NCBI GenBank assembly: GCA_000165345.1
Contig: CM000435.1
Location: 64,001 to 128,000 of the forward strand
Length of the DNA: 64,000 nucleotides
Reading direction: 5' to 3'
Shown: positions 1 to 64,000 of the stretch, piece after piece
Layout: the number at the start of each line of letters is the position of its first letter
Position numbering within the stretch: the first letter of the stretch is position 1
Notes under the pieces: generated by a model
The model's database searches: none
Seen by the model: the letters and a program-made list of their open reading frames with translations, nothing else
Told to the model about the DNA's origin: nothing
Made by a program: the position numbers and the translations under genes

Positions 1-424
1 TACCCATAAAGATATCCCAAATACAATCATGTGCGGAATTACTCCTCCCTTAGCCGAAAAGATATGTCCTCAGATGGAATCAGAGTCTGATTCAACTCTA
101 AACCCAGAATTCTTGAGTCCTCAGCAGCTCGCGAATATTTGTTTTGGGATACTTAAAGAAATTTCTCCAAAAGATCTCGAAATTGAGCTTTTGGACTTTT
201 ATGTCAAAAGCTGGAAAGATGACCCCTATTACTTAGGAAGCATTCCAATTCATTCCAGCAATAGTAAGGAGTCCAATATTAATCAATTAATCAAACCACA
301 TTTTGAGGGGCATTTGTATTTCGCAGGGGATGGAACTACTGTTGATGGATTTGGTTCTATTCAAGGAGCTCTTTTAAGTGCTAAAAGAGTGACTACCCAA
401 GTTTCCCAATTTCTATCTAATTAA
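1..424 (+). CDS. Flavin-containing amine oxidase family protein, C-terminal fragment (5' end lies outside window)
   Basis: Frame is open from position 2 through the stop at 422-424 (tracked ORF 29..424). The C-terminal motif YFAGDGTTVDGFGSIQGALLSAKR matches the conserved FAD-binding C-terminus of amine/polyamine oxidases. Partial gene. Confidence 0.5.
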   Translation, partial: THKDIPNTIMCGITPPLAEKICPQMESESDSTLNPEFLSPQQLANICFGILKEISPKDLEIELLDFYVKSWKDDPYYLGSIPIHSSNSKESNINQLIKPHFEGHLYFAGDGTTVDGFGSIQGALLSAKRVTTQVSQFLSN

Positions 425-780
425 TTAATTAACTGTTTCAACTTCTAATTATTGATCTCTTTTGGTCCTAAAACTAAAAATAGTAAGAATCCAACAAATA
501 AAAAGGATAATTCAGAAACCTTAGAACTTTATTGATCTATTATTTAATATTTAGTCAATAAATATACTTAAAGTCGAAAATATTGTCCAAATAGTATTTT
601 TGATGATTATCCAAAATAATTAAATATGAACTCCAAGTATAACTATGAACTTGGAAAGGCTTATCATTCAACTTTCCAAGGTTGCAAATTTGAATACAAT
701 AATTAATTAAGGTAATTTTTATTCTATATATAATTATATCGAGGTAAGCTTTAATTAACTCACAAAAATAGTATTCCGAA

Positions 781-1959
781 TCATAATACAGCTCCAACAG
801 TCGGCTTTGCATTTCTCTTATCGGAATCCCTCCTCCTTTTGTCAGAAGAAACACCTTTTGTTAAAGATCTACGACTAGCTCGATTGTTCTGCTGAACATT
901 TTCATCATTAATCATTTCATTAAACCTTGAATGTAAATTTCTTGGAGATGGAAGAACAACTCTGCTATCCCACATAACATATTTAGATCTATCAATATCA
1001 TCAAACCATGGATGTAAAAGAGCGTTTTTACAAGATATCCTTTTGTTTGGATTACAAACCAATAATTTGGATAGCAAATCAATTGCAGAAGCATCAGCTA
1101 GCTTACAAAGGTTTTTAAGATTTTCCTGTACATTGCACGTCCACACAGGGAAGTTCTTGTCAAAGTATTTGAGCTTACCAATCTCAGGCCAACTTTCCTC
1201 AGTTGGGGTTCCAAAATACCTAAAAATCCTCCAGACCATATCTATTTCGCATTCTCCTGGAAGAAGTGCGTGACCGCCTCTTAGTAGTTCTGCCATTATA
1301 CACCCAACAGACCAGACATCTACAGAAGGAGAATATTTATCAATCCCCAATAAGATTTCTGGAGCTCTATACCACATAGTAAGAACATCATGGGTATACT
1401 CTGGTATTGGTAGTCTGCAGGCCCTAGCAAGGCCAAAATCACCAATTTTAAGAACGCCATCCATTCCCATAAGTACGTTTTGTGGCTTCAAATCACGATG
1501 CATTATATTGTGAGAATGGCAATATGCCATGCCATTCAATAGCTGAAACATTAATTCTTTAGCCCATGCGGTATGTTCTGCTATTGGATTCTTTAAATCA
1601 GGATATCTATCCCTCAATTGCTGAGTGTGAACTTTACAGTGTTTTTTCAAATCATTTGCACAGAGCTCAAAAACTCCCATTAATAATGGAGAGCCATCTG
1701 TTGGCCTGCTATAATGAACCTCATATAAGTCAACTATATTTGGATGGTTTAAAGTACGTAATATATCCAACTCACGAATAGAAGTGGCAGGAACCCCTTC
1801 ATCCTCGTGCTCTTCAAGGTGAAATAGCTTTATTGCCACAAGGTGGGTGGGGTTGTTTTGGTCATAAGCTTTCACAACTCGCCCGTATGTTCCACTTCCT
1901 AAATCTTGCAAAACTACATAACTTGTTGTTTTTGATTTAATCACCGTAGTTTGTTGCAT
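781..1959 (-). CDS. Cyclin-dependent kinase-like Ser/Thr protein kinase (cdc2-related) with basic C-terminal tail
   Basis: 392-aa ORF with ATG at 1957-1959. Kinase motifs: GSGTYGRV glycine loop, VAIK, PSTAIRE-like PATSIRELDILR helix, HRDLKPQN, DFG, APE. A Lys/Arg-rich extension of about 60 aa follows the kinase domain. Confidence 0.85.
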   Translation of the reverse strand: MQQTTVIKSKTTSYVVLQDLGSGTYGRVVKAYDQNNPTHLVAIKLFHLEEHEDEGVPATSIRELDILRTLNHPNIVDLYEVHYSRPTDGSPLLMGVFELCANDLKKHCKVHTQQLRDRYPDLKNPIAEHTAWAKELMFQLLNGMAYCHSHNIMHRDLKPQNVLMGMDGVLKIGDFGLARACRLPIPEYTHDVLTMWYRAPEILLGIDKYSPSVDVWSVGCIMAELLRGGHALLPGECEIDMVWRIFRYFGTPTEESWPEIGKLKYFDKNFPVWTCNVQENLKNLCKLADASAIDLLSKLLVCNPNKRISCKNALLHPWFDDIDRSKYVMWDSRVVLPSPRNLHSRFNEMINDENVQQNNRASRRSLTKGVSSDKRRRDSDKRNAKPTVGAVL

Positions 1960-2994
1960 TTCTTCAAATTAAGTAATTAACCTTGTGATTTGTATTTTTC
2001 TTAAATTTAAACTCATATAAACTATTAAAAAAATTAATCTCTTCCTTCTGAGTAAGAGCCAAATGCCAATAAGTTAATCCTTTTCCTTATTTAGCCTGTC
2101 CACTTAATTTTGCCACAACATAAGCTTTCTCTTAATATGTAGAAGTTTTAGTATAGTTTGATTTCTTTTTTACCTATATTGCGAAAAAAAATAACAATTC
2201 ACACTGCCAGGAGGCGAACCAAAAACTCTTCTTCTGATAAATCCTCTTCCACTAATCAATATTTCACGTGGTGGTATCTGCCACATGTAAAAAAACATTA
2301 CTAACACACTCTGCACACCCCACATTGCCCGCCCAATTCTTGCATGCACCTCACAAATTAATGTCGATAATCATTTTAATGAATGTTTTAGCAAATTAAC
2401 AATTTATTGGAATTAATTATAGCCACTAAAAAATATTATTAAGTAAAATAGTTTAATCTAAATGAGAAATATGGCCTGAGATTTAAGTCTGTTCAACATT
2501 TATTCTGGAAAAAATTATTGTTGGATGTAGCAGAGTAAATGGTAGAACTTAAATCGAGTAATGAATATTTTCTAAGAAAGTGAAATTATATGGTATGACA
2601 TTTCGTGCACCATATTTCTATTTTCTGTTCTTGTTACATCTTCATATCTCGTTTTAAAATAATTTTTTCCCATTTTATTTCTTTATTATAGTCAAAACTA
2701 AGGCGGGCACGTGTGGGTTATGTAATTTTTGTTCCACTAGCATGGAGGGAAATAATTAAATTTTAGTGTGGAAACAAAAATTGTCACTTATGAAAGGAAG
2801 AATTTATTAATATATATTTTTTTTCCTTACTTAGAGTTATTGCACATTCTTCTTTATTTAATTAAATTAAAAGAGCTGAAAGATGCTGATGGTTTGACAG
2901 GTTTAAGTTTGCTAGCCATTAATTAACTTTTTTGAGTAAGAATAAGTTAGACGGAGTATAATTTAGCTTTTTTTTTGTTTACATTAAGAAAAAA

Positions 2995-4935
2995 ATGAGT
3001 CTAGAAAATACTCATTTAGCTGAGAGTTCTGTAGGGGAATTTTCTATTCTGAAATATGTAAAGAGCGAAACTCTGGTAAATTTGTGGTTAACAGCATATT
3101 TCGAGAAAAGAATTAAAAAGAAACAGCTGATGAGCATTAATATTGATGAAAGCGTTCAAGAAATCATCAAAATTACAAATTCGGAAAATCAATGGATCCC
3201 ACTGAGGATTTCATGTGGTTTATTAACGGGTGTAGTTAAACTTTTTTGCCATAAAGTTGAATATCTTGATAACAAATGTACAACAGTATTCACAAGAATG
3301 CAGAACTTCAGTAAAAACTTGCACAACAATCCAAATAATTTGAATTCTAGCAAGTTTATTAATAAGGAAGGATCAAATCCCAAAATAGATAGGCCTCAAA
3401 ATCATTCGAAACAACTAAAAAGTGTAATAGACATTGAGGATATAAATCTAACTCTGAATATAAATGAGAATTCAATAGAACAGTTGGAAATGGTTCCATT
3501 ATCCCAAGTAACTGAGAGGAGCGAGAATCAAAATTTGGAACTGACTTTGAGTCAAAGAAGCGACCAGAATCTTTATCAAGCAGGTTCAATGCCAATTTTA
3601 CTAGATATGGAATTTGATGATTTCATTAACAATGAAGAAAATGAAGATGCAGATGTAGAAATGATGATAGAAGATAGATTGATAGTCAATGAGTCAGGAG
3701 TAGAGATTGATTTGGAGGCAAATATAGAAAAACGCCGTGGTGCAAGTGTGGATTTTGGTGAAATCTTGGCTAATGGACTAGAGGAAATTGGCTCCATTGA
3801 AAGAGGAAAACTGTCCGAACATGGTAGTAATGGAGATTTACTAGATATTGATAATAGCCACGAATATAGAGGAAGTATTAATACATTTAGAGCATCTCCC
3901 ATTTCCGGCTCAAATAGAGATAGCATCGGAGGATTTTCAGCTGTTTTGGATACGCTTGAAGATTCTGGAAATAGATTGAGTATTTCAGGAATTACTGAAA
4001 GTATTTTGGACAAAAACTCAATATTAAACAATATTTCAGCTTTGAATCTTCCAGAAATATCAAAATCTGTCAAAGTTAGTGAAGCTTATAGCGGAAGAGT
4101 AGGAACAAAAAGAATGAAAGTAATCGAGATTGCTCAAGATATTGTACTTTCTTCTAGGCCATTGGAAAATAGAGATAAAAGTCTAAGTATTGCTTTCTCT
4201 AATAGTAAATCGGATGTAAAGATATTGAAAAATTTAATTAATTTAAGTAAGAATTCTGAAATGGGGGTTTTAGGCCTCAACAAGACACTTCCAATACGAC
4301 TTTCTGACGGATTCCTCATGAGTTTTATAAGTAATGAAGGACATAGAGTTAAAAATATCAAGAAAAAAACCATCCAGAAAAACAATAAGTCTTTATTTAT
4401 ATCTGAGTCTGTTAAAAGAACTTCAAATCCTTCAATAGAAGCATACTCTTCATTTGAAAGCCTTGAAGACCATGCTGAACAGGAAATCTATACAAATTCT
4501 GTTTACGAAGAACTAAATCCCGATGAAGAATTCCAAATTAATACTCCTGTAAGAGGCAAAAAGTCGCAATCTCAAGAAGACTTTGACGAAAAGGATGAAT
4601 TAACCTTTACTCCTTGGACAAATTATTTTGGTACTGCGCAAAGAAATATTATAAACTTATCCCCAAATACTTACTATGATGATGAGAAAAAAATTCAATC
4701 GCTATTTTCATCAAGAGAGGTAAAAACAATGGAATATTTAAATTCTAAGTTTTCAAAAAGTGATAACCTAACTTTTGATGAACTTGTAAAAGGTAGCGAC
4801 GCTTCTGTAGTTGCTCCCATTTTCGTCCAAATACTACATTTAAAGTCAAAGTCTATGATAGATATTCAACAAGAAGAACCATTTGGTAAGATTAGTATTT
4901 TCCCAGTAGTAAATAATGCACATAAAATAATGTAA
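2995..4935 (+). CDS. RAD21: Rad21/Scc1/Rec8-family kleisin (cohesin subunit)
   Basis: 646-aa ORF with ATG at 2995. N-terminus LWLTAYFEKRIKKKQL...IPLRISCGLLTGVVKLFCHKVEYLDNKCTTVF matches the Rad21/Rec8 N-terminal domain. C-terminus FDELVKGSDASVVAPIFVQILHLKSKSMIDIQQEEPFGKISI matches the Rad21/Rec8 C-terminal winged helix. The middle is low-complexity Ser/Asn/Glu-rich, as is typical of kleisins. Confidence 0.7.
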   Translation: MSLENTHLAESSVGEFSILKYVKSETLVNLWLTAYFEKRIKKKQLMSINIDESVQEIIKITNSENQWIPLRISCGLLTGVVKLFCHKVEYLDNKCTTVFTRMQNFSKNLHNNPNNLNSSKFINKEGSNPKIDRPQNHSKQLKSVIDIEDINLTLNINENSIEQLEMVPLSQVTERSENQNLELTLSQRSDQNLYQAGSMPILLDMEFDDFINNEENEDADVEMMIEDRLIVNESGVEIDLEANIEKRRGASVDFGEILANGLEEIGSIERGKLSEHGSNGDLLDIDNSHEYRGSINTFRASPISGSNRDSIGGFSAVLDTLEDSGNRLSISGITESILDKNSILNNISALNLPEISKSVKVSEAYSGRVGTKRMKVIEIAQDIVLSSRPLENRDKSLSIAFSNSKSDVKILKNLINLSKNSEMGVLGLNKTLPIRLSDGFLMSFISNEGHRVKNIKKKTIQKNNKSLFISESVKRTSNPSIEAYSSFESLEDHAEQEIYTNSVYEELNPDEEFQINTPVRGKKSQSQEDFDEKDELTFTPWTNYFGTAQRNIINLSPNTYYDDEKKIQSLFSSREVKTMEYLNSKFSKSDNLTFDELVKGSDASVVAPIFVQILHLKSKSMIDIQQEEPFGKISIFPVVNNAHKIM

Positions 4936-5094
4936 TTAGCTCACAAAATATTATAGTAGACAATATTTTATAAGTTATGAAAAGTTTTAATAGCATGTCT
5001 AGTTATATTATTTTCAAAAAAAAAAAAAAACGCCGTTTTTACATTTCATTTTAACTTTTTTAATCATTCAATTTATATTTTGCCGGTATGCTTT

Positions 5095-5171
5095 ACTGCG
5101 CATGCATATTATTTAAAAAAATATTTACTACATGCGCATGTATGTGGACAGGTCAAAAAGTTGCATGCAAC
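5095..5171. promoter_or_regulatory. Cluster of GCATGC-type motifs (GCGCATGCATA, CATGCGCATGTATGTGGAC, TTGCATGCAAC) upstream of the LCCL gene
   Basis: Three GCATG(C) copies within 80 nt, 70-140 nt upstream of the ATG at 5239. Similar clusters at 12356-12437, 23695-23715, 30147-30425, 47325-47340 and 62467-62545, all 5' of genes. Confidence 0.55.
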
Positions 5172-5238
5172 AAATTTCTTAAAAAAACTTAATTAGAGCA
5201 GATTAGTAAAAAAGAGTAGGGAGTATTTTCTAGAAAAT

Positions 5239-8200
5239 ATGAAGAAAACAAGGTTAGATTGGTTGATTGCCTTTTTTCTATTTTTTGGGGTATCATTAAT
5301 AGAGGGTAAGAACGATGGAGGTATATTAGAATCAATCTTAGGAACAACTTTGAAGGAATTAGAGAAATCCATAATTGATACTCAGGATTTGGGAGAATCT
5401 AATGATACAAAGAAGTTGAACGAAACTCAAATATTAAGTGATGCATATGAAGCAAATATCAATAAAGATAGAGATAATGTGCCAGCAGCAACATCTTCAC
5501 TATCTAAAGCTTATAATCCATTAAAACTTGGAGAATTATTTATAGTACCATTAACTTCAGCAATAGCTGATAATTATTATCATAGTTATGGTCCAGATGG
5601 AAGAGATTTATTTTTACCAGAAAATGGTATCAGAAGAGGAATAAATCATTGGCTATCAGATGGAAATTCAATAAAGAAGGATATAGTTTACTTTACAGGA
5701 ATTCTTTCTGAGCCCAGAACAGTTTCAGGGATTGTAATTAACTGGGCTTCTTCTCCAGGAGAAGTTCGTATTGATGTTTCAAAAGATGGATATACCTTTG
5801 AGCAGGCAGTAGATTGGACTACAAATAGATTACCATCGAAAGAATTTGAGCAAAAGCTATATTTCAAAGAAAAGCCAATTCGTATTAGTAGAGTTAGAAT
5901 CGGGATGAGAAACCCAATTCACACCTTCTTCGGAATTAATTTCACAGGTTTGTTAGTTGTTGGTGCTCCAATTGTTCAATTAACAAGTGGTATAACATCA
6001 ATGACGGAAGAATTCTGTTGGCAAATTGAAAATGGTGATATTTATTCAAAGGGTGCAGAGCTCGTATTAGGAAGTTGTATTGAAGCTGTGGCATCTGGAG
6101 ATAGTAGAGAAATCTTTGAATTCAATAGTAAGGGTCAATTATTTAACCCAGTAAGTAAGTTGTGTGTACGACTTAAAGACAATGTTGTAGGTGGAGGAGC
6201 TCTGGTTTTGGATGATTGTCGTAAAGCTAGTGATGGAAGTGGATTATTCGAATTAATGCCAAACAATCAGCTCAGATTAGCTAGAGGTGGAAATCTATGC
6301 TTAACAAGTCCAGGAGATAAGCCAGGAGTCGCGAATGTTGCATTAAACTCAGCAGCCAGTTCCACAAGTGTGGTTAGAACAGGTATTGAGAATGGTCCAG
6401 CAATGGCTGTTGATGGAAAGGATACATCATATTGGTTGTCAGATTCTTTAACTCCTGGTAAAGATTCTGCAAATGTTAACTTTTTGATTGATACCGGTTC
6501 AGTTACAAAACTTAAAGATATCTTTATTGAGTGGAAATATCCTGCCATTGACTTTAATATTGATTTAAGTGAAAATGGAAAGGAATATCAAACCCAAGTT
6601 TCTGTGAATAATAATGGATTAATGTCAACCACTTATTCATTAGAAGGAAAGAAAGCAAGATATGTCAAAATTCAAATGACAATTCCAAGCCAAGATGAGA
6701 CAGGGAAATATGTGTATGGTATCAAACAGGTGAGAATATTCAGTAATACTATGAGAAGTGCTGTTGAGGATTGTAGTAGTGTTAAACAACATAATGATGG
6801 TAGAGACAAAATATTCCCACTCCCATATAATGGTGATAATTTTGCACCCGGATTATTGTTAAAGGCTCACGGAATTAGTGTAAAGAATAGATTAAATGAA
6901 TTACAAGAGCTTTCTGGTAAGGTAACTTCAATATTACCAAATTTGGATGCATGTAGAAAGACTTCTGATGGAAGAGATAACACATTAAAGATGCAGGCAA
7001 CCAAATTAGGATTTTTGTCAGAAAAATTGGAGAAATTAACTTCCGACTATAATCTCGAGTATAAGTTTACGAAGCCAGCTTTAGGAGGTTCCGAGTTATA
7101 TCCAGGGGAAGATTGTGTTGCTATTAAGAATGATAAGACTCAGGAAGCCATTAGTGGTTTTTATTATGTTAGACCATTCTGTTCAACCAAACCATTGAGA
7201 GTTTACTGTGATATGAACACTGGAAATACAATCTATCCAATGGAAATGAGTGTTCATTCTTCCAGAGCAGCTTCTTCAGCATGTGCAACTGTTGGATTAA
7301 AACCATTATTGTTAAGGGACAAAAAGGAATCTGTTGTAGGTATTAAGAAGATGTTGAATATGATGAATATTAATGATAATAGAAGAGTTATTCCTTTGAC
7401 TCACGACTTTGGTTGTGATAATCCTAAAGGATGCAATTCACAATTTACACAGTTAGGCAGTGGTGTTGAAGAATTTGTTGCTGCATCTCCTCAGGCAGCA
7501 GCTTCAAACTCTACATCTGGAGCACTTCCAGAACTGGTTCTTTGCAGTACAAATACCAATTTGAAGCATGAAAGCAATGCAATTTCCTTGTCTTGTGAAA
7601 GCAGATTCTCTGATATGAAGGTATTTAAATCATCTCCTCTCTTAACTTCAATTCTAGTCAAGTGTCCAACGTCATGCAATCCAGAAAATGGAGGAGTCGT
7701 AATAGGTTCTGATGTATACAGAGATGATAGCAGCATTTGTTTGGCAGCAATGCATGCTAATACTCTCAATAGATCAACTGGACTTGCTCAAATTACTCCA
7801 ATTGAAGGGTTGGAAAGCTATGGAGCATCCATTAAAAATGGTATTTCTAGTGTTGCTTATACTGGAAAGCGTTGGAAGAAGAGTTTCGTAACTTCCAAAT
7901 ACGAAGGATTATGTCCAAGTGATAGTAGTCTTTCAATGTTAATTTCATTTGTAGAATTGGAAAATAAAGGAAATGAAAATGTTAACATTACCAGCAACTA
8001 TACAATGCCTCAAGCAAAATCTCTTGGAATGGGAGTAGCTGTGGATACTTTTGAAGCAATCAATATGATGGAACGTTATATGGATAACATTGGTGGTATT
8101 ACTTATTCTCCAGCAATGAAAGAGTCTATTGGTGGTAGCCAAGTTTTGGTTTCAAAGGTTAGAAGTCAGTTAAAACCAACTCAAATTATGGATTACCATA

Positions 8201-10263
8201 CAAGAACTTCAGCTGATGATATGTTGGTAAGATTGCATACTGTCTCAAGTGTATTATACTATCATATGGAAGAAATCTTGGAGACAATTGTAGAACAGGA
8301 AGATCTATTAAACAAAGTTCGTGAACTGAAATCAACTCAAACAGGATTTGACAGCTTTAAGATGCCAATTAGTGATTTTATTCAGTTTGGTAAGATCTTC
8401 GAATCTTGGGATACTCCAGGATTAGTTAATGGAGTTGGAAACTGGAGAATTCTTTATGAACCAATTGGTGGAGGAGGAAGAAGTGGAGTTTTGGGTCAGA
8501 CAAGTTCAGTTGGTCCAAATCTCCCTGATAGAACTGTAGCTATTGGATCCTTCTCAAGAATCAAGTATAAGAAATTCTATGATATTGATTATCATGTGGA
8601 TGTTTATGTTGATAGTTACGAAGGTTCTTTTGGTTTAGCATTCAGAATGCAAAACTTCGAGAGATACTATCTTTTAGAGATTAATCAGAATAAAAATGGT
8701 GGATTTAAGAGACTGATTAGAGTTATGGATGGGCAGAAGAGTATATTATCCACTAAGTATGATGGTGGATATGTTACAGGTTCATGGCACCATGTCAGAA
8801 TTCTTTTAACTGGCTCAAGAATTCAGATCTGGGTAGGAACCGAAGCTAACTCAGTACAAGGAGAAAATAAGAAATACTCAAGTCCAGTTAAAGTTTTCGA
8901 TCTATATGACAGTACATTATTGTCAGGGTCTGTTGGATTCTTCTCGAGTGGAATTAAAGGAGGAGGAGTATACTTTGATAATATTAATATTGAAGCTAAA
9001 CCATGTACACAACCAACAATAATATCATCATTACTAAGGCCAAGCGCACCTCCAACAGCTCCAGTTTGTAGCAGCTACAAGTCTGGCTCCTTTGGAGGAG
9101 TACATAATGAATTTATGTTTGTAGATCCAGAATTGTCCAATGATGGTCCTTCAAACTGGGAGTTCCGTTCAAATGTTGGAGGATTACAAACCAGATCATT
9201 GATCCAAACTAGTAATATTCACAGTATTAGCTCTGATAATATTGGTACTCATGCCATTTTGGGTGGAAATCGTCAATGTAACTCTGGAGTATTTGAATAT
9301 TCATTCTTCCCACAATGTCCAAATGGTATTATTGGTGGAATTATTCACTATGAATCAGAGTCAAACTATGTAATCTTTGAAATGGGATCATATTATTCCA
9401 GAATCAGAGCTATCAAGGATGGTGTAATTAAGACTATAGCATCTAATGTATTTGTTGGATACCAGGTTGGAGTTTGGAATAATATTGAAATCCAATTTGG
9501 TACTCTTGGAACAAAGATCCTTGCAAGTACCAATAACTATGGTAAGACACAATTATTGTACTCTGGTTCTCCATTGGGTATCCATGATGGTTCTGTTGGT
9601 CTCTCATCTTTCAGATGTCCAGGTGTTGCTTTCCAGACTATACAATTGAAGCCTTTGTCAACAATGAAAAGTATCTCAGGTTTATTTGTTGAAAAAGATT
9701 CATCATCAAATACAAAAGAAGAAACCAAGACTCAGGATGGAAAGAATCTTACTACTACTACTTCTGAATTCAATTTGGATAGTGAAATGACTTGTCAAGC
9801 TGATCACACTACTTTGAGAAAGAAGGACTGTGAGAAGCTTTCAGGGGGAAAACAATGTGAGACAAATTATTGTTCATACTGTTGTGAAAATAGTGCAAAT
9901 AGAACAACAAAAGAACAATTAAAGTGTAAGCAGGAATGCCACAAAAAAGATGTTATGGATGAGCAGAGCAAAAAGGTATTAAAGAAACTTGGAGATTGTC
10001 ACAGTGAAGATGCTATCAAATTATATTCTGATAAGTGTAATTTCACTGAAAGAAAAGGTCAATTCAGCATTAGTATGCTCAATGATGAATGGACTAAACA
10101 ATTCGTATGCTTTGTAGATATGTGTCAGATGTGTTGCAATACTCAGCCTATGGATGGAGTCACAGAAGATTCCAAAGCTGACGAGGCATCACTATCAGAA
10201 TGTTACTTACAATGTATTTTACAAGATTATAAAACAATGTCAATATCTAAAAGCAGGAAATAA
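5239..10263 (+). CDS. LCCL-domain multi-adhesive-domain secreted protein (apicomplexan CCp/LAP family; ricin-B, discoidin, NEC/fibrinogen-like and LCCL modules)
   Basis: 1674-aa ORF with ATG at 5239. Signal peptide MKKTRLDWLIAFFLFFGVSLIEG. LCCL signature CPTSCNPENGGVVIGSDVYRDDSSICLAAMHANTL. Ricin-B-like beta-trefoil repeats with paired Cys (CWQIENGD..LGSC, LCVRLKD..LDDC, LCLTSPGDKPG). Discoidin/F5-8-type-C-like blocks. NEC/fibrinogen-like motif FCSTKPLRVYCDMNTGNTIYP. LamG/pentraxin-like jelly-roll segment. Cys-rich C-terminal tail (CQMCCNTQP, CSYCCENS). Confidence 0.8.
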   Translation: MKKTRLDWLIAFFLFFGVSLIEGKNDGGILESILGTTLKELEKSIIDTQDLGESNDTKKLNETQILSDAYEANINKDRDNVPAATSSLSKAYNPLKLGELFIVPLTSAIADNYYHSYGPDGRDLFLPENGIRRGINHWLSDGNSIKKDIVYFTGILSEPRTVSGIVINWASSPGEVRIDVSKDGYTFEQAVDWTTNRLPSKEFEQKLYFKEKPIRISRVRIGMRNPIHTFFGINFTGLLVVGAPIVQLTSGITSMTEEFCWQIENGDIYSKGAELVLGSCIEAVASGDSREIFEFNSKGQLFNPVSKLCVRLKDNVVGGGALVLDDCRKASDGSGLFELMPNNQLRLARGGNLCLTSPGDKPGVANVALNSAASSTSVVRTGIENGPAMAVDGKDTSYWLSDSLTPGKDSANVNFLIDTGSVTKLKDIFIEWKYPAIDFNIDLSENGKEYQTQVSVNNNGLMSTTYSLEGKKARYVKIQMTIPSQDETGKYVYGIKQVRIFSNTMRSAVEDCSSVKQHNDGRDKIFPLPYNGDNFAPGLLLKAHGISVKNRLNELQELSGKVTSILPNLDACRKTSDGRDNTLKMQATKLGFLSEKLEKLTSDYNLEYKFTKPALGGSELYPGEDCVAIKNDKTQEAISGFYYVRPFCSTKPLRVYCDMNTGNTIYPMEMSVHSSRAASSACATVGLKPLLLRDKKESVVGIKKMLNMMNINDNRRVIPLTHDFGCDNPKGCNSQFTQLGSGVEEFVAASPQAAASNSTSGALPELVLCSTNTNLKHESNAISLSCESRFSDMKVFKSSPLLTSILVKCPTSCNPENGGVVIGSDVYRDDSSICLAAMHANTLNRSTGLAQITPIEGLESYGASIKNGISSVAYTGKRWKKSFVTSKYEGLCPSDSSLSMLISFVELENKGNENVNITSNYTMPQAKSLGMGVAVDTFEAINMMERYMDNIGGITYSPAMKESIGGSQVLVSKVRSQLKPTQIMDYHTRTSADDMLVRLHTVSSVLYYHMEEILETIVEQEDLLNKVRELKSTQTGFDSFKMPISDFIQFGKIFESWDTPGLVNGVGNWRILYEPIGGGGRSGVLGQTSSVGPNLPDRTVAIGSFSRIKYKKFYDIDYHVDVYVDSYEGSFGLAFRMQNFERYYLLEINQNKNGGFKRLIRVMDGQKSILSTKYDGGYVTGSWHHVRILLTGSRIQIWVGTEANSVQGENKKYSSPVKVFDLYDSTLLSGSVGFFSSGIKGGGVYFDNINIEAKPCTQPTIISSLLRPSAPPTAPVCSSYKSGSFGGVHNEFMFVDPELSNDGPSNWEFRSNVGGLQTRSLIQTSNIHSISSDNIGTHAILGGNRQCNSGVFEYSFFPQCPNGIIGGIIHYESESNYVIFEMGSYYSRIRAIKDGVIKTIASNVFVGYQVGVWNNIEIQFGTLGTKILASTNNYGKTQLLYSGSPLGIHDGSVGLSSFRCPGVAFQTIQLKPLSTMKSISGLFVEKDSSSNTKEETKTQDGKNLTTTTSEFNLDSEMTCQADHTTLRKKDCEKLSGGKQCETNYCSYCCENSANRTTKEQLKCKQECHKKDVMDEQSKKVLKKLGDCHSEDAIKLYSDKCNFTERKGQFSISMLNDEWTKQFVCFVDMCQMCCNTQPMDGVTEDSKADEASLSECYLQCILQDYKTMSISKSRK

Positions 10264-10299
10264 ACAAATTAATTTTATATAAAATATAACTTTCAATAA

Positions 10300-10330
<31 letters not shown>

Positions 10331-10388
10331 AATAAAGAATGAGAAGACAAAAAGGAGGAAGTTCTGAAATAGAAAATCTCCAAAAACC

Positions 10389-11765
10389 TTAACATTCAAC
10401 ATCCAAGTGTTTGTCTTTGAGGATGAAACCACTCGGTGGAGGAGCATTACAGGAAGATTTGAGATCACTCAAAATAGCCTCAAGTTGTTTGCATTGACCT
10501 TTAATCGGAAAGGGATTTCCCTCTATTAATGTATATATTTGAGGTAATTTGAATCTCAGAATATAATCAATAATTTTCATGAATTGATTCTTGAATTGAG
10601 AAAAGAAGAAATGAGGAACGATTTGTGTTACAGCTAATACGACAAATACAAATAATCTATGAGGGGAGTTTTTATTTAGTAACTTTACAAGCCATAACCA
10701 TATTTTACCAAAGTTTCCTCTCAGAATATTGATTGATAAGTAAAACCGAACTATTGAATTCAATCTTTTTCCAAAATTTTCTTCAGTTTCATTTTCTTTT
10801 TTATTCAAATCTTCAAGATTACTTGAGTATAATACCCGACACTCTGTAAGCATTAGGCCTTCAAGAAATGCTTCAAATTCATCATTTTCATCCAGAATAT
10901 AAACACAGGAATATGCATAGCTCCAAACTGAGTCAGGGAAAGCAGAGATCTGAGTCCAACATTGATCTATAAATAGGGATGCTGCCATATATAATCCATA
11001 GCTATACATTGGGGATTGAGTGTCAGAGGAAGTAATAGAAGTTGAAGAGGATCTTAGACCAGAAAGTAACTCCTTGATTCTCTTAGAAGAAGATAAAATC
11101 TGTTGATGTGTGGATGATATTTGGTTAATCGAAAGTTGAATAGTCTTCTTTACATTCATCCTCGTAGACTTTATTGAGCTTTCTGTACTTGAAATAATTT
11201 CCTTATATTCACTGGAGTTCTGATAATTACTAATCTTTTCAATGTAGGCTTTTCCTTGTGTTTCAAAATTCGCTTCATTTTTGGGGTAATCTTGACTTAG
11301 ATTAAATTCTTTTCTTTTTGCTTCCTCTTGAGCTTTTTGTCTTTCTTCTTCTTGCTCCTTTTCTTTCTTTAGCCTTAACTCCTCCTGTTCCTTTTTGAGC
11401 CTTAATTCCTCCTGCTCCTTTTCTTTCTTCAGTCTTAGTTCTTCCTGTTCCTTCTTTAGTCTTAATTCTTCTTGTTCTCTCTTTTCTCGTTCTTTTCTTT
11501 CTTTAATCTTTCTTTCCTCCTCTTCTTTCCTCCTCTTATCTTCATTTTCCTTATTAATTCTTTGAATTTCTTCTTCAATTTCTTGAATATGTCTGTTAAT
11601 TATTGGTGAGACAATATCCTCATCTTGTTCTGCTTTCTCAGAATTCCAGTTATGTTCTTTAATTGGAGTTATTTTTTCCTTCAAAACTTTATCATTTCTT
11701 ACATATTTTGATTCCCAGCTAAAAACCAAATAGTTTAAATCTTGACTTAATTTTTCCCCATCCAT
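10389..11765 (-). CDS. Hypothetical protein with coiled-coil charged repeat (EELRLKKE[KE]Q)n and a C-terminal hydrophobic segment
   Basis: 458-aa ORF with ATG at 11763-11765. Central block of tandem EELRLKKEQ/EELRLKKEKEQ units, encoded by imperfect 27/33-nt DNA repeats at about 11340-11490. One predicted TM helix LFVFVVLAVTQIVPHFFF. No recognisable catalytic motifs. Confidence 0.5.
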   Translation of the reverse strand: MDGEKLSQDLNYLVFSWESKYVRNDKVLKEKITPIKEHNWNSEKAEQDEDIVSPIINRHIQEIEEEIQRINKENEDKRRKEEEERKIKERKEREKREQEELRLKKEQEELRLKKEKEQEELRLKKEQEELRLKKEKEQEEERQKAQEEAKRKEFNLSQDYPKNEANFETQGKAYIEKISNYQNSSEYKEIISSTESSIKSTRMNVKKTIQLSINQISSTHQQILSSSKRIKELLSGLRSSSTSITSSDTQSPMYSYGLYMAASLFIDQCWTQISAFPDSVWSYAYSCVYILDENDEFEAFLEGLMLTECRVLYSSNLEDLNKKENETEENFGKRLNSIVRFYLSINILRGNFGKIWLWLVKLLNKNSPHRLFVFVVLAVTQIVPHFFFSQFKNQFMKIIDYILRFKLPQIYTLIEGNPFPIKGQCKQLEAILSDLKSSCNAPPPSGFILKDKHLDVEC

Positions 11766-12754
11766 ATTAAAAAGAATTCTTTGCTACCTTACTCTTAATA
11801 TATACTCTTAAACTTATAAAGTGAATTAATTTTCTTCTTTATTATAATATTAATAGAGTTTCAACCATTCAAAACGCTTTAATAATTTCAAAGAAGAGCT
11901 AAAACCTCAACAGTTTCAAGAATCCACACACATTATCTCAATTATTGCAAATAGATATCTTTTCAGTTTTTGAAATGATGAATATTACTCCTAAAATAAA
12001 TATTATTTCTTAGTTCCCGCCTAAAGTTGATTACACTTAAGTGCATATAAATGAGAAAAACAAATTAGCAAGAAATAGAAAGGGTAATTTCAATAGTAAA
12101 TGTGAGAGAAAGCAGGGGATAAGTTATAATGAGAGTAAAAATAGAAATGGTTTATTCTAAATAGAAAGGTTTAAGAAAAAAGATATTGATTTGGCATTAA
12201 CAGAAAATCCCAATTTTTATGAAAAAAAGTGGAGCTAAGAGAATATTGGCATTTATTTTATTGTTTTTGTCTAATTTTCGCAATAAATGTTAGTTTTGTG
12301 CTATATTATAAGATTAATTAATAATTATTGCTTACAAAAACGTCTAACTCTTATTTGCATGCTTGCATGCACTAATTACCGGCATAAAATAAATTACGTG
12401 GCAAAGAAAATGAAGAAAATGATAAAAATTGCATGCAAAAATAAAAAATTTCTTAACTGGTAAATGTAATGTAAATTTCTGTATTCTTTTAGGAGTCTTC
12501 CCATGACTCTTCCGAACTGAAGCCCTACCTCTTAAAGTTATCCCTAAAATAAACTACAAGGAATCTAATTAATACAGAGACAAATTGATAAATGATTAGC
12601 AATCCGGAGTAAATAAGTGGCCTCTCTAAAACGAAGAATATAAAGATATTATTCAGATTGACAAATGCAAAGAAAACTCTAATATTAAAACAATATTAAT
12701 ATTCTAAAATAAATGTCTAATAGTAGTTCGAATTTCAGGTCTACTGCTCACTGT

Positions 12755-13282
12755 TTACTTTTGGAAAGTAGTTGGTCTGGATGCAGTAAATGTTGAGCGT
12801 AAAGCCTTTGGAGCCATTGGTAACTTTCTGATAGCTGGGAACTTGAGCTTAGAGTTGAAGAACTGAGTAGTCTTTGGTCTCTTTGCAAGCTTAGCATCAA
12901 TTTGAGAAACACGGATAATCTGAATGCTGCTACGTTGAGCACGGTGTGATCCTGCAAGTTCCTCATACATTTGGCTAACAGCTCCAGTCTTGCTAATGTC
13001 TCTGTACTCCTTATACATATATACAACATTTGTACGGCTTCTGTATTGAAGCAAGATTGCAAAGTTCTTTACATATGTTGGTCTCTTCTCGAAAATACGA
13101 GTAACTGAGAGGATCTCACCATTGGCCTTCTTGACCTTATTCAATCTTGACATGAAGTAGAAGAATCTGCTCTTTGCTACAACTTCATTTGGAGCAAAAA
13201 TGCAAACTCTGAAAACTTTTGGATGTGGATTAAGCTCTGTTGGCTTTCCACGTCCAATAACCATATATTGGTTAACTTTCAT
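12755..13282 (-). CDS. RPL18A: 60S ribosomal protein L18a (eL20)
   Basis: MKVNQYMVIGRGKPTE...KVFRVCIFAPNEVVAKSRFFYF...KVKKANGEILSV...YRSRTNVVYMYKEYRD aligns along its length with eL20 (yeast RPL20 MAHFKEYQVIGRRLPTE...). The tracked ORF (12755..13375) extends 31 codons further upstream. By homology the start is the ATG at 13280-13282. Confidence 0.85.
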   Translation of the reverse strand: MKVNQYMVIGRGKPTELNPHPKVFRVCIFAPNEVVAKSRFFYFMSRLNKVKKANGEILSVTRIFEKRPTYVKNFAILLQYRSRTNVVYMYKEYRDISKTGAVSQMYEELAGSHRAQRSSIQIIRVSQIDAKLAKRPKTTQFFNSKLKFPAIRKLPMAPKALRSTFTASRPTTFQK

Positions 13283-14390
13283 TTGTAATGATGGATCTGG
13301 CATTGACTTCATCTTTTTTTTTTTTCTATTCAAACAATATAAATCTAAATAATTGGTTTTAAAATGTTTCTTCAAACCAAAGAACTTCTCTTTATTTACC
13401 TGAGTATTCTGGTAGTTCTGGTCTTGTAATTTCTAGAACTTAATTTTTTTTTTGTATATTCAATATGTATCTTATATACAAAAAAATTTAGACTTAATCT
13501 TGCCAATTATTTCCTTAAATAATACTTTAACACGTCTCAAAAATTTCCTTGTAATTCAATATTTTTAATAATATATTATTAACTTTATAACTTGTTGTTC
13601 ATAAATAATTCTATTGTATTTAATGGTTATTTCTTAACTATTATTTATTATTAAGGACCTTTGTCTCTCAGTCAATTACCGCCCAAAGACATTTGGCGCC
13701 ATGCCTCGAATGTTCATATTTATAATATATAAAAAGGCAACTCTTCAAATAATTAAAGGGATGAAATTACAAGTTTAAATTTCTTTCGTTTTTTCATTTT
13801 ATTCAATTTTTCACTTGATTATTCCTCATTGTTTACTTCTTTTGTGATATTATCTTTTGTTTTGTGCGCTTTATTCATTTTTGAAATGACACTTAATGGT
13901 AGAAGTAAGGTATAAAGAGGTACCATAGACATGAGAAACGTTATTTGTACTCTTATGTTTAGTTGATTAATATTTAGAAATAAATGCGGATTATGTTTGA
14001 TATTGCAACGAGATGAAAGTAAGGGTGGCTTTGATCCGTAATTTGCGCTAATTACTAGAATCGAGAATTACAATGGAGTGAACTTCAGTTAATAGTAAAT
14101 ACATCCGGCTCTACCTCCTATACCTTAGCTAATTAGATTTTTCGTTTAATTCATTTACTACAATACAAAGCTAAGTATTTTACGACCTATACACACAAAA
14201 TTGTTGTAACATTGCAAAAGTTCCTTGTCAATCTAGAAGATTAAATAACGTTCCGTAAAGTCCTTTCCTCTCTACTTCTCTCAAATATATATATGACTTA
14301 ATATAAACATTTCTTTAATAATTAACCTTATTTATTTTTTTTCGAAATTTCAAAAATTATTTAAAATACATGTTTCAAAATTCAATTCAG

Positions 14391-14403
14391 TTTTGGCGCC
14401 AAA
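14391..14403. promoter_or_regulatory. E2F-like motif TTTTGGCGCCAAA upstream of TM9SF (second copy TTTGGCGCCA at 13692-13701 in the same intergenic region)
   Basis: Exact palindromic GGCGCC core with T/A flanks, about 230 nt upstream of the ATG at 14628. Further instances at 32440-32455 (GTTTTGGCGCCAAAAC), 61446-61457 (TTTTGGCGCCAA) and 23764-23775 (imperfect). Confidence 0.6.
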
Positions 14404-14627
14404 CATTTAATATTTAAATTAGCATTAATATTTAAATAGGGATAATAAATAATTAATAATAAGTTAATATATAGATAAATTAATTAATAATATATTAATG
14501 TATATTAATTAAATACATTACATAGAATTATTAATTTAAGCCTCGGAGCAATATAATTAGATACCCCACTAAGCCGTAATTATATGGGGAGAAAAAAAAT
14601 TAGTTAAATTTTCTATTATGTAGGAAG

Positions 14628-16445
14628 ATGAGAAAGGAACTAGAAATGCTATTGAATGAGTGGAAGAAGATAGTCCTTTTGATACTATTTTTAAGTCAGG
14701 TCTTTACGGCTGTACATGGATACAAACATGGAGACATTGTGAGCATAGTTATGAACAGAATATGGAAATATGATGAGAATATTGTGACATCAGAATTTTC
14801 ATTCTACAGCAAAGTCCCACTTTGTCATGATAACCGTAAGATCGGGGAAATGTCCTTTAATGAAATTGTGAGAGGAGATCAATTGAAAATTATAAAGGCA
14901 GTTTTTGGACAAACTGAAAGCAATAAGTCATTTTGTAGTATTAATTTAACAAGTGATCAGCTCTATAGCATTAGGTATCACATAAGAAATAACTACGTTT
15001 TCGAAATTTACGTAGAAGATAAAGCAATAGCAAAGACTCTTGGCTATATTAATGAAAATAACGAGGCAATTCTAATTACTGGCTATGATTTTTTTATAGG
15101 GTACCGAAATAATGAAATTGTATCATTAGATGTAAAGACTAAAAGAGAACATACTATAAATATTGACAAGACTTTAGAGTTAAATAAACCAGGAAAGTTG
15201 CATCTAATTAACATGAGCTATTGTGTGAACTGGGTTGACAAGAGTAATGAACCAGCAGAAAAGGCTGGAAAAAGTATGGTAAAGATTCCAATGATTAGAT
15301 GGCTTGGAGTTTTTAATAGCTCATTTCTTACAATTCTTATTATTATGATGCTTCTGTTAATATTTATGCAGGTTCTTAGATCAGAGTTTTCAAGGTATTT
15401 CCCAATGGGAGATGATGATCTAAATCTTGCATTTGATGATGATCCTATAGAAATGAAAGGATGGAAACTGTTACACGGTGACATATTCAGATCTCCAAAG
15501 TACAGAATGATCTTGTCATCATTTGTTGGTAATGGAATTCAAATTCTATTTGTTGGCCTTATTATTTGTATAACTGACAATATCTCAATGTTCAGAAACC
15601 TTTCTTTTGATCTTGAAACTCTCAAGTTCCTACTTGCTTTGTTCACAATTTCTTCCTATATCTCTGGATTCGTCTCTTCGTATATATACACTTCCATGGG
15701 TGGAAAGAAGTTCAAGTATAATATCTTTCTTACATGTTTTATATACATCTTACCAGTATACTTAATGGTAATTTCTGTCAAGTCACTAACTTTAGGTTCA
15801 GGACCAAACTTTTTTAACATTTACTCCTCAGTTAAGGTATTTGCAATCTATTCAATGATCTCTTTACCTCTTTGTTTTATTGGAGGACTTTTTGGACAAA
15901 GGAGATCCAAAAATTACTTTAAGTTTCCTTGTAAGACTAACCGTCTTCCTAGACAGATTCCAAGACAAAAGTGGTACAATTCTCAAAAGTTCCAGCTTAT
16001 GGTTTCAGGTATTTTACCTTTTTCTGCAGTATATGTGGAGTTACATTATCTATTTATATCATTCTGGAATTACACTCCATTTTACTTCTATAATAACCAA
16101 CATCATAACAATTTCTTATTATTAACAATCAGTACACTCCTACTTATTCTTGTAGGTTCGACTTCTTCGATCATTCTCATTTATATCCAGCTTAACCTCG
16201 AAAACTATAAATGGTGGTGGTTTTCATTCCTTAATGGATTATCTCCATGTGTCTACTTTTTCCTCTTTTCATTGTATTACTTCCTTTCATACTCTAATCA
16301 CATTTATGGATTCATCCAATTCAGGCTTTTCTTAATGTCAAATCTGATTATTGCATATACTCTAACTTTGGCTTTATCATGTATTACTTTCATAACATCT
16401 TACATATTTATTCACTACATTTATAAACATATAAAGTCAGATTAA
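14628..16445 (+). CDS. Transmembrane 9 superfamily protein (nonaspanin/EMP70)
   Basis: 605 aa. N-terminal signal/anchor and luminal domain. Hallmark motif WKLLHGDIFRSPKY before the first of nine C-terminal TM helices. Tyr-rich cytosolic tail. Confidence 0.85.
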   Translation: MRKELEMLLNEWKKIVLLILFLSQVFTAVHGYKHGDIVSIVMNRIWKYDENIVTSEFSFYSKVPLCHDNRKIGEMSFNEIVRGDQLKIIKAVFGQTESNKSFCSINLTSDQLYSIRYHIRNNYVFEIYVEDKAIAKTLGYINENNEAILITGYDFFIGYRNNEIVSLDVKTKREHTINIDKTLELNKPGKLHLINMSYCVNWVDKSNEPAEKAGKSMVKIPMIRWLGVFNSSFLTILIIMMLLLIFMQVLRSEFSRYFPMGDDDLNLAFDDDPIEMKGWKLLHGDIFRSPKYRMILSSFVGNGIQILFVGLIICITDNISMFRNLSFDLETLKFLLALFTISSYISGFVSSYIYTSMGGKKFKYNIFLTCFIYILPVYLMVISVKSLTLGSGPNFFNIYSSVKVFAIYSMISLPLCFIGGLFGQRRSKNYFKFPCKTNRLPRQIPRQKWYNSQKFQLMVSGILPFSAVYVELHYLFISFWNYTPFYFYNNQHHNNFLLLTISTLLLILVGSTSSIILIYIQLNLENYKWWWFSFLNGLSPCVYFFLFSLYYFLSYSNHIYGFIQFRLFLMSNLIIAYTLTLALSCITFITSYIFIHYIYKHIKSD

Positions 16446-16686
16446 TATTGGGATATTGAACAGCACCACATTTACTGACAAGTTCCATTCTATTCAATCC
16501 CATTCCCACATTAAACGTCATTTTGATTGAAAAAATGAAAGGGTGGGATATACTCCGTTATAACTCTCCTTGCTCAATATACAGGAAGAAGACTTATAAT
16601 TAGAACTAACTTAACTAACTTTAGAACTATTCTACACTTAATATATAGCCTTATACTAATTAATACGTAGACTAAGTATTAAACCC

Positions 16687-18885
16687 TTATATTTCTCCTT
16701 GGTCTGTGTATACTATTTTCCCTGGAGGGTCATAATTGAATTTTGGCTCGATTTTCATAAGTTTTTTGAGAATTTCACATGCTCTTTCATCTTCAGGAGA
16801 CATATTCTCCATATTTTTGCGGGGGCTTTGTATCTGGTTCTTTTCATGAACTTGGTTTTTCTCTCCCAAGGTATCTAGATTTCCAGGTTGAGTAACTCCA
16901 TTATAAGGTTCTTCAATTTGATCATTTTGGCTCATCTTAGAAACTTTATTTTCATTATTTTCATCGAAGGCGTTATTTTCTTCTTTGAATTCCAAGTTAA
17001 GGGGGATCTTCTGATCAGTATTGGAGTTAGAAGTTTGCTCGATCTCATTCTTCAAATCTTCCTTTAGGGGTTCTAGAAGCTTTTCATGAGTAATAACTAT
17101 AATATTCTCTCCATTTTCGTGCTCTTGTGGCTTTAAGTGCAATTCCAATGTCGAAGCCTTCTCTTCACCACTTTGGTCGGAACGGACTGCAACATTTCCC
17201 GCCTGGTCATGTGGAAGTGCATGCAATTGCATGCTAAGGCTATCCTCGGATTTTGGTAGAATGGCGGGACAGTGTTCTGAAGGTGATTCGGGCATACAAT
17301 TAGAACCACATGGTTTTTTTCCGGAAATATTTTCAGGGGGGGTTTGTTGCGATGCGGAGAGGAGGGGGTTTTGATGCAAGGAGTTTATTTCAATATCTGG
17401 ATTCTGAGTCTGGTTCTCAACTTGTCTATGTGAGAATTCAGTATAGCTTGGCGAGATTGTTTGAATTTGACACTCCTCATGAGCTTCTTTGTGAGCCAAT
17501 TCTGCTGTTGTAGAAGTCTCTGTAGTTATTTGTACCTGCGTTTGATTTCTGGATTGCGTAGAGCTGGTAGAAAGTACAGTATTATTTTCATCATTTTGGT
17601 CTTCATCAGAATTACTAGAACGTTTGAGGTCTGAAATAATGATAAATGACTCAGATGTATTGTTTACACTAGAGTTAGAAAGATTTTCCGTAAATTCGTG
17701 ATCGTTTTCTGGTATTGTAGCCTCCCTTAAGCATTGAACTGGATTTATTGAAAAATCTGGGATGTTCTGGCGACCTGAATTGATCAAAGCCTGTTCAATA
17801 ATGCCTTGTTTTTCATCAAATGAAGATTCTTCTGACTGCTTAATTCTATAAAGATCAAAAGAGTAATCTTTAACAAGCAAATCTTCTCTAGGAATTTCAT
17901 CTAACTGAGGTTCTAGTTGCTGTTGATCATTGCCTTTGTTATAGCAACTATCTTTATCCTTATCTTCGTCCCCGTGTAAGAAATCTTTCGATATAACTTC
18001 ATGTTCTTCTTTTAAATTAAACTGGATCGTTTCTTTTCCATTATTATTTTGAATGATTACCTCTATATATGTAATGTTTCCATGGTGAGGCTTTGAAAAT
18101 GATACCTCTTTTTCTCTGAGAGGAATATCGTATAATGGACCTGCAGCAATATCACATCCTAGTAAACCCTTGCCTCCCCAGCCCGAATTAGGAGTTATAA
18201 ATATCTCCCTAGTAACTTCAGTCTCGGTGTTATATACAACAAGAGATAAAGGGACTTTATCATTTTTCTTAACAAATACTAAGAAGTCGTCAGTTGAATA
18301 GAATGGTCTCATTAATGTGCTGCTTGCGACTATGTAATCTTCATTTGATATCAGTCCAGCGGCCTGAGCAGGAGATGAATCTTGAATATTCACAACTCGA
18401 ATCCCTTTTGTAGATATTTCTTCCCAATGGACTCCAATACCGAGCCCAGATATTCGCTCATCGTAACTTAAGAATTGGTAAACTCTAAGGGAATTCAAAG
18501 GAGCATCAAATTCAACCATATTAGACTCAATCCCATCAACAAATGCATTCTTTCCTAGCCCATCCTTTTCAGATTCGACTGAGAATCTCCTATTAGGTAT
18601 ATTACCCTCATTATTTTCATTGTGTTTATGTGGATTAAGTATTATAGTTCTTATTCTGGTCGACAAAGAATTGTAGATATTTATTTTTACTTGATGCCTT
18701 CCAATCCCTTTCAATCTTTTCAAAAAAAAGTCATGAGAAGCATCTGAAACCTGAGTTAGAGGAACTCCATCAATCCCTACAATATAATCAAAGCTTCTTT
18801 CCAATTCTAAAAGTCTTCCAAGACTATTTTCTCCGTAATTGCATACGCGAAACCCTCCAAGTTGTTTGGTTTGCGCACCTCCCAT
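16687..18885 (-). CDS. Golgi reassembly stacking protein (GRASP) homolog, N-myristoylated, with long low-complexity C-terminal region
   Basis: 732 aa with ATG at 18883-18885. MGGAQ N-myristoylation start. Tandem GRASP PDZ-like domains (GIDGVPL..., GLGIGVHWEE..., REIFITPNSGWGGKGLLGCDIAAGPLYDIP matches the GRASP55/65 '[26 protein letters not shown]' block). Ser/Pro/Gln/Glu-rich tail. Confidence 0.75.
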   Translation of the reverse strand: MGGAQTKQLGGFRVCNYGENSLGRLLELERSFDYIVGIDGVPLTQVSDASHDFFLKRLKGIGRHQVKINIYNSLSTRIRTIILNPHKHNENNEGNIPNRRFSVESEKDGLGKNAFVDGIESNMVEFDAPLNSLRVYQFLSYDERISGLGIGVHWEEISTKGIRVVNIQDSSPAQAAGLISNEDYIVASSTLMRPFYSTDDFLVFVKKNDKVPLSLVVYNTETEVTREIFITPNSGWGGKGLLGCDIAAGPLYDIPLREKEVSFSKPHHGNITYIEVIIQNNNGKETIQFNLKEEHEVISKDFLHGDEDKDKDSCYNKGNDQQQLEPQLDEIPREDLLVKDYSFDLYRIKQSEESSFDEKQGIIEQALINSGRQNIPDFSINPVQCLREATIPENDHEFTENLSNSSVNNTSESFIIISDLKRSSNSDEDQNDENNTVLSTSSTQSRNQTQVQITTETSTTAELAHKEAHEECQIQTISPSYTEFSHRQVENQTQNPDIEINSLHQNPLLSASQQTPPENISGKKPCGSNCMPESPSEHCPAILPKSEDSLSMQLHALPHDQAGNVAVRSDQSGEEKASTLELHLKPQEHENGENIIVITHEKLLEPLKEDLKNEIEQTSNSNTDQKIPLNLEFKEENNAFDENNENKVSKMSQNDQIEEPYNGVTQPGNLDTLGEKNQVHEKNQIQSPRKNMENMSPEDERACEILKKLMKIEPKFNYDPPGKIVYTDQGEI

Positions 18886-19212
18886 TTATTATGTGAGAAT
18901 ACTGAAGGCTCTCAAATCTGGGAAACACTATAAGTAGATTTAACAATAATGATAATATTAAGAATGAGAAAGGTTCTAAAGATATTTTTTTTCAAGTGGG
19001 GAAAATAGGTGTCAACAAAATCAGTTCCTAAAGGAATATTTCAAAGCCAATACTCTAGGAACAATTTATTTGTCGTAACCTTAATCAGTCTAATCTCTAT
19101 ATTCCTCACCTTTATAACGCACTAAATCACCTCTTTTCTTACAAATCATTATTCCTTAATATAATTATTAGTGAGCACTAAATGGCGGCACAATTCTAGC
19201 GCCACTAACATG

Positions 19213-20337
19213 TTAGATTTTTAATTTCTCAAAATCAATTTTGGGAGCGACTAATTTTGTAATAGAAGCTCTTTTACCTGTGAGAGCATTTCCAAGAGGG
19301 ACTACAACCTCTGCATCCTCAATGAAGTCATTTTTATCAGGGACTAGATTATTTTTCGATATATCAGTGTCCAATAGATTGGAGTTTGGATCATCGGAGT
19401 TGGAAATACCAGAATTAACAATAATTTTGGCGGGATTTTTGTCGAGAGTATTATTATTGGCTTGTTTTCTTCTCTCTTTAATAATTTTGGTGACTTTTTT
19501 ATGGACTTCAATCTCGCGAATACAAACCATCATAGCATCCATGAACTGTGTAGGGAGGTTTTCTATAATTGTAGTTTGCCCCGATTTGTTTCTCCTTGTG
19601 AATATAATTTTAGATCTACCATAGTCCCAATACCCATCCCTAAGGTCTTTTGCAAATATTATTCCTTTCTTTTCTGATTTTTCACCTCTACTAACTTTAA
19701 GGTCACTCTTTGTGTAGTAGGATAGAAATGCAATGGGGTCAGTTCCATCCATGATGAAAAATCTTACTTTATTTGGAGAAATATGTGAATCCCAATTTCC
19801 TACTAGTTTTACAGCAACACAACCTCTTTTTCCTATATCCCAAGCTGTGTGGTAGCCCATTATAATATCTTCTGGTATATACTCTCCTTTGGGAATCCAT
19901 GCTGTGCTTCTAATTTCATTCATCTCTTCTGGACTTAATGCGGCAATTTCTTCTCCTCTTTGAATTTGCTCAATTTCGTCATGCAAAAAATCGGGATTGT
20001 CATCTTCATTTGCTTTATGTCTCATCCTCCTATTTCTTATTCTCTGTCTAAATCTAACATCACCTAAATTAGAATTATCCGTACTACCTTTATTTTGGAA
20101 TATTTTAAGTTTATCTTGAATAATGCTATCAAACTTATTTGAATTTGAGGTTAGAATTGCATTAGGATCTAACTTCATATCATCATCTTCGTCAACAGAA
20201 AAGTCATCATCATCTCCGTAAAAGTCATTCCAATCATAATCTCCACTATAATATCCTTGTACATTTGCTAAAATTTTATTAACAGAGGCAGATTCTGAAG
20301 CATGGGCTGAATTACTATTATCCAAAGTATTCTGCAT
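19213..20337 (-). CDS. Hypothetical protein, acidic N-terminus plus conserved-looking C-terminal globular domain (function unassigned)
   Basis: The tracked ORF 19213..20343 begins at a TTG. The first ATG is at 20335-20337 (MQNTLDNS...). Acidic DDDDFSVDEDDD stretch, then a domain AWIPKGEYIPEDIIMGYHTAWDIGKRGCVAVKLVGNWD...VRFFIMDGTDPIAFL...GYWDYGRSKIIF that I cannot assign confidently (PH/EVH1-like at best). Confidence 0.5.
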   Translation of the reverse strand: MQNTLDNSNSAHASESASVNKILANVQGYYSGDYDWNDFYGDDDDFSVDEDDDMKLDPNAILTSNSNKFDSIIQDKLKIFQNKGSTDNSNLGDVRFRQRIRNRRMRHKANEDDNPDFLHDEIEQIQRGEEIAALSPEEMNEIRSTAWIPKGEYIPEDIIMGYHTAWDIGKRGCVAVKLVGNWDSHISPNKVRFFIMDGTDPIAFLSYYTKSDLKVSRGEKSEKKGIIFAKDLRDGYWDYGRSKIIFTRRNKSGQTTIIENLPTQFMDAMMVCIREIEVHKKVTKIIKERRKQANNNTLDKNPAKIIVNSGISNSDDPNSNLLDTDISKNNLVPDKNDFIEDAEVVVPLGNALTGKRASITKLVAPKIDFEKLKI

Positions 20338-20540
20338 CTTCAAAATATATTCAAATCTCTAAAATCTATAGAGACTTTAATTCTCTTTAAATTCCACTCC
20401 TATATCTTATTTTCTTCAGTTATTTCATTTAGATTCATTATTTTTAATTAGATTGCTTGTAATAGAAATTCCAAAAAATGTGTGCCAGCCCGCCAAAACC
20501 AAACCATTATAAATACAACATAAATAGTATAAACTGCATT

Positions 20541-21039
20541 ATGACAGATTGGGAATCACTTTTACTAGAGAGAGTCAAAAAAAGGGATCAGCCAAGTATC
20601 TCTGACCTTCTAGAGCTTTACGGATCGTGTAAGTAATTTTTTCTTTTAATTTTTAAGCCTTTTAATAACTTACTTCCTTCTTGATTTGGCGTAAATTACA
20701 CTTTTTATTCTCATTTTTTTTTCTCCTCAAATAGATACTGATCTAAGGAAAAGGTTCATCTCAGCTCAACCCTGCAACTCATCAACTCCTCAAAATAGGA
20801 AAACAACTCACACTAAAAATTCTAGTACAAGCACTGAACAAGTCCGTTTCCTACAAGCAAAACTTTCACAACTACAGCAAGAGCTCACCAATTCATATAA
20901 GAATAAACTCAACTTTGATGATTCTATTGGCAAACTCCGTGAGAAAATTGATAAGTTAGAAAGTGAAATTTCAGAAAAAGACAAAACAATTAGCAAACTT
21001 GAGAGAACAATTTCCCACTTGCAGTCTAATAAACTGTAG
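20541..21039 (+). CDS. Small coiled-coil protein, two exons (exon 1 20541..20628, intron 20629..20734, exon 2 20735..21039). Not in ORF track
   Basis: ATG at 20541 gives MTDWESLLLERVKKRDQPSISDLLELYGS. GTAAGT donor at 20629 and poly-T tract plus AATAG acceptor ending at 20734. Phase-1 junction restores frame (T+AT = Tyr). Exon 2 encodes a heptad-rich coiled coil ...VRFLQAKLSQLQQELTNSYKNKLNFDDSIGKLREKIDKLESEISEKDKTISKLERTISHLQSNKL with stop at 21037-21039. The spliced product is about 130 aa. Confidence 0.45.
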
Positions 21040-21590
21040 ATTAGTTATATATTAATTACAAACACACAGAAACGCATGAACAAGACTTCAATCTTTCCTT
21101 TATTTCAGTCTTAAAACGATTATTACAATACTTTTTAACTTTTGCCCCTCAACCGCTCTCCACCCAAGAATAATGCCCGCCTAAACATTAATTATTACTA
21201 ATTCAAATATATATATTAGTGGTAACTAATAAATTTAAGAGGGGTTGGATAACAAATTAATGGCCCACATAATTAATAATAATTAGTGATAAGTATTAAA
21301 GAAGAGAGGTACCATATTATTGTTGACACACGTCTAATAGCGGTTATTTTTTAATATAAGATATTTTGCTATATACTAATTCAAAGCACTGTTTAAGGAT
21401 ATAATCAAAGATACTATTTAGAGCTATAGACTGAATAATCATAAATTATTCTAATTATATATATTATTAAATATAGATTTTATTTAAGTTATATTAATTA
21501 AGCGTTTTAACCCCTCTTAAATTTTCCCCCAAAGAAAAATTACCCAACATTAATATTTCGAACATTTCAGTTTTCTTAAAGTTGGAAAGA

Positions 21591-23558
21591 ATGAAGTATT
21601 TGAAAGCTATCATCTTCTCAGTTTTTCTGAGTTTATTTTTAGCCTTCCCAGTTAGATCTAGTGATGAAAAGAAGTACGACGGACCAGTTATTGGTATCGA
21701 TTTAGGTACTACTTATTCATGTGTTGGTATCTACAAGAATGGTAGAGTAGAGATTATTCCAAATGAACAAGGTAATCGTATTACACCATCATATGTATCA
21801 TTCACTGATGATGAGAGATTGATTGGTGAATCAGCCAAGAATCAAGCTACTATCAATCCAGTTCAGACTTTGTTCGATGTAAAGAGACTTATTGGTCGTC
21901 GCTTTAAGGATGATTCCGTCCAAAAGGATAAGACTTTGCTACCATATGAGATTATTAACAAAGATAGCAAGCCTTACATACAAGTTTCTGTTAAGGGTGA
22001 GAAGAAGCAATTAGCCCCAGAAGAGGTTTCAGCTATGGTCTTGGTCAAGATGAAGGAAATTGCTGAGGCTTATCTCGGTAAGGAAGTAAAGCATGCAGTT
22101 ATTACTGTCCCAGCTTACTTTAATGATGCTCAGCGTCAGGCTACCAAGGATGCTGGTGCTATTGCCGGTTTGAATGTAATTCGTATTATTAATGAGCCAA
22201 CAGCAGCAGCAATTGCTTTTGGTTTGGACAAGAAGGCTGAGAAGAGCATTTTAGTATACGATTTGGGTGGTGGTACTTTTGATGTTTCTCTCTTGACCAT
22301 TGATAACGGTGTTTTCGAGGTCGTTGCTACAAGTGGTGATACCCATTTGGGAGGTGAGGATTTCGATCAGAGAGTTATGGACCACTTTATCAAGATCATC
22401 AAGTCAAAGACAGGAAAGGATGTAAAGTCTGACAAGAGAGCCCTTCAGAAGCTTAGGAGAGAGGTCGAGAAGTCAAAGAGAGCTCTTTCTTCAGCTCCAC
22501 AAGTTAAGGTCGAGATTGAAGGTTTGATGGAGGATGTAGATTTGAGCGAAACCTTGACCAGAGCTAAATTCGATGAGTTGAATGCTGACTTGTTCAGAAA
22601 GACTATCGAGCCAGTTAAGAAGGTTTTGGAGGATGCTGGAATCAAAAAGTCTGAAGTAGATGAGATCGTTTTGGTTGGTGGTTCTACTCGTATCCCTAAG
22701 ATTCAAGCCTTGATCAAGGAGTTCTTTGATGGAAAGGAGCCAAACAGAGGAATTAACCCAGATGAAGCCGTCGCTTATGGTGCTGCCGTACAAGCTGGTA
22801 TCTTAGCAGGTGAAGGCGGTAGTGATTTATTATTATTGGATGTTACTCCTTTAACTTTAGGTATTGAGACTGTTGGTGGAGTTATGACAAAGCTCATTGG
22901 TAGAAACACTGTTGTTCCAACCAAGAAGAGCCAAGTTTTCAGTACTTACCAAGATAATCAGCCAGCTGTACTTATCCAGGTTTATGAGGGTGAGCGTCCA
23001 ATGACTAAGGATAACAATCTCCTTGGAAAATTCGAGCTTTCTGGAATCCCACCAGCTCCAAGAGGTGTTCCCCAAATTGAGGTTACTTTTGAAATTGATA
23101 CTGATGGTATTTTACAAGTTAGTGCAAAGGATAAGGGTACTGGTAAATCTGAGAAGATTACTATCACAAATGATAAGGGTAGACTCTCACAGGAAGACAT
23201 AGAGCGTATGATTAAGGAGGCTGAGCAATTTGCCGAAGAAGACAAGCTTGTTCGTGAAAAGGTCGATGCCAAGAACGCACTCGATAGTTATGTCCACTCA
23301 ATGAGAATGAGCATTGAAGATAAGGACAAACTCGCTCAGAAACTCGAGGAGGAAGATAAGGAGAAGATCAAGGAAGCACTCAAGGATGCAGAGGACTTCC
23401 TCAGCAGCAATCCAGATGCTGATGCTCAAGAGATCAAGGATAAGCTCAAGGAAGTTGAGGGTATTTGCAACCCCATTATTGCTGCTGTCTACGGTCAAGC
23501 TGGAGGCGCTGCTGGTCATGCAGGCGGCGACGACTACTCTGGCCATGATGAACTCTAA
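21591..23558 (+). CDS. BiP: ER-luminal Hsp70 chaperone BiP/GRP78
   Basis: The tracked ORF starts at a TTG (21582). The ATG at 21591 gives [23 protein letters not shown], a signal peptide. Hsp70 signatures [38 protein letters not shown]-terminal ER retention signal HDEL (...YSGHDEL*). Confidence 0.95.
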
Positions 23559-24606
23559 AACTAAGGTTGTAAGAGGAACTCCTGTTGCCCTTCATTTTTG
23601 AATTAACTAGGACTAGTCATATTAAGTAATAAACTTTTTTTCAAGAAAATTTTTTTATCTTGCAAATTTTCTCTCAGGGTCTTGTCCACATAAATTCTCG
23701 TGCATGCATTTCATGCAAACTGACTTATGTGGGTTGCATGGCTTTCTCAACGGTATATGACACTTTTGGGCGCCACACACAGTATGTGGAATATGAGCGC
23801 GTTAGTCAGAATTAATAATGTTTTTTGTGGTGGGTGAAAATAGACTAGAGAATTACGTAATACTGAACAGAATTAATATAGCATTATAAAAATGTGTGTG
23901 AGACGCAGTGTTTGGTCTAAATAATTGCAGTCTTGATTGTGAAGGAAAAGAATACAAAACTGAGGGGGGTGGGGAAAGGTAAATTTTACACATACAACTA
24001 ACTCCAATAAATACATATATACATGTATATGTACATATATATGTATACATATATATGTACATATAATATTCAGAGAGAGGAAAACGGTGAGTTTGGAGTA
24101 AAATAGGCAAGATAATAAAGGTATTTGTTTTCAATTCTGTCTAAAGTTACCGTTTTTTGCTCTGGGTTTAAGAATTAATTGTTGAGCTATAAGCAAATTA
24201 CCTCATTGATGAAAGTTTAAGAGGATAGAAGAAGAAATCGAACATATTTTTATCCCAGAAAAAAAGTAGATTAGTGATTATTTGTCAGAGTTATAATCAT
24301 ACAGCTTTTGAAAAAAGAATCAGGTAAATAATGCAACATAAGTAAAATTTGAAGTTACTAATTAAAAACTTTTGGATTAAAAATTATATGAATTTTATTG
24401 CTCTTTCAAGTAATACCAGCAAATATATTTAAATAAAATATCATATTTTCGTTTATTAAGGGCGATCTCTATAGTTTTTTAAATACAGATATTGGGGGAA
24501 ATACTCATTCGGAGATTCCCGTTAACAGTTAAAATATTTCGATATATACTAACTATTACAGGCTTTAAATCATATTCACTTGTCAAAGCCGCAAGAATAT
24601 AGAGAA

Positions 24607-26442
24607 ATGGCATCAATATTATCAAGTTTCTCCTCTCAATATAATGAACTATGGAAAGCAATCATAAGACCTCCAAGAGACAGATATAGTATTCGTGATT
24701 TAGGCCCAATGCGTTTTGCAATTGGAAAGTCAATATTTAAGAGATCAGACTTCACTCTAAGAAATCGTCGCTTCCAAGCTCTTCATTGCAGTCATTTTGA
24801 GCCTATTGATAATGAAAGGCAATCTGAGTCTCTTCCTTGCGTAATTTACCTTCACGGAAATTGCAGTTCAAGGAGAGAGGCTCTTCCATATATTCCGTTA
24901 CTTCTTCCAATCGGAATTACTGTTATGGCTGTCGATTTGAGTGGTTCTGGTCTCTCTGATGGAGATTATATAAGTTTGGGATACCACGAAAAAGATGATC
25001 TTTCAGTCTTGGTTGAATACTTAAGAAATTCAAAACGATGTAGCTCTGTTGGGGTTTGGGGGAGGTCCATGGGAGCTGCTACTGCATTAATGTACTCAGG
25101 AGTTGATAAGGGTGATGGATTCTTAAAAGGGATTGTCATCGATTCAAGCTTTTGCAGTCTTCGCCAGTTATGCCATGAGTTGGTTCATCATTATATCCCA
25201 TTATTACCCAATTTTCTTGTTGATTCTGCACTTTCATTTATCAAATCTACAATTAATGATAAAGCAAAGGTTAATATTGACGATATTGCTCCAATTAAGT
25301 CTGTTGGTCAATGCAAGGTCCCTGCTTTGTTTATTTCTGGAACTAATGATACATTGGTTAATCCAAATCATTCAAAAACTTTACATGATAACTATGCTGG
25401 AGAGAAGATGCTTATGATCATCCCCGGTAATCACAATTCTGAGAGACCCAAGTTTGTTAAGGCATCGATCGTCATTTTCTTTTATACAGTATTTGATTGC
25501 TTCAATATTCCAAAATCTGCAGATGCTTTGAGGTCTTTTATAAATACGGACTTGAACCTTCTATTCAACTATGATGGACTGTATTGCGATGAAAATGGTA
25601 GAATTCCAAAGCCAATCACTCAATCTTTTTATGCTATTCAGCAATACATAAGGCACAAAACTACTAACAATGTCTCTGCTCCTATTAATAATGGATTACA
25701 AAAGAAGAATCTTGGATTTAGTAAGGAACATCTGAGAAGAGAAGACATGATTAGATCGAGTTCGAATGAATCTTTCAATGACCAAAGTCAAGGCAAAGGA
25801 ATCCAAATGCGTCCTCCAGATGTTGACAAATACATTGATCGTATGATTCCTTTAAGCAGTGAAAATATTAAGCAATCTTCATCTACAATATATTCTACTG
25901 GTGCTTCATGCTCCAGAAGTACTACTTTTGAGACTATTAGCCAGGGGTTTGAGAGGGGTGACACAATGAATACTGTAAGTTCTTTTGAGGAATTTAAAGA
26001 TACTTTTAGCCCTGTAACACAGCCAAATAGGCCATCAGGTGCAGAAAGCGGTATTGAAGAGAGGGTAGTTGGGGCTGAATTTGGGTCAGACCATTTAGAA
26101 GGAATAGTTCATTATCAAATCTCTCCTCCACCTGGAATGAAGCATGCTAACAATAATAATAGTGATAATCAACAACAGTATTTTAACCAGAATCAAAATA
26201 TTCATCAACATTCTCCTTCGTACCACCCGTATGGTCTTAACCAGAAGGGGGTTACTTATACTAATGGTGCCATAAGTAATGGAGCTAATAGTTTATTGCT
26301 TTCTACTGGAGGACTTGCTCCTTCAACTATAGGTATGAGCTCAGTTCAGCATCAGGCGCCAACAGGAGAGGGAGTCAAAAAACCAAGTATTGCTTCAAGT
26401 TTACCAAAAAGGGTAGCTAATTATAACTACCCTGGGAATTAA
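24607..26442 (+). CDS. Alpha/beta-hydrolase fold protein (ABHD/BAAT-like serine hydrolase) with long low-complexity C-terminal tail
   Basis: The tracked ORF starts at a TTG (24580). The first ATG at 24607 gives MASILSSF... Nucleophile elbow GRSMGA (GxSxG), then Asp and His candidates (TNDTLVNP..., PGNHNS). N/S/Q-rich C-terminal region of about 250 aa. Confidence 0.7.
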   Translation: MASILSSFSSQYNELWKAIIRPPRDRYSIRDLGPMRFAIGKSIFKRSDFTLRNRRFQALHCSHFEPIDNERQSESLPCVIYLHGNCSSRREALPYIPLLLPIGITVMAVDLSGSGLSDGDYISLGYHEKDDLSVLVEYLRNSKRCSSVGVWGRSMGAATALMYSGVDKGDGFLKGIVIDSSFCSLRQLCHELVHHYIPLLPNFLVDSALSFIKSTINDKAKVNIDDIAPIKSVGQCKVPALFISGTNDTLVNPNHSKTLHDNYAGEKMLMIIPGNHNSERPKFVKASIVIFFYTVFDCFNIPKSADALRSFINTDLNLLFNYDGLYCDENGRIPKPITQSFYAIQQYIRHKTTNNVSAPINNGLQKKNLGFSKEHLRREDMIRSSSNESFNDQSQGKGIQMRPPDVDKYIDRMIPLSSENIKQSSSTIYSTGASCSRSTTFETISQGFERGDTMNTVSSFEEFKDTFSPVTQPNRPSGAESGIEERVVGAEFGSDHLEGIVHYQISPPPGMKHANNNNSDNQQQYFNQNQNIHQHSPSYHPYGLNQKGVTYTNGAISNGANSLLLSTGGLAPSTIGMSSVQHQAPTGEGVKKPSIASSLPKRVANYNYPGN

Positions 26443-26844
26443 CTTAACTTAATTAGAGTTTTTCTTAACTTTTTTTTGATGTTCTTGCGATTAGACTTCA
26501 AATGGGTTTTTGAAAATTATTCAAAGCTATTGAAATTGGGGTCTAATTGGCAACTTTCTAAGCGTTAATTATATGGATAGTTGTTTCAATACTATTAATA
26601 GCGAGATGAGCGGTGTTAGTGATTTGTGTTTTTTTCTTATTTTTAGATTTGTGATTTTAATGATTTTATTGGGCTCAGTGTGATTAGGAGATGTTGCTGT
26701 AGAGGGGAGGGGGGTTTGTGTAAGTGGATTTTTTGTTTGTGACGGAAAAAATTACGGGAGAGGAAAAAATAGAGGAAGAAAAGAAATAGAGGTTAGGCTT
26801 ATAGTGAATAAAATGTAAATAGGAATTAGGGTTTATAACAGTAA

Positions 26845-28584
26845 ATGGGGGAAGATCAAGAGTGGAGTGATTCAAGTTATGTTTTAAGAAGAAAGTATCG
26901 ATTATATTGGATTGCAATATTAAGAAATGCTCCAGAAGGACTTGAAGGATTATATGATAGATTTTCAAAATGGAGCGTTTCGTTAGGATTTTCATTACCA
27001 AATTTAGTAGAAGAGTCAGAGGAGTTGTGTATACAAAGAGGGGAAAAGAAAGTTTACAAAATTAGTTTTCCATCTAGAAGCTCTACAAGAAGCTTTATAA
27101 GACTATCAAAGCGTAATATATGGAGGGAAATATCAAGAGACAGTTATAGTGAATTATATGTATATTGTGATCCTGCATATAAATTAAGGCCATTTTGTGA
27201 TTTTCAAACAATGAATTTATCAACATGTTATTGGATAATAAGAGGAATTTCTAAAGATATTGAAAACGAAGAGATGATATGGGATTTAGTAGGACGAAGG
27301 AACCAATTTGGTGAATTCTTGAGGAGAGTAGTGTACATTAGAGATGAAGAAGGAAACAATGGTTTTTGTTTCTTGCAGTTTTCCTCACCTCTAACATCAT
27401 ATAGAGCTTTAAAGTGGGAACTTAAACATTTTAAAGGATTTGAACTTGCTCACGGTAAAAAAATGTATTTAACTCCAGAATTTGTTGGTACAAGCCATGT
27501 AAAGGCATTACTACTATTATGTAGAGGATTAGATAAGTTTGAGATAAAAACACTAAAGACAGTAGAAATGAGTTTGAATGATTTAAGAAACTCTGATAGA
27601 TTAAATGGCGAAAATGCGATTTCTCATGAAAAAGTTTTGCAAGGATATTTAAACTTTTGGAAGAGATCAAATGGTTTACCAGTTCCAGTAGATAGAAACT
27701 CAGAATTTCAATACAATTATGATGAGAGGAATGAATACATGTATAGGGAAGCTCTTTATAATAGTGGGATAGATTTATTCCCAAAAAAACCGATTAGACT
27801 TTATTACTGCAAATCTTTGGATTTTCTTTGGGACTGGAATAGTCGTATTTTTATAGATTGCCAAAGTAAATCACTTTTTGAGTTTGATCCTGAACTTCAA
27901 AGTCTCAAGTTTATTTACAACTCAGGTGAATTGTCTCGATTATCGAATGTTGGGGTCGGCTCAACTTATGGCGAAATTATATGTGATAGAAATAATCGAG
28001 AAGATTTTCAAATAAAAGCACAAATTTCACAGGAAAAGCTCAAAAAAGAAAGAGAAATAAGAGTGGCCTCTTTTCTTGAAACTGCAAGGTCTCAGCTAAA
28101 TTGCAACATGAATACTAACAACATATATAAGAACTCAGTAGAAGAAGGATACGACTCAAAAAGACAGGAGATAACGCAGTTTTTCGATATTTCAAGTAAC
28201 GTAACTTACGAAAAGAGTGGAACCTATACAAGTCAAAGAACCGAGCCACGAACTCCTACTTGCCAAAACTCAAGTCCTGGGGTTCAAAGCTCATGCATAG
28301 CCAACGCATGCGCGGTTCCCGCCACATGCGAGTCTGAAAGTGTGGACGCGCGGAATATGTGCATGTGGTCAGTTTCTGATGGTGGAGTTACGGAGGGAAC
28401 AATAGGGGAGGAGATTGGTCAGGTAAAGAGTGGAAGTAAAAGCGGGGGCACAAAGGAGGAGGAGTTGATATGTTTTGTGTGTTGCAGGGCTTTTGGATCG
28501 ATTTGGGAAAAAGTGAATCATGAACAAAATTCATTGTTGCATAAGTATAATCTGGAGATATGGAAGGTTGGGAGCGAGCGATAG
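26845..28584 (+). CDS. Hypothetical protein with C-terminal U1/matrin-like C2H2 zinc finger (possible RNA-binding protein)
   Basis: 579 aa with ATG at 26845. A weak RRM-like segment (FCFLQFSSPLTSYRALK). C-terminal CFVCCRAFGSIWEKVNHEQNSLLH fits a CX2CX12HX6H zinc-finger spacing. GAGA/G-rich motifs lie upstream. Confidence 0.5.
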   Translation: MGEDQEWSDSSYVLRRKYRLYWIAILRNAPEGLEGLYDRFSKWSVSLGFSLPNLVEESEELCIQRGEKKVYKISFPSRSSTRSFIRLSKRNIWREISRDSYSELYVYCDPAYKLRPFCDFQTMNLSTCYWIIRGISKDIENEEMIWDLVGRRNQFGEFLRRVVYIRDEEGNNGFCFLQFSSPLTSYRALKWELKHFKGFELAHGKKMYLTPEFVGTSHVKALLLLCRGLDKFEIKTLKTVEMSLNDLRNSDRLNGENAISHEKVLQGYLNFWKRSNGLPVPVDRNSEFQYNYDERNEYMYREALYNSGIDLFPKKPIRLYYCKSLDFLWDWNSRIFIDCQSKSLFEFDPELQSLKFIYNSGELSRLSNVGVGSTYGEIICDRNNREDFQIKAQISQEKLKKEREIRVASFLETARSQLNCNMNTNNIYKNSVEEGYDSKRQEITQFFDISSNVTYEKSGTYTSQRTEPRTPTCQNSSPGVQSSCIANACAVPATCESESVDARNMCMWSVSDGGVTEGTIGEEIGQVKSGSKSGGTKEEELICFVCCRAFGSIWEKVNHEQNSLLHKYNLEIWKVGSER

Positions 28585-28659
28585 TATGAATTATAAATAA
28601 ATAATTAGTAGAATTATATATGTATATGTATGAATATATATATACATCAATTTAGTTCC

Positions 28660-29817
28660 TTAAAGGAACTTGAATGTAACCTGTTCGAGTATTTTCTCTT
28701 GAACAATATTGTCAATGTTGTTGGAGGTGTTGTCAATAGAGGTAACTGAGGATAGTTTTCCAATAGTTTTGACAAGATAACTTTGAATTTCTCTAATATT
28801 GTCAATGTTGTTATGATATTTTGAGTTTAGGATTCCCTTGCTTCTTTGTTGAAATCTTTGTATGTGTTCTTCAATATCTTGAATATATATTAGAAAAGTA
28901 CTTAGATTTGCATTTTCAAGATTTGCAAGAGATTGGATTCTTTCAAACAATGAGGGGGTAATATGAACTCCTTCTAGAATGATACTTTTTTCCTTATTAA
29001 CAAAATTCTTAATAATTTCATAAATATAATCTTCTATAATTGATGATTGTATTAGGTATCCAAGCACAATAGACGATTCTGAATATTGATCCTTATATTT
29101 TTGTGTTTGTTGAGTAGTGGTATATTTATGTACTTCATAAGTTGAACAATTAAGAGCCTTGTTGTGTTTATATTTTTCTGTAGATCTCAATACGTGTCTA
29201 ATAGTATCGGTAGAAATAACGCATTTGACTCTTAAAAATGATGCCAAGTAAGAGCTTATAGTGCTTTTTCCACTACCTGAAGTACCTGCTATTAATATAA
29301 TATTAGGTTTAACAGAAAAGTCTGAGAATAAATGAATTAGGCATTTTTTGATTAGATGATTGACTTTTTCAATTATTTCATTTTTTTGGACTTTGTTTTT
29401 CGAACAAGCAAGATATTTTTCAAATTTGCATTGAGATAACGGAAAAGAAATCAAATATGGCAAATTTTTAAAGTAGCAGAATATGCGATTAAGCTGAGAA
29501 AAATTATTATTATTTAGTATTAGATTCTCTAAATAATCCATACAAATCGATAAATCTTTGCCTGTTATTCCAGATAAAATGTATAGTTTACAAACCCAGC
29601 TTCTAGTTAAAATAACATTGTTTTTTAGAATATTATTATTATAAGAATTTTTGCAATATTTATTAGGATCTAGAAAACAGCTTTCTATATCCTTCAGAGT
29701 TAGGTTGCTTTTGGGATTGTGATGATCAAAAAACTTAAACTCATTTGAATGATTTTCGGTACTGTCCTCTTCAAATATACCCACAATTTCCCAGTCAACT
29801 TGATGGTATTTTGCCAT
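28660..29817 (-). CDS. P-loop NTPase of the 2-phosphoglycerate kinase-like family
   Basis: 385 aa with ATG at 29815-29817. Walker A IILIAGTSGSGKSTIS is followed by ISTDTIRHVLRS, matching the 2PGK family 'GxSGxGKST...ISTDxIRxxxR' block. Confidence 0.6.
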   Translation of the reverse strand: MAKYHQVDWEIVGIFEEDSTENHSNEFKFFDHHNPKSNLTLKDIESCFLDPNKYCKNSYNNNILKNNVILTRSWVCKLYILSGITGKDLSICMDYLENLILNNNNFSQLNRIFCYFKNLPYLISFPLSQCKFEKYLACSKNKVQKNEIIEKVNHLIKKCLIHLFSDFSVKPNIILIAGTSGSGKSTISSYLASFLRVKCVISTDTIRHVLRSTEKYKHNKALNCSTYEVHKYTTTQQTQKYKDQYSESSIVLGYLIQSSIIEDYIYEIIKNFVNKEKSIILEGVHITPSLFERIQSLANLENANLSTFLIYIQDIEEHIQRFQQRSKGILNSKYHNNIDNIREIQSYLVKTIGKLSSVTSIDNTSNNIDNIVQEKILEQVTFKFL

Positions 29818-30315
29818 GAAACTACGTAAAGTACCTTGCTAAAAGATTTAGTTATATTTAATTGTTTGAATTAGAGCGGCTCCTCCTTTTATTTATTTAA
29901 TATTGTTTATATATTACAATTAATTCGGAATCCCATTAAATGAGAGTATTGCGACTATTAGGGGGGGAAAATAGGATAAGAGCTGATTATTAATCATACA
30001 TTTCATGACAAAATAGAATAACTTCTCGTAATTATTCGATAGTATGTTGTATTTTAGCAAATTCAGAAATATTTATTATTTTTTTTAGCTCAATTTGGAT
30101 TATAGAAAAAAAAGACAACCCGCCAAAATTTGGAAAATTAATATTGCATGCAGAATGTGAATAGCCAGAATAACAGAAATATTGGAAGTTATCATATTTT
30201 TAATATCCAGATTGTTTTTTAAATAAATTTCAGTAGGTATGACGGAATTAAAAATTAAAATCTGGTTCAAAATCTGAACAATTTTGAGTGTTAATAGTTA
30301 TATTATTTCATTAAA

Positions 30316-30354
<39 letters not shown>

Positions 30355-30665
30355 GACTCAATTTATACCAAAAAAAGCCAAACACTATTGCTTGCATGCA
30401 ATCTCCACGTAATATTACAAGTTGCATGGCATAATAATCCACATAGTGCATGTTTCTCGCAACCCCACTTATGTAGAATTGACTTAGAAAAAAAGTACCG
30501 AGTCATTTTTTTTTCTCACTTGATTTTAATAGTAATATAATAAATTTCAAAAGTTTCAAATCTATTTCAACAGGAAATAGCAATCAAAGCAAGAGAAGTT
30601 TGTTTTGTTACTAGTTTAATACAGGGAAGATTAAAATTAACAATTGCCGGAATTTTGTGGTCAAA

Positions 30666-31709
30666 ATGAAGTTCTGTCAAAACGTATTATATATGATTTC
30701 AATAATCATTTTAGTGGTTAGAGGAGCACCCACATTGAATGTAAGAAATCCAGGAGAGCATGGTCATCCAGATTCAATGATTACAACATCAACTACTAAG
30801 GCTACACATACATTGAAATCAAACAATCAATCAACTTCAGAAGAATTATTATCAATGAAATCACTACAAAATGAACCTAATTGTGAAAACGCAGTATTCC
30901 CTTCAGAAGTTTTTGCATCTCAACCAAGAGATGACAAAGTTTACATAAAACCATCTACAATCCCAGAATCAGGATTCACAAGAGCAGGATTAACAAAGTT
31001 TACTTCTGCTTTTGGAATTCATATACTTGGTGATTATAGAGTACCTGACGATAAATTATCATATTTAACAGAATTATTAGCAAGTGTCTTAGATAATGAT
31101 CAAGATGGATTGGTAGATGCAACCCAAAATACTATTTTAGATACAATACGTTCATCCAACGCAATGATGGTTATTTTATCTGGAAATGAAGAATCTGTTG
31201 ATAAATTATTGGATCCACATGAAGGATTACCACCAGAGTACTCTTGTATGATGTTTTTACTTGTAGAACAAGCCAAAAATATTATACGTGGTGGACCACA
31301 TCAAAAGAATTGCCCACAAGATTTGGATAGAGTTAATGATAGAGGATTAGGATTTGTTGTAGATTTTATTTCTCAAGCAGCATATCCTGTCACATTTTCA
31401 TTAAATGAAGAAAGTTCTATGAGAATGGAGAATTTGTACAATTCTGCATTAAGAAAGGGATGGTTTTTACCACAGAATATTCCTGTTGCAAATAATGAGC
31501 TTTGCGATGAAGATTGTAAAAGATTATCTTTCCAATCCTGGCTTGCAACTTCAATATTAGACCAAGATAAATGTTCATGCATTAAAGCAAACGTATTCAA
31601 ATTATGTACATCTGAGGAAATCCGAAATATTTCACCAGATGATTTTGCTTACTTCGCTAGTGCATTAAAACGTCCAACGGCATATTCTTCTCCAGCTATT
31701 ATTGCTTAA
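30666..31709 (+). CDS. Hypothetical secreted protein (signal peptide, Cys-containing)
   Basis: The tracked ORF starts at a GTG (30657). The ATG at 30666 gives MKFCQNVLYMISIIILVVRGAPT, a signal peptide. No recognisable domain. Scattered Cys pairs in the C-terminal third. Confidence 0.55.
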   Translation: MKFCQNVLYMISIIILVVRGAPTLNVRNPGEHGHPDSMITTSTTKATHTLKSNNQSTSEELLSMKSLQNEPNCENAVFPSEVFASQPRDDKVYIKPSTIPESGFTRAGLTKFTSAFGIHILGDYRVPDDKLSYLTELLASVLDNDQDGLVDATQNTILDTIRSSNAMMVILSGNEESVDKLLDPHEGLPPEYSCMMFLLVEQAKNIIRGGPHQKNCPQDLDRVNDRGLGFVVDFISQAAYPVTFSLNEESSMRMENLYNSALRKGWFLPQNIPVANNELCDEDCKRLSFQSWLATSILDQDKCSCIKANVFKLCTSEEIRNISPDDFAYFASALKRPTAYSSPAIIA

Positions 31710-32499
31710 TGAATATTAGATTTACTCCACGCCTGAAGATATAATAATTCTGTTACTAATATCATCATCAAAAAGGATGAGAAGAATCTAAGATTTCCAT
31801 TTTTTTTTTCTAAAAATGTATGTGTTGTTGTATTTAAATGCGTTAAATACACCATTTTCATTTTTTTTTCTAAATAAAATAAAATAAAATTTATTATTTG
31901 GTGGAATGGCATTTCAATATTTTATTTATTTATCGCTTTCACTAAAATTCAAAATCTAGGATAATAAAGGGATTTGATGGTGGAATTACGTGTAATAATT
32001 ATTTCAATGAGTACTACATTTTTTCTTTCATAACTTAAAGTAAGTTGGAGTAATTTGGCACATCCAAAGTCTTAAATAAAGCTATGAAATACACCATCAA
32101 AATTACATATTTAATTTTTACTTTAATGATAAAAAAAAATAATAATAAATAATAGTGTGAAATTTCTCTCAAAACTAAAAGACTACCAATAATAATCCAA
32201 ATTTTAGTCATTAGTTTAAAAAAAAATCTTTCACCATTTCGCTAGTTTGATTTTATTGGGCTTGATTTTCATGCTTAATTTCTATTTAAATCATTATCAT
32301 ATTCGTTAATCATCTCTTGTTGTTTTATATTTAAATATATTCGAATTCAAAGTTTAATATAGATGGAACAGATTAATTGATTCTTCATTAAATTCTGCAT
32401 GCATTCTTACATGCAAAATGTAATTGAATTAATAGGTCAAGTTTTGGCGCCAAAACATTTTTTTATTCTTTTTTTCTTTAATAAAAAAAAAAAATAAAA

Positions 32500-33717
32500 T
32501 TATTTATTTAATAGTCTCATATACTCAAAAGAAATATCTGACATATTTCTAATGGGAACAAAAAGGTCAGAATTCAAAAAAGAGGTTTTCTTTTGAAATT
32601 TCTTTTCTTCTAAAAGTCTGACATTTTCTGGAATATTGAATTGAGTTGATTGAACAATTACATGGTTTAATGAATCAAAATATAATCTACAAGTTTTCTT
32701 TAGCTCATCTGATAATAATAAAGTTGAAATATGTGTATAACCAAAAGTTGTTGGTGAAAGTTTTTTTCCCCAATATCTATTGTAGAATCTTTTTAATAAA
32801 CTTAATAATATGCCATTTGGATACAAAATTAAAATTTCATTAAGTTCGTTTTTTAGGTCTATTAGTTTATTATGTAATGATTTTTTTTCTAATCTATTAA
32901 TTAATGCTGAGCAGTTTGAATCATCATTAGGAGTTTCATTACTTTCAATTTGATCAACATCCATTGATAGTGCAGCAGCAGCAATCTTTACACATGTGCA
33001 TCTCGGCTTTAAAACATTATTTTCATATTGTAGAATTCCTCCATTAATAGCAAGTTGAACTAGATGGGACAATTCCCCCAATGATAGATCTTCTAATTGA
33101 GAGATTTTTGCCTTATGTATTTCCATAGCTACTCCATATCTTCCGCCTTTAAATTGATATCTAAGTAAATCAGGCTCAATTTGAGAATTTGAATAATTTG
33201 AATTTAGAGGTATTAATAAAAAATCTGATTCACTTTCTTTTTGATTTATAATTAATTCATGACCTTTGGAATCTATTGAGTAATTATTTGAATTATTTAT
33301 TGTATTTGAACCATTAATATTACTTTCTCCTTTAACACAGACTAAGTTATTAATATATTGTAAAAATCCACTCCATATTTCATGGGAATAAGGATTATTC
33401 GGATTTTTTGGATCAATCCAATGGTTATCTGGAACATTTAAATTTCTAAAATAAATCTCTCCATTACTAAATAATAGGAACTCTTCTTCATTTTCTGTTA
33501 AATCTTTTACTAACATTTGCAAGTTATAATTTGCACCTAAATCTACACGTTCTTTTAATCTTCTAATAAGTTCTTGAAGATGTGGTCTAGTTCTATCTAT
33601 ATAAAGTGATTTAAGTGCATCCTTAATTAAATCCAATCTTCTTTCTTTCCAGAATTCCGGTCCAGGTCTCATTACTACCGTCCCTGTTCCTGTTCCTGTT
33701 CTTGTACCTATACCCAT
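32500..33717 (-). CDS. Hypothetical protein; possible OST-HTH/LOTUS-like RNA-binding domain near C-terminus
   Basis: 405 aa with ATG at 33715-33717. Starts MGIGTRTGTGTGT. The C-terminal segment LKRFYNRYWGKKLSPTTFGYTHISTLLLSDELKK resembles the OST-HTH pattern (..yGkkl.p..fGy.kl.dll). Assignment is weak. Confidence 0.45.
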   Translation of the reverse strand: MGIGTRTGTGTGTVVMRPGPEFWKERRLDLIKDALKSLYIDRTRPHLQELIRRLKERVDLGANYNLQMLVKDLTENEEEFLLFSNGEIYFRNLNVPDNHWIDPKNPNNPYSHEIWSGFLQYINNLVCVKGESNINGSNTINNSNNYSIDSKGHELIINQKESESDFLLIPLNSNYSNSQIEPDLLRYQFKGGRYGVAMEIHKAKISQLEDLSLGELSHLVQLAINGGILQYENNVLKPRCTCVKIAAAALSMDVDQIESNETPNDDSNCSALINRLEKKSLHNKLIDLKNELNEILILYPNGILLSLLKRFYNRYWGKKLSPTTFGYTHISTLLLSDELKKTCRLYFDSLNHVIVQSTQFNIPENVRLLEEKKFQKKTSFLNSDLFVPIRNMSDISFEYMRLLNK

Positions 33718-34520
33718 TATTTCTCAAGTTTGGTAATACTGTTATCTTTTTTTTTTTTTTTGTTTTAAATTTTCAATGATTTATTAATTTCTTCTTGAAT
33801 TAGGGATTAATCGGGAATTATTTACTTCTTTATCAAATGAAATACTTATGTAAAAACTAAATTCTGAATTAATGGAAATATTAAACTAGATTTATTATAT
33901 TCAACTTTATTTTCAATATATTTATTTTAATAATATCATCCATTTTCTCTATTAAAATTTTAAATTTATCTTATTCATTGTAAATTATATTATCCAAAAG
34001 AAAAGAAAATAACGACAAAGCATTAATAACTTCATCACCTAGCTAACTGAGATATTTGCATAATCACTCTTCTCACTAATCAAGTTTTTTTTTTTGTATT
34101 ATAAAACAATAACCCAATGCAATAATTACAATATTACTATCACTTTAATTGTTATATCTTAGGCATAAATATATAAAGATATTATTTTATAATAAATTGA
34201 CTGGACCAATGATTCAATTCAACTTTAATTAAATTATAGGTGAATTCAAATATCTAATAATCATTAACCCAGTTTCTTACTTCTGATTTTTTTTTTCATC
34301 AAATTAAATTTGGTTTAATATATCTTAAATATTATATTCTATAGTTATATTCACTAATGATAATGTTATTGAATTAATTTCAATTCTTTTGAATAAATAA
34401 ATAAATAAATATATATATATATTATATTTATTTATTCATTCATATATATGTTAAGTGTGTCAAATGATATATCAATATTTTCATTATATTATCAACATCA
34501 CTTTTGTTCTATTATTATTA

Positions 34521-34606
<86 letters not shown>

Positions 34607-35422
34607 ATATATATATAATATTATTTATATAATTTTTCCTTATTGCAGTTTTTTTTGTATATTAAATTTTCTTTTTTCTTATTAATGTACTATTATAAAT
34701 ATTTAATTATATTGGTGAATATTATTACCAACCAGTTATTATTAATATTATTATTTTATTTTCAATCTAATTTGTCCAAAAGCAATTATATAATTATTAA
34801 AATCTTAATTATTCCTTTCCAAATAACGATAATTTTACCCCTATAAATATCAAAACAAAAAAATTTTCTTTATTTCTTTAAATCTAAAATAAAATAATAA
34901 TTTTCAGAAAAATTAATTTTTTTTTCTATTTAATATTTTTGTTAGACATATTATATTATGCCTAAGTTACACACACGCATAGTAAATATTAAGTACAGGA
35001 AACCACTAGTTATTATTTTGGAAATTTCCATTTTTGTTTGTAATTTTTTGGTGGAACATTTTTTTAAAAAAATTATTTCATCAATTATAATAATATAGGA
35101 TTTTTTTTTACTACTTTATAATAGAGAAAGATAGGAAGTAAAGAAAAAAAAAAAAAAAGAATTACATGATTTATTTATTAAAAATAAAAGACCGCCCTCC
35201 ACAATAGTAATTAATATATAAATTAAAATTTGAAAATATATATTTGCATGAATTGCGCGCCTCTATTAGAAAAAGCGTTCTAGCGCCAAATTATTGGAAA
35301 AGTAAATAATTACTGTTAATTGTACACGTAATAGTAGTAATTATTATTATTACTGTCACTATTATCATTATCACTATCATTATCATTCTTTTACTTTTTA
35401 AAAACTATATTAGCTAAATCAA

Positions 35423-38400
35423 CTAGTTTGGTTGTTTTTCTTCGATTGTGTGTTCTCTTTGTTTGAAATTAGTGTCAGATACATGTTGAATAATTTTTAA
35501 GTTTAAAGAATATTGGTTATTAGAATTAAATGAAGGATTATGCGGATTTTGATTATTATAAAAATTGAATAAATATTGGAAAATAAGTTCATCAATAGAA
35601 TTATGTATAATAAAGTTCCAAATATGTGGGGTTTTAGTTTGACCCATACGAATAATTCTACCAATAGCTTGTAATTCATCAGATTTATTTAAAAGAGGAC
35701 TAACAAAAATGATATGATTTGCTGCAGTAATATTAACTCCTTTTCCAACATTTAAATGATTACATAAAAGTACTCTGTAATTTATATCTATTGAATTTTC
35801 TGAAGATGAGAATTCTCTGATAATATGATATTCAGATTTACCACCACAATATTTTTTAAAAAGTATTTCATTTAAATGCATAGCAGATGAAAGAATATCA
35901 ATAACAGGTTGAAAATCAGAAAAGATGATAATTTTATCATTATTATTATTTAATATCCATTTAATATGTTTAATAATAGCTTCTATTTTAGTTCCAAAAT
36001 TTCCAAGTATTTCTATTGATTGTATTGTATTAAAATAATCAATACCAAAATCTACTTGATTTGGTTTATTTAATGATTCATTAATTAAAGATGTTGAAGA
36101 ATTAATATTATTTTCTAGATTATTTTCTTTTATTATATTATGATTATCATTATCAGGTACTATTAAAACAACATTTGTATCTTGAAAATTCAATCTACAT
36201 TTAGGGCATTGATTCTTAAGTTTATGATTAGATGATGATTTTTTACTAATTAATTTATAACAATCAATACAAATGATATGAGCACAAGGTAAAAGAACTT
36301 GTGAATAATCATCTTTTAATTTATTTAAACATATTGGACAAATATCATGATCTTGATTTTCTTCTTTCTCTTTTTCATGATCTTTTTCTTGTAAAATTTC
36401 ATTTTTCCAATCTTTTTTAGATCTTTGTTGTAATTTAAGATGACAAAGAAATTTTTGTTGTGATTTTAGATTTCTTCTTACACCAAGAGCAGATATACGT
36501 TCAGATTCATATTTTTCTATTAAAAATGGAATTTCACTTATATGTATAATATTATTATGATTTGAAGATGAATTTGATTGATTATTTTGAATTATTTGAA
36601 TTCTTTGTTTACAATCAATAAGTTCTAAATAAGAATTAATTAATTGTCTAGTAGCTGATACAAATGCTTTAATATTATAAAGTTCAATCTTTAAAGATTC
36701 AATATACTTGATATGTTTTGTTGAAATCTTTGAAATAGAAGAAAAATCATCCATTTCATTCAATTCTTGTTCTTGTTCTTGTTCTTGTTCTTGTTCTTGT
36801 TCAAATTCTAATTCTTTTTCTTCATCTTTTGAGTTAGATCCTGATTTAAAGAATTTTTTTCTTAATTCTTTGTTTAAAAACTTTAAGATTGCAATAGTTT
36901 CTGAATCTCTTAAATATGTAGAATCATGATGAATTATTTTGTTTTGTTGATTATTATCAATTTCTATACTATGGTTATTATTACTACTTTCACTAAGCCT
37001 TGTAAAAGTTTTCTTTTTTATAGTATATAGTGAATATTCTAATTCTTCAATATGGGTTTGTATAATACAAAATATACAAGATTCTTGTTTTTGAATAAGT
37101 TTATTATTCTTTTTTCCTATATTTTTCTGTTGATTATCTTCTATTTGACTATTTTGTCCTTGTTGACAGAAAAAGCAAGATGTGACTTTTGCAATGATTT
37201 CATCAAGAATTAGTTGGGATTTTATATTTTGGTTTTGGTTTTGGTTTTGGTTCTGGTTCTGGCTCAAATCCAAGTTTTGGTTCTGGTTCACATCCAAGTT
37301 CTGGTTCACATCCAAGTTTTGACTTTGGTTCACATCCAAGTTCTGGTTTTGGTTTTGGTTCTGGTTCACATCCAAGTTCCGGTTTTGGTTCACATCCAAA
37401 TTCTGGTTCACATCCAAATTCTGGTTCACATCCAAATTCTGGCTCACATCCAAATTCTGGCTCACATCCAAATTCTGGCTCACATCCAAATTCTGGCTCA
37501 CATCCAAATTCTGGCTCATACTTTGGCTTGAACACGTATTTTGATCTTGGATATTATTAAACCTCAATAGTTCTAGTTGTTTTAGCTGGTGTAAAAGTTT
37601 TGTTCGAGATTCTTGCATTTGCTTAACTTTGAGATCTAAAGTAATAATGAGACCATGAATACTATTAAAACTTGGTAAATTATGTTCAATGTTACCATCT
37701 TTTGCACTCTTAAATTCATATTGAAAATTCTCAATCCTATCTAATAAAAGATCCTCTTCACTGATTCCTCCTTTAGTAGACATATTAAACTTTTTTTTAA
37801 ATATATACCACCAATGATCATCAGAATATAATGAATTTGCTTTATCTTTAGATTTAATAAACAAATCATGTTTTTCTATATATTCTTTAAAATATTTACT
37901 TCTATATTTATTTTCAAGATCATTACATTCTTTCATTAGTTCTTTTTTCTCCAATTCATCATTGCATATTTCTCCAAGATTCCATAATGTATGTATTTGT
38001 TGCAAAACATCGACTCTATCTTCCTTACGAATATCAAGTACTTGCTTATAATAGAAAACTGACTTGTTCATTTGCATATTATTATTATTATTATTATTAT
38101 TATTATCATCATCATCATCATATTTGGACTTTTTTGTAAAATGAATACCTGCTAAACCTAAAGTATTCATGACATATTTTCTTACACTTTCTTCAATATC
38201 AATTCTACATTTATTTAATAATTTATCTAAAATCTGATCCATAGTCATAATCTTTAATCCTGTATTTAAAGAAACAATACCCGTATCATTATGATTATCT
38301 AAATTATAATATTTACTATCATCATCTTTATTTTTATTATGGATACCCATAATACCTAATTGTGGATGTATACAAGCAAGTCTTAACATTGTAATCAATG

Positions 38401-41400
38401 AATCCATTTCTTTCTTATTTCTTAAAAAACTTTCTTGACTTTTATAATTAATTATACTATTATAACCTGATTCACATTGTTTTATATAAAAGAATCTTTC
38501 TACTGAAGATAAACTTAAATAAGTATTTCCATAAAATGCTGGTGGTATACATATTTCCTCTTTTACTTGTTTCATTTCTCTCCTGTAAAATAATGAACCT
38601 ACAACATACTCTAAATGTTGTATTAAATTCATCATTGAAATATACTCATTAGTTATATAATCCAAACCACTTTCACATACAAACCATCTTTCTTCCTTTA
38701 GTAACTTTTCCTCAGTTAAGAGCTCTTTTTCATTCTCATTCATATGATTGGGGTCCTTGGGTTGATTTTGGGGTCGACTTTGGGAGTAATCTTGATCCTC
38801 AGCTCGATCTTGGGATTGGTCCTCAGCTTGTTCTTGGGATTGATCCTCGACTTGATCCTCGACTTGATCCTCAGCTCGAACCTCGGCTTGATCCTCAGAT
38901 CCACCTTGAAATTCTGTATTACCTTTGTTAGACTTAATATACAATATACTAGACAAGTATCCAATATACTTTTTATATAAAGTGTCATTAATTAAATCAA
39001 ATCCAACATTTGAAAGATTTAATAATAAACCAATCAAATCATTTGAACAAGATCTAACAATTGGAGTACCAGAAACACACCATTTATTATAACATATTAA
39101 TTTACTTGTCATTTTTGAAACAAGAGAATAACCTTCAGTCATTTGAGCTTCATCTAAAACTATTCTCCACCAATCAATATTAGTAATTAAAGATGCTAAA
39201 ATAGGATAACTTTTTTTAAATCTCATTGATCTTTTGTTTGTAATAGTATTTTGATCTAATACATGATATATTTCTTCTTTTAAAATTTCATATGATGTTA
39301 AAACTACATCATAATTTAAAATATCTCTTCTAGTTAATATTATTCCATTATTATTAGTCATTGAATCTAAATTAATATCTTTATTATTTAATTTATTTAA
39401 TGCTCTATTTTTCAAATAATTTTGTATATATCTTACTCCTTGATATTTAACAACTTTAAGTCTTCCTTTTTCTAAATGTTTATTAAATTCATCATACCAT
39501 TGATCTACAATACTTCCAGGAGCTATAATTAAAGTAGCTTTTACTATTAATCTCTCATTTAATTCAATACTTTGACATAATGAACAAAGTAAATTAATAT
39601 TATCTAAATGATTAAAATTCATTATATTATCACTTATACAACATTCAAAGTGAAATTTAACTTGACATTTTTTACATTCTACTATATTATAATCTTTAAA
39701 AGGCTTAAAAACTCCACATGGACATTCAATTTCTATATTGTTATTATTATTGTTATCTTTGTACTTAAAAATAGGAAGAGAAGAATTTTTTTTAAAACAT
39801 TCTTCTTTATTATTCAAATTCAAATAATAATAATATTCTTTTCTTGGATTCATTAAAATTAAAGTAATAATCTCCAAACTTTTACCTAATCCCATTTCAT
39901 CACATAGAAATCCTCCTCTTATAGTAAAATGACCACCTCCTGATGGTAAAATATTGAAAGAAAGTTCACCTGTTATCATATTAAAATAAAGTAAATCTTG
40001 TTCATTTTCTTCTTTTTTTGGTATTTTTAAACAATACCAATATGGTGGATATTCAATATTTAATTTTACTGTTTCTTTTTCAACATTTAAAGCAAACAAA
40101 ACTGCATCTTTTTGGTAATTTCTTAACTCAGAAACTAAACCTAAATGATTATTCCAATCGTGATTTTGTTTTATTGTAGAAGAAGAAGATCCCATTCTTT
40201 TCATGGATATATTATATTCTTGAAATATTGAATATAACTCATTTGGCTTAATTTGTATTGTTTGAAAGGAATTTTTTTTATTTTTGATTTGATTATAAGT
40301 ATAATTTTCAATAGATGGAAGCTTAAGTTCTTCATTAAGCCATGAGAATAAGATTTTGAAGCTATTTTTACCATCTTTTTTTCTAGATAACAATTTTCCA
40401 TCTAAAGAAGTTCTATTTAAATACATTTTAATATTCATATTTAATACGATTCCTTTAGATCTCGAGCAATTACTAGAGGTTGTGGTGATGGAATTTGCAG
40501 TATTGGAGTTTGAAGTGTTGGAGTTCGCAGTATTGGAATTTGCAGTGTTGGAGTTTGAAGTGTTGGAGTTCGCAGTATTGGAGTTTGAAGTGTTGGAGTT
40601 CGCAGTATTGGAATTTGCAGTGTTGGAGTTCGCAGTATTGAAATTTGCAGTGTTGGAGTTCGCAGTATTGGAGTTTGCAGTGTTGGAATTTGTAGTATTG
40701 AAATTTGCAGTGTTGGAGTTCGCAGTATTGAAATTTGCAGTATTGGAGTTCGCAGTATTGAAATTTGCAGTATTGGAGTTTGCAGTCCCAAAGTTTGCAG
40801 TGATGGAATTTGAAGTGTTGGAGTTCGCAGTATTGGAATTTGAAATATTGGAGTTTGAAGTGCTGGAGTTCGCAGTATTGGAATTTGTAGTCCCAGAGTT
40901 TGAAGTATCAGAGTTTACAATGCTAAAGTTTCTTATATTATAACTATAACTTTTCTTTACACCCAATATTTCACAAGTAAAAGTTATAAATCCTGCATCT
41001 TGTAATAATATTAGTGCCTTTCTAACATTAAAATATGGTATTTTTGGTTTTAAATTTAACCAACTTATTGTTCCTCGTCCTAAAATACCTTCTTTTATAT
41101 TTAATTCATCATATTCTATATTTTCTTTCTCAAATTTATCATTCAATATCACAAATTCACATTTAGATTTATTTTCTTCTAATAATCCAATATGTACAAT
41201 AAACTCTTTATTTTGATCATTTAAAGAATTCATAATTTCTATAAAATCAATATTTTCATTTTCTTGAATAATTGTTATTTTAATATTTTCCCATATATTT
41301 AAACAACAAATTAAATCATTTAATTTGGTTATTATCTGTCTTTTATTATATTTTATTCCTAATTCTTCTTTTTTATTCAATTTTTTTGGCTTTTTTAAAT

Positions 41401-41551
41401 CTAAATCCAAATCTAAATCATTATCTAAATCCAATTTTAAATCCAAATTATTCTCTTCTTTCTTTAAATTATCTTCTTCTAAAATAAAATATTCTTTATC
41501 TTGATATAAAACTCCTCCATATCTCAATGGTTTTGCTTTAAATCTAACCAT
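35423..41551 (-). CDS. SNF2-family DNA-dependent ATPase with PHD and C3HC4 RING fingers (SHPRH/Rad5/Rad16-like), greatly expanded by low-complexity repeat insertions
   Basis: The tracked ORF begins at a TTG (41557). The ATG at 41549-41551 gives MVRFKAKPL. SNF2 N-lobe LCDEMGLGKSLE, APGSIVDQW, DEAQ box (WWRIVLDEAQMTE). PHD-like CPCGVF...CKKCQVKFHFECC...CSLCQ. RING CPICLNKL...LPCAHIICIDCYKL...CPKCR. Helicase-C block LLCNHLNVGKGVNITAANHIIFVSPLLNKSDELQAIGRIIRMGQTK. Repeat arrays (NSNTA)n, (NLDVSQ)n, (EDQ[AV])n and (EQ)n are all in frame. Confidence 0.85.
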   Translation of the reverse strand: MVRFKAKPLRYGGVLYQDKEYFILEEDNLKKEENNLDLKLDLDNDLDLDLDLKKPKKLNKKEELGIKYNKRQIITKLNDLICCLNIWENIKITIIQENENIDFIEIMNSLNDQNKEFIVHIGLLEENKSKCEFVILNDKFEKENIEYDELNIKEGILGRGTISWLNLKPKIPYFNVRKALILLQDAGFITFTCEILGVKKSYSYNIRNFSIVNSDTSNSGTTNSNTANSSTSNSNISNSNTANSNTSNSITANFGTANSNTANFNTANSNTANFNTANSNTANFNTTNSNTANSNTANSNTANFNTANSNTANSNTANSNTSNSNTANSNTSNSNTANSNTANSNTSNSNTANSITTTSSNCSRSKGIVLNMNIKMYLNRTSLDGKLLSRKKDGKNSFKILFSWLNEELKLPSIENYTYNQIKNKKNSFQTIQIKPNELYSIFQEYNISMKRMGSSSSTIKQNHDWNNHLGLVSELRNYQKDAVLFALNVEKETVKLNIEYPPYWYCLKIPKKEENEQDLLYFNMITGELSFNILPSGGGHFTIRGGFLCDEMGLGKSLEIITLILMNPRKEYYYYLNLNNKEECFKKNSSLPIFKYKDNNNNNNIEIECPCGVFKPFKDYNIVECKKCQVKFHFECCISDNIMNFNHLDNINLLCSLCQSIELNERLIVKATLIIAPGSIVDQWYDEFNKHLEKGRLKVVKYQGVRYIQNYLKNRALNKLNNKDINLDSMTNNNGIILTRRDILNYDVVLTSYEILKEEIYHVLDQNTITNKRSMRFKKSYPILASLITNIDWWRIVLDEAQMTEGYSLVSKMTSKLICYNKWCVSGTPIVRSCSNDLIGLLLNLSNVGFDLINDTLYKKYIGYLSSILYIKSNKGNTEFQGGSEDQAEVRAEDQVEDQVEDQSQEQAEDQSQDRAEDQDYSQSRPQNQPKDPNHMNENEKELLTEEKLLKEERWFVCESGLDYITNEYISMMNLIQHLEYVVGSLFYRREMKQVKEEICIPPAFYGNTYLSLSSVERFFYIKQCESGYNSIINYKSQESFLRNKKEMDSLITMLRLACIHPQLGIMGIHNKNKDDDSKYYNLDNHNDTGIVSLNTGLKIMTMDQILDKLLNKCRIDIEESVRKYVMNTLGLAGIHFTKKSKYDDDDDNNNNNNNNNMQMNKSVFYYKQVLDIRKEDRVDVLQQIHTLWNLGEICNDELEKKELMKECNDLENKYRSKYFKEYIEKHDLFIKSKDKANSLYSDDHWWYIFKKKFNMSTKGGISEEDLLLDRIENFQYEFKSAKDGNIEHNLPSFNSIHGLIITLDLKVKQMQESRTKLLHQLKQLELLRFNNIQDQNTCSSQSMSQNLDVSQNLDVSQNLDVSQNLDVSQNLDVNQNLDVNQNLDVNQNRNLDVNQNQNQNQNLDVNQSQNLDVNQNLDVNQNQNLDLSQNQNQNQNQNQNIKSQLILDEIIAKVTSCFFCQQGQNSQIEDNQQKNIGKKNNKLIQKQESCIFCIIQTHIEELEYSLYTIKKKTFTRLSESSNNNHSIEIDNNQQNKIIHHDSTYLRDSETIAILKFLNKELRKKFFKSGSNSKDEEKELEFEQEQEQEQEQEQELNEMDDFSSISKISTKHIKYIESLKIELYNIKAFVSATRQLINSYLELIDCKQRIQIIQNNQSNSSSNHNNIIHISEIPFLIEKYESERISALGVRRNLKSQQKFLCHLKLQQRSKKDWKNEILQEKDHEKEKEENQDHDICPICLNKLKDDYSQVLLPCAHIICIDCYKLISKKSSSNHKLKNQCPKCRLNFQDTNVVLIVPDNDNHNIIKENNLENNINSSTSLINESLNKPNQVDFGIDYFNTIQSIEILGNFGTKIEAIIKHIKWILNNNNDKIIIFSDFQPVIDILSSAMHLNEILFKKYCGGKSEYHIIREFSSSENSIDINYRVLLCNHLNVGKGVNITAANHIIFVSPLLNKSDELQAIGRIIRMGQTKTPHIWNFIIHNSIDELIFQYLFNFYNNQNPHNPSFNSNNQYSLNLKIIQHVSDTNFKQREHTIEEKQPN
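37210..37535. repeat. Imperfect 18-nt tandem repeat (GTTCACATCCAAGTTCTG-type) encoding the (NLDV[SN]Q)n/(NQ)n array inside the SNF2 gene
   Basis: Periodicity is visible directly (ttctggttcacatccaagtt... repeated more than 15 times). It stays in frame in the minus-strand CDS. Confidence 0.8.
38760..38900. repeat. 12-nt tandem repeat (GATCCTCGACTT-type) encoding (EDQ[AV]E)n inside the SNF2 gene
   Basis: cttgatcctcgacttgatcctcgacttgatcctcagctcg... Periodicity is visible and in frame. Confidence 0.75.
40455..40920. repeat. 15-nt tandem repeat (TGCAGTATTGGAGTT-type, about 30 copies) encoding the pentapeptide (NSNTA/NFNTA)n array inside the SNF2 gene
   Basis: agtattggagtttgaagtgttggagttcgcagtattggaatttgcagtgttggagtt... 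about 465 nt of 15-nt units with third-position variation. No stop codons in the CDS frame. Confidence 0.85.
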
Positions 41552-42360
41552 CTTCAAAAAAGTGATAAGAAGAAGAAAAAAAAAAAAAAGAAGAAATAAA
41601 AGAAAAAGAATAAGTGGAGGAAGAGGAATATGAATAAGAAGAAGATGAAGAAGATGAAGAAGAAGAAGAAATATAAATCTCTAACTCACATTAATTAAAA
41701 ATATAAAATGATAATTTTCCATTCAAATCCCTAAAAACTCTTTTTCACTTTTAATATGTATCCAAAAATATTAGATTTATATCTATTTTAAATACTAGTA
41801 ATCTGGATATCAAATATTATATATATTTTCACCATTAAATAAAATATATTTAAATATTCATTAATATATCATTAATATACCAAACTTTTATTTAATATCT
41901 AAAAAATAATTTTTTACTTTTTTTTTTTTTTTTATAATATAATTTTTTTTTTATATAATACATTACCGGTATACAAGAAATAAATTTATGATTAATTGTG
42001 CAGCAGATTACCGCCAAACACGTGTTATATTGATTATCTCATTTTAAAAACAAATAATATAAATAATGAAAAAAACGAATAAAAGGATTAAATGAGTAAA
42101 GTGAATACAATATTTATAGAAAACAATAATATTTTAAATAATTGTATTTGAATGAAAAATTGTTAAACTCTTGTTTGGATTTCAGTTACTTTAAATTATT
42201 AAGGTGGAAAAAAAACAAAGAAAAAAAGTTAAGTTAAAAAAAAAAAAAAATAATCTATTAAAACAATTTTAAAGATCCAAGATAAAATAAAATTATTAAT
42301 TAATAATACAATATTTAATTTATTTGATTTCTAATTTCTTATTTCAATAAAAAAAAAATT

Positions 42361-43323
42361 ATGTTTTCTATTTCAGAAAGATATGAACAAATTAATGCAC
42401 ATATTGGACAAGGTACTTATGGTAAAGTAGAAAAAGCAATAGACAAAAATAGTGATACTATAGTAGCTATAAAAAAAGTGAAAATATGTGAATTACCTTC
42501 AGATTTAACAGAATCTAGACAAAAAGTTGGACAATGTGGTATTCATTTCACAGTTTTAAGAGAAATTAAAATAATGAATGAAATTAATCATCCAAATATT
42601 ATGGGTTTAAGAGATGTTTTTGTTCAAGGAGATTTTATTAATTTAGTTATGGATTATATGGAAAGTGATTTAAGAAAAGTTTTTGAAAATAGAATTCGAT
42701 TTTCTGAATCACATATTAAATGTCTTTTAAAACAAATAATTCTTGGAATTAATGAATTACATAATTGGTTTATTATACACAGAGATTTAGCTCCTGCTAA
42801 TATCTTTATTAATTCAAAAGGTATAGCAAAAGTTGGTGATTTTGGATTAGCTAGAAGTTATGGACAACCACGTAGAGAATATACTCCTGAAGTTGTTACA
42901 TTATGGTATAGATGCCCAGAATTACTTTTTGGATCCACAAAATATACTCATGCTGTTGATATGTGGAGTATAGGTTGTATTTTTGCAGAACTCTTAACAG
43001 GTGGAAAAGCTTTATTACCTGGTGATGATGAAGTTAGACAACTTGGACGTATTTTTGAACTTTTAGGTACCCCAAATGAAGATAATTGGCCACAAGCTAA
43101 AGAATTACCTTTATATTGTGAATTTAGTCCAAGATCTCCATTAAATTTTAAAGATATCTTTCCCAATGCATCAGAAATGGCAATTGATCTTATTCAATCA
43201 TTTTTGAGACTTAATCCATTAGAAAGAATTTCAGCAAGTCAAGCTTTAGAACATGAATATTTTAAAAGTTATCCACTTCCATGTGATCCTTCCGAATTAC
43301 CACTTAATTACTTTAAAAACTAA
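42361..43323 (+). CDS. CDK7/MRK-like cyclin-dependent protein kinase
   Basis: 320 aa with ATG at 42361. YEQINAHIGQGTYGKVEKAIDKNSDTIVAIKKVKI; PSTAIRE-region variant FTVLREIKIMNEI; HRDLAPANIF; DFGLARSYG; T-loop REYTPEVVTLWYRCPE, the CDK activation-loop Thr context. Confidence 0.8.
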   Translation: MFSISERYEQINAHIGQGTYGKVEKAIDKNSDTIVAIKKVKICELPSDLTESRQKVGQCGIHFTVLREIKIMNEINHPNIMGLRDVFVQGDFINLVMDYMESDLRKVFENRIRFSESHIKCLLKQIILGINELHNWFIIHRDLAPANIFINSKGIAKVGDFGLARSYGQPRREYTPEVVTLWYRCPELLFGSTKYTHAVDMWSIGCIFAELLTGGKALLPGDDEVRQLGRIFELLGTPNEDNWPQAKELPLYCEFSPRSPLNFKDIFPNASEMAIDLIQSFLRLNPLERISASQALEHEYFKSYPLPCDPSELPLNYFKN

Positions 43324-43394
43324 CAAAAAGTTAATACAAAAGACTTTTATTAAATTAGAATTAATAATTAACTATAATAAAATATACTAAATTT

Positions 43395-44852
43395 TTAATA
43401 ATCATTCTTTATATTATCTATCATTGCTTTAGTTTTCCTATACTCTCTGCTCTTTTTGGATCCAGAATTACCTTTAGAACTATGATGTTTGTCATATTGA
43501 CTCACAAAAGACTTTCTTATTCTGTCTTTATCAAATTGTGTTGTCTTATTCTTCCTAGGAAGCCATAAATTATTTATTCTTTCATTAATAGCTCTTGCCT
43601 TAAACTCATCATACTCTTGTTTGTCAATTATTTCATCGTATTCTTCCTCTTCTTGATGTTCGTTATCGCTATTGTCTTGGTCTTGGTTTCGACAATTGTA
43701 TTCATCATCATCATCATCATCATCTTCTTCTTCTTCTTCTTCTTCTTCTTCTTCTTCTTCTTCCTCTTCCTCTTCCTCTTCCTCTTGAGTTGAATCGTCC
43801 TCTTCATGTGAGATTTCACTATTATCATGTAATTCTGATCCATCTAAGTTATTCTTTCCGTTATTTTGTGAAATTATTGTATTCAAATAATCAAGCCTAT
43901 TCATATCCCTATCAATCTTTCCAATATTAATGATCTTATTTGAGCTATGAACATTATCACTAGTAAATACAATAACATCCTCAAATTTTGGATACTCCAT
44001 GACCTGAATTCCAAATCTCTTTCTAAAAAGCTCAATAATACAGTTAACATCTCTATTAAAATACATCTCAGCATTAATATGGTCAGTATTAACAATCTGG
44101 GGAAAATCAATCAATGTTATATTTTCTTTGGAATCTATTAGTAAATTAAACTCATTAAAATCTCCATGTATAAGTCCACAATCTGCTAATCTTATAATCA
44201 TTTTCATTAGTCTTTCCAATGCTCCATATGGATCATCTAAATGTCGAATTGAATTAAGTGGTACTGCATCTATTAATTCCATAACTATAGCATGACGATT
44301 CCAATCAATTGGTTCTGGAACCTTAATTTCACCCTCATTAAATCCATTTTCATACAATGCTTTTAAACAACTGTATTCCTTCAAAGCTGCTAATCTAGAT
44401 AAATATAGCCAAGATGAAGTCTTTCTATTTCTTAAATAATCTCTTGTATTTTTAACATTTCTAAAAGATACTCTTCCTAATCTATGTAACTTTAAACATA
44501 TTAATTTCCCATTCTCATCAGCTGCTATATGTATATCACTCTCTTTACCTACTCCTATTCTTGCTCCTACTGATGATATTATTCCTCTCTTATTTAAAGC
44601 TCTTAAAGCTAAGAAATCATATCCTAAATACGATAATTTATACCCTTCATATATTTTACTTTCTCTAGATACTAATTTATTTCTTAATAGATTTTGCAAT
44701 AATTGATAACTCCCTGTTCTTCTTAAATTACTAATCGATTCTATAAGCTGTGGAGATACATACTCATGGTTTCTCATACCCATTTCTACTGCTGTCAATA
44801 TTCTCCATTCATCTTTACTGATGAATCTCATATTACTCACATCCAACTTCAT
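43395..44852 (-). CDS. RIO2: RIO2 atypical Ser/Thr kinase with poly-Glu/Asp C-terminal region
   Basis: 485 aa with ATG at 44850-44852. N-terminal RIO2 winged helix MRFISKDEWRILTAVEMGMRNHEYVSPQLI. RIO kinase core (GVGKESDIH..., LIHGDFNEFNLLI, IDFPQ). The acidic tract is encoded by (GAA/GAG)n at about 43690-43800. Confidence 0.85.
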   Translation of the reverse strand: MKLDVSNMRFISKDEWRILTAVEMGMRNHEYVSPQLIESISNLRRTGSYQLLQNLLRNKLVSRESKIYEGYKLSYLGYDFLALRALNKRGIISSVGARIGVGKESDIHIAADENGKLICLKLHRLGRVSFRNVKNTRDYLRNRKTSSWLYLSRLAALKEYSCLKALYENGFNEGEIKVPEPIDWNRHAIVMELIDAVPLNSIRHLDDPYGALERLMKMIIRLADCGLIHGDFNEFNLLIDSKENITLIDFPQIVNTDHINAEMYFNRDVNCIIELFRKRFGIQVMEYPKFEDVIVFTSDNVHSSNKIINIGKIDRDMNRLDYLNTIISQNNGKNNLDGSELHDNSEISHEEDDSTQEEEEEEEEEEEEEEEEEEEEDDDDDDDEYNCRNQDQDNSDNEHQEEEEYDEIIDKQEYDEFKARAINERINNLWLPRKNKTTQFDKDRIRKSFVSQYDKHHSSKGNSGSKKSREYRKTKAMIDNIKNDY

Positions 44853-45186
44853 TTTTGTATTTTATGTAAGTCTTCTCCTATAATTTCTTTTTCTTAATAA
44901 TCAACAAAGACAAAAACACTTATATTTATTTATAAAATATATTTTTAACCTTGATTATTATTTTTTTTTGACACGTAATTTTAGATTTATTTGATTGAAA
45001 AGATGAAGAATTTTTCTTTCCACAATTTCAACTCTTCAGTTATCTTTTACAAACTAAATTGGTTGCAATCAATCAGTGATTTAGTAATAATTTCTTAAAT
45101 TTACCACTTAACATAAACCTTCTTGCTATTTTTCTTTTTTTGAAATTTCTTCTTAACTATTATCGGTACCATAATGCATCACGTGG

Positions 45187-45210
45187 ATGGCGGCAGAATT
45201 CTGCCGCCAT
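45187..45210. promoter_or_regulatory. Perfect 24-bp palindrome ATGGCGGCAGAATTCTGCCGCCAT (paired GGCGGCA/E2F-like half-sites) in the divergent RIO2/CDP-DAG-synthase promoter
   Basis: The sequence equals its own reverse complement. Related imperfect copy ATGGCGGCACAATTCTAGCGCCAC at 19182-19205, upstream of GRASP. Confidence 0.6.
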
Positions 45211-45332
45211 TTTTTAATGAAAATGGTTGAAAGTTGAGAAATTATAAAACAAATAAATGAATAAAAAATTTTTTTTTTCAAAAAAAGTAAGTAATTAATT
45301 CATATTTTTCTTTTTTGTTTTAGTATAAAGAA

Positions 45333-45365
<33 letters not shown>

Positions 45366-45701
45366 TATAAATATTATTTATATATATTTATATATATATA
45401 TATATTTATAACATTTATGTTTACATATACATAAATATCTCATTTACATCTGATTAAATTGGAATACAGAGCTAAAAAAACGCAAAAAAGATAAACTTGA
45501 ATTACAACTTATGGTCTTATAGAATTGGAAAATTACTATAATCACTTTAAGAATATAAGAGTACTTTTCTATAAGTACTAAAGCTTTTCAAATTTTTATT
45601 ATTTTTGGTATTTGATTATCAGTAAATTAAGATAAACTATTGATATTTAACCCAACCCCCTTATCCTTTTTTTTTAAATTATTAAAAATAAAGTTTTTGG
45701 A

Positions 45702-47054
45702 ATGAAAAATTCAAGATATATAAGAAGTAATTCAATTTTTGATGATACAGAACATGAAACAGAGTCTGATAATTTTTTTAGTGAAGTTGAATTGAGAAGA
45801 AGAAATGGAAATAGAAAAGAATCATCTGAAAAGAATGGACATAAGGAAGGAAACAAAAATGGAATAATTGAAAACAGTAAAATAACAGGAAACCATTCAT
45901 CTACAAATAATAGCGGAGATCTTAATTGGGTAACTAGAACTATTTGGACAATAATCTTATTATCATCATTCCTAGTAATACTTGCAGCTGGACATACTTA
46001 TTCTGCAATGCTTGTACTTATTTTGATTTCAGCAGTATATCAAGAAGTTAATTCACTTAAAAGAAGTGCTGAAGAAGATAAACGTCTTCCATTCTTTTAT
46101 ACTTTACGTTGGTATTGGTTAGGAGTAACATTATTTTCAACAGGAAAATTATGGTGGGTTCCTTTAATTGAAAAATATAGAAGAAATTATTATTTATTAT
46201 ATTTAATAGTTTATTACCATTCTTTGATAAGTTATGTTGGAGCTTTATTTGGATTTATTGCTTTTATATTATCTCTAAGAAATTATACACTTAGATATCA
46301 ATTTTCTCAATTTGGAATAATGATTTTAAGCCTTTTACTTGTGGTAACTCAATCAGTTTTTATGATTGCTAATACTTATAGAGGCCTAATTTGGTTCATA
46401 CTTCCTTCATGTCTTGTTATATGTAATGATATATTTGCTTATATTGTTGGTAAAATCTTTGGGAAAACTCGACTCTTCAGACTTTCTCCAAAGAAAACGG
46501 TTGAAGGATTTATTGGAGCTTCTATTATCACTATTTTTGCTGCAATTATTCTTGGTAATGTTCTTTCCAAAAGTCAGATATTTATTTGTCCTCAAAATGA
46601 ATTACTTGAAAAACCTTTTTCAATGTGGTATGAATTAAAATGTGATCCTAATCCTGTATTTATTCAAAAACCATATAATATTCCACCATTTTTACATTTT
46701 ATTTTTGGTAAAGAACCTTTTCTAATTCCAGATTCACAATTCCATGCCATTGCTATTGGTATTTTTGCTGCTTTTGTTGCTCCTTTTGGTGGATTCTTTG
46801 CATCTGGTCTTAAAAGAGCTTTAAGAATTAAAGATTTTGGTTCTGCTATACCTGGCCATGGTGGAATCACTGATAGATTTGATTGTCAAATTCTTATTGG
46901 TCTGTTTACATATTTATATATTCGTGCATTTATCTTTACAAATCCCAAATCAGTATCTTTAGATATTGTCATAAAATTAGCTAAAATGCTACCAGAACCA
47001 GAAATTCAACATTTAATTTCTGTACTGTCTAGCCATATATCCAGTCAACAATAA
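45702..47054 (+). CDS. CDS1: Phosphatidate cytidylyltransferase (CDP-diacylglycerol synthase)
   Basis: 450 aa. Polytopic. CTP_transf_1 signature SPKKTVEGFIGASI and C-terminal GHGGITDRFDCQ, matching GHGGxxDRxD. Confidence 0.85.
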   Translation: MKNSRYIRSNSIFDDTEHETESDNFFSEVELRRRNGNRKESSEKNGHKEGNKNGIIENSKITGNHSSTNNSGDLNWVTRTIWTIILLSSFLVILAAGHTYSAMLVLILISAVYQEVNSLKRSAEEDKRLPFFYTLRWYWLGVTLFSTGKLWWVPLIEKYRRNYYLLYLIVYYHSLISYVGALFGFIAFILSLRNYTLRYQFSQFGIMILSLLLVVTQSVFMIANTYRGLIWFILPSCLVICNDIFAYIVGKIFGKTRLFRLSPKKTVEGFIGASIITIFAAIILGNVLSKSQIFICPQNELLEKPFSMWYELKCDPNPVFIQKPYNIPPFLHFIFGKEPFLIPDSQFHAIAIGIFAAFVAPFGGFFASGLKRALRIKDFGSAIPGHGGITDRFDCQILIGLFTYLYIRAFIFTNPKSVSLDIVIKLAKMLPEPEIQHLISVLSSHISSQQ

Positions 47055-47960
47055 ATTTTACTTTTAACTTCAATTTTTCTCTTTAACTCATATATTTTTT
47101 CTATTTTCCTTTCATTTATTGAAATTAATATAAATATTTCTAAGAGATTATTAATAATTAACCAAATCTTTGAAAAAAAGGGGAAAATCTATCTTTTTCT
47201 TTATTTCATCATCTTTTATGTACTAATTACTTTTTTTACCATTTTCCCCACCCTCCTTACATGCATTTTCTCCCCTTAAGTCCATTCTATTTAATAGTCT
47301 TCCACATAAATAAATAATTACGTCATTTATTGCATGCATGCATTTAATTACGTGTTTTAAAGTTATATTTTAAAATATATTACAAAAAATTATTTAATTA
47401 TTATTATACTTGAAAATTTCTTTTTTTCTTTCTTTATTAAATAATTTTAAATTGTAATGAAATATTTAAAAAATATTAATTTTAGTATAATTTTGTATTT
47501 GAACTTGACTGTGATTTGAAAAAAAAAAATCATTTATATTATTATTATAATTATTTTTTAACCAATATTAAATTATTATGTGCATTATAATAAAATTAAC
47601 GCAATTCTCCCGCTAAAATTGTTATATTGATTGACTGGTAATTTGGTTATCGAGACAATTTTAATAATACTTTCAAACTTGTTTAATAATAATATTTTGA
47701 ATTACTAGGAATATTATATTAAAATAATTCAGAATCACCATACTTTTTATTTTTTAACAATTTGATAAAAAAGATCATCTTTTTTTTTCTTCGAATTATC
47801 AACAATTCAAGACGAACTCCGAACTTAAAATTAATTTAGCCATAAATTATCGAAGGAAACCTCAATCAATTAAAAATAACTACTTTATCTTTTTAATTAA
47901 TATAATGATTTTTAATTTTAACAAATTATTTGATAACGGATATAAAATTGGTAACAAAAA

Positions 47961-50900
47961 ATGAAACTTGGTATTTTTGGAGATATATATTCCACTTTTT
48001 TCCCAATTGATTTATGTATAAAACTGTTAATATTCACTATTTCAATACTTTTATTTTTTTATATAGCCAATTTAATAATATGGAGAAGATATGATAAACA
48101 TACATATAAACACCAATCTTTTGAAATGATACTTATTCCATGTAGGAAAAATATTTACTCCAATATATTCAGATGTACTTTGAATTTTTTGACAGCAGTT
48201 CACTTAATATTAATCCCATTAGTTACTTATGACTCAGTAAGTGCTCCTGAAAGTTCTTCCATATTATATTGGAGAAAGAAAGCTGAAGTTTTCTTAGTGG
48301 AATATGTTGTTGCTTTAATAATTTGCATAGGAAGAAAATTATTTACACAAAGAATTAGGCTCACTTTGATAATGCCATCAAATCTTTTTGATTGTAATTT
48401 TGTATGTTTGTGGGTACGTGATAATAATAATATTAATAATAATCATAATCATGATCATAATACAAATGATAATATTATTCAATCCATAAATAAAGATCCA
48501 AGTTATTCAACTTTAAATAAAAAATTTCTCAATTTTTACAAGAAAAGTCTTGCATTTTTAGATGGTGAAATGACAGGATTTAAATATTATGGTTGTCATA
48601 TACAAACAGATGAATCCTCTGGAATTAGGTATTTTATTGCTGGATCAACAAGATTTGTATTTTCTATAGAAACTGGGACTTTTTTGCCTCAAATACAATC
48701 AAGTAGAGTTAGTGTAAATCAAATTGAAAATGCTTTGAATTGTGGAGGACATTCAGAAGCTTCTGTTATTTCTTATTTATCTGTTTTTGGAAAAAATGAA
48801 TTACCATATGAAACTGAGCCTGCATTACTTGTAATGAAACGTATTTTCTTTTGTCCAACTTTCATTTTACAATATTTAATGCTCTCAACAACTTTCTTTT
48901 TGAGGTTTTTCACTTGGTCATTTTGTTGGTCGGCTTTAATTTTATATACAAACCTATTTAGTTTCTTTAAAGATATTTTTAGAAATAGAAAACTCTTAAA
49001 AGAAACCCATGAAATTAATAATCGACCAGTTAAAGTAATACGTGGGAATATTAAAAAATCGATTAAAGCGTCTGATATTGTCCTTTTTGATATTGTATTA
49101 TCTGAAACAGGAGATATTGCACCTTGCGATATGATACTTATGGAAAAATTAGTACTTGTTGACGAATCAAGTTTGACAGGTGAAGCAACACCTGTTTTTA
49201 AAAAGCCTCTTGATTTATCAGCGCTTTCAAATTCTCAAATACTTTCAGCTAGTGATAATATTCTTAAAGACTCTTTGATTCATGCTGGATGTAAAATTAT
49301 TAAAGTATTTGGCGGAGATGAATCAAATGATTCATTAATTTCCGTAGTCTTAAATACTGGTGTTTTTACATTTAAATCAAAAATTCTGCGTACAGTTTCT
49401 CAAAATATGATTTCTGATGATTTTCATAATGATATTCCGTTATTGTGGTTATTAACTTTATCAGTTGCATCAGTTGTTATAACAGTACAATGCTTAATTT
49501 CACAATTTAATATTGGGTCCATATTCTTCATTTTAGGTACTTTACTACAACTTCTTCCAATTTGGGCACCAGCTTTTGTACAATCATGCATTAATAGTTC
49601 AGTTTCAACATTAAAAAATGATAAAAATGTTGAAAGTTCTTACCCAAGAAGAATCTTGTTTGCTAGTAAATTGGATACATTATTCTTTGATAAGACTGGT
49701 ACTTTAACAATGAATGATTACGTACTTGATAATGTTGAAAGATTAAATTCTGATTTACTTGAAGATCAGGGATTCTTTACTGGAAATGAACGCTATTCTG
49801 AAAGAATAGTTAGGGGAATAAATGGAGAAAAAATTGATATATTAAAAATGGCAATTTCAACTTGCCATTCATTATCTTTTGTTCCTGATCAAGGCGATGG
49901 AGGGTATTATGGAGATTCAATTGAAAAGGAAATGCTTAAGTTTACAAGATCTTGTATTTATGAGAAGTCCTCATTAAACGATAGATCTTTAAGAAGGTTT
50001 GTTTTTGAAAAAGGAGCTGAATTTGATCTTGAAAATATCTATAGAAGCCACAATACTGCAAATCTTGAGAAAAAGCTCAGTAAAGGATGCGAAATACTGA
50101 AGATATTCGATTTTAATGGCGTTAGTAGGTCAATGAGTGTTATTGTTCGTTGTAACGTCACAGATAGAGTCTTTTTATTTACTAAAGGCGCATCTGAATC
50201 CATTTTAAAGTTTTCAATTAAGAACCAATCGACTGAGGAAATTGAATTTAGAACATCTAAACTATCTTCTTCAGGATTTTATGTAATAATAATAGCTTAT
50301 CGGGAATTGAAATCCGATAAAGAGTCAATTGAATTGTATAGATTATTAAACGAAAGTGAAAGAATTAATTTTGAAGTTGACTTAATTCCAGTTGGAATTC
50401 TTTGTTTTTCAAATTGTATTAGAAAGGAAGCACCATTTATCATTAAGGAAATTAAAGATCTTGGAATTAAGCCCATAATTCTAACAGGCGATAATTCAGA
50501 TTGTGCATTGTGCGTTGCTAAACAAGTTGGAATTATTAATAGCCAATTCAAAGTCTCTAATATTGAGGCAAAACTTAACCTTTGCGAAATTGACTTGAAT
50601 AGCCACCAAATTGCTGTATTGTGTTGTATTATTTCCGGAAAATTAGTTTTTTTGAATGAATTTAGACATGAAATTGATCTGGAGGAAGTTATTAAAAATT
50701 TGAATAAGATAAGATTAGTTGTAACATTTGAATCTTACGAAATGATGAGCAAGACTATTCTGCATAATTATGAAGGTATTGTTAATCCATTAAAAAATGA
50801 TTCCAAACAAGCATTTTTGAGTAATGAGACTCTTTTGGACTTGTTTAAAAATAATATTTCAGTAATTTCAAGAGCTAACCATATTAATAAACAGAGTGTT

Positions 50901-51836
50901 ATTCGACAATTTATGAATGAAGGAAAAATTGTTGGAATGGTTGGCGATGGAACAAATGATGTTGCTGCTGTTAAAGATTCCAATCTGGGAATATTTGTTA
51001 ATAAAAATGGAAGTTTAAGTAGCCATTTTTCTTTGGATAAAGGGGATTTAAATGGAATATTAAGTATTATTCGAGAGGGATGCGGGTGTGCTGCTAATTC
51101 ACGTTCATTGTACTTGTTCATGATTATGTATGGATTCACAATTGTAATTTGTAAGAATATTTTATTATATTCTGGACAAGCAACTCTTCCAACTATGGGG
51201 TACTTTTATTATAGTATTTTTGTAAATTTTCCAAGTGTATGGGGAATAAAAAGAAGCAGGCCTGCAAATAAGATTAAAAAGTATCCTGTAGATGCAGGAT
51301 TGGTATCAAGGAGCTCCATATTGACTGTTATTTGTTTTGTTTCTGTTATTGGAATCAACCTGGGTGTCGTATTGTTTTTGTTATCAAATAAGTCATGGTT
51401 TGTTTCTAGTTATACAAGAAATTTGGGAATTCCAATTTTCATTTCTGCACGCCAAGATGGATTTGAATCATCCACGACTTTAATTTGGATGTGCTCTTTG
51501 CATTCGCATATGGCTCTGATTTTTGGAATGGGAGGATATCACAGAGAACCTTTTTATAAAAATAAAGTTCTCGTTTCTACGTGGTTTTTAGCACAGCTTG
51601 GGCTTTTATTTCTAATTTTTTCGGAGCCAAGTCTCATTACATGCTTCTTTAAAATTAACTGTCAAGAAGGCATAACTCCTGGAACTTTATTTGGTATGAA
51701 TATCCCAAAATTCTCGAGTAGCAATGTTTTCCCATTTTCTTGGAAGTTTGAGCTCGTTGGATGGATAGCTGCTTCCTTCCTAATTTGCATATTTATTTAT
51801 CGCAAATTAAACTTCAATTCAGCTTCCAAAATTTGA
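47961..51836 (+). CDS. Divergent P-type (E1-E2) ATPase, subfamily not assignable from motifs
   Basis: 1291 aa. Phosphorylation site FFDKTGTLTMND. Actuator-like SSLTGEATP. Hinge GMVGDGTNDVAAVKDSNLGI. At least 10 predicted TM segments. Long N-terminal extension. The TM4 motif LLPIWAP does not match the canonical P2 (PEGLP), P4 (PISL) or P5 (PPxxP) signatures. Confidence 0.75.
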   Translation: MKLGIFGDIYSTFFPIDLCIKLLIFTISILLFFYIANLIIWRRYDKHTYKHQSFEMILIPCRKNIYSNIFRCTLNFLTAVHLILIPLVTYDSVSAPESSSILYWRKKAEVFLVEYVVALIICIGRKLFTQRIRLTLIMPSNLFDCNFVCLWVRDNNNINNNHNHDHNTNDNIIQSINKDPSYSTLNKKFLNFYKKSLAFLDGEMTGFKYYGCHIQTDESSGIRYFIAGSTRFVFSIETGTFLPQIQSSRVSVNQIENALNCGGHSEASVISYLSVFGKNELPYETEPALLVMKRIFFCPTFILQYLMLSTTFFLRFFTWSFCWSALILYTNLFSFFKDIFRNRKLLKETHEINNRPVKVIRGNIKKSIKASDIVLFDIVLSETGDIAPCDMILMEKLVLVDESSLTGEATPVFKKPLDLSALSNSQILSASDNILKDSLIHAGCKIIKVFGGDESNDSLISVVLNTGVFTFKSKILRTVSQNMISDDFHNDIPLLWLLTLSVASVVITVQCLISQFNIGSIFFILGTLLQLLPIWAPAFVQSCINSSVSTLKNDKNVESSYPRRILFASKLDTLFFDKTGTLTMNDYVLDNVERLNSDLLEDQGFFTGNERYSERIVRGINGEKIDILKMAISTCHSLSFVPDQGDGGYYGDSIEKEMLKFTRSCIYEKSSLNDRSLRRFVFEKGAEFDLENIYRSHNTANLEKKLSKGCEILKIFDFNGVSRSMSVIVRCNVTDRVFLFTKGASESILKFSIKNQSTEEIEFRTSKLSSSGFYVIIIAYRELKSDKESIELYRLLNESERINFEVDLIPVGILCFSNCIRKEAPFIIKEIKDLGIKPIILTGDNSDCALCVAKQVGIINSQFKVSNIEAKLNLCEIDLNSHQIAVLCCIISGKLVFLNEFRHEIDLEEVIKNLNKIRLVVTFESYEMMSKTILHNYEGIVNPLKNDSKQAFLSNETLLDLFKNNISVISRANHINKQSVIRQFMNEGKIVGMVGDGTNDVAAVKDSNLGIFVNKNGSLSSHFSLDKGDLNGILSIIREGCGCAANSRSLYLFMIMYGFTIVICKNILLYSGQATLPTMGYFYYSIFVNFPSVWGIKRSRPANKIKKYPVDAGLVSRSSILTVICFVSVIGINLGVVLFLLSNKSWFVSSYTRNLGIPIFISARQDGFESSTTLIWMCSLHSHMALIFGMGGYHREPFYKNKVLVSTWFLAQLGLLFLIFSEPSLITCFFKINCQEGITPGTLFGMNIPKFSSSNVFPFSWKFELVGWIAASFLICIFIYRKLNFNSASKI

Positions 51837-52450
51837 ACCAGTAATTAAAACCATGGCCTTGAATGTTATTTTATCTATTGGAAAATTATATTTACTCGTT
51901 AAGCTTGTTTTAAATAACATTCTCTATACATAAAATAATCCAATAAAATTTGGAAAGCAAATAAAAGTTTTGTATTGAAAACTTTTTTTTTGGTTTGATA
52001 ATAAAATTTAACTTGAGAATTTTGGATTCAACTTGTGCTTTTTGGGTTTTTGTATATTTAATTTGAATTTATCTTTTTGTAGAAAACTCCTAAATTAATA
52101 ACATTAGTAAACTTATTTGATTTAGCTTTGTAAAGTATTCTTTTATTTTCATAAGACTCTTTCCATATAAAGATGAATTTTTAAATAGAAAAAAATAAAC
52201 AAAACTCTAAATTTCTAATACTTGATTAATTCCTAATGAATAAAATGGTTAAAAAAGTCAACACAGACTAATGCATTGCGCGCCTTCCATGTGGACGCGC
52301 ATGCAAAAACTTTTTAGAGCACATGCGGAAACGCCAGTAAAAAAAAAGGAAAATCAGTACCGGTGTAAACGTGTGAAAACAAATAAACTAAAAACTTGAT
52401 TGCATGCAAAAAATTCCAATAAAATTATGAATTTGGAGCATTTAAATTAT

Positions 52451-53401
52451 TTAAAGATTAAGGCTTTTTAAGTCTTGGACAAGGTTTTGAATAGATTCAA
52501 CTGATTTAGAAAATAATGATTTTTCGTCATCAGATAAATTTACAATAACAACGTCTTCAATACCATTTTTTCCAATAACAACAGGAACACCGACAAAAAG
52601 ATTGTTAACATTATACTGGCCAGTAAGATATGTTGAACAAACTAATACTGATTTAGAATCTTTCAAATAAGCTTGAGCCATAGCTACAGCTGAAGCGGCT
52701 GGAGCATAGAATGCTGAGCCAGTTTTTAAAAGTTCAACAATTTCACCGCCACCAAATGCTGTCTTCTTAATAATTTCATTGATTTGTGAATGAGTAATTT
52801 TTCCTTGCTCAACAAAATCACTAAGCAGAATTCCACCAATTGTAACTGAACTAGTTAATGGTATCATCTCATCTCCATGGCCACCTACAACAATGGCTGA
52901 TACATCAGATGGCTTTACACCTAATGCTCGACTTAAATTACATCTGAACCTAGCGGAATCAAGCACACCTGACATACCACAAACTTTATTAGCTGGTATT
53001 CCACTCTTTTCTTTAAAGTAGTAAACCATCGCATCTAGAGGATTAGTAATACATATTACAAATGCATTAGGGCAGTATTTACCGACATTTTCTGCAACTG
53101 AACCAACAATCTTTGCATTAACAGTAAGTAAATCTGAACGTGTCATATTTGGTTTTCTAGGAACTCCAGCTGTTATTATGACGACATCAGAGTTTTGTAA
53201 ATACTCATAGTTATTTTCACCAAATATTTTCGCTGGTGACCCAATCAATGCCATGCAGTGATTCAAATCTAAAGCTTTTCCTTGTGGAACTCCCTCAATA
53301 ATATCAAACATATAAACATCTCCTAAATCTTTTTGTCCTAAAAGAAGTGCTATAGTTGAGCCAATTTGTCCAGCTCCAATAATTGAAATTTTCTTTCTCA
53401 T
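52451..53401 (-). CDS. MDH: Malate dehydrogenase (LDH-like MDH, Arg at substrate-specificity position)
   Basis: 316 aa. IGAGQIGST Rossmann motif. AGVPRKPNMTRSDLL loop with Arg at the position equivalent to residue 102. Catalytic GGHGDEM. Paralogous to the adjacent gene over its full length. Confidence 0.85.
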   Translation of the reverse strand: MRKKISIIGAGQIGSTIALLLGQKDLGDVYMFDIIEGVPQGKALDLNHCMALIGSPAKIFGENNYEYLQNSDVVIITAGVPRKPNMTRSDLLTVNAKIVGSVAENVGKYCPNAFVICITNPLDAMVYYFKEKSGIPANKVCGMSGVLDSARFRCNLSRALGVKPSDVSAIVVGGHGDEMIPLTSSVTIGGILLSDFVEQGKITHSQINEIIKKTAFGGGEIVELLKTGSAFYAPAASAVAMAQAYLKDSKSVLVCSTYLTGQYNVNNLFVGVPVVIGKNGIEDVVIVNLSDDEKSLFSKSVESIQNLVQDLKSLNL

Positions 53402-53819
53402 AATTACAGTATTATATTTATAACTTATTTTTTTTAATTATATCAATAGAATTTCTCTATTTTATTGTGATCTATTTTCTTTTTCCCCTACTTAGCTTTT
53501 AAGATACTCATTTCCCACGCAATTATTACCTAAAACGAGGGGCGTAACAAATTCAAATAGCAGGCGGGAAATTTGAACAGCTAATGGCGCGGCAACAAGT
53601 GCAAATTCATGCAACATTTGAAAGAAAATGAGAATAGAATAATACGCATTAAGTTTTTTTTTCTATTTTTTACTAGTAATTAATCCCGAAAACCCACATG
53701 CAATAATCTCAATCAGCCATCTCATACAATAAATGAAAGTTGGATGAGAGAATTTTTTTACATTTTTTGAATTACAGGATATCGCAAACAATATCTTATT
53801 GAAATAAGAAAAAATATTC

Positions 53820-54785
53820 TTATGCTCCAGCAGCTGGTGCATTATCCAACACCTTGGAAATAGTGTTGACTTCATTAATTGATTCCCCAAGAAGCTTCTG
53901 TTCTAGTGGAGTTAAGTCCAATTCGAGAATGTCCTCAACACCATTCTTTCCAATAATTGTTGGAACACCCATGTATATACCCTTTACACCATAATGGTTG
54001 GAGCAGAATGCAGAACATGGAACAACTGCCTTCTTGTCCTTTAGGTAAGCTTCAGCCATCTTAACAGCAGCAGCGGCTGGTGCAAAGTAGGCAGTTCCTG
54101 TCTTTAAGTTATCAGCAACTTCCTTCCATGCTATTCTGGTATGGCACACAATCTCATCAATTTGTTCCTGGGTGATAAGACCTTGCTTAATGAAGGATGA
54201 AAGAGGAACACCACCAACCGAAACTGAACTAGTAACTGGTACCATACCATCGCCATGGCCACCAATAACGTTGGCACTAACATCAGAAGCATTAACGCCA
54301 AAATGTTGTGCAATGAATGTTCTAAATCTAGATGAATCTAATACACCTGCCATACCACAAACTTTGTTATGTGGAAGCCCAGAAACCTTTTGGAAGTGTG
54401 AAACCATAACATCTAATGGGTTTGTGATACAGATGACAAAGGCATTTGGACAGTATTTCTTAACACCTTCGGCAACTGAATCCAAAATACGAGCATTTCC
54501 GAATAAGAGTTCAGAACGATCATCTTTTGGACGACCTGGAATGGAGGCTGTGATAATAACTACATCAGAGCCTGATATATCAGCATAATCATTTGTGCCG
54601 ATAACCTTTGATGTGGAACCAAACATTACCATAGAGTGGGTAATATCTAGTGCTTTTCCTTGTGGAATGCCTTCTGCAATATCAAAAAGTACTACATCGG
54701 CTAAATTGTCTTTACCTACAATATATGCAATATTACCTCCAATTTGTCCTGACCCAATAACGGCAATCTTGCGTCTTTCAATCAT
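53820..54785 (-). CDS. LDH: L-lactate dehydrogenase (MDH-derived paralog with Gly at substrate-specificity position)
   Basis: The tracked ORF starts at a TTG (54824). The ATG at 54783-54785 gives MIERRKIAVIGSGQIGGNIA (321 aa). Loop ASIPGRPKDDRSELL has Gly where the MDH has Arg. GGHGDGM. Tandem to the MDH on the same strand. Confidence 0.85.
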   Translation of the reverse strand: MIERRKIAVIGSGQIGGNIAYIVGKDNLADVVLFDIAEGIPQGKALDITHSMVMFGSTSKVIGTNDYADISGSDVVIITASIPGRPKDDRSELLFGNARILDSVAEGVKKYCPNAFVICITNPLDVMVSHFQKVSGLPHNKVCGMAGVLDSSRFRTFIAQHFGVNASDVSANVIGGHGDGMVPVTSSVSVGGVPLSSFIKQGLITQEQIDEIVCHTRIAWKEVADNLKTGTAYFAPAAAAVKMAEAYLKDKKAVVPCSAFCSNHYGVKGIYMGVPTIIGKNGVEDILELDLTPLEQKLLGESINEVNTISKVLDNAPAAGA

Positions 54786-55675
54786 CTTTAATATAAAAAA
54801 AATAAATAAATGCTTTGAAAACAAAAATTCGCTTTAATTAAACTTAATTAAATAATAGTGATTCTTATCTCTTTTTTTGTCCTCTAATAATTATACATGT
54901 GTGGATTTCTGTACGCAAAAAAATATCTTTAATATCCATAATATTTTTATTATTTAAATTTATCTTTAATTAGGTATGCTTACGTTACTAGGCGGGCATC
55001 ATGTTTTGTTTATTTTAGATTTTTTTTTATTCAAAAATACCATATTTTTTTCTGGAATCTCATTCTTTAAATATAATTCCAAGAAATTATCAATGTTAAT
55101 TCAACTAACCCTACTGACTAGCTTGCTTGCTTGCAGTTTACATTATTTATATACCCTTCGATATCAAAATTTTGATTATCTTAAAGCTAATTGTGATAGC
55201 TTATCCACCCCTTTACCCCTCTAATTATAAGATTTTAATTCTTAATTATTGCATGTAAATACCGGTATGCAATTTTTGCAAAAATAGTCGTATTATTATT
55301 TTTTATATTTTGCATCAATTTTTTTTTCTTTTTAAATAAAAATTGTCCACATTAAATTTTTAAATTACGTGTGAATTTATCAAAAAAATATATATTTTAT
55401 TTCACGGATTCTTGAAATTATGAAATAAAAATTAGGAATAATTTATAAGAACGTAGAAATAATAATAATAATACTAATACACAAGCTATTTGAATGTTAA
55501 AGTATTTTTCAAAATTTAACTGAATTTAATAATTTTGAAAAATATTTTGCAAGTAAATATTTGAGCGCACAGATATAATTAAAAACAAAAAATTAAAAGT
55601 GAAAAATAATTAACTTTTTTTTTTTTTAATCGTTATCAAGGGAATTAAAAGTGGAATATAGATATTTTTATCAAA

Positions 55676-56320
55676 ATGTCAAGTTTAATCGAGATAATGA
55701 CTATAGTTGAAAGTAAAGGAGGGAAAGAGGATGTTGAAGTAGAATTAAGTAAAGATCTTCCAGAAGCAGACTTTAATAAGCTAAGGGAACAATTATTTAT
55801 GATGGGATTTGAGTTGCAGAATCAAAATATTGAAAAAGATCAAAAAAGTGGTAGCTCTGGCAATACTGGTGATAATTGTAGAAAATTTAAATTGAAAAAA
55901 GAATCATATAACGAATTAATTGTAAAGGAAATATCGAATATGTCACTTAAAAATCAACAAGAAGCATCAATTCCTCTAACTCCAAAATCAGCTTTGAAAA
56001 GTAAGAAGGATAATTTTGTGGATAAGAGCCAGAAGCTAGATGAGGAGCTGGCAGCAATTAGAGCAGAAAAGGCAAGACAATTTAAAGATTCATCAGGCCA
56101 TTCATATAGAAACACAAATAATACATGTAATAGCAATAATAGTAGAACTTCTACGGATTCTCAATCCTCTTTTAGAAGATTTATGAATTTTGATTGGTTC
56201 ACATCAATGTTTTCATCCAGAAGAAGAGGGACAAGTCAAAGAGATAGAATGCATTTGGATTCAAGTTATTATAGATCTAAGAATACAGGATGTTGTGGCT
56301 CAAGTTGTGGAGGATCTTAA
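55676..56320 (+). CDS. Hypothetical protein (Ser/Asn-rich, C-terminal CCGSSCGG motif)
   Basis: 214-aa ORF with ATG at 55676. No recognisable domain. Compositionally biased. Lies in a gene-sized gap between flanking genes. Confidence 0.4.
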   Translation: MSSLIEIMTIVESKGGKEDVEVELSKDLPEADFNKLREQLFMMGFELQNQNIEKDQKSGSSGNTGDNCRKFKLKKESYNELIVKEISNMSLKNQQEASIPLTPKSALKSKKDNFVDKSQKLDEELAAIRAEKARQFKDSSGHSYRNTNNTCNSNNSRTSTDSQSSFRRFMNFDWFTSMFSSRRRGTSQRDRMHLDSSYYRSKNTGCCGSSCGGS

Positions 56321-56373
56321 GCTATTAATGTATATTACAATCAAATATAAGGCTAAGGGATTAAGATTTTGTT

Positions 56374-58104
56374 TTAATCTTTACTAATAAATAAAAGTTT
56401 AATATTATCGATAAATTTGTCATCATATTTCCTTCTAATTTCAAGAAGCCATTGCTCAGCTTTAATTTTTATTTCATCTTGTAATGATTTAAAATAATTG
56501 GTAATATTGAAATGAATTTCATTATCCATAATAATATCTATTAGAATAAAAGTTAAAAGTTCCAAACATGGTTGTTTAAGGTTTGGTATAGAAAATGGGA
56601 ATACAAATGTATCAAGTATTCTATAAATTGTGAATACCAATAATTTAGTATGAAATATCCATTCTATTGAGGTAATGTATCCTGAAATATTATCTTTTAA
56701 TACGTTTCTTCTGTCAATTTGAATAATATCAAATTCATTATTTTTATTATTTTCTTTATTAGATTCTTCTTTTTCGTTATTTTTGCCCTGTTCTACAATA
56801 CACTTAGATTTAATTAAATCTCTAGTTTCTTCAGAAATAAGAGACGTTAGTAAATCCAAAACAACGACTTCTGGTGATAAGTTATCATAAAACTGTGTCA
56901 TTAAGAGAACATAGTCTTGAACAGCACCGTTTTTCTTATGTTTCTTTCCAGAACAATCTTTCTTGTCTTCATTCTTATCTACTTGTTCTTCCTCTTTCTC
57001 TTCATTCTCTTCCTCATCACCTTCATCCTCGTCCTCATAGTCATCCTCATCATCTTCACTAATATCATGCAATACTTGCATCATATCCTGGTATGTATAT
57101 TCTGGGTCATCTAATTCTTCTAAGCTATCCAAATTATCCAGTTTTTTTCCATCTACAGAATTTTCTTTGCCTCTATCTTGGAGGCTCTCAGAAGAAGGCT
57201 TATGATTTTTGATACTTAATTCATTAGACTCCGAAGATCTAGTAGGCTCTGATTCTTCAATATCTAAGTAATCAAAATGTTTGACAATTTGATCAAATTT
57301 GTATTGAGTATTGTTCCTCCTGAAGGTTTTAATACTGTTTAAAAGGCTTGAAAGTTCAGCATGTCCTTTGGTGTTTTCTACTTTATTTGTTTCTACTTTC
57401 TTTAAATTTATCATTTTCTGGTCTTTATCTGTAGACATTTGAGAATTATCAAAAGTGTCATTTGTAGGGATTTTGCTTTGTGAGAAACTTAATGTGTTAA
57501 CCATCCCAATATCTTCATTTTCTACCTTCTCCAGATGTTTCTCTTTTTCCTGCTGCTTCTCCTTTTCTTCGTTTTTCTTGTTTTCACAGTCAATCTTCAT
57601 CTCCTCATTCTTAAAAACATTGTCCTTATCATTCTGTTCTTCATTTTGATATAAGCCTAACCACTTTTGGATTTCGATCAATGCATCAGTTCTAAGGTGA
57701 GGATGAGTCTCAGAGAGTGAAATGGAAAGATCCAAGTACAAGTAATAGCAATTTGTTGAACAAAAAAGACTCAAAATTGATCTCTCAATTATATTACCTG
57801 ATCTCTTATCCAATGCCCACTTACTCTTTAAATTGTTAGAAGATCCTCCTGAAATCCCTACTTGGCACTGAATCCAACCACATTTACTTTTATCAGATCT
57901 TTCAATTGATATTTCTTCCAAATCGCATGGTCTCAAAAATGATTGTATCTTCAGTATTACGTCATCATCCAACCTTCCATGATTATCTATCAATCTTTCC
58001 TGGAATTTTAGAGATATTAAGTTGCTATTTTCTATATTTTTAACATGTTTCTCTATTAACTCCTTTCTAAGCTTTTCCTTGAATAACCTTGAGTTATTAG
58101 GCAT
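56374..58104 (-). CDS. Rtr1/RPAP2-like protein (RNA Pol II CTD phosphatase family zinc finger), acidic C-terminal half
   Basis: 576 aa with ATG at 58102-58104. The N-terminal region CGWIQCQ...x27...LFCSTNCYYLY fits the Rtr1/RPAP2 zf pattern (C-x4-C...C-x3-C, compare yeast CGYPLC...FCSNFCY). Followed by E/D/K-rich low complexity. Confidence 0.55.
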   Translation of the reverse strand: MPNNSRLFKEKLRKELIEKHVKNIENSNLISLKFQERLIDNHGRLDDDVILKIQSFLRPCDLEEISIERSDKSKCGWIQCQVGISGGSSNNLKSKWALDKRSGNIIERSILSLFCSTNCYYLYLDLSISLSETHPHLRTDALIEIQKWLGLYQNEEQNDKDNVFKNEEMKIDCENKKNEEKEKQQEKEKHLEKVENEDIGMVNTLSFSQSKIPTNDTFDNSQMSTDKDQKMINLKKVETNKVENTKGHAELSSLLNSIKTFRRNNTQYKFDQIVKHFDYLDIEESEPTRSSESNELSIKNHKPSSESLQDRGKENSVDGKKLDNLDSLEELDDPEYTYQDMMQVLHDISEDDEDDYEDEDEGDEEENEEKEEEQVDKNEDKKDCSGKKHKKNGAVQDYVLLMTQFYDNLSPEVVVLDLLTSLISEETRDLIKSKCIVEQGKNNEKEESNKENNKNNEFDIIQIDRRNVLKDNISGYITSIEWIFHTKLLVFTIYRILDTFVFPFSIPNLKQPCLELLTFILIDIIMDNEIHFNITNYFKSLQDEIKIKAEQWLLEIRRKYDDKFIDNIKLLFISKD

Positions 58105-58253
58105 TGTTACTAATTCCGCCTGAGAATCTATTCTAATACAGATTAGATTCCTAATCTATAGATTTTCTCTCTAAATATTTCCTATCAACCTGTTAACTAA
58201 AATTTGGTCATCTCCTTTATTCAGCTATTTTATTAAATAAAGTATCAGGACTG

Positions 58254-58269
58254 TTGGCGCCGGCGCCAA
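58254..58269. promoter_or_regulatory. Double E2F-like palindrome TTGGCGCCGGCGCCAA in the divergent RPAP2-like/RPC11 promoter
   Basis: Two overlapping GGCGCC cores form a 16-bp perfect palindrome 48 nt upstream of the RPC11 ATG. Confidence 0.6.
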
Positions 58270-58316
58270 TTTCCTATTTTGACATTTTTTTTTTGAAAAT
58301 TAATATATTATGGAGA

Positions 58317-58911
58317 ATGGTGCAGTTTTGTATTCATTGCCACAATATTCTTTTACTTAAGGAACATGAGGAGAGAATGGCATTTTATTGTCCCACATGT
58401 CCTTATGTATTCAAAATTGTGAGCCAAATTAGCAAAGTAACAGATTTTGTTCCCAAAAAGATGGAAGAACCTTCTATAGATATGAACGAAATTGCAAGCT
58501 CAAAGACAATGGGTAAGTTAAGATTATATAGTGGTAGTACTATTATTTGTAGAAGAGATCTTTATTTATTACTATATTATACAAATAAATTATATTTGTA
58601 TATTCAAAGTATTATTTATCAATTAATAAAAAAGGGAATATGAAAAAAAAAATTAAATATATTATAAGTCCTTAAAATACCTAATTATATATAAATCTCT
58701 TAAATAATACTACTATCTCTAAATATTTGCCAATTACTTTAATAATAACTTCCTATTTTACTGGTGCTCTTTATTTAAACTTTTAGCTGTTTGTCCAAAG
58801 TGCTCATTTTCTGAAGCTTACTTCTTCCAATTACAAATTAGATCAGCTGATGAACCAATGACAAGCTTTTATACTTGTGTAAAATGTGACTTCAAATGGA
58901 AGGAAAATTAA
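58317..58911 (+). CDS. RPC11: DNA-directed RNA polymerase III subunit RPC11 (C11/POLR3K), two exons (58317..58512 and 58787..58911). Not in ORF track as a spliced gene
   Basis: Exon 1: MVQFCIHCHNILLLKEHEERMAFYCPTCPYVF..., the N-terminal Zn ribbon (CxxC...CxxC). GTAAGT donor at 58513. TTTTAG acceptor ending at 58786. Phase-1 junction (G+CT = Ala). Exon 2: VCPKCSFSEAYFFQLQIRSADEPMTSFYTCVKCDFKWKEN* is the TFIIS-type C-terminal Zn ribbon, with the RSADE acidic hairpin typical of C11/A12.2. Spliced product is 106 aa. Confidence 0.6.
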
Positions 58912-58915
58912 TGAA

Positions 58916-61252
58916 TTAATTAAATATAGTTGACGCTGATATAATTGATACATCTTGTATTGGTCTATCATTCCTATTAGTTGAAACATGCTCAATTTCT
59001 TTCACAATCTCTTTACCATGAACAACCTTACCAAATATAGTATGTACTCCATCCAACCATGGACAAGATGCTGTTGTTATAAAGAATTGGCTACCATTTG
59101 TATTTGGGCCTGCATTTGCCATACTTAAAGTGAATGGTTCATCATGCTTAACATTTGGTGAAATTTCATCTTCAAATTCTTTACCCCATATAGATACTCC
59201 GCCAATACCTTGTCCAGTTGGATCACCAGTTTGTATCATAAAACCTTTAATAACTCTATGAAAAATACAATTGTTATAATATCCATTAAAACAGTGTACT
59301 GAAAAGTTTTCACAAGCTTTAGGAGCAATTTCTGGATAAAGTTCTAAAGTAATATCTCCTTTAGTCGTATGTAGTATAACTTGTTTTGCAATTCTAACAT
59401 ATGCATTACTTCTTTCTTTCCCTTTATTTGAGAATTGTTCCAATTGTTTTTGTCTCTCAATTTCTTCACTACTTGGTAATTCATTAAATATATCTCTTTT
59501 TAAATTAACATCACCATTATCTAGTAATGGTAATCTTTTTGAAAATATATATATACGATTTGATTTATAAGCAGAAGTAATAATAGCTGAATCAACATTA
59601 CTTAAATGATTATCATTGTAATTAATTCCTCTATGTATTTGTAATAATCCCAAATTAAGAAATCTTTTTCCTGTTTCAAATTTACCAATAATTAAAACAC
59701 GCTTTCCAATTTGTATATCAAGTACACATACACCAATCATACAAGTATATATTAGAAATCTAGACGTTTCATCAAAGACCATATTCTGCATGTTATAATA
59801 TTCTGGAAGATTTTGAATTTCTGTTTCAACTGATGATCTAACACCAAATTCTAAATGGTCAATATGTAAGTAGTCATATTCTGGATTGCTCTGCATTACA
59901 TTATAAGATGATATATTTTCATCAAATATTTTATAGCATTTACCTGTTTGAATTAAAAATAATCTAATTTTATAGTCAGAACATTTGATTGCAAGATTTC
60001 TTTCATCATTACTTACTACCATATTAATTGCATAACATTTATTCTTTTGTAACTCAAATAAATCTGTTTCTATTTTATATTGAAATTTGATAGGATTCAA
60101 TTCATTATCTTGGATATTTCTTCTTGGTAAAGTCATTGTCCAAGGATCCCAAAATTCTAATCCACCTGATATATCTCCTGATATAATTATTCCTAAGTTT
60201 GGTAAAAACTTCAAGCATGTAACTTGAGCTTTATGATTATTATATTTTGGAAAGCTTTCATTATCTGGATCTTTTTCATTATTAATAAGTAAATTACCTC
60301 CTTTAATTGAATATATATATATAGATCCTGTTTTCAATTCTGATAGCACAATTTGGGGATATATTAATCCACTTGATAAATTAAATGTATTTATATTTCG
60401 CATATTACTTTTATTTTTATCATTCTTATTCCCATGATTATTGATAGAACTGGAAGATAATCCTCCTCCTATTGATGATAAAAATACGCATCTATTAGGA
60501 TATATGGGAATTCTTATTATAGAAATCATGTCAAAATTTGATATACTATATAATTTAATATCTTTTTCATTTTCTGATATACTTGCCATATATTGTTCAC
60601 AATTTGAAATAGAAATATCAGATACTTCATTTTTATGAGCTTGAAAGCCTTTTACAAATTCTAATGAAGTGATTACTGGAGAAGATAATTCTTTTGTTTG
60701 ATTTTCTTTTTCCCTTAATATTTCTTTTTCTGACCTTAATCTCCAAAATTTTATCACACCATCTTTACTTGCTGTAATAATAAACCCCGTTTTATTACTA
60801 GATAATATGTGAGTAACTTGTTTTTTATGCATAAAACTGCATTCATAAAAATCTGTTTTTGGAATATTTACTATTTTCTCCAGTTCTTTCTCTCTATTCC
60901 TCTCCCTTTCTTTATTATCTTTATTTTCTGATTCAACTTTCTCAATAGAGTCATTAGTTGTCAACATTGTGGGCATTGGCCCTAGAGAGTCATCATCATC
61001 ATCATCAACATCATCCTTATTATCTTCTTTTATTTCCTTTAATTGATTATTAGTTATGACTTCAATTTTCCTTGTTTTCAATTTATTTGAATAGCCCAAT
61101 TCATATTTATCATTAGAAAAATCAGGCTCTAGATAGCTAAACTGCTGATCTTCATCTTTCTTACTTTTATCAACAAAATCTGTAAAGCCAGGACCAAAAT
61201 CTTCACTACCATCTGAGCTTTCGCCTTCCTGTAATTGATTTTGCAAACTCAT
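58916..61252 (-). CDS. PPWD1: Peptidyl-prolyl cis-trans isomerase (cyclophilin) with N-terminal WD40 repeats (PPWD1/Cyp71-like)
   Basis: 778 aa with ATG at 61250-61252. WD-repeat region of about 450 aa. C-terminal cyclophilin domain HTTKGDITLELYPEIAPKACENF...FHRVIKGFMIQTGDPTGQGIGGVSIWG...GPNTNGSQFFITT...LDGVHTIFGKVV. Confidence 0.85.
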   Translation of the reverse strand: MSLQNQLQEGESSDGSEDFGPGFTDFVDKSKKDEDQQFSYLEPDFSNDKYELGYSNKLKTRKIEVITNNQLKEIKEDNKDDVDDDDDDSLGPMPTMLTTNDSIEKVESENKDNKERERNREKELEKIVNIPKTDFYECSFMHKKQVTHILSSNKTGFIITASKDGVIKFWRLRSEKEILREKENQTKELSSPVITSLEFVKGFQAHKNEVSDISISNCEQYMASISENEKDIKLYSISNFDMISIIRIPIYPNRCVFLSSIGGGLSSSSINNHGNKNDKNKSNMRNINTFNLSSGLIYPQIVLSELKTGSIYIYSIKGGNLLINNEKDPDNESFPKYNNHKAQVTCLKFLPNLGIIISGDISGGLEFWDPWTMTLPRRNIQDNELNPIKFQYKIETDLFELQKNKCYAINMVVSNDERNLAIKCSDYKIRLFLIQTGKCYKIFDENISSYNVMQSNPEYDYLHIDHLEFGVRSSVETEIQNLPEYYNMQNMVFDETSRFLIYTCMIGVCVLDIQIGKRVLIIGKFETGKRFLNLGLLQIHRGINYNDNHLSNVDSAIITSAYKSNRIYIFSKRLPLLDNGDVNLKRDIFNELPSSEEIERQKQLEQFSNKGKERSNAYVRIAKQVILHTTKGDITLELYPEIAPKACENFSVHCFNGYYNNCIFHRVIKGFMIQTGDPTGQGIGGVSIWGKEFEDEISPNVKHDEPFTLSMANAGPNTNGSQFFITTASCPWLDGVHTIFGKVVHGKEIVKEIEHVSTNRNDRPIQDVSIISASTIFN

Positions 61253-61814
61253 CTTTCAAGATACAGTCTCGACTATTCCTTACTCTTTCTCTTTTTAGGT
61301 AACTTCTTGTGTGAAATAGTTTTCTTATCAATACCAAAATGTATATTTTATACTATATTCTCATTTCTATTCCTTTCCCTTTACTCAAATATATCTTTTT
61401 TTCTCCCCTCCTAATAATCAAATTTAGCCTTTTAAATATGGTATCTTTTGGCGCCAATTTGGAGAATACCTAGTTTTTAATATATTTATTTATAAATATT
61501 AATAATAGTGAATAAATAAATTATAATAACTATCATTATTGTTAATATAATATATTATATTTATATATAAAGTAGCTGCATAATACCCATAAAGCCAAGC
61601 ATTACTTTCAAGCTGTTTTTAATTTACACACTTATATCCCATACAGAACAAGTTTGTTATAACCTATTCAAGTTTCTTGTTTTAGATTTGATTTGACTCA
61701 TAGCTTTAGTTACAAGAGATAAAGTTTCAAGCTTAATATTAAATAATTGACCATACACTGACCATTTATTTCCTCTTCTTTTGAACAAATTCAAGTTTAA
61801 TATAAACCCCAAAA

Positions 61815-62383
61815 ATGAGAGATCCGTCTAATTCTAGCGATATTAATATGAGCTATGATGATCAAAAACAAATTAATCGTTTTAGTTCTTTATTAAGCCG
61901 AAAAGTTGAGTTGAAGGGTGAGCTTGAGAGATTTAAGGTAAGTTGGTTTTAATGGCCATTTAATAAAGTTCTTCATTTAACTTTATTTTTTGTTTTTAGG
62001 AAAATCTCCAAACACATTGTGATGCATTAGATGAAATTGCATTATGTATGGACCCTGAGGGAATTCTGTAAGTTTTAATTATTTAATTAATAGTTAATTA
62101 AATTCCATATATATTAAATTTATTTAATTTATCTTCAATTCTTCTCCCCCACTTTATTCAAAATTTTATATACCCATATTTATATTATAGAATTCGTGTT
62201 GGTGAATCATATTATCATGCTTCAGAAGATGAAGCCACTGAAAAGATTGAGGAGCTCAAATCTCAAGTTGAAGGCAGAATTGAAGAGATTTCCAAAGAAC
62301 TATCTTCAATTCAACAAGAAATGGATAAATTAAAGGTTGATTTATATCTTAAATTCGGGTCAAACATCAACCTAGATGAATAA
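61815..62383 (+). CDS. PFD4: Prefoldin subunit 4, three exons (61815..61937, 62000..62067, 62191..62383). Not in ORF track
   Basis: Exon 1: MRDPSNSSDINMSYDDQKQINRFSSLLSRKVELKGELERFK, then GTAAGT. Exon 2: ENLQTHCDALDEIALCMDPEGI(L), flanked by TTTTTAG and GTAAGT. Exon 3: IRVGESYYHASEDEATEKIEELKSQVEGRIEEISKELSSIQQEMDKLKVDLYLKFGSNINLDE*. This matches prefoldin-4 (QKINKF...; ...LYAKFGSNINLE). Phases 0 and 2 are consistent. Spliced product is 127 aa. Confidence 0.65.
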
Positions 62384-63074
62384 ATTTAATTCCCACACTT
62401 TTTAAAAGTTATGTACATATATATTTATATAAATATATATATTCCTTCTGCTCACAATACATCATATTATTTGCATGCATTTTGTTCATGCGGGATGCCA
62501 CTTCTACAACATTTCGAGCATAACATTTTTTTTTGCATGCATTCCACATGAATTATTATTAATTAGTATATAAATTAATTGATGCCACGTAATAATTACG
62601 TCATTTTAATATATATTTTTTTTTAATAATATGAATTTTATTTCCAATTTTTTTACTAAATTTTTTTTAAAACTATTTATGAGAATTAAGAATATGGTTA
62701 CAACTAATTTATTATATTTAAATGATTCGGGTGGGATTTAAATTCTGGCTAATTAATTAAAATTCAGCTAGATTTTTTGGACATAAATATTTACAAACAA
62801 AAAATTTATCAAAGTTAAACATGACATTTCTCCTATACCGGAATAATCACATGTGTGTGGCGCTTAAATTAATTTAATTGGGAAAAAACATTCTTTGAAT
62901 ATAAAACCAATTTTTTAAAGTAAATATAATATATTGAAACAATATTAAGTACATAATTATATTTATAAAAGTTAGAGATTAGAAAAAATAAGTAAAAAAA
63001 AAGGTAATAGTCGGCAAAGAGACTTGTAACAATAATTATATTTGAGCTATGCAGTAAAATTATTGTAATTATAA

Positions 63075-64000
63075 ATGAAGAAAGAGTTGGTATTTTTGAT
63101 TATAATATCCATATTAATTAAATTATCCTTCTTTATCTTGGTTGAACATGACTTAGAAGATTATACCAATGGATTCTTTGGTATTTTAGGTCAAAATTTT
63201 GGTGAAGTCTTGGAGTTTTGCGCATTAAAAGAATATGGAATTTCTACTTATTATGAATCAAAGAGAGTCAATTTCCCTGCTGTATTTATGGAATTAATTT
63301 CAGGTTTATGCAGTTCAATTAACTCAAAAAATGGATTAATTTTTCCATTTCTTGCTATTAATTTAATTCAAATTCTACAGGGAATACTAATTTATTCATA
63401 TTTAATTAAAAGTTATCCAATATTATCAACTATATCCAAAACTATTATAGAAAAAAATAATTATGAATTATGCGTAAATATGTTAGTTGGAATATTTTGG
63501 ATTAACCCAATCTCTATATATACCAGCTCTTTACTTTCTTTTGGTATTGAATTTGAGCTATTTTTACAACTTTTATTATTATGGATTTCTATTGATTCCA
63601 GCCATAAGTTCAGAGCATTATTACCAATCATTTCTGGAATTAATGTCTACTATTCTCCTACTGTATCCATTTCATTAATTCCTTCAACTTTAACTCTATT
63701 TTTATCTGGTAATCAACATTTTTTAAAGTTCAATACATGCCCACAATTATTTGATAATTTTAAAATGCATTTCAAACATTTTTGGATTAATTTTCTATCA
63801 AATTACTTTAATTTCAGAAATATATTAAAGATTATATTGTTCTTTACCTCATTTACAATCACATTTTTATCTTTACATATTTTTTCTTTCATCATTATTA
63901 ATCATCAAAATAGCCACCATATATTAACTTTCAAAGAATACTTTTATACTTTTATTGTTCAAAATTTCACTTTATTGGAAAATAAAGATCTTAACCCATA
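63075..64000 (+). CDS. Polytopic membrane protein, 5' part (ORF continues beyond window end). Not in ORF track
   Basis: Hand translation from the ATG at 63075 gives 308 codons without a stop to position 64000: MKKELVFLIIISILIKLSFFILVEHDLEDYTNGFFGILGQNFGEVLEFCALKEYGISTYYESKRVNFPAVFMELISGL... At least 7 hydrophobic helices. GCATGC-motif cluster 500-600 nt upstream. No family assignment possible. Confidence 0.5.
   Translation, partial: MKKELVFLIIISILIKLSFFILVEHDLEDYTNGFFGILGQNFGEVLEFCALKEYGISTYYESKRVNFPAVFMELISGLCSSINSKNGLIFPFLAINLIQILQGILIYSYLIKSYPILSTISKTIIEKNNYELCVNMLVGIFWINPISIYTSSLLSFGIEFELFLQLLLLWISIDSSHKFRALLPIISGINVYYSPTVSISLIPSTLTLFLSGNQHFLKFNTCPQLFDNFKMHFKHFWINFLSNYFNFRNILKIILFFTSFTITFLSLHIFSFIIINHQNSHHILTFKEYFYTFIVQNFTLLENKDLNP

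Follow-up and report, generated by a model that had tools for sequence, protein, structure and literature searches.

A conserved promoter-like module without a protein-coding target downstream of the MDH gene of Cryptosporidium parvum

Introduction

How Cryptosporidium regulates its genes is poorly understood, and because the genome is compact, every conserved non-coding block is informative. The closest described systems are the upstream regions of the C. parvum lncRNAs, of which 396 were catalogued by Li et al. (2021; PMC7840661). These transcripts are mostly antisense and mostly cover the 3′ end of the sense mRNA, and the motifs lie within 100 bp upstream of them. Five MEME motifs were described in these regions: E2F/DP1, ApiAP2_1, poly-T, a CCCATACCAGGTGGA type and TTGTCCACATK (PMC7840661). 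A later set of 766 lncRNA genes is contained in the CpBGF annotation. Elements of the ApiAP2_1 and E2F types are also known from mRNA promoters of C. parvum (Mullapudi, 2007, PMC1779779; Oberstaller, 2013, PMC3734150; Oberstaller, 2014, PMC4117751). In Toxoplasma gondii, YGCAUGCR is enriched at annotated mRNA 3′ boundaries, with an AU-rich motif 10–40 nt downstream (Holmes et al., 2021; PMC8354455), and motifs alone are therefore not promoter-specific evidence, a point that was overlooked in an earlier note on the DNA analyzed here. The module described below is most likely a promoter-like element of a kind already described in C. parvum, of which the example downstream of MDH is new. If it were merely one more promoter of an antisense lncRNA, it would add an example to a class that is catalogued in hundreds.

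Results and discussion

The window, i.e. the entire stretch of 64 kb that was analyzed, belongs to chromosome 7 of C. parvum IOWA II and contains, in this order, the genes for P-type ATPase 3, malate dehydrogenase (MDH; cgd7_470) and LDH (cgd7_480); the upstream length of its LDH gene, 890–891 bp, is that of cgd7_480. The ATPase and MDH genes both end at a convergent spacer of 614 bp between their stop codons (51837–52450), and C. parvum CpBGF has an identical MDH protein and an identical whole spacer on chromosome 7 (GCA_035232765.1). In that record (CP141124.1) the spacer occupies 156,732–157,345, the offset from window coordinates being 104,895. Among the nine convergent spacers of the window, the promoter words of the cluster are confined to the two long ones, 51837–52450 and 31710–32499; the other seven measure 4–356 bp and have none. 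The spacer at 31710–32499 carries an AP2 and E2F cluster that abuts the stop codon of a minus-strand gene.

The whole conserved module extends over 52264–52391 on the + strand, corresponding to 157,159–157,286 of CpBGF chromosome 7 (CP141124.1), as delimited by the nhmmer envelope of a six-species profile, and lies 30–165 nt beyond the stop codon of MDH (cgd7_470). At its left end, a TGCAT half site of the ApiAP2 type overlaps TTGCGCGCC, which is of the E2F/DP1 type (52272–52284, unstranded; core CGCGCC at 52279–52284). It is followed by CATGTGGACG (52288–52297, + strand), the reverse complement of motif 5 of Li et al. (TTGTCCACATK; PMC7840661, table S3), and by CGCATGCAAAAA (52298–52309, unstranded), a YGCATGCR ApiAP2_1 site that directly abuts the ATGTGGAC word. 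A second CATGC word and a GC(C/A)AGT word make up CACATGCGGAAACGCCAGT (52320–52338, + strand), next to an A-run (A9 GG A4; 52339–52353, + strand), which, read on the other strand, is the counterpart of poly-T motif 3 (PMC7840661). The adjoining TCAGTACCGGTGT (52354–52366, + strand; consensus TCARTACCGGYGT) resembles the ATACCGG core of motif 4 of Li et al., instances of which are CCCATACCGGCGTTC and CCTATACCGGCTGTC. Towards MDH follow the A-rich tail AAACGTGTGAAAACAAATAAACTAAAAACTTGA, containing ACGTGTGAA (52367–52399, + strand), and TTGCATGCAAAAAA (52400–52413, unstranded) with a perfect TGCATGCA palindrome 43–50 nt from the MDH stop codon. Exact 8-mer matches to the ApiAP2_1 consensus ([T/C]GCATGC[A/G]) are CGCATGCA at 52298–52305 and TGCATGCA at 52401–52408. 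Between 52272 and 52413, all five motif types found upstream of lncRNAs by Li et al. (2021) are present.

The earlier note had pointed to promoter-like words in this spacer, all of which are present, CATGTGGACGCGCATGCAAAA at 52288–52308, GCACATGCGG at 52319–52328 and TTGCATGCAAAA at 52400–52411, apart from a slight misquotation of the first: 52274–52285 reads CATTGCGCGCCT, whereas AATTGCGCGCCT is the copy at 35251–35262. Common to both sites is the 11-mer ATTGCGCGCCT, which starts at 52275 and 35252. The words of the note were found elsewhere in the window in unambiguous 5′ contexts (2341, 5081–5169, 30145, 30393 and 55250–55352) and in none of the seven short convergent spacers. A fixed motif grammar, sought in the other promoters of the window, did not emerge. 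Compared to shuffled sequence, the words are enriched in the window, with 14 observed copies of TGCATGCA (0.72 expected), 22 of GCATGC (4.6 expected) and 12 of SGCGCS (0.96 expected). All but one of the 14 TGCATGCA sites fall outside long ORFs. When 150-nt segments were scored with literature-defined words, 52256–52405 ranked top in the 64 kb and only 0.03% of the segments scored as high, with a word list that was chosen after seeing the region. The GC content of 52270–52369 (44%) corresponds to the 99th percentile among fully intergenic 100-nt segments.

An ordered core consisting of ATGTGGAYG, CATGCAAA, TGCAAGT, an A-run and then TCARTACCGGYGT is found at the same site in six species of the intestinal clade: C. 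parvum, C. ubiquitum, C. canis, chipmunk genotype I and the two Logan species L014sp and L004sp. Default MAFFT on 250-nt flanks misaligned the core, and an anchored local alignment was used for the module; the resulting six-species alignment A2 has 34 invariant columns. A search by nhmmer with the six-species profile matched only the orthologous site of each species (E 4.6e-16 to 3.5e-22), and neither the window nor the complete set of loci contained a paralogue of the whole module, the remaining matches being weak and partial and several of them located upstream of LDH. The core ends 84 nt from the MDH stop codon in C. parvum and 30–84 nt from it in the other species. The module thus stays near the MDH stop, and only the spacing towards the ATPase gene is variable. 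A looser version, which has the same orientation in C. xiaoi and C. bovis, consists of TGTGGGAC/TGTGTGAC, then CATGCAAA/ACATGTAAA, GCATGCA and an A-rich stretch. The MDH-side module is entirely absent from the 3.7-kb spacer of C. muris, and the ENA contig L015, which ends 101 nt after the stop codon, gives no information on it.

Within the module, conservation differs from word to word. Invariant across the six species are ATGTGGA.G within CATGTGGACG, CATGC within CACATGCGGAAACGCCAGT and, except for the R and Y positions, TCARTACCGGYGT. The E2F/DP1 core CGCGCC is shared by C. parvum with chipmunk genotype I alone, and the other four species have (G/T)TGCATTT in its place. The ApiAP2_1 site at 52298–52309 occurs in C. 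parvum and C. ubiquitum and reads GCATGT in chipmunk genotype I. The single CATGCAAA copy of the other three species aligns with the next word instead, CACATGCGGAAACGCCAGT being aligned with CATGC-AAA-GTGCAAGT of C. canis, L014sp and L004sp; an insertion of 21–24 nt (alignment columns 35–58) in the lineage of C. parvum, chipmunk genotype I and C. ubiquitum duplicates the CATGC word. The position of the A-run is A-rich in five of the six species, and L014sp has GGGGGGAAAAAA. The tail is identical in chipmunk genotype I, where a 49-nt perfect match with C. parvum covers it, and elsewhere only A-rich. The stop-proximal TGCATGCA palindrome is lineage-specific, with TGCATG in chipmunk genotype I, GCATGCAAAA nearer to the stop codon in C. 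ubiquitum and no counterpart in C. canis.

The species that share the module are considerably diverged: in four of the five relatives, the ATPase proteins are 70–83% identical to that of C. parvum. Across all 614 bp of the spacer, the identity between C. parvum and chipmunk genotype I is 0.76 compared to 0.70 at four-fold sites of MDH, and the corresponding values for C. parvum and C. ubiquitum are 0.59 and 0.64. Judged by sequence comparison, the spacer outside the core is unalignable or evolving neutrally. Conservation of the module takes the shape of blocks of 5–11 nt that are separated by variable spacers.

This shape, together with the lack of RNA structure and of Rfam or tRNA matches, is the pattern of binding sites and not that of an RNA gene. 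The earlier note had seen no ORF in the spacer, and 51837–52450 contains only ORFs of at most 42 aa, none of which is conserved; the longest of them, with 42 aa, falls on the motif cluster. When the orthologous spacers of seven other Cryptosporidium species were searched by six-frame tblastn, chance-level matches only were obtained (best E = 0.41). A structured small ncRNA such as an snRNA, snoRNA, SRP, RNase P or MRP RNA, for which the earlier note had suggested a search, did not materialize, as Rfam covariance models at gathering thresholds gave no match in the whole 64 kb. A relaxed scan of 51700–52600 returned three chance-level matches (E 0.55–7.7), two of them within the MDH coding sequence, and ARAGORN detected neither tRNA nor tmRNA. 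Single-sequence folds of both strands were not significant (z-scores −1.46 and −1.0), and RNAalifold on the six-species block gave four pairs (−1.98 kcal/mol, covariation term +0.47), i.e. essentially no consensus structure. Taken together, the missing Rfam and tRNA matches and the missing stable fold or consensus structure indicate that the module is not a structured RNA gene. The conserved block, with about 100 nt and restricted to the genus, does resemble the 43 novel intergenic is-ncRNAs reported from C. parvum, which are mostly 70–200 nt long and conserved within the genus (PMC9465071). Nevertheless, given the weak folds, the absence of Rfam families at threshold and of tRNAs, the internal indels of 21–24 nt that the block tolerates and the short, unconserved ORFs, we regard it as very improbable that the block represents a structured ncRNA gene of small or intermediate size (snoRNA, snRNA-like or a novel is-ncRNA) or a short protein-coding gene.

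The suggestion of a promoter-type cluster without a plus-strand gene is borne out in that a genuine, selectively maintained DNA element resides at the 3′ end of MDH and has no protein-coding target. We hold with moderate confidence that a DNA-level cis-regulatory module resides in this interval and most likely serves as an RNA polymerase II promoter of a putative non-coding (antisense) transcript. The compact array of predicted transcription factor sites, in which ApiAP2-type TGCAT/GCATGC words are combined with a lineage-specific E2F/DP1 site, ATGTGGAC and TCARTACCGGYGT, would be bound by the corresponding factors and could direct initiation by polymerase II on the + strand, antisense into the 3′ end of MDH. 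As no transcript sequence or structure is conserved, the putative transcript would probably act on MDH through the process of transcription or through antisense pairing.

The match to the upstream regions of the lncRNAs of Li et al. (2021; PMC7840661) concerns the words, i.e. E2F/DP1, ApiAP2_1 GCATGCA, poly-T/A, the ATACCGG type and GTCCACAT, as well as the location: a position at or close to the place where a sense protein-coding gene ends is a criterion of that class, and the module is situated just past such an end, with no coding potential downstream. The composite of abutting GTCCACAT and GCATGCA is found both in the module and upstream of Cp_lnc_311 and Cp_lnc_329 (PMC7840661). In contrast to most catalogued lncRNAs, which have a single motif type, the module unites five types within about 130 nt. 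Cross-species conservation of promoters was no part of PMC7840661, whereas the core of the module is conserved in six species and is known from sequence alone. Similarly, the exact YGCATGCR, which is the binding-site consensus of cgd2_3490, and [C/G]GCGC[G/C] link the module to described mRNA promoter elements of C. parvum, and the words also occur upstream of genes in the window including LDH; unlike those elements, the module has no protein-coding gene downstream on either strand.

Among the listed entries of the 2021 lncRNA catalogue and its motif table, in which a control k-mer from Cp_lnc_295 was found, there was no match to any of 19 k-mers taken from module and spacer, from the antisense sequence of MDH and from the 3′ end of the ATPase gene. 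Most of these k-mers were searched in both orientations, and two of the three sites in the MDH body as + strand, i.e. antisense, sequence only. Cp_lnc_265, annotated as antisense to 'a P-type ATPase', was rejected as a candidate, since it belongs to a different gene outside the window. By title and abstract, the three papers found for cgd7_470 deal neither with antisense transcription nor with lncRNAs, and full-text mentions of cgd7_460/465 or cpbgf_700046x/47x were not found. Further points argue against a promoter of antisense transcription: it would by itself leave the excess of about 450–590 nt of this spacer over typical convergent spacers unexplained, and AP2 motifs were reportedly missing from the ATAC-seq peaks of C. 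parvum sporozoites.

Alternatively, the module may act at the RNA level or co-transcriptionally in 3′-end formation or termination of MDH transcripts, by analogy with YGCAUGCR near the mRNA 3′ boundaries of T. gondii. Consistent with such a role, the sense strand of MDH has UUGCAUGCAA 43–52 nt after the stop codon in a U-rich region (AT skew −0.33), the module tracks the MDH stop codon in every species, and several other GCATGC clusters of the window are located 50–390 nt after stop codons. With the Toxoplasma element, the module shares the 8-mer and its position shortly after a stop codon, with U/A-rich sequence coming next on the sense strand of MDH. However, GCATGC is absent from the seven short convergent spacers, i.e. 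from 14 gene ends, and is thus not a general 3′ signal in the window, and the conserved part of the module is made up of other words and the E2F site, whereas the stop-proximal TGCATGCA is not conserved. Moreover, ATGTGGAC, TACCGGYGT and the E2F site are motifs of the DNA type, which upstream of LDH also stand in an exclusively 5′ context. The MDH strand has its first canonical AAUAAA only about 300 nt downstream, beyond the module, and for T. gondii itself the authors left the role of YGCAUGCR unresolved (PMC8354455). We therefore consider a function as MDH 3′-end signal quite unlikely.

The 5′ context upstream of LDH contains a twin of the module (55262–55351, − strand), which has the same word order on the opposite strand and is located in the divergent spacer 470–566 nt upstream of the LDH ATG, at 160,157–160,246 of CpBGF chromosome 7. 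Preceded by CACACGTAA, its words are ATGTGGACA, an A-run, TTGATGCAAA, TTTTGCAAA, ATACCGGTAT and TTACATGCA, and it is conserved in chipmunk genotype I, C. ubiquitum and C. canis. The ordered pair TGTGGA[CT]..TACCGG occurs in the window only at the twin and at 52290–52363 (P(≥2) = 0.024 by permutation of site placement). Twin and MDH-side module have in common the order of ATGTGGAC, a GCATGCAAA-like word, TGCAA(G) and ATACCGGY, the ACGTGTGAA of the module tail and the species in which they are found; they differ in strand, in spacing (about 90 nt in the twin vs 47–74 nt) and in that the twin resides in a genuine 5′ divergent spacer. Because the similarity is limited to words, common descent of the two is not shown. 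As the twin has the same order in inverted orientation, the two copies bracket the LDH–MDH pair, in C. canis and C. ubiquitum as well as in C. parvum.

LDH and MDH are central to the fermentative metabolism of the parasite. The bracketing arrangement raises the question whether the module, acting at a distance or as a boundary (as enhancer, insulator or part of a gene loop), is paired with the inverted LDH twin and has no stable transcript of its own, so that the same factors at both ends of the LDH–MDH unit would co-regulate the two dehydrogenase genes. Besides the bracketing in three species and the scarcity of such ordered pairs in the 64 kb, the position of the twin, which is far from the LDH ATG for a core promoter, is compatible with this idea. 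Looping or insulation was, however, not found in the literature surveyed, the twin may belong to the neighbouring 214-aa gene with which the divergent spacer is shared, the common words are ordinary promoter vocabulary, and C. muris lacks the MDH-side module completely. To our knowledge, neither looping nor insulation has been described for Cryptosporidium, and we know of no CTCF-type boundary proteins in apicomplexans. Such a paired distal element thus appears improbable to us, and we are equally doubtful that module and twin form a functional pair in which the same putative factors, reading ATGTGGAC and ATACCGGY, delimit the LDH–MDH unit. If they did, the pair could constitute a promoter–terminator gene loop, an insulator-like bracket or a pair of sense and antisense promoters, by which two fermentation enzymes might be toggled between life-cycle stages, and it would represent an orientation-dependent domain architecture in an apicomplexan.

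Irrespective of the reading, the module is small, sharply defined and phylogenetically footprinted, and combines the ApiAP2 word TGCATGCA and an E2F site, which represent the two motif classes that are known best, with the orphan words ATGTGGAC and TCARTACCGGYGT. Since it has no possible protein-coding target and contains known as well as orphan words, it is a clean test case for the questions whether motif clusters at 3′ ends are antisense promoters or 3′-processing signals in C. parvum, which proteins read the two orphan words, and whether a pair of elements, one at either end of the locus, controls LDH and MDH.

For the preferred reading as a promoter of non-coding transcription, orientation cues weakly favour the + strand, antisense into MDH. 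TGTGGAC followed by GCATGCAA points to the gene in one unambiguous tandem promoter (5141–5169, ATG at 5239) and points towards LDH in the twin. Another weak cue is the closeness to the MDH stop codon that the module retains across species. Motif 5 has the same orientation relative to the lncRNA as in the module in nine of 13 instances (PMC7840661, table S3), and two of these nine, Cp_lnc_311 and Cp_lnc_329, have the composite of motif 5 and GCATGCA 11–79 nt upstream of the TSS. The + strand downstream of the module is A-rich (AT skew +0.33), which fits a 5′ leader and a U-rich MDH 3′ UTR equally well. The two best motif-4-like instances of table S3 would, by their orientation, favour a minus-strand transcript.

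These ATACCGG-type instances of Li et al. are one of several observations that fit a promoter on the minus strand, which would produce a short intergenic ncRNA or tiny-ORF RNA with its body from 52263 to about 51900, arranged head-to-tail behind MDH and converging on the 3′ end of the ATPase gene. A transcript of this kind would explain why the spacer has 614 bp while most convergent spacers are much shorter, and the only other long one likewise has its cluster at the stop codon of a minus-strand gene. In addition, the left part of the spacer keeps a length of 452–585 nt in the four species for which it was measured, although its sequence turns over, and promoters of this genome are often reported to be bidirectional. 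On the other hand, the putative transcript body has no conservation beyond the neutral level and no conserved ORF, k-mers of the stretch from 52263 to about 51900 are absent among the listed FASTA entries of the 2021 lncRNAs, the composite of ATGTGGAC followed by GCATGCA is oriented in the opposite way (in front of the gene at 5239 and in the nine of 13 motif-5 instances), and GCATGC words are retained by C. xiaoi and C. bovis although their spacers of 229–234 bp leave no room for such a transcript. Transcription from the minus strand is therefore possible but rather unlikely in our view. The AT-rich rest of the spacer (51837–52263, unstranded), which has no conserved ORF and evolves at an approximately neutral rate, may comprise the ATPase 3′ UTR and the body of a minus-strand non-coding transcript, or may be plain spacer. 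Within it, a block at 51937–52011 is 84% identical between C. parvum and chipmunk genotype I and contains AATAAA and TGTA.

Genomic context of the module

The module, a cluster of promoter-type words at approximately 52264–52413, lies in a window of about 30% GC with tightly packed ORFs and few introns. CDP-diacylglycerol synthase (45702–47054, +) and P-type ATPase 3 (47961–51836, +) are followed by MDH (cgd7_470, 52451–53401, −), LDH (cgd7_480, 53820–54785, −) and a 214-aa gene (55676–56320, +). The MDH ORF and the entire adjoining spacer are identical to CP141124.1 of GCA_035232765.1, the T2T assembly CpBGF of Cryptosporidium parvum IOWA II (chromosome 7 coordinate = window coordinate + 104,895, strand unchanged). 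The LDH upstream spacer of 890 bp agrees with the 891 bp given for cgd7_480 (Mullapudi et al., PMC1779779). The ATPase-MDH region 51837–52450, described in the earlier note as free of ORFs, contains none longer than 42 aa. Seven of the nine convergent spacers in the window measure 4–356 bp and contain no module words, which occur only in the two long ones, 31710–32499 (790 bp) and the MDH-side spacer (614 bp). The genomic context of the module really is anomalous.

At the other end of the spacer, C. parvum and Cryptosporidium sp. chipmunk genotype I share 84% identity over 51937–52011, a block 100–175 nt past the ATPase stop that contains AATAAA and TGTA. This block is plausibly the ATPase polyadenylation region, in which case approximately 52010–52260 would have no assignment. 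Models of the ATPase gene disagree (L012 4001–8198 in chipmunk genotype I, and L005 7566–11276), and its length is 1236 aa in the CpBGF model versus a 1291-aa ORF called in other assemblies. The chipmunk model of 1343 aa overruns an in-frame stop at L012 7888, which closes an ATPase C-terminus homologous to that of C. parvum.

Promoter words and their enrichment

The words quoted from the spacer in the earlier note are in place except for one misreading: 52274–52285 is CATTGCGCGCCT and not AATTGCGCGCCT, of which a genuine copy is located at 35251–35262, the 11-mer ATTGCGCGCCT being common to both. In the window, TGCATGCA occurs 14 times versus 0.72 expected, GCATGC 22 times (4.6 expected) and SGCGCS 12 times (0.96 expected), and the enriched words lie almost entirely outside coding sequence. 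When 150-nt windows were scored with literature words (AP2_1, ACATGY, E2F and motifs 4 and 5 of Li et al.), 52256–52405 ranked first in the 64 kb, a ranking that is illustrative and no formal test, since the word list was picked after the region had been seen. The GC content of 52256–52405 is at the 99th percentile of intergenic sequence. At 35246–35262, AATTGCGCGCCT is directly adjoined by TGCATG, approximately 160–175 nt past the stop of a 2044-aa gene (35423..41557, −), within a 1.7-kb spacer of 17% GC whose next start codon is about 1.5 kb away.

Conservation and kind of element

We compared the syntenic ATPase-MDH-LDH loci of C. canis, C. felis, C. xiaoi, C. bovis, C. ryanae, C. muris, chipmunk genotype I, C. 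ubiquitum and two species from Logan assemblies. Synteny is kept throughout. The non-gastric species have MDH-ATPase spacers of 614, 612, 667, 673, 662, 485, 331, 234 and 229 bp, and C. muris has one of 3.7 kb. Six intestinal-clade species carry an ordered core at the same site, consisting of (G/T)TGCAT, ATGTGGAYG, CATGCAAA, (G/T)TGCAAGT, an A-run and TCARTACCGGYGT, and ending 30–84 nt from the MDH stop. A profile search with these blocks matched orthologous sites only (E 4.6e-16 to 3.5e-22). The ATPase proteins of core-bearing species are 70–83% identical to that of C. parvum (contig L004, from a Logan assembly, ends before the ATPase). Identity to C. parvum over the whole spacer and at MDH four-fold sites is 0.76 and 0.70 for chipmunk genotype I, and 0.59 and 0.64 for C. 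ubiquitum. Outside the module the spacer is neutral or unalignable, and blastn and six-frame tblastn of the spacer against orthologous spacers found nothing beyond the module words.

In C. xiaoi and C. bovis, a looser module keeps its orientation, with TGTGGGAC/TGTGTGAC followed by CATGCAAA/ACATGTAAA, GCATGCA and an A-rich stretch, and in C. felis and C. ryanae the vocabulary is kept in rearranged order. Near the MDH stop of C. muris the module is absent. The C. muris RN66 spacer (L011 6961–10637) has 18–27% GC, no called gene, no ORF above 145 aa and a single TGCATGCA, 1.47 kb from the MDH stop. Within the six-species alignment, the E2F-type site TTGCGCGCC is limited to C. parvum and chipmunk genotype I, and a 21–24 nt insertion (columns 35–58) that duplicates the CATGC word is found in these two and C. 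ubiquitum.

The conserved pattern consists of blocks of 5–11 nt, and the intervening spacers tolerate indels. The earlier note had suggested a scan for structured ncRNAs; no Rfam family reached threshold, and a tRNA search found none. RNA folding energies of the module were unremarkable (z-scores −1.46 and −1.0), and RNAalifold predicted four pairs in the conserved block (−1.98 kcal/mol), which covariation does not support. RNA-gene tests, folding and block-wise conservation speak against a structured ncRNA gene or a coding gene, either of which we consider highly improbable. Short conserved blocks together with negative RNA-gene tests are instead characteristic of clustered sites at which proteins bind DNA. 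The module is very probably a real, selectively maintained regulatory element acting at the DNA level.

An inverted twin upstream of LDH

The divergent spacer upstream of LDH repeats the module words, with their order kept but the strand reversed, from 55351 down to 55262 (−), 470–566 nt upstream of the LDH ATG. This twin reads CACACGTAA, ATGTGGACA, an A-run, TTGATGCAAA, TTTTGCAAA, ATACCGGTAT and TTACATGCA; the words corresponding to the module are ATGTGGACA, a GCATGCAAA-like word, TGCAA(G), ATACCGGY and CATGCA, with CACACGTAA ahead of them. It is kept in chipmunk genotype I, C. ubiquitum and C. canis (other loci: L001 4013–4108; L013 11395–11484). The ordered pair TGTGGA[CT] and TACCGG, at most 130 nt apart, occurs at only two sites in the window, the module and the twin (site-placement permutation, P(≥2) = 0.024, C. 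parvum alone). As the two are mutually inverted, they bracket the LDH-MDH pair, also in C. canis and C. ubiquitum. The twin shows that the vocabulary of the module, and its order, are those of a genuine regulatory region at a 5′ end.

Relation to lncRNA promoters and mRNA 3′ ends

In C. parvum, cgd2_3490 binds [T/C]GCATGC[A/G], several AP2 domains bind TGCAT, and E2F-type sites predominate in promoters and sporozoite ATAC-seq peaks. Of 396 catalogued lncRNAs, approximately 92% are antisense, most overlie the sense mRNA at its 3′ end, and five motifs occur within 100 bp upstream of lncRNAs: E2F/DP1, ApiAP2_1, poly-T, CCCATACCAGGTGGA and TTGTCCACATK (PMC7840661). A later CpBGF annotation lists 766 lncRNA genes. 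The module holds at least one instance of all five motifs; CGTCCACATGG is the reverse complement of 52287–52297, and TCAGTACCGGTGT is similar to the instance CCCATACCGGCGTTC of Li et al. The locus had no match among the listed entries of the lncRNA FASTA and motif table of Li et al. (2021), in which a control k-mer was found. By analogy, the module would belong to a known class, lncRNA-type promoters at 3′ ends that combine AP2 with E2F motifs. Two observations are modestly new: the orphan words ATGTGGAC and TCARTACCGGYGT are deeply conserved, and twin modules in inverted orientation lie on either side of LDH-MDH.

The main conceptual rival is that the module would serve as 3′-processing signal of MDH: mRNA 3′ boundaries in Toxoplasma are enriched in YGCAUGCR (PMC8354455), and this word occurs in the module. 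As most C. parvum lncRNAs overlie the 3′ ends of sense genes, 'upstream of lncRNA' is confounded with 'end of mRNA'. The 14 gene ends in short convergent spacers of the window contain no GCATGC, and the conserved part of the module consists mostly of other words, which are also found in pure 5′ context. On these two grounds we consider 3′-processing possible but less probable than a promoter function. Several head-to-tail spacers contain AP2/E2F clusters (12357–12437, 23684–23774, 47331–47342) approximately 125–390 nt past the upstream gene's stop and 600–880 nt from the downstream gene's start, so that the ambiguity between promoter and 3′ end arises genome-wide.

Possible direction of transcription

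That the module would act as promoter of non-coding transcription, on either strand, is in our estimate an even call, and the narrower version of this reading, in which transcription on the + strand would run antisense into MDH, is proposed only tentatively. The other promoters in the window do not share one fixed motif grammar. Several weak cues suggest the + strand: the composite of ATGTGGAC followed by GCATGCAA faces the gene in the sole unambiguous tandem promoter (5141–5169, ATG 5239) and faces LDH in the twin; of 13 motif 5 instances in table S3 of Li et al., 9 are oriented as in the module, two of these being abutting composites 11–79 nt upstream of lncRNA starts; and across species the position of the module follows the MDH stop, not the ATPase stop. 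Other cues favor a minus-strand intergenic transcript, as about 450 nt of extra spacer is unexplained by an antisense promoter alone and ATACCGG-type instances in table S3 have the orientation opposite to the + strand cues. AT skew is compatible with both strands.

Other word clusters in the window

The 31710–32499 spacer contains a cluster at 32396–32451 with CTGCATGCAT, ACATGCAAAA and TTTTGGCGCCAAAA, 50–100 nt past the stop of a gene at 32500..33717 (−), in the same layout as behind MDH, and a 58-aa hydrophobic ORF (32035–32211, −) lies downstream of it. Two clusters lie within ORFs and may be intragenic or antisense promoters: 17190–17290 with TTTCCCGCC, CATGTGGAAGTGCATGCAATTGCATGC and GGCGGGAC in ORF 16687..18885 (−), and 28306–28370 with GCATGC, CGCGCG and CATGTGGTC in the final 280 nt of ORF 26845..28584 (+). 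K-mers downstream of 17190–17290 had no match among the listed lncRNA entries of Li et al. (2021). No ORF of at least 120 aa lies within the final 2.7 kb of the window (61253–64000), where a small gene, a spliced gene or an ncRNA may have gone unrecognized; at 62472–62550, TTTGCATGCATT and the composite TTGCATGCATTCCACATG are upstream of the nearest long ORF, whose start (61252) is approximately 1.2 kb away.

Follow-up and report, generated by a model that had tools for sequence, protein, structure and literature searches.

Two dehydrogenase genes stand side by side on one strand of a 64,000-nucleotide stretch of DNA (the window, that is, the whole stretch that was analysed), and the question raised by this locus is how two such closely related enzymes came to carry different residues at the position that governs discrimination between pyruvate and oxaloacetate. 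The locus is, with high confidence, the LDH-MDH pair of C. parvum chromosome 7, which arose by a tandem duplication in the Cryptosporidium lineage and in which the upstream copy was switched from MDH to LDH.

The two genes and their surroundings

Sequence comparison revealed that the downstream gene (52451..53401, minus strand) was CpMDH, the malate dehydrogenase gene cgd7_470, which is intronless and encodes 316 amino acids plus the stop codon. Its product was identical in full to C. parvum QOY40360.1 / Q6VPE9_CRYPV in a database match, and 316/316 residues agreed with PDB 2hjr. The upstream gene (53820..54785, minus strand), also intronless and with 321 amino acids plus stop, was CpLDH, the L-lactate dehydrogenase gene cgd7_480. 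The full LDH reading frame in the ORF listing covered 53820..54824 on the minus strand, with 334 amino acids counted from a TTG; the start was placed at the ATG at 54785 instead of the TTG at 54824 because every orthologue begins with MIERRK. This protein was identical in full to C. parvum QOY40361.1 / F0X3G4_CRYPV in a database match, and 320 of its 321 residues were identical to those of PDB 2fn7 and 4nd1, whose molecule name reads 'Lactate dehydrogenase, adjacent gene encodes predicted malate dehydrogenase'. The exception was residue 184, which is Ala in the PDB constructs. Since it is Val in the window, in Iowa II XP_628238 and in all orthologues, Ala184 belongs to the crystallised construct and not to the window. 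The C. felis orthologue of LDH carries the database name 'malate dehydrogenase'.

The preliminary description had placed two adjacent, same-strand paralogs at 52451-54785, and this span was bounded exactly by the stop codon of MDH and the start codon of LDH. It had expected Cryptosporidium LDH and MDH as the best matches and had used the pair to place the window taxonomically. The matches were as expected, and the species was C. parvum, the C. hominis proteins differing at one residue in LDH and at four in MDH. All of the sequence motifs that it quoted were present (IGSGQIGGN/IGAGQIGST, CITNPLD, GGHGDGM/GGHGDEM and the two loops), but the order in which they were listed was reversed, as IGAGQIGST belongs to MDH and IGSGQIGGN to LDH. 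In the Pfam search, LDH contained Ldh_1_N (PF00056, 120.9 bits) followed by Ldh_1_C (PF02866, 105.1 bits); the corresponding scores of MDH were 146 and 113.9 bits (cutoffs 27 and 22.6). MDH also passed the bacterial MDH equivalog TIGR01763 (360 bits, cutoff 351.85) and the malate dehydrogenase subfamily model NF004863 (420.6 bits, cutoff 283).

The two genes were arranged head-to-tail on the minus strand and separated by a 418-bp spacer (53402..53819), which extended from the LDH stop to the MDH start and presumably holds the MDH promoter and the 3' end of LDH. It contained an E2F-like TTTCCCGCC at -170, a GCGCGCC and two copies of TGCATG. None of these motifs was found in the C. andersoni spacer (306 bp) or upstream region, so that a regulatory role for them is putative. 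The region upstream of LDH (54786..55675, minus strand, 890 bp) was AT-rich, with 21% GC, and is the presumed LDH promoter; it also adjoined a divergent 214-aa ORF at 55676-56320. No tRNA genes were found in the window.

Residues that distinguish the paralogs

LDH and MDH aligned by BLASTP with 165/306 identities (54%), 75% positives, no gaps and E = 2e-119, and because the alignment was free of gaps, positional homology in the loop was unambiguous. Gly84 of LDH (codon GGT, 54534..54536, minus strand) in ASIPGRPKDDR and Arg82 of MDH (codon AGA, 53156..53158, minus strand) in AGVPRKPNMTR both aligned to an Arg within 'IPRKPGMSR' of 4plh, a reconstructed ancestral MDH, and this Arg is numbered Arg102 (Boucher 2014, PMC4109310). 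The upstream copy thus has Gly and the downstream copy the oxaloacetate-binding Arg at this substrate-specificity position, as the preliminary description had asserted, and the same states occurred in 11 Cryptosporidium LDHs and 10 Cryptosporidium MDHs, C. andersoni included. Among 145 aligned homologues, Gly at 102 was confined to the Cryptosporidium LDHs; Arg102 was present in 128 of these 145, and it was also the state of all Cryptosporidium MDHs and of 57/57 bacterial MDHs sampled.

A second difference was found at Trp220 of LDH (codon TGG, 54126..54128, minus strand), which we take to be approximately position 236 by canonical LDH numbering and where the MDH motif GGGEIV is replaced by AWKEV. 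This Trp236 was fixed across the Cryptosporidium LDHs, C. andersoni again included. The other 129 sequences with a residue in this column (all MDHs and two synthetic ancestral sequences) had Gly there, and T. gondii LDH2 likewise had Gly. Neither Gly102 nor Trp236 was present in any of 114 close bacterial matches.

The catalytic residues Arg109, Asp168, Arg171 and His195 (R90, D150, R153 and H177 of LDH, and their MDH equivalents) were invariant in 144-145 of the 145 aligned sequences, and the NAD-binding GxGxxG motif, G11-x-G13-x-x-G16, was invariant in the orthologue alignment. The two paralogs were fixed for different residues at 30 columns; MDH agreed with the bacterial consensus in 20 of them, LDH in 5. 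By its sequence, LDH is therefore the derived copy, and the changes fixed in it are concentrated in the specificity loop, with Trp236 in addition.

Origin of the tandem pair

Little of the duplication could be followed at the DNA level. The coding sequences of LDH and MDH were 62% identical in nucleotides, with dN 0.40 and dS ~1.4, which is saturated. The best surviving trace from the repeat search was a segment of 177 nt (52943..53119, minus strand), which encodes the CPNAFVICITNPLD...VCGM...LDS.RFR core and was 71% identical to 54321-54497, with a period of 1378 nt. Outside the coding regions, the search for duplication boundaries in the flanking DNA returned short A/T-rich chance matches only, and at this dS similarity of the flanks is not expected to have survived. 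In the gastric species C. andersoni, contig LRBS01000093 carried LDH and MDH in this order and 306 bp apart, with G102 and R102 kept, and the same arrangement upstream of LDH, namely a small opposite-strand ORF and then RPAP2_Rtr1. The tandem is common to both species and its synonymous sites are saturated; the duplication is thus older than the C. parvum/C. andersoni split. As it predates the division of intestinal from gastric Cryptosporidium, it counts as recent only when set against the radiation of the apicomplexans. Neofunctionalisation by tandem duplication, as proposed in the preliminary description, was supported by these results, but the wording 'direct genomic snapshot' overstated its freshness, since the synonymous sites are saturated and the boundaries of the duplication erased.

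The relationships of the two genes were analysed with a distance-based neighbour-joining tree computed in numpy from 70 sequences with 500 bootstraps. In this tree, whose one apicomplexan sequence from outside Cryptosporidium was T. gondii LDH2, Cryptosporidium LDH and Cryptosporidium MDH formed a clan in 446/500 bootstraps (89%), whereas LDH joined T. gondii LDH2 in 27/500 (5%). The LDH+MDH clan and T. gondii LDH2 were united in 497/500 (99%), which points to one acquisition behind all three groups. Raw distances carried no sister signal, as LDH was 0.73 from the neighbouring MDH and on average 0.73 from bacterial MDHs, and 54-56% identical to many alpha-proteobacterial MDHs. The case for a duplication specific to Cryptosporidium hence rests on the tree topology and on the adjacency of the genes. 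Published ML analyses agree with it and describe Gly102 and an independent duplication for Cryptosporidium LDH (Boucher 2014, PMC4109310), and the chromosome VII location and alpha-proteobacterial origin of both genes were reported previously (PMC545779).

It may be asked whether all apicomplexan LDHs have a single origin, in which case Cryptosporidium LDH would descend from the duplication that gave the Plasmodium/Toxoplasma LDH, would have lost the loop insertion, with Lys102 replaced by Gly, and would lie next to MDH by ancestry or by coincidence. The common clan with T. gondii LDH2 is compatible with this account, and raw distances favour none of the alternatives. The account is nevertheless highly improbable: the pairing of LDH with T. 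gondii LDH2 was rare in the bootstraps as compared with its pairing with Cryptosporidium MDH, the LDH loop has exactly the length of the MDH loop and no trace of the five-residue insertion, C. parvum and C. andersoni have each kept the tandem, and the ML analyses favour independent duplication (PMC4109310). The claim of an origin independent of other apicomplexan LDHs in the preliminary description was borne out by this evidence.

If two alpha-proteobacterial MDH-like genes had instead been transferred horizontally in separate events and become neighbours by chance, this would account for the raw distance of LDH to MDH, which is no smaller than that to bacterial MDHs, and for the lack of flanking similarity that would mark a duplication unit. 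This account is scarcely credible, because the genes lie on the same strand with only 418 bp between them, the bootstrap proportions of the LDH+MDH clan (89%) and of the apicomplexan clan (99%) oppose it, 0/114 close bacterial matches had Gly102 or Trp236, and the loss of flank similarity is expected at dS ~1.4.

In the tandem duplication that we favour, an apicomplexan ancestor would have acquired a malate dehydrogenase of the alpha-proteobacterial ('LDH-like') type, and this gene would have given rise to a tandem pair within the Cryptosporidium lineage, earlier than the divergence of C. parvum and C. andersoni. The downstream copy would have retained Arg102 and the ancestral sequence and would have stayed an NAD-dependent MDH that converts oxaloacetate to malate, an activity known from the literature. 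In the upstream copy, Arg102 would have been changed to Gly, the mobile loop remodelled (S81, G84, R85, K87, D88 and E92 in its own numbering) and a Trp gained at about position 236, while the catalytic Arg109, Asp168, Arg171 and His195 were retained.

Function of the Gly102 copy and known systems

The functional consequence predicted for the upstream copy is that the pairing of the Arg102 guanidinium with the C4 carboxylate of oxaloacetate was lost, which would abolish MDH activity and allow the reduction of pyruvate. Through these changes, the upstream copy would have become the only LDH of the parasite. C. parvum has no TCA cycle, and its LDH regenerates NAD+ for glycolysis. The recombinant CpLDH was reported to reduce pyruvate with a preference for NADH, and its kinetics on pyruvate were similar to published values for Plasmodium and Toxoplasma LDH (PMC4642935). 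Knock-down and inhibitor studies reportedly regard CpLDH as the essential LDH. That the Gly102 copy is instead an additional isozyme of MDH, or a 2-hydroxyacid dehydrogenase of broad specificity, is hardly tenable: profiles do name it a malate dehydrogenase (387.3 bits against NF004863, cutoff 283; 246.9 bits against the canonical L-LDH model TIGR01771, below its cutoff of 303.55), some orthologues such as that of C. felis bear this name, and R102G alone gave a non-specific enzyme in an ancestral MDH background (PMC4109310), but the recombinant protein reduces pyruvate with kinetics like those of Plasmodium/Toxoplasma LDH (PMC4642935), the knock-down and inhibitor studies reportedly take it for the essential LDH, and Arg102 is missing from every LDH orthologue. 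LDH also scored below the cutoff of the bacterial MDH equivalog TIGR01763 (330.8 vs 351.85).

The two genes have diverged in expression too. LDH has been reported as the top-expressed gene in oocysts (PMC3542205), and its codon bias was stronger than that of MDH (GC3 0.287 and C3 0.171 in LDH, GC3 0.184 and C3 0.095 in MDH), which fits such expression.

On the background of the ancestral MDH, R102G by itself did not yield an LDH that was specific (PMC4109310), which indicates that Gly102 is necessary and yet not the whole mechanism. We infer a role for Trp236 in LDH. One tentative possibility, to which we give rather less than even weight, is that the specificity switch was a coupled swap of volume, in which the side chain of Arg disappeared from the loop (G84) and W220 was added on the helix that faces it. 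The indole of Trp236 may then pack against the methyl group of pyruvate and the closed loop. On this reading, Trp236 would amount to another 'tryptophan solution', reached independently, a functional analogue of Trp107f of the Plasmodium-type LDHs placed on a different structural element, and if correct it would explain why R102G alone failed in the ancestral background (PMC4109310). A literature search for Trp236 or W236 of CpLDH brought up nothing but unrelated papers on potassium channels, and Trp was not mentioned in PMC6687188.

The locus matters because its LDH is a validated drug target and the sole enzyme of this kind in an important diarrhoeal pathogen, and the pair belongs to the independent conversions of MDH to LDH through which neofunctionalisation is studied. 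It has been established since 2004, and crystal structures exist for both proteins. Madern, Cai, Abrahamsen and Zhu reportedly described CpLDH and CpMDH in that year as a duplication pair (Mol Biol Evol 21:489). Both the pair and its interpretation are already published (Madern 2004; Boucher 2014), and our additions refine that picture without changing it: the duplication preceded the intestinal/gastric split, LDH is the derived copy on sequence grounds, the combination of Gly102 and Trp236 is confined to the Cryptosporidium LDH lineage, and the two genes differ in codon bias.

Compared with the characterised CpLDH1 (cgd7_480; PDB 2fn7, 4nd1-4nd5) and CpMDH (cgd7_470; 2hjr), the window has the same locus, gene order, Gly102/Arg102 states and chromosome VII location, and the sole difference from the CpLDH constructs is Val184 for Ala. 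The Plasmodium/Toxoplasma-type LDH shares with the LDH of the window the alpha-proteobacterial-type MDH stock, the fold and Arg109, Asp168, Arg171 and His195, but it has Lys102 and a five-residue loop insertion with Trp107f and came from a separate duplication event (Boucher 2014, PMC4109310). The LDH of the window, in contrast, has no insertion, has Gly and not Lys at 102, and carries its Trp on the 236 helix and not in the loop. T. gondii LDH2 and AncLDH have LTKVPGKSDKEWSR where the LDH of the window reads SIPGRPKDDR and, compared with MDH or AncMDH2, lacks any insertion. In canonical LDHs (Gln102), as in the present pair, position 102 governs the discrimination between pyruvate and oxaloacetate, and the classic switch from LDH to MDH by Q102R is said to be that of Wilks et al. 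in 1988; the LDH of the window differs from them in belonging to the LDH-like MDH clade and in having Gly instead of Gln. The LDH of Trichomonas vaginalis, with Leu102, arose from a cytosolic MDH by a recent duplication. Like CpLDH, it is an independent case in which a duplicated MDH turned into an LDH by exchange of Arg102, but it belongs to the cytosolic dimeric MDH subfamily and has another replacement residue.

Layout and identity of the gene pair

The tandem arrangement of LDH and MDH was confirmed, and its interpretation as a paralogous pair with divergent specificity residues was supported. Both genes were intronless in the ORF listing and the sequence read, and both lay on the minus strand. 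The LDH ORF extended over 54824..53820 from a TTG, with the conserved ATG at 54785 giving 321 aa, and the N-terminus MIERRK was present in all orthologues in the alignment. The MDH ORF (53401..52451, 316 aa) was separated from it by an AT-rich spacer of 418 bp (53402-53819). The interval in the preliminary description (52451-54785) had the MDH stop and the LDH start as its exact ends, and all motifs quoted there were found, with ASIPGRPKDDR in the upstream copy and AGVPRKPNMTR in the downstream copy.

LDH was identical at 320 of 321 residues to PDB 2fn7/4nd1-4nd5, a molecule named by the depositors [quoted passage not shown], and MDH was identical throughout (316/316) to the C. parvum malate dehydrogenase of PDB 2hjr, so that the best matches were those of Cryptosporidium, as had been proposed. 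Looked up by exact sequence, LDH and MDH were each present in C. parvum, among others as QOY40361.1 and QOY40360.1, on a contig of 1.36 Mb. The C. hominis orthologues differed by one residue in LDH and four in MDH, which assigned the window to C. parvum, where the locus is on chromosome VII (PMC545779). The tandem pair is already known: it was described in 2004, both enzymes have been crystallised and their structures solved, and the case has been studied by ancestral reconstruction. The sole mismatch between the window protein and the crystallised LDH constructs (2fn7/4nd1-4nd5) was at codon 184 (54234-54236), which encodes Val in the window, as in the Iowa II reference (XP_628238) and in every orthologue; Ala184 therefore belongs to the PDB construct and is probably a cloning variant.

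The two proteins aligned by BLASTP with 165/306 identities (54%), 75% positives, and 0 gaps (E = 2e-119). The aligned codons were 62% identical in DNA, with a dN of about 0.40 and an essentially saturated dS of about 1.4. The lone surviving DNA repeat between the genes was a 177-nt core with 71% identity, 1378 nt apart, and the repeat search found no DNA similarity outside the coding regions.

Position 102 and LDH as the derived copy

The specificity loop was of equal length in LDH and MDH and was flanked by invariant Pro residues on both sides, which made the alignment of LDH Gly84 (codon GGT, 54536-54534) with MDH Arg82 (codon AGA, 53158-53156) unambiguous. In the reconstructed ancestral MDH 4plh, both residues lined up with the Arg in the segment IPRKPGMSR, and this Arg aligned with the apicomplexan-LDH Lys named Lys102 by Boucher et al. 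(PMC4109310). Three-dimensional superposition of 4ND1 gives the same result for position 102 (2024 review, PMC11461325). The predicted difference of Gly upstream versus Arg downstream was thus found in a gap-free alignment. Among 145 aligned sequences, only the Cryptosporidium LDHs had Gly at this column, and Arg109, Asp168, Arg171, and His195 were invariant in 144-145 of the 145. Arg102 forms a pair with the C4-carboxylate group of oxaloacetate, an interaction that Gly in its place removes. In an ancestral MDH, each of four substitutions at position 102, including the Cryptosporidium Gly, raised the activity on pyruvate, and none produced a specific LDH (PMC4109310), so further changes must contribute. 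Recombinant CpLDH reduced pyruvate and preferred NADH (PMC4642935).

Thirty columns were fixed within each paralog (six species each) and different between them. At 20 of these columns it was MDH that agreed with the bacterial consensus, and at 5 it was LDH, which marks LDH as the derived copy. The 12-residue specificity loop accounted for six of the columns (S81, G84, R85, K87, D88, and E92), and another was LDH Trp220, where GGGEIV of MDH was replaced by AWKEV. Trp220, at about canonical position 236, was unique to the Cryptosporidium LDHs in the 145-sequence alignment. Obvious candidates for these further changes are Trp236 and the substitutions clustered in the loop. A coupled volume swap between Gly102 and Trp236 is a candidate explanation of the specificity, judged less likely than not, and the only reading with some residual novelty. 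Between C. parvum and C. andersoni, LDH had diverged less than MDH (distances of 0.30 and 0.42), which fits strong constraint on LDH after fixation of the new function. MDH passed the bacterial MDH equivalog TIGR01763, with LDH just below the cutoff; both passed the MDH subfamily model NF004863, and neither passed the canonical L-LDH model TIGR01771. Because LDH passes an MDH subfamily model and not the L-LDH model, some of its orthologues are annotated “malate dehydrogenase”.

Expression, surroundings and database entries

No mRNA is more abundant in oocysts than that of LDH (PMC3542205), and the codon usage of LDH (GC3 0.287, C3 0.171, the latter second in the window behind HSP70 only; MDH, 0.184 and 0.095) is consistent with this level. 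Published studies regard CpLDH as essential and as a target for drugs. The spacer (53402-53819) contained TTTCCCGCC (E2F-like, 170 nt 5' of the MDH ATG), GCGCGCC nearby, and two TGCATG; none of these motifs was found in the C. andersoni spacer, and no regulatory role is therefore claimed.

A P-type ATPase of 1291 aa (47961-51836, plus strand) converged on the MDH 3' end. Its Pfam matches were weak (56 bits for E1-E2_ATPase), and its long N-terminal extension bore an Asn/His-rich tract. Gene GC3 shifted from 0.24-0.38 in 1-30000 to 0.08-0.29 in 30000-64000, being lowest (0.08) in a kinase at 42361-43323, and bulk GC dropped to 0.19 at 34-36 kb. A 2044-aa SNF2/RING/Helicase_C (SHPRH-like) ORF (35423-41557, minus strand) contained in-frame tandem repeats of 30/45-nt (40489-40891, about 13 copies), 18-nt (37281-37518, about 12.6 copies), and 24-nt units (38792-38898, 4.5 copies). 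The long intergenic microsatellites (TAT)37 (34510-34625), (AAG)35 (41567-41670), and (AT)39 (45333-45410) could be typing markers.

Four entries labelled “Escherichia coli 1-110-08_S*”, EYD92875.1 (P0004), EYE08248.1 (P0008), EYE09452.1 (P0011), and EYE17608.1 (P0015), were nevertheless Cryptosporidium LDHs and look like contaminants of eukaryotic origin in E. coli assemblies. The full-length P0004 had both Gly102 and Trp236 and just 92-93% identity to each named intestinal species compared; the source looks like a Cryptosporidium species absent from the named cluster members.

Age and origin of the duplication

In C. andersoni contig LRBS01000093, LDH (321 aa, SVSGRPKDDR, 75% identity to CpLDH) was followed after 306 bp by MDH (319 aa, AGVPRKPNMTR), as in C. 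parvum. The upstream neighbours also matched, namely an opposite-strand small ORF (matched by position), RPAP2_Rtr1, and a WD40-cyclophilin gene. The small ORF in the window (55676-56320, plus strand, divergent from LDH) encoded 214 aa rich in Ser/Asn/Arg, and that of C. andersoni 185 aa, both without a Pfam match. The shared tandem and neighbours place the duplication before the split of C. parvum and C. andersoni, which are intestinal and gastric species, respectively (PMC9713705). The saturated dS agrees with this age. Madern is said to have called the duplication “very recent”; given the pre-split duplication and the dS, this is true only in comparison with the apicomplexan radiation.

A neighbour-joining tree (Kimura distances, 70 sequences, 317 columns, 500 bootstraps) was built from six Cryptosporidium LDHs, six Cryptosporidium MDHs, T. 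gondii LDH2 taken from a PDB alignment, and 57 bacterial/metagenomic MDHs. Cryptosporidium LDH and MDH formed a clan in 446/500 bootstraps, and this clan together with T. gondii LDH2 was recovered in 497/500, versus 27/500 for Cryptosporidium LDH with T. gondii LDH2. This comparison supports an origin independent of the insertion-bearing LDHs, in line with the preliminary description. The independent origin was not visible from raw distances alone, as that between LDH and the neighbouring MDH (0.73) equalled the mean between LDH and bacterial MDH. A 2022 paper stated that the five-residue active-site loop insertion of Plasmodium/Toxoplasma LDH is common to CpLDH (PMC8766848); on the contrary, the CpLDH loop (54521-54545) had no insertion and was exactly of MDH length.

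Follow-up and report, generated by a model that had tools for sequence, protein, structure and literature searches.

The GGCGCC palindromes of this 64-kb stretch of DNA (the window) are the already well-described 'E2F' motif of Cryptosporidium parvum, which marks most promoters and no special cell-cycle set of genes. Sites of this kind are distributed non-randomly, lie mostly in 5' intergenic DNA, are indifferent to orientation and are conserved among related species, and the E2F-like element in the window is real, functional and already known. A preliminary description of the window, made from the letters alone, had correctly rediscovered this motif, and its functional reading was over-specific. 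Our analyses add no new kind of element and correct the interpretation of the sites as a cell-cycle regulon. As an independent 64-kb sample compared with up to eight Cryptosporidium species, they confirm that nearly every promoter has the E2F-like element as a selected feature, and they lend support to the published view that a small number of E2F/DP factors are responsible for much of the basal transcription in this parasite.

Abundance and position of the motif in the window

The window derives from C. parvum chromosome 7 and extends from about cgd7_300 to cgd7_540. The source organism was recognized as Cryptosporidium from the RPAP2-like protein (56374-58104, minus), which showed 100% identity to the C. 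parvum Iowa II protein, and from the gene order, which agreed with cgd7_320 to cgd7_510. The window has 30% G+C, densely spaced genes and rare introns, and its non-coding share amounts to 28% (17.8 kb) with 24% G+C. Published identifiers in the window include cgd7_320 (RPL18A), cgd7_330 (TM9SF), cgd7_420 (SNF2), cgd7_450 (CDS1), cgd7_500 (RPAP2) and cgd7_510 (RPC11, RNA polymerase III subunit C11). The gene labels of the preliminary description agreed with Pfam scans; prefoldin-4 and the ATG16-like gene, both small genes with introns, were placed only via gene calls in orthologous loci. A promoter was judged throughout the window from its location with respect to start codons. The possibility that RPL18A has a 5' exon across the site at 13695 was also considered and rejected, since the 185-aa ORF is complete and agrees with the C. 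ubiquitum gene call. Scans of the whole window with Rfam (gathering thresholds) and for tRNAs gave no match, so the long site-carrying gaps are without a known RNA gene.

GGCGCC was observed eight times in the window against 0.65 expected from dinucleotide-preserving shuffles (0 of 100 shuffles reached eight), and seven of the eight copies were located in non-coding DNA. The word GGCGCCAA was counted nine times in non-coding DNA, where a second-order Markov model predicted 0.14 copies, and in an unbiased k-mer scan of the same DNA it was outranked among non-repetitive words only by the TGCATGCA family. Non-coding hexamers composed of G and C only (36 possible) were nearly all of the E2F type, with GGCGGG present eight times, GGCGCC seven, GCGGGC five, GGCGCG three and GGCGGC three, and composition-matched words such as GGCCGC or CCGGGG had zero copies in the non-coding DNA of the window. 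There is a negligible probability that the sites are an artefact of composition or chance, or that they represent RNA hairpins in 5' UTRs instead of a DNA site. Chance is excluded by the shuffles and the Markov models. The doubled palindrome of 16 nt at 58254-58269 could fold once transcribed, with z-scores of -1.65 and -2.17; these values are unremarkable, and the hairpin reading was therefore rejected. Furthermore, a single GGCGCC cannot fold into a hairpin, the sites act in both orientations and also between divergent genes, and no compensatory changes were found among the aligned species.

When the wider E2F-like family was defined as GGCGSS, SGCGCS and TGGCGS on both strands, at least one site was present in all nine divergent gaps, in seven of 10 tandem gaps and in two of nine convergent gaps. 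The divergent gaps contained 13 sites (0.75 expected) and the tandem gaps 10 (1.0 expected), giving 23 sites in the 5' gaps together against approximately 1.8 expected; coding DNA, with 10 sites against 6.6 expected, was not enriched. Upstream enrichment of the motif was thus confirmed within the window. The 5' gaps that had no E2F-like site were 4936-5238, 26443-26844 and 47055-47960. The earlier statement that palindromes decorate almost every 5' intergenic region not only holds but also falls short of the full pattern, since the asymmetric members (GGCGGG/CCCGCC) had been overlooked (2328, 2702, 12016, 20489, 21176, 30119, 42011, 53563, and 54991); a copy within a coding region, at 26355, had been overlooked as well.

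All sites quoted in the preliminary description were recovered, at coordinates that differed by 0-5 nt. Four of the five sites called exact palindromes deserve the name (58254, 14392, 32441, and 61448), the first of them as an exact doubled palindrome of 16 nt, and the fifth, at 13692, reads TTTGGCGCCAtg and is palindromic only over the 8-mer TGGCGCCA. Those called imperfect copies (19182, 23764, 35282, and 45187) are all present as well, but 19182 and 45187 are not degraded copies, since each consists of an inverted pair of GGCGGC/GCGCC half-sites exactly 8 nt apart. The distance of 50-400 nt from start codons applied to most sites, with the exception of those at 23769 (833 nt), 35283 (1566 nt) and 32446, which lies in a 3'/3' gap. 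The proposed match to the E2F/DP-type element reported for Cryptosporidium was borne out by the [C/G]GCGC[G/C] core and the T/A flanks, the element being published as TGGCGCCA (PMC3734150, PMC12246861). The window sites agree with the published definition of the C. parvum motif, namely a [C/G]GCGC[G/C] or GGCGGG core and typically TGGCGCCA. The canonical form with T-rich and A-rich flanks, TTTSSCGC, occurs nine times in the window, eight of them in non-coding DNA, and the paired GGCGGC sites fit this flank criterion more poorly. The positions of the sites, together with their counterparts in related species, are listed in Table 1.

Table 1. E2F-like sites, accompanying words and selected genes of the window, with counterparts in other Cryptosporidium species.
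Position	Sequence or gene	Setting	Counterpart in other species
13692..13701	TTTGGCGCCA	383 nt upstream of RPL18A (cgd7_320, minus) ATG	orthologous ATG at 379 nt in C. ubiquitum, at 344 nt in C. bovis
14391..14403	TTTTGGCGCCAAA (14392-14403 = TTTGGCGCCAAA)	228 nt upstream of TM9SF (cgd7_330) ATG	TGGCGCCAA at the equivalent position in C. ubiquitum and C. bovis
19183..19204	TGGCGGC-ACAATTCT-AGCGCCA	8-nt spacer; ~300 nt upstream of GRASP ATG	C. ubiquitum GGCGGC-N8-GGCGCC, other spacer sequence
20489..20498	CCCGCCAAAA	divergent gap, 374-aa gene (unknown) and ATG16-like gene	identical in C. ubiquitum
23764..23776	TTTTGGGCGCCAC	tandem gap, BiP and alpha/beta hydrolase; 833 nt to hydrolase ATG	GGCGCCA likewise in C. 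ubiquitum and C. bovis
26355..26362	GGCGCCAA	3' end of hydrolase coding region; ATG of the next gene 485 nt downstream; sole coding GGCGCC in the window	E2F-like site in the equivalent intergenic gap instead
30119..30128	CCCGCCAAAA (other strand TTTTGGCGGG)	divergent gap, AAA-domain gene and 347-aa gene (unknown)	kept in C. canis; TGGCGCG in C. bovis
32441..32456	GTTTTGGCGCCAAAAC	16-nt palindrome; 49 nt downstream of OST-HTH/OHA stop, 790-bp 3'/3' gap	
35256..35290	CGCGCC (35256) and AGCGCCAAAT (35283)	just past SNF2/SHPRH stop, 1.7-kb gap upstream of OHA gene	at this offset, two E2F-like sites in C. canis, one in C. felis
42011..42018	CCGCCAAA (other strand TTTGGCGG)	divergent gap, SNF2 and kinase gene	TTTGGCGG(G) or TGGCGCCAAA in the corresponding position of C. 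canis, C. felis, C. bovis
45187..45210	ATGGCGGCAGAATTCTGCCGCCAT = GGCGGC-N8-GCCGCC	perfect 24-nt palindrome; divergent RIO2/CDS1 gap (336, 493 nt to ATGs)	C. canis GGCGGG-N8-CCCGCC; C. felis GGCGGC-N8-GCCGCC; spacing constant, spacer sequence varies
52451-53401	MDH (cgd7_470)		
53563..53591	GGCGGGAAA and TGGCGCG	162-184 nt upstream of MDH (cgd7_470) ATG	CCCGCC kept in 7 species
53820-54785	LDH (cgd7_480)		
54991..54997	GGCGGGC (other strand CCCGCC)	206 nt upstream of LDH (cgd7_480) ATG	CCCGCCTAGTAACG kept in 7 species
58104	RPAP2 (cgd7_500) ATG	minus strand	
58254..58269	TTGGCGCCGGCGCCAA	doubled E2F-like site, 16-nt perfect palindrome; 212-bp divergent gap RPAP2-RPC11	see text
58317	RPC11 (cgd7_510) ATG	plus strand	
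61446..61457	TTTTGGCGCCAA (61448-61457 = TTGGCGCCAA)	divergent gap; PPWD1 ATG 198 nt, prefoldin-4 ATG ~360 nt	TGGCGCCAA at the matching position in 7 of 7 species with DNA covering the gap (C. parvum included)
62858..62864	TGGCGCT	212 nt upstream of PIG-U ATG	GCGCCAC(A/G)CACATG kept in 4 species
2341, 5162, 12364, 12430, 23701, 30145, 30393, 32396, 47331-47342, 52401, 62472, 62534; 17218	TGCATGCA	17218 coding	
12393, 30406, 31985, 35325, 44972, 47347, 55364, 62586	ATTACGTG / CACGTAAT	all intergenic	

Conservation and identity of the element

The syntenic RPAP2/RPC11 locus was compared in C. parvum and seven other Cryptosporidium genomes via RPAP2 orthologues, and further loci were taken via the TM9SF and SNF2 orthologues. 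Identity inside the C. parvum motifs was 0.89 in C. ubiquitum versus 0.65 in other intergenic DNA, and 0.79 versus 0.39 in C. canis; in each case none of 2000 permutations by circular shift attained the observed value. The corresponding values were 0.36 versus 0.41 in C. bovis and 0.43 versus 0.36 in C. felis, where the intergenic alignments are at noise level; since global intergenic alignment with these two species was too noisy, alignment-free counts in 5' gaps were used, which gave 19 sites against 2.4 expected in C. bovis and 12 against 4.3 expected in C. felis, the latter at the edge of the shuffle range. The 5'-gap enrichment is common to C. ubiquitum, C. bovis and C. canis and weaker in C. 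felis. Conservation of the motif and its enrichment across species indicate purifying selection on the elements across the sampled species, which are of the intestinal clade, and the element is functional as judged by this test of conservation.

The element may be described as a double-stranded-DNA site for a dimeric factor, with a core of [C/G]GCGC[G/C] or GGCGG and flanks that are usually T-rich and A-rich. The palindromic form, the use of both orientations and the divergent position fit a dimeric DNA-binding protein, and a single site of the TTGGCGCCAA form, being fully symmetric, could serve both genes of a divergent pair. We consider it very likely that the sites are the Cryptosporidium E2F-like general promoter element and that the dimeric factor is, most probably, E2F/DP. 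By analogy with E2F4-DP2, the putative binders would be the parasite's E2F/DP winged-helix heterodimers placed on the symmetric core. The element would be general and orientation-independent, marking the nucleosome-free 5' ends of most transcription units, bidirectional promoters included, and E2F/DP would hold these promoters open or active; an activating as opposed to a repressing role is presumed here.

Published work on C. parvum describes the same element. The name 'E2F' was given in 2013 to the motif 5'-TGGCGCCA-3', the most over-represented upstream motif in C. parvum (PMC3734150), and its published forms are TGGCGCCA / [A/T][C/G]GCGC[G/C][A/T] and GGCGGG (motif 3 / motif 4 of Oberstaller 2013). 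The motif was over-represented in the non-coding DNA of chromosome 6 according to Bankier 2003, as cited in PMC3734150. A GGCG-core motif was found upstream of glycolysis genes, including LDH cgd7_480 (Mullapudi 2007, PMC1779779), and this LDH motif is the window site at 54991. Additionally, the E2F motif was detected upstream of many antisense lncRNAs (PMC7840661) and was the top motif of ATAC-seq peaks from sporozoites, where it coincides with open chromatin at transcript 5' ends; bidirectional promoters account for more than half of these peaks (bioRxiv 10.1101/2025.01.17.633476). The window sites share organism, words and upstream location with the published motif, and nothing essential is different. 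What goes beyond Mullapudi 2007, Oberstaller 2013 and Xiao 2025 is the deep cross-species conservation, the conserved doubled core and the N8-spaced inverted pairs; the earlier cross-species comparison of the motif concerned C. hominis only, which is approximately 95% identical (PMC1779779).

C. parvum has two E2F genes (cgd1_1560 and cgd6_1430) and two DP genes (cgd7_3650 and cgd8_1850), all located outside the window (bioRxiv 10.1101/2025.01.17.633476, PMC12246861), and the binding of Cryptosporidium E2F/DP to the motif is itself an inference in the literature (PMC12246861). The sites might accordingly be real cis-elements bound by a factor other than E2F/DP, such as a C2H2 zinc-finger or another GC-box-type protein, with which the heterogeneity of the family (GGCGCC palindromes, GGCGGG and ATGGCGGC-N8 pairs) would be compatible; 27 C2H2 proteins are listed for C. 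parvum. We give this alternative a low probability, since the palindromic core with T/A flanks is best fitted by E2F/DP. Moreover, Cryptosporidium is the only apicomplexan genus from which the retention of E2F/DP and the presence of the motif have been reported (PMC3734150, PMC12246861). The ATGGCGGC half-sites in particular resemble a YY1-type site; against another factor, however, neither C. canis nor C. felis has kept the ATGG flank of the paired sites.

The remaining question concerns what an E2F/DP site means for the flanked genes. The preliminary description took the flanked genes to share cell-cycle-type regulation; in this reading the sites would mark a cell-cycle regulon, a gene set that canonical E2F control switches on together at a defined phase. 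Several points agree with this: the core fits the E2F consensus of animals and plants; transcripts of E2F and DP reach their maximum early in asexual development (bioRxiv 10.1101/2025.01.17.633476, PMC12246861); and GGCGGG is found 288 nt upstream of the ATG of the Rad21 cohesin gene, a classical E2F target elsewhere. However, the cell-cycle reading fails because a motif of such wide occurrence cannot delimit a regulon: E2F-like motifs were reported as over-represented upstream of 161 of 200 expression clusters, with peaks at any of seven time points (PMC4117751). The seven flanked genes that were located among the listed entries of Table S2 of the published 72-h time course, namely cgd7_320, 330, 420, 450, 470, 500, and 510, belong to clusters 4, 127, 10, 66, 45, 80, and 85, respectively, a different cluster for each of the seven, so that the shared regulation proposed for them is not supported by these tables, in which cgd7_500 and cgd7_510 both appear. 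The 2013 data already point to an equal spread of expression timing in genes with and without the motif. Even the divergent pairs RPL18A/TM9SF and RPAP2/RPC11 are each split between clusters. Since 200 clusters are a fine partition, separate clusters may still share similar profiles; ribosome-biogenesis genes are found in both 80 and 85, the clusters of RPAP2 and RPC11. The flanked genes are, in addition, housekeeping genes (ribosomal protein, BiP, LDH/MDH, RIO2, CDS1, and a Pol III subunit), and neither an Rb homologue nor more than a few E2F partner proteins have been reported in the genome (PMC3734150). On this evidence a cell-cycle regulon is unlikely, and a general promoter element remains the preferred interpretation.

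The canonical animal and plant E2F/DP site is TTTSSCGC, for which an E2F4-DP2-DNA structure exists (Zheng et al. 1999, as cited in PMC3734150). Like this site, the Cryptosporidium element has a symmetric CG-rich 6-bp core, T-rich/A-rich flanks and a promoter location. Unlike it, the Cryptosporidium motif occurs at most promoters and not at a G1/S set, has no reported Rb-family partner, takes mainly the fully palindromic TTGGCGCCAA form in the window, and also serves bidirectional promoters, within a genome whose gaps measure approximately 0.5 kb.

Doubled and paired sites

The 12-nt core of the doubled site between RPAP2 and RPC11, GGCGCCGGCGCC, was unchanged in six of the eight genomes (C. 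parvum, C. meleagridis, chipmunk genotype I, C. ubiquitum, C. canis, and the Logan assembly); C. felis had GGCGCGCGCGCC and C. bovis one TGGCGCCAA only. In the seven-species alignment of the RPC11-RPAP2 gap, whose mean column identity was 58%, the doubled core formed the longest invariant block. In this site two cores abut, and a T/A flank is present only on the outward-facing side of each, which suggests two oppositely oriented registers for binding, offset by 6 bp. The site is located 151 bp from the RPAP2 ATG and 50 bp from the RPC11 ATG and probably acts as a bidirectional promoter element for both genes. A point against E2F/DP as the best explanation is that a distance of 6 bp between cores may not leave room for simultaneous binding by two heterodimers. 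The conserved sites of Table 1 provide candidates for binding work, and the 212-bp RPAP2/RPC11 gap with its doubled site is a compact candidate for a reporter.

A GTCA block at 58277-58284 (minus-strand TGTCAAAA), on the RPC11 side and approximately 12 nt from the doubled site, was likewise invariant in seven species. As a recurrent motif TGTCAAAA was rejected, with eight copies in the window against 7.4 expected, and it was therefore treated as locus-specific; the block may be a feature of the RPC11 start site or 5' UTR. Besides, an out-of-frame ATG is present at 58310-58312, 7 nt upstream of the RPC11 start, and it is shared by C. meleagridis and not by chipmunk genotype I.

Inverted pairs with an 8-nt spacer recur at GRASP/374-aa gene, at RIO2/CDS1 and, in C. 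felis, at MDH/LDH. GGCGGS-N8-SCCGCC pairs in the loci of relatives were located at L008:14562-14581, L010:6800-6819, L011:6588-6607, and L005:10563-10582. Considered as a rule, the exact 8-nt spacing would rest on too small a sample. That the arrangement of the cores, abutting in GGCGCCGGCGCC and as GGCGGS-N8-SCCGCC at two or three loci, amounts to a conserved promoter grammar is a tentative idea that we regard as rather doubtful; if true, E2F/DP would be expected to occupy both cores, cooperatively or in opposite orientations, with one dimer for each divergent gene. Promoters of viral and cellular genes also contain paired or inverted E2F sites, examples being the early E2 promoter of adenovirus and that of E2F1. 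The inverted close cores at 58254-58269, 19183-19204, and 45187-45210 resemble these promoters and differ from them in their hexamer-core spacings of 0 and 8 nt. We know of no cooperativity factor in Cryptosporidium.

The 24-nt palindrome was also considered as a CGG-N10-CCG site of the Zn2Cys6 type. Factors of this type are fungal, and the reading was dropped, the second half-site at 19199 being CGC. Adjoining the RIO2/CDS1 palindrome, the segment 45211-45240 (GTGATGCAT-A-GGTACCGATAAT) is nearly identical to its C. canis counterpart (L010:6820-6850), with diverged surroundings.

Convergent gaps and accompanying words

The published ApiAP2 'AP2_1' motif TGCATGCA was present 14 times in the window against 0.72 expected, and 13 of the copies were non-coding, an enrichment above that of the E2F-like motif. 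Of the three 5' gaps that have no E2F-like site, two contain it, at 5162 (upstream of the LCCL gene) and at 47331/47335 (upstream of the P-type ATPase). Two convergent gaps contained an E2F-like site together with TGCATGCA: in 32396-32456 the sites at 32446 and 32396 are 50 nt apart, and in 52279-52408 the site at 52279 is accompanied by TGCATGCA at 52401. The order and spacing of GGCGCC and TGCATGCA in the first pair are kept in C. canis (L010:17710-17850), and a search of the 3'/3' gap 31710-32499 by tblastx and blastn against three species revealed no conserved ORF. A pair that is kept where no ORF is conserved fits a non-coding promoter, as generally described in PMC7840661, and the pair at 32396-32456 probably serves as promoter for a transcript that is unannotated and likely non-coding. 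More broadly, the presence of both elements suggests that both 3'/3' pairs are promoters of unannotated, possibly antisense non-coding transcripts, and we flag these two gaps as possible unannotated promoters.

The gap between SNF2 and the OHA/LOTUS gene (33718-35422), with its E2F-like sites by the SNF2 stop, is unusually long, at 1.7 kb, with 17% G+C and low complexity; its counterparts measure 1166 bp in C. canis and 155 bp in a C. felis gene call. Such a length points to an extended 5' UTR, to an exon that was missed or to expansion of AT-rich DNA in C. parvum. Finally, the words ATTACGTG / CACGTAAT were observed eight times in the window against 0.64 expected, and four of the copies lie within approximately 60 bp of TGCATGCA.

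Follow-up and report, generated by a model that had tools for sequence, protein, structure and literature searches.

A two-exon gene on chromosome 7 of Cryptosporidium parvum that very probably encodes RNA polymerase III subunit C11

Introduction

Subunit C11 is a universal component of RNA polymerase III (Pol III). In the stretch of 64,000 nucleotides of Cryptosporidium parvum chromosome 7 analysed here (hereafter the window), two zinc ribbons characteristic of this protein family lie on the same strand and are separated by a segment that breaks the reading frame. An earlier note, prepared from the letters of this DNA, proposed that the two ribbons belong to a single spliced C11 gene that had gone unannotated and lay hidden because its intron interrupts the open reading frame (ORF). 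The locus therefore raises the questions of whether the two halves form one gene, whether the product belongs to Pol III rather than to a related polymerase, whether the gene is new, and what to make of an intron that was called long for this genome.

Results and discussion

Splice sites of the predicted C11 gene

The ORF listed mechanically at 58254..58643 begins with TTG and, as claimed, runs through the proposed donor. When the sequence was read again, the GTAAGT donor (58513-58518), the TTTTAG acceptor ending at 58786 and the distance of 274 nt between them were all recovered, and every coordinate in the earlier note matched. The gene (Table 1) starts with the ATG at 58317 and a protein N-terminus that reads MVQFCIHCHN, and the tail of its first exon encodes SSKTM. 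The intron splits the codon for Ala66 as G/CT, and the second exon continues as VCPKCSFSEAYFFQLQIRSADEPMTSFYTCVKCDFKWKEN up to the TAA at 58909-58911. From the spliced coding sequence of 321 nt, the predicted product of 106 amino acids was reproduced. The short distance to the convergent stop of the neighboring cyclophilin-WD40 gene was likewise confirmed, with a gap of 4 nt at 58912-58915.

Table 1. Features of the predicted C11 gene and its upstream region (positions are those of the window)
Feature	Position	Strand	Description
Putative promoter element	58254..58269		Perfect 16-nt palindrome TTGGCGCCGGCGCCAA, two overlapping E2F-like sites
Out-of-frame upstream ATG and 16-codon ORF	58310..58360	+	7 nt before the C11 start; TAA at 58358-58360; overlaps the true start
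C11 exon 1	58317..58512	+	196 nt, codons 1-65 and base 1 of codon 66; N-terminal RPB9-type zinc ribbon and linker
C11 spliceosomal intron	58513..58786	+	274 nt, phase 1, GTAAGT...TTTTAG, 82% A+T
C11 exon 2	58787..58911	+	Bases 2-3 of codon 66, codons 67-106, TAA; TFIIS-type zinc ribbon and acidic hairpin

Little freedom exists in the placement of this intron. The AG at 58785-58786 is the sole AG between the last stop codon in the frame of exon 2 (TAA at 58720) and the ribbon, so the acceptor is forced, and there is no alternative acceptor in that interval. A stop-free in-frame product can be obtained from nine GT donors, only one of which (58513) reads GTAAGT, the sixmer that opens 84% of Cryptosporidium introns (PMC2483917). 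We rejected the other eight, which are without this consensus and none of which is located where conservation ends. The choice of splice sites at C11 is far beyond chance. Moreover, the intron has a GC content of 17.9% versus approximately 34% in the C11 exons. Its boundaries, its extended 5′ consensus and its restoration of a conserved reading frame are those of a U2-type GT-AG intron, and the boundaries are kept at all 11 loci that we compared.

Conservation across Cryptosporidium

The C. parvum locus was compared with its counterparts in C. ryanae, C. serpentis, C. felis, C. ubiquitum, C. tyzzeri, C. hominis (two assemblies), C. canis, chipmunk genotype I and a taxon represented by an ENA metagenome contig. 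The same phase-1 junction and a product of 106 amino acids were found at 11 loci in 10 taxa, with the junction reading ATGG/GTAAGT...AG/CYGT (the donor is GTATGT in C. serpentis). The gene order RPAP2/Rtr1 (-), C11 (+) and cyclophilin-WD40 (-) is kept at all nine genome loci that carry annotation; the ENA contig is short, and the neighbors on it carry no informative annotation. Intron length ranges widely among the loci (48, 69, 85, about 130, 237 and 269-274 nt). The exons align without gaps at 80-100% identity, and the intron aligns at 35-71% with insertions and deletions, similar to the upstream spacer. Relative to C. canis, exon 2 exhibits 20 synonymous and no non-synonymous codon differences, and codons 1-20 exhibit nine synonymous differences and one non-synonymous difference. 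Across the genus, purifying selection on both C11 exons is strong. Thus, exon conservation and the synonymous bias against C. canis support both the splice and the start at M1.

These comparisons bear directly on an older description of the locus. In 2004, the C. parvum Iowa II annotation presented two independent unspliced genes: cgd7_505, a 108-amino-acid 'hypothetical protein' (EAK90597.1/XP_628241.1) that is a read-through of exon 1, and cgd7_510, a 62-amino-acid 'RNA polymerase III subunit C11, partial' (EAK90672.1/XP_628242.1) that corresponds to exon 2. These models occupy the same locus and differ from ours only by the missing intron. Both are still found in GenBank, and the records of C. 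ubiquitum, C. canis, chipmunk genotype I and C. hominis TU502 continue to include read-through models of the same kind. However, amino acid conservation ends exactly at SSKTM-G, and the read-through tails beyond this point are unrelated between species. The length of the spliced product also remains constant at 106 residues while the intron varies from 48 to 274 nt. Furthermore, there is no ATG upstream of the ribbon in the frame of exon 2, which is therefore not translatable alone, and cgd7_510 itself was retired as an exon in 2015. As a result, we consider the existence of two separate genes to be extremely improbable, and a single gene with two exons is the structure used below.

Status in public records

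The exact 106-amino-acid protein has been deposited as CUV07027.1, KAK9171303.1, KAL3126837.1 and KAL5367358.1, and its UniRef name is 'DNA-directed RNA polymerase subunit'. Among these records, the merged model CUV07027.1 has 100% identity with our predicted product. In the reannotation by Isaza et al. 2015 (Table S1), cgd7_510 was retired and merged as an exon of the flanking gene, and cgd7_505 was given a new double-zinc-ribbon domain. A change of model in that study required RNA-seq support from TopHat, and a 2022 reannotation states that 100% of its introns are supported by RNA-seq. The splice model is thus supported by the cross-species comparison and by the published statement that reannotated models needed RNA-seq support. 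The spliced C11 product was absent from the Logan contigs (assembled from raw runs) that were searched, and a literature search on cgd7_505 and cgd7_510 returned only prefix matches to unrelated gene identifiers.

The proposal that the gene is unannotated consequently does not stand: the exact spliced protein is in GenBank, its model was published in 2015, and exon 2 was already named as a partial C11 in 2004. The description of the gene as hidden holds for a mechanical ORF track only and fails for the public records. The C11 gene is already known, and because both the exact protein and the 2015 model were public, its reconstruction here is a correct rediscovery rather than the finding of a new gene.

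Several related species carry models that depart from this structure. Three C. hominis entries (OLQ17724.1, PPA62834.1 and PPS95941.1) and the C. felis model start at Met21, which yields 86 amino acids and removes half of the N-terminal ribbon. Read-through models of exon 1, with exon 2 left unannotated, have been assigned to C. ubiquitum (cubi_02726, 88 amino acids), C. canis (OIY81_2822, 98 amino acids, and OJ252_2514, 84 amino acids), chipmunk genotype I (101 amino acids) and C. hominis TU502 (XP_666651.1, 116 amino acids). The full spliced protein of 106 residues is encoded at all of these misannotated loci in C. felis, C. ubiquitum, C. hominis, C. canis and chipmunk genotype I. For the ENA metagenome taxon, the 69-nt intron is in frame and free of stops, which explains its read-through model of 129 amino acids (P0009).

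Identity of the product

The proposed N-terminal ribbon of the CxxC...CxxC type is formed by C5, C8, C25 and C28, and a search of the spliced product with Pfam places PF02150 (Zn_ribbon_RPB9) over residues 2-32 with 26.7 bits, above its cut-off of 25.2. The second set of zinc ligands (C68, C71, C96 and C99) falls within PF01096 (Zn_ribbon_TFIIS), which matches residues 67-104 with 71.7 bits against a cut-off of 21. There is consequently one Pfam zinc-ribbon domain per exon. Between the two cysteine pairs of the C-terminal ribbon sits the acidic hairpin R84-S-A-D87-E88-P89, as expected from the claim that exon 2 encodes a TFIIS-type ribbon with an RSADE hairpin. The RSADEP residues align column for column with yeast and human RPC10, the yeast equivalents of D87 and E88 being D91 and E92, and the C. 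parvum hairpin QLQIRSADEPMTSFYTC is nearly identical to that of yeast C11 (QLQIRSADEPMTTFYKC).

In size and overall organization, the C. parvum protein also resembles the C11 subunits that have been characterized. Saccharomyces cerevisiae Rpc11/C11 (RPC10, PDB 5fj8 chain I) has 110 residues and human POLR3K (PDB 7a6h and 7fji, chain I) has 108, compared with 106 in C. parvum. All three can be aligned over their entire length from M1 onward and carry a pair of four-cysteine zinc ribbons, with near-identical hairpins of the form QLQIRSADEPMT(T/S)FY, and the C-terminal WKEN is common to C. parvum and yeast. The linker of the C. parvum protein is 2-4 residues shorter than those of yeast and human C11 and is only moderately similar to them, and identity to C11 proteins from outside Cryptosporidium is approximately 40-48%.

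The TFIIS-type ribbon PF01096 is common to C11, RPA12.2 of Pol I, RPB9 of Pol II, TFIIS and archaeal TFS, and RPA12 and RPB9 carry the N-terminal ribbon PF02150 as well. RPA12, TFIIS and TFS have the acidic hairpin mechanism in common with C11, and representatives of the RPA12, RPB9 and TFIIS families all appear in the list of PDB matches. It could therefore be argued that the product is RPA12, RPB9, TFIIS or a TFS-like factor rather than a Pol III subunit. However, among all PDB chains, the best natural match is yeast RPC10/C11 (5fj8_I, 74.8 bits, residues 1-106 versus 1-110), and human RPC10 matches end to end with 72.2 bits. The PDB comparison ranks C11 (72-75 bits) above RPB9 (at most 56; best match 55.8), RPA12 (at most 42; best match 42.3 before rounding) and TFIIS (37.4). 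The RPA12 and TFIIS alignments are confined to the C-terminal part of the C. parvum protein, extending over only the C-ribbon in the case of TFIIS. RPB9 is without the DE pair, as exemplified by the metazoan-like sequence in PDB 9mu7 (chain I), which carries RRAEEE in place of the RSADE acidic pair. Likewise, a length of 106 residues fits C11 (108-110) and not the longer RPA12 (119-126) or TFIIS (approximately 300).

Database names lead to the same assignment. Among the matches listed from a search of 5.8 billion proteins, those with names from outside Cryptosporidium are labeled C11, RPC10 or RPC11, or bear a generic polymerase-subunit label, and none is named RPB9 or RPA12. The assignment to Pol III rather than to Pol I or Pol II is supported by this ranking of sequence matches, and we regard membership in one of the paralogous families as highly improbable. 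Overall, the family searches and the ten Cryptosporidium taxa compared uphold the identity that was proposed: the locus very probably represents the C. parvum Pol III subunit C11 (RPC10/RPC11, the POLR3K orthologue), encoded by two exons across a 274-nt intron.

Upstream region and choice of start codon

The 212-nt spacer between the divergent genes for RPAP2/Rtr1 (-) and C11 (+) contains the palindrome listed in Table 1. Its core, GGCGCCGGCGCC, occurs once in the window versus 0.02 times expected. This core recurs before the C11 start codon in most taxa of the intestinal clade: at approximately -50 to -65 from the ATG, it is found in C. parvum, C. tyzzeri, C. ubiquitum, C. canis, chipmunk genotype I and one of the two C. 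hominis loci. It carries one mismatch in the second C. hominis locus and is degenerate and located further upstream in C. ryanae. The palindrome matches the published E2F motif of C. parvum (TGGCGCCA or DTTGSCGCCH), and E2F-like motifs dominate the promoters of this organism (PMC3734150). It is plausible, judging from sequence, that the palindrome serves as a promoter element shared by C11 and RPAP2/Rtr1. Transcription would probably start downstream of the conserved E2F-like palindrome, approximately 50 nt upstream of the ATG. In the window as a whole, GGCGCC is overrepresented (8 observed versus 0.65 expected), with sites that include 13695, 14395, 23769, 26355, 32446 and 61450. This excess fits the view that promoters in the C. 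parvum genome are marked by E2F motifs.

The same spacer includes an out-of-frame ATG at 58310, with A at -3 and G at +4, that could lower initiation at M1 if it is located inside the mRNA. An extension of this idea is that ribosomes meet this ATG and re-initiate downstream, such that the main product begins at Met21 and has 86 residues. A distance of 17 nt separates the end of the 16-codon upstream ORF from the Met21 codon, the context of its ATG is as just described, and models of this length are those deposited for C. hominis and C. felis. However, the first 20 codons are conserved as coding sequence against C. canis, as described above, and M1 of the full-length product coincides in the alignment with M1 of both yeast and human RPC10. 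The shorter form would also be deprived of C5 and C8, and with them of half the zinc ligands in the N-ribbon. C. ubiquitum, C. canis, C. serpentis and others do not have the upstream ATG, that of C. felis is a different one at -5, and the DNA of both C. hominis and C. felis encodes the full 106 residues. We therefore judge a main product from Met21 to be very unlikely and retain M1 as the start of C11.

Origin and content of the long intron

Published C. parvum introns have a mean length of 99 bp (n=688; PMC4637869), and an earlier set had a median of 61, a mean of 82 and an SD of 73 (n=213; PMC2483917). At 274 nt, the C11 intron is approximately 2.8 times the mean of 99 and 4.5 times the median of 61, and its description as long is thus fair. 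No embedded element was recovered that could account for this length. A search of the C11 region with Rfam at E-values up to 10 gave no meaningful match and none within the intron, and the whole window returned nothing at gathering scores. The intron contains no C/D or H/ACA boxes (TGATGA, CTGA or a 3′ ACA), and its folding reveals no excess structure (z = -0.49). An intron-hosted snoRNA or other structured RNA was rejected on the basis of the Rfam, box and folding-energy results. A repeat or mobile insertion was ruled out by a blastn comparison with the rest of the window, which yielded only short AT-rich low-complexity matches and no repeat. In the cross-species alignment, there is no strongly conserved block inside the intron besides the splice sites and short AT-rich motifs. 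One such motif, TAATAAC at 58743-58749, is kept in five taxa and represents no more than a candidate branch region; a clear branch-point consensus is lacking in C. parvum (PMC2483917).

Evidence on the age of the intron comes from a plant. In Tasmannia lanceolata (P0019), the C11 gene is interrupted by an intron at the identical position and likewise in phase 1, with SKTE/A/SCPKC in the plant versus SKTM/A/VCPKC in C. parvum (slashes flank the residue whose codon is split). The shared site falls in the Ala codon that precedes the first cysteine of the C-ribbon by two residues, and the exon ends flanking it are at 510/8067 in the Tasmannia coordinates versus 58512/58787 in the window. The plant intron at this site is 7556 nt long, and a further intron, in phase 0, follows codon 38 of the plant gene. 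The single intron of the fly C11 gene is located elsewhere, near codon 47, the outgroups considered being this one plant gene and this one fly gene. Because position and phase are the same in T. lanceolata, the C11 intron is probably an ancestral eukaryotic intron that has been retained in the intron-poor genus Cryptosporidium.

Neighboring genes and convergent overlap

Downstream of C11, the convergent gene at 58916..61252 (-), with its stop at 58916-58918, encodes 778 amino acids and is a fusion of WD40 and cyclophilin domains according to Pfam (EAK90537.1). The protein on the other flank is the RPAP2/Rtr1 homologue EAK90536.1, also on the minus strand. Because the convergent stops nearly abut in the C. 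parvum clade, the two mRNAs must overlap in antisense orientation, with the cyclophilin-WD40 mRNA extending through C11 exon 2. Reciprocally, the 3′ UTR of C11 must overlap the cyclophilin-WD40 gene. Extensive UTR overlap between neighboring genes is reported to be normal in the C. parvum genome (bioRxiv 10.1101/2025.01.17.633476).

Taxa with introns of 237-274 nt have 0-4 nt between the convergent stops, versus 31-392 nt in taxa with introns of 48-130 nt. This inverse relation between intron length and 3′ spacer length is suggestive only. One could speculate that the roughly five-fold lengthening of the intron in the intestinal clade of C. parvum (237-274 nt versus 48-130 nt in C. ryanae, C. 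serpentis, C. felis and the ENA taxon) is connected with the shrinkage of the 3′ spacer to 0-4 nt, and that the AT-rich intron supplies the 3′-end/poly(A) region of the cyclophilin-WD40 mRNA. We consider this proposal improbable, but if it were true, the C11 intron would double as 3′-UTR space shared with the opposite strand. In a related scenario, C11 dosage might be regulated by the antisense overlap, by intron retention or by the upstream ATG at -7.

Other observations were made in the same window. Beyond the cyclophilin gene lies a three-exon prefoldin gene at 61815-62383 (+), with exons at 61815-61937, 62000-62067 and 62191-62383 and introns of 62 and 123 nt that both have the form GTAAGT...TAG. 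Its product of 127 amino acids matches Prefoldin_2 (PF01920) with 56.7 bits over profile positions 1-105 of 106 and looks like subunit 4. No single ORF of at least 150 amino acids is present at this gene. Base composition varies along the window: 16 kb at 32001-48000 have a GC content of only 19-26% and include an ORF of 2044 amino acids at 35423..41557 (-), and GC rises to as much as 41.7% within 22001-24000. A tRNA scan of the window found none.

Predicted function and implications

By analogy with yeast and human C11, the N-ribbon would serve to anchor the protein to the core of Pol III. The mobile C-ribbon would swing into the pore of the enzyme, where D87 and E88 would complete the active site for intrinsic cleavage of the RNA 3′ end, as their counterparts do in these model proteins. 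Such cleavage would support proofreading, would help to rescue backtracked complexes, and would assist both termination and re-initiation on tRNA, 5S and U6 genes. From these parallels, we infer that Cryptosporidium C11 is present in Pol III and stimulates RNA cleavage, termination and re-initiation.

The value of the present analysis is in demonstrating that this spliced gene can be reconstructed from raw sequence; it otherwise adds little for C. parvum, for which the same model has been public since 2015. For the other members of the genus, the models of C. hominis, C. felis, C. ubiquitum, C. canis and chipmunk genotype I can be corrected by transfer of the C. parvum junction.

Follow-up and report, generated by a model that had tools for sequence, protein, structure and literature searches.

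Background

The closest described relatives of the gene treated here belong to the prefoldin (GimC) complexes of eukaryotes and archaea. Human prefoldin subunit 4 (PFDN4) is available as chain 4 of the entries 7wu7 and 6nr8, and the archaeal beta subunit (GimC beta) is represented by 1fxk (chains A and B), 2zdi and 2zqm. Archaeal complexes contain one type of beta subunit in four copies, whereas eukaryotes possess four distinct beta paralogues. Subunits of the alpha class, on the other hand, carry two hairpins.

The genome of Cryptosporidium parvum has lost about 90% of its introns. Published mean values for introns of this species are 84-99 nt in length and 22% in GC content (PMC4637869, Table 1), and the RNA-seq reannotation of Isaza et al. 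(2015) raised the proportion of intron-bearing genes from 4.3% to 10.8% (PMC4637869). Table S2 of that study lists cgd7_530 among the genes whose model gained a Pfam domain, and in its Table S1 the neighbouring cgd7_510 (RNA polymerase III C11) appears as an exon of a flanking gene.

In this paper we examine a window of C. parvum DNA, by which we mean the whole stretch of 64,000 nucleotides that was analysed, in which the original prediction had placed an unannotated gene of three exons for prefoldin subunit 4. The gene is almost certainly C. parvum prefoldin subunit 4 (PFD4, the GIM3 orthologue; cgd7_530 / CPHLJ_7g530, chromosome 7), and its three-exon structure is correct but already known. 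In the following we describe the gene and its product, compare the locus among species of the genus and with vertebrate PFDN4, and trace how it has been annotated.

Results

The prefoldin subunit 4 gene is confirmed to the base at 61815-62383 on the plus strand, where three exons are separated by two GTAAGT...AG introns. Exon 1 (61815-61937, plus strand, 123 nt) comprises codons 1-41, ends in phase 0 after the invariant K41, and contributes to the protein its N-terminal tail and the initial portion of the N-terminal helix (MRDPSNSSDINMSYDDQKQINRFSSLLSRKVELKGELERFK); its 3' end reads ...AGATTTAAG, after which comes a gtaagt donor. Intron 1 (61938-61999, plus strand, 62 nt, 23% GC, phase 0) runs from GTAAGT to TTTTTAG, its 3' end being ttttgtttttag. 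Exon 2 (62000-62067, plus strand, 68 nt) holds codons 42-63 and two nucleotides of codon 64, again followed by a gtaagt donor, and supplies the last part of that helix as well as the loop leading to the beta-hairpin (ENLQTHCDALDEIALCMDPEGI-L). Intron 2 (62068-62190, plus strand, 123 nt, 16% GC) runs from GTAAGT to ATTATAG, with tatattatag as its 3' end at 62190, and lies in phase 2 within codon L64. Exon 3 (62191-62383, plus strand, 193 nt) extends from the last base of codon 64 to codon 127, followed by the TAA stop (62381-62383). The beta-hairpin and the C-terminal helix are both read from this exon, and its coding part closes with the PFD4 signature LYLKFGSNINLDE.

Joined, the exons give an in-frame coding sequence of 384 nt with compatible phases (0 and 2), which is translated into 127 aa without an internal stop; the unspliced reading frame meets a stop at codon 46. 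Both introns have the features of the U2-type GT-AG class, i.e. GTAAGT donors, AG acceptors, short length and low GC content. The original prediction had described three exons, two short GT-AG introns with consistent phases and a 127-aa product, and all of its coordinates proved exact. Its further claim that no exon reaches the 60-aa threshold of an open reading frame (ORF) track is likewise borne out, as the start-to-stop ORFs over the exons measure 45 aa (exon 1) and 20 aa (exon 3), with none over exon 2, and an ORF track with that threshold therefore misses the gene. A stop-to-stop frame leading from intron 2 into exon 3 extends over 93 aa.

The product matches the Pfam family PF01920 (Prefoldin_2) at 56.7 bits (cut-off 27.6, E=2.7e-15), residues 17-121 aligning with positions 1-105 of the 106 in the profile. 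The profile comparison with beta-class models that the original prediction had proposed thus came out in its favour. The alpha-class profile PF02996 scores 16.5 bits, under its cut-off of 23.2, and 33 further Pfam families match as weak coiled-coil noise (best E=0.005). In a search of all PDB sequences the best match is human PFDN4 (7wu7_4, E=1.5e-20, residues 7-126 against 10-130), followed by human PFDN4 in a second entry (6nr8_4, E=2.1e-11), and PFDN4 chains are the only ones below 0.01. The PFDN1, PFDN2 and PFDN6 chains of the same two entries do not reach E<=1 in this search, and the assignment to the PFD4 paralogue is therefore specific. Similarly, a profile search whose query included human PFDN4, and whose results are dominated by vertebrates and hold no apicomplexan or other protist outgroup, returned 996 proteins at E<=1e-5; among the best 120 of these, nearly all source names are prefoldin subunit 4 or PFD4, and no other prefoldin subunit is named.

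The alignment with human PFDN4 is continuous through both exon junctions, and the two proteins share about 39% identity over their full length as well as the same layout of helix, beta-hairpin and helix (7wu7 chain 4, 6nr8 chain 4). They differ in that the hairpin loop of C. parvum is two residues shorter and the vertebrate C-terminal 'ADDS' tail is missing. In an alignment of 19 sequences from Cryptosporidium and vertebrates, the N-terminal motif D-Q-x-x-I-N-x-F (D16, Q17, I20, N21, F23) and the C-terminal motif L-Y-x-K-F-G-x-N-I-N-L (L115, Y116, K118, F119, G120, N122, I123, N124, L125) are both invariant, in agreement with the claim that the two termini match prefoldin-4. R29, E36 and K41 are likewise invariant from Cryptosporidium to vertebrates.

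The AlphaFold2 model of the protein (pLDDT 86.2, pTM 0.70) consists of a helix at residues 14-56, a hairpin with strands at 63-67 and 70-74, and a second helix at 76-122, while residues 1-4 are disordered (pLDDT below 50). Two long helices joined to a single beta-hairpin represent the canonical beta-class architecture. Indeed, when the model was compared with the PDB by Foldseek, human PFD4 (6nr8_4) ranked first, followed by archaeal beta prefoldins. The latter have the same fold and belong to the same family, PF01920, with TM-scores of 0.74-0.75 (normalised by the query) or 0.85-0.88 (normalised by the target) at a sequence identity of 15-17%; of the four beta paralogues of eukaryotes, the C. 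parvum protein represents PFD4.

As a separate check on the splicing, we compared the C. parvum locus with its orthologues in C. ubiquitum, C. felis, C. xiaoi, C. ryanae and C. canis; in each orthologue every combination of two GT...AG introns was tried, and the one whose product best matched the C. parvum protein was retained. The intron positions are common to all six species, and so are the exon lengths (123 or 126, 68 and 193 nt), the end of exon 1 in the other five species being the same as in C. parvum. Intron length, by contrast, varies from 62 to 96 nt for intron 1 and from 74 to 174 nt for intron 2, the length of the latter often not being divisible by three. The donor of intron 2, GTAAGTTT, is conserved in 6/6 species. 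Identity to C. parvum amounts to 64-94% in exons against 32-67% in introns: exon 1 retains 64-81% where intron 1 retains 38-67%, and the corresponding ranges for exon 2 and intron 2 are 69-94% and 32-40%. The three-exon structure is far beyond chance, because the alignment of its product with human PFDN4 bridges both junctions and its exon lengths recur in five further species.

Differences between species are concentrated in third codon positions, with counts at positions 1/2/3 of 9/8/40 for C. ubiquitum, 14/5/61 for C. canis and 32/19/71 for C. ryanae. A dN/dS of 0.10 has been published for C. hominis versus C. parvum (PMC4637869, supplement), and at least ten Cryptosporidium species or genotypes retain an intact frame. 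Gene order is also kept in all six species, with a minus-strand WD40-cyclophilin gene upstream and PIG-U downstream. The bias towards third positions, the low dN/dS and the contrast between fixed exons and variable introns mark this as a spliced coding gene under purifying selection, whose introns drift freely.

The comparison also bears on the other readings that can be given to the locus. With the same three exons, translation could begin at the second ATG, M12 (window position 61848), to yield 116 aa. This is the start chosen in the deposited C. hominis UdeA01 model CUV07029.1 (116 aa, beginning MSYDDQKQ...), and it would agree with the poor conservation of the first six residues and with the disorder predicted for residues 1-4. 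However, all six species have the upstream ATG (61815) in frame, the conserved residues 8-11 (SDIN) correspond to EDVN of vertebrates in the alignment, and M1 is the start used by four C. parvum annotations. Moreover, the position of M12 is occupied by valine in the C. ryanae gene and in vertebrates, so that M12 is not a conserved initiator. Judged by this pattern of conservation, M1 (61815) appears to be the better choice, and initiation at M12 is improbable.

The 2004 Iowa II annotation implies instead a single-exon partial gene (XP_628244.1, 93 aa), with exons 1 and 2 being non-coding. Its frame is open from stop to stop over 93 codons and the model is still deposited, but it has no start codon, and its first 29 residues (IPYILNLFNLSSILLPHFIQNFIYPYLYY) are sequence of intron 2, i.e. 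of a segment with 32-40% identity and a length of 74-174 nt among species. It is also devoid of the N-terminal helix that PF01920 and PFDN4 need, which exons 1 and 2 supply together with its invariant residues. Being contradicted by both the comparative and the homology data, this model is hardly credible and we reject it. One might finally regard the locus as a decaying pseudogene, or as chance splice-like signals around a sequence resembling a coiled coil, given that it is AT-rich and partly of low complexity and that coiled coils draw many spurious weak Pfam matches. Yet the match to PFDN4 is full-length and specific, the frame has stayed intact in the ten or more species or genotypes, substitutions favour third codon positions with a dN/dS of 0.10, and the gene keeps its place between WD40-cyclophilin and PIG-U in six species, all of which makes decay or chance extremely unlikely. 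This reading and the M12 start were thus also rejected as rivals to the three-exon model that begins at M1.

As to its annotation, the 127-aa product of the three-exon model is 100% identical over its full length to four C. parvum proteins in GenBank (KAL5367360.1, QOY40366.1, WKS78732.1 and WRK33219.1), which are named "Prefoldin subunit 4", "Prefoldin beta-like" or "hypothetical protein CPHLJ_7g530". The current cgd7_530 / CPHLJ_7g530 model (UniProt A0A7S7LFM6, 'Prefoldin subunit 4') is the same gene, with 127/127 aa identical. At the DNA level, all 5186 of 5186 bp compared between the window and C. parvum chromosome 7 (CP141124.1) are identical, and the gene span annotated there covers the same 569 bp (CP141124.1:166710-167278). 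At least four C. parvum assemblies include the exact product in their deposited annotation, and the gene has likewise been deposited for many sister species. By contrast, the 2004 Iowa II annotation has a partial model of 93 aa (XP_628244.1 / EAK90673.1), which begins within intron 2 (IPYILNLFNLSS...) and runs into exon 3. The term "unannotated" in the original prediction therefore holds for the ORF track and for the Iowa II annotation of 2004; it does not hold elsewhere, as an identical model exists in at least four C. parvum assemblies.

QOY40366.1 presumably belongs to the IOWA-ATCC annotation. The introns of that annotation are stated to be 100% supported by RNA-seq (Baptista et al. 2022; PMC8744675). 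From the published reannotations that draw on RNA-seq we infer that cgd7_530 is spliced and expressed in vivo. A full-text literature search for 'cgd7_530' returned no paper, the locus being named only in the supplement of PMC4637869. No short, transcript-derived contig with the spliced product was found either, all four contigs that carry it being chromosomes of more than 1 Mb.

Two deposited sequences from other members of the genus deserve mention. The C. ryanae entry (VHLK02000062.1:3001-3575, 129 aa, 'hypothetical protein FG386_002067') is not conserved in its middle part, ...KTERFVFIYSNKTCSSVQSNDFSFRIRFGESYY..., whereas the conserved intron positions (exons of 126/68/193 nt, introns of 96/92 nt) give a protein of 128 aa with the conserved KESLQTHNDALDEIALCMDPEGLLIRFGESYY. 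Since the conserved positions restore this segment, the deposited C. ryanae PFD4 model looks mis-spliced. Furthermore, a 72-aa protein called on a 1141-bp Logan contig shares 83% identity with the part encoded by exon 3 and has an unrelated start, MHWLFLNNRVK.... Its probable source is another Cryptosporidium species, the gene caller having run on from intron 2 into exon 3 and so repeated the error of the 2004 model.

The regions flanking the gene contain short palindromes. The E2F-like palindrome TGGCGCCA occurs at 61449-61456 (context TTTGGCGCCA), 366 bp upstream of the PFD4 ATG, within the divergent intergenic region of 562 bp that PFD4 shares with the minus-strand WD40-cyclophilin gene (58916-61252). 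It is present in four copies in the window, against 0.09 expected, and GGCGCC is found exactly once in the orthologous intergenic region of 6/6 species, at -292 to -379 from the PFD4 ATG. The palindrome matches the published C. parvum E2F motif 5'-TGGCGCCA-3' / DTTGSCGCCH (PMC3734150) and is a candidate promoter element for PFD4, for the WD40-cyclophilin gene, or for both. On the other side of the gene, an ApiAP2 palindrome, TGCATGCA, is located at 62472-62479 and 62534-62541, i.e. 90 and 152 bp past the PFD4 stop and upstream of PIG-U. The window contains 14 copies of it against 0.72 expected, and GCATGC is found in the same PFD4/PIG-U intergenic region in five of the six species. The sequence corresponds to the known AP2_1 motif, which is bound by cgd2_3490 (PMC3734150). 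A scan of the flanks for bacterial-type promoters and terminators yielded 13 promoter-like matches versus 16 expected and no terminators, the models being inapplicable to a eukaryote.

Elsewhere in the window, only 4 bp separate the coding sequences of RPC11 (plus strand, ending at 58911) and the convergent WD40-cyclophilin gene (minus strand, with its stop codon beginning at 58916), and their 3' untranslated regions must therefore overlap on opposite strands. Two tandem paralogues on the minus strand, at 52451-53401 and 53820-54785, encode proteins of 316 and 321 aa with Ldh_1_N and Ldh_1_C domains; presumably they are the known adjacent lactate/malate dehydrogenase pair of C. parvum.

Discussion

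The original prediction had also suggested that introns in this window are concentrated in very small housekeeping genes. We rebuilt the deposited annotation across the window and compared gene span with product length for the 28 genes in or touching it. The span is exactly 3 x (aa + 1) in 25/28, which therefore have no introns. The three intron-bearing genes are those at 20541-21039 (130 aa, an ATG16-like coiled coil), at 58317-58911 (RPC11, 106 aa) and at 61815-62383 (PFD4, 127 aa); they are the three shortest of the 28, the next shortest encoding 185 and 214 aa. A random draw would hit exactly the three shortest with a chance of 1 in C(28,3), i.e. 1 in 3276. Within this one 64-kb window, the suggested concentration thus holds. 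As to the related claim that annotation based on ORFs misses such genes, the under-calling of introns here by such annotation has already been published, with the increase from 4.3% to 10.8% (PMC4637869).

The position of intron 1 invites a comparison with vertebrates, for which we used a single representative, the PFDN4 gene of quail. Its exons could be mapped exactly, and its introns, which follow A8, K44 and K91, are all in phase 0. The alignment has no gaps in its N-terminal part, where quail K44 falls into the column of C. parvum K41, and Cryptosporidium intron 1 therefore agrees with a vertebrate intron in position as well as in phase. The remaining introns are not shared: the quail gene has none at the phase-2 site in L64, where Cryptosporidium intron 2 is located, and Cryptosporidium in turn is devoid of the quail introns after A8 and K91. 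If two and three introns are placed randomly over about 381 positions, a coincidence in position is expected in about 1.6% of cases. The AAG|G context is favoured for insertion, so that parallel gain of an intron at a proto-splice site may account for the shared position. Alternatively, intron 1 could be ancient and date back to the common ancestor of alveolates and animals, with the surviving introns being kept preferentially in the shortest genes, possibly because very short mRNAs need splicing to be expressed or exported efficiently; we put this forward tentatively, as the less probable course of events. Mouse PFDN4 isoform 3 and pika isoform X2 lack exactly KQLQ after the lysine at the intron site. 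The absence of these four residues is consistent with the use of another acceptor of the same intron, 12 nt further downstream.

Regarding its function, the locus would be transcribed from the plus strand, the two short U2-type GT-AG introns would be removed, and the mRNA would be translated into a beta-class subunit of 127 aa. The two long helices, joined by the one beta-hairpin, would pair as a coiled-coil tentacle, and the hairpin would join the central beta-barrel of an alpha2-beta4 hexamer. By homology, the protein would assemble with PFD1, PFD2 and PFD6 (beta) and with PFD3 and PFD5 (alpha) into this jellyfish-shaped hexamer, which would capture nascent or unfolded actin and tubulin and pass them to the chaperonin CCT/TRiC. 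Assembly and range of clients are taken over from what is established for prefoldin/GimC, and nothing in the data at hand suggests a departure from the canonical prefoldin role.

Conclusions

GenBank and UniProt already contain this gene, under its name and with its three exons, both for C. parvum and for about ten sister species. The case has some value as a control: a reader equipped with no tools recovered to the base a model that the annotation of 2004 had wrong and that RNA-seq put right in 2015. The comparison of intron positions used here would in the same way correct the model deposited for C. ryanae. For the small intron-bearing genes of compact genomes such as that of C. parvum, this recovery supports reading gene structure from the sequence itself.
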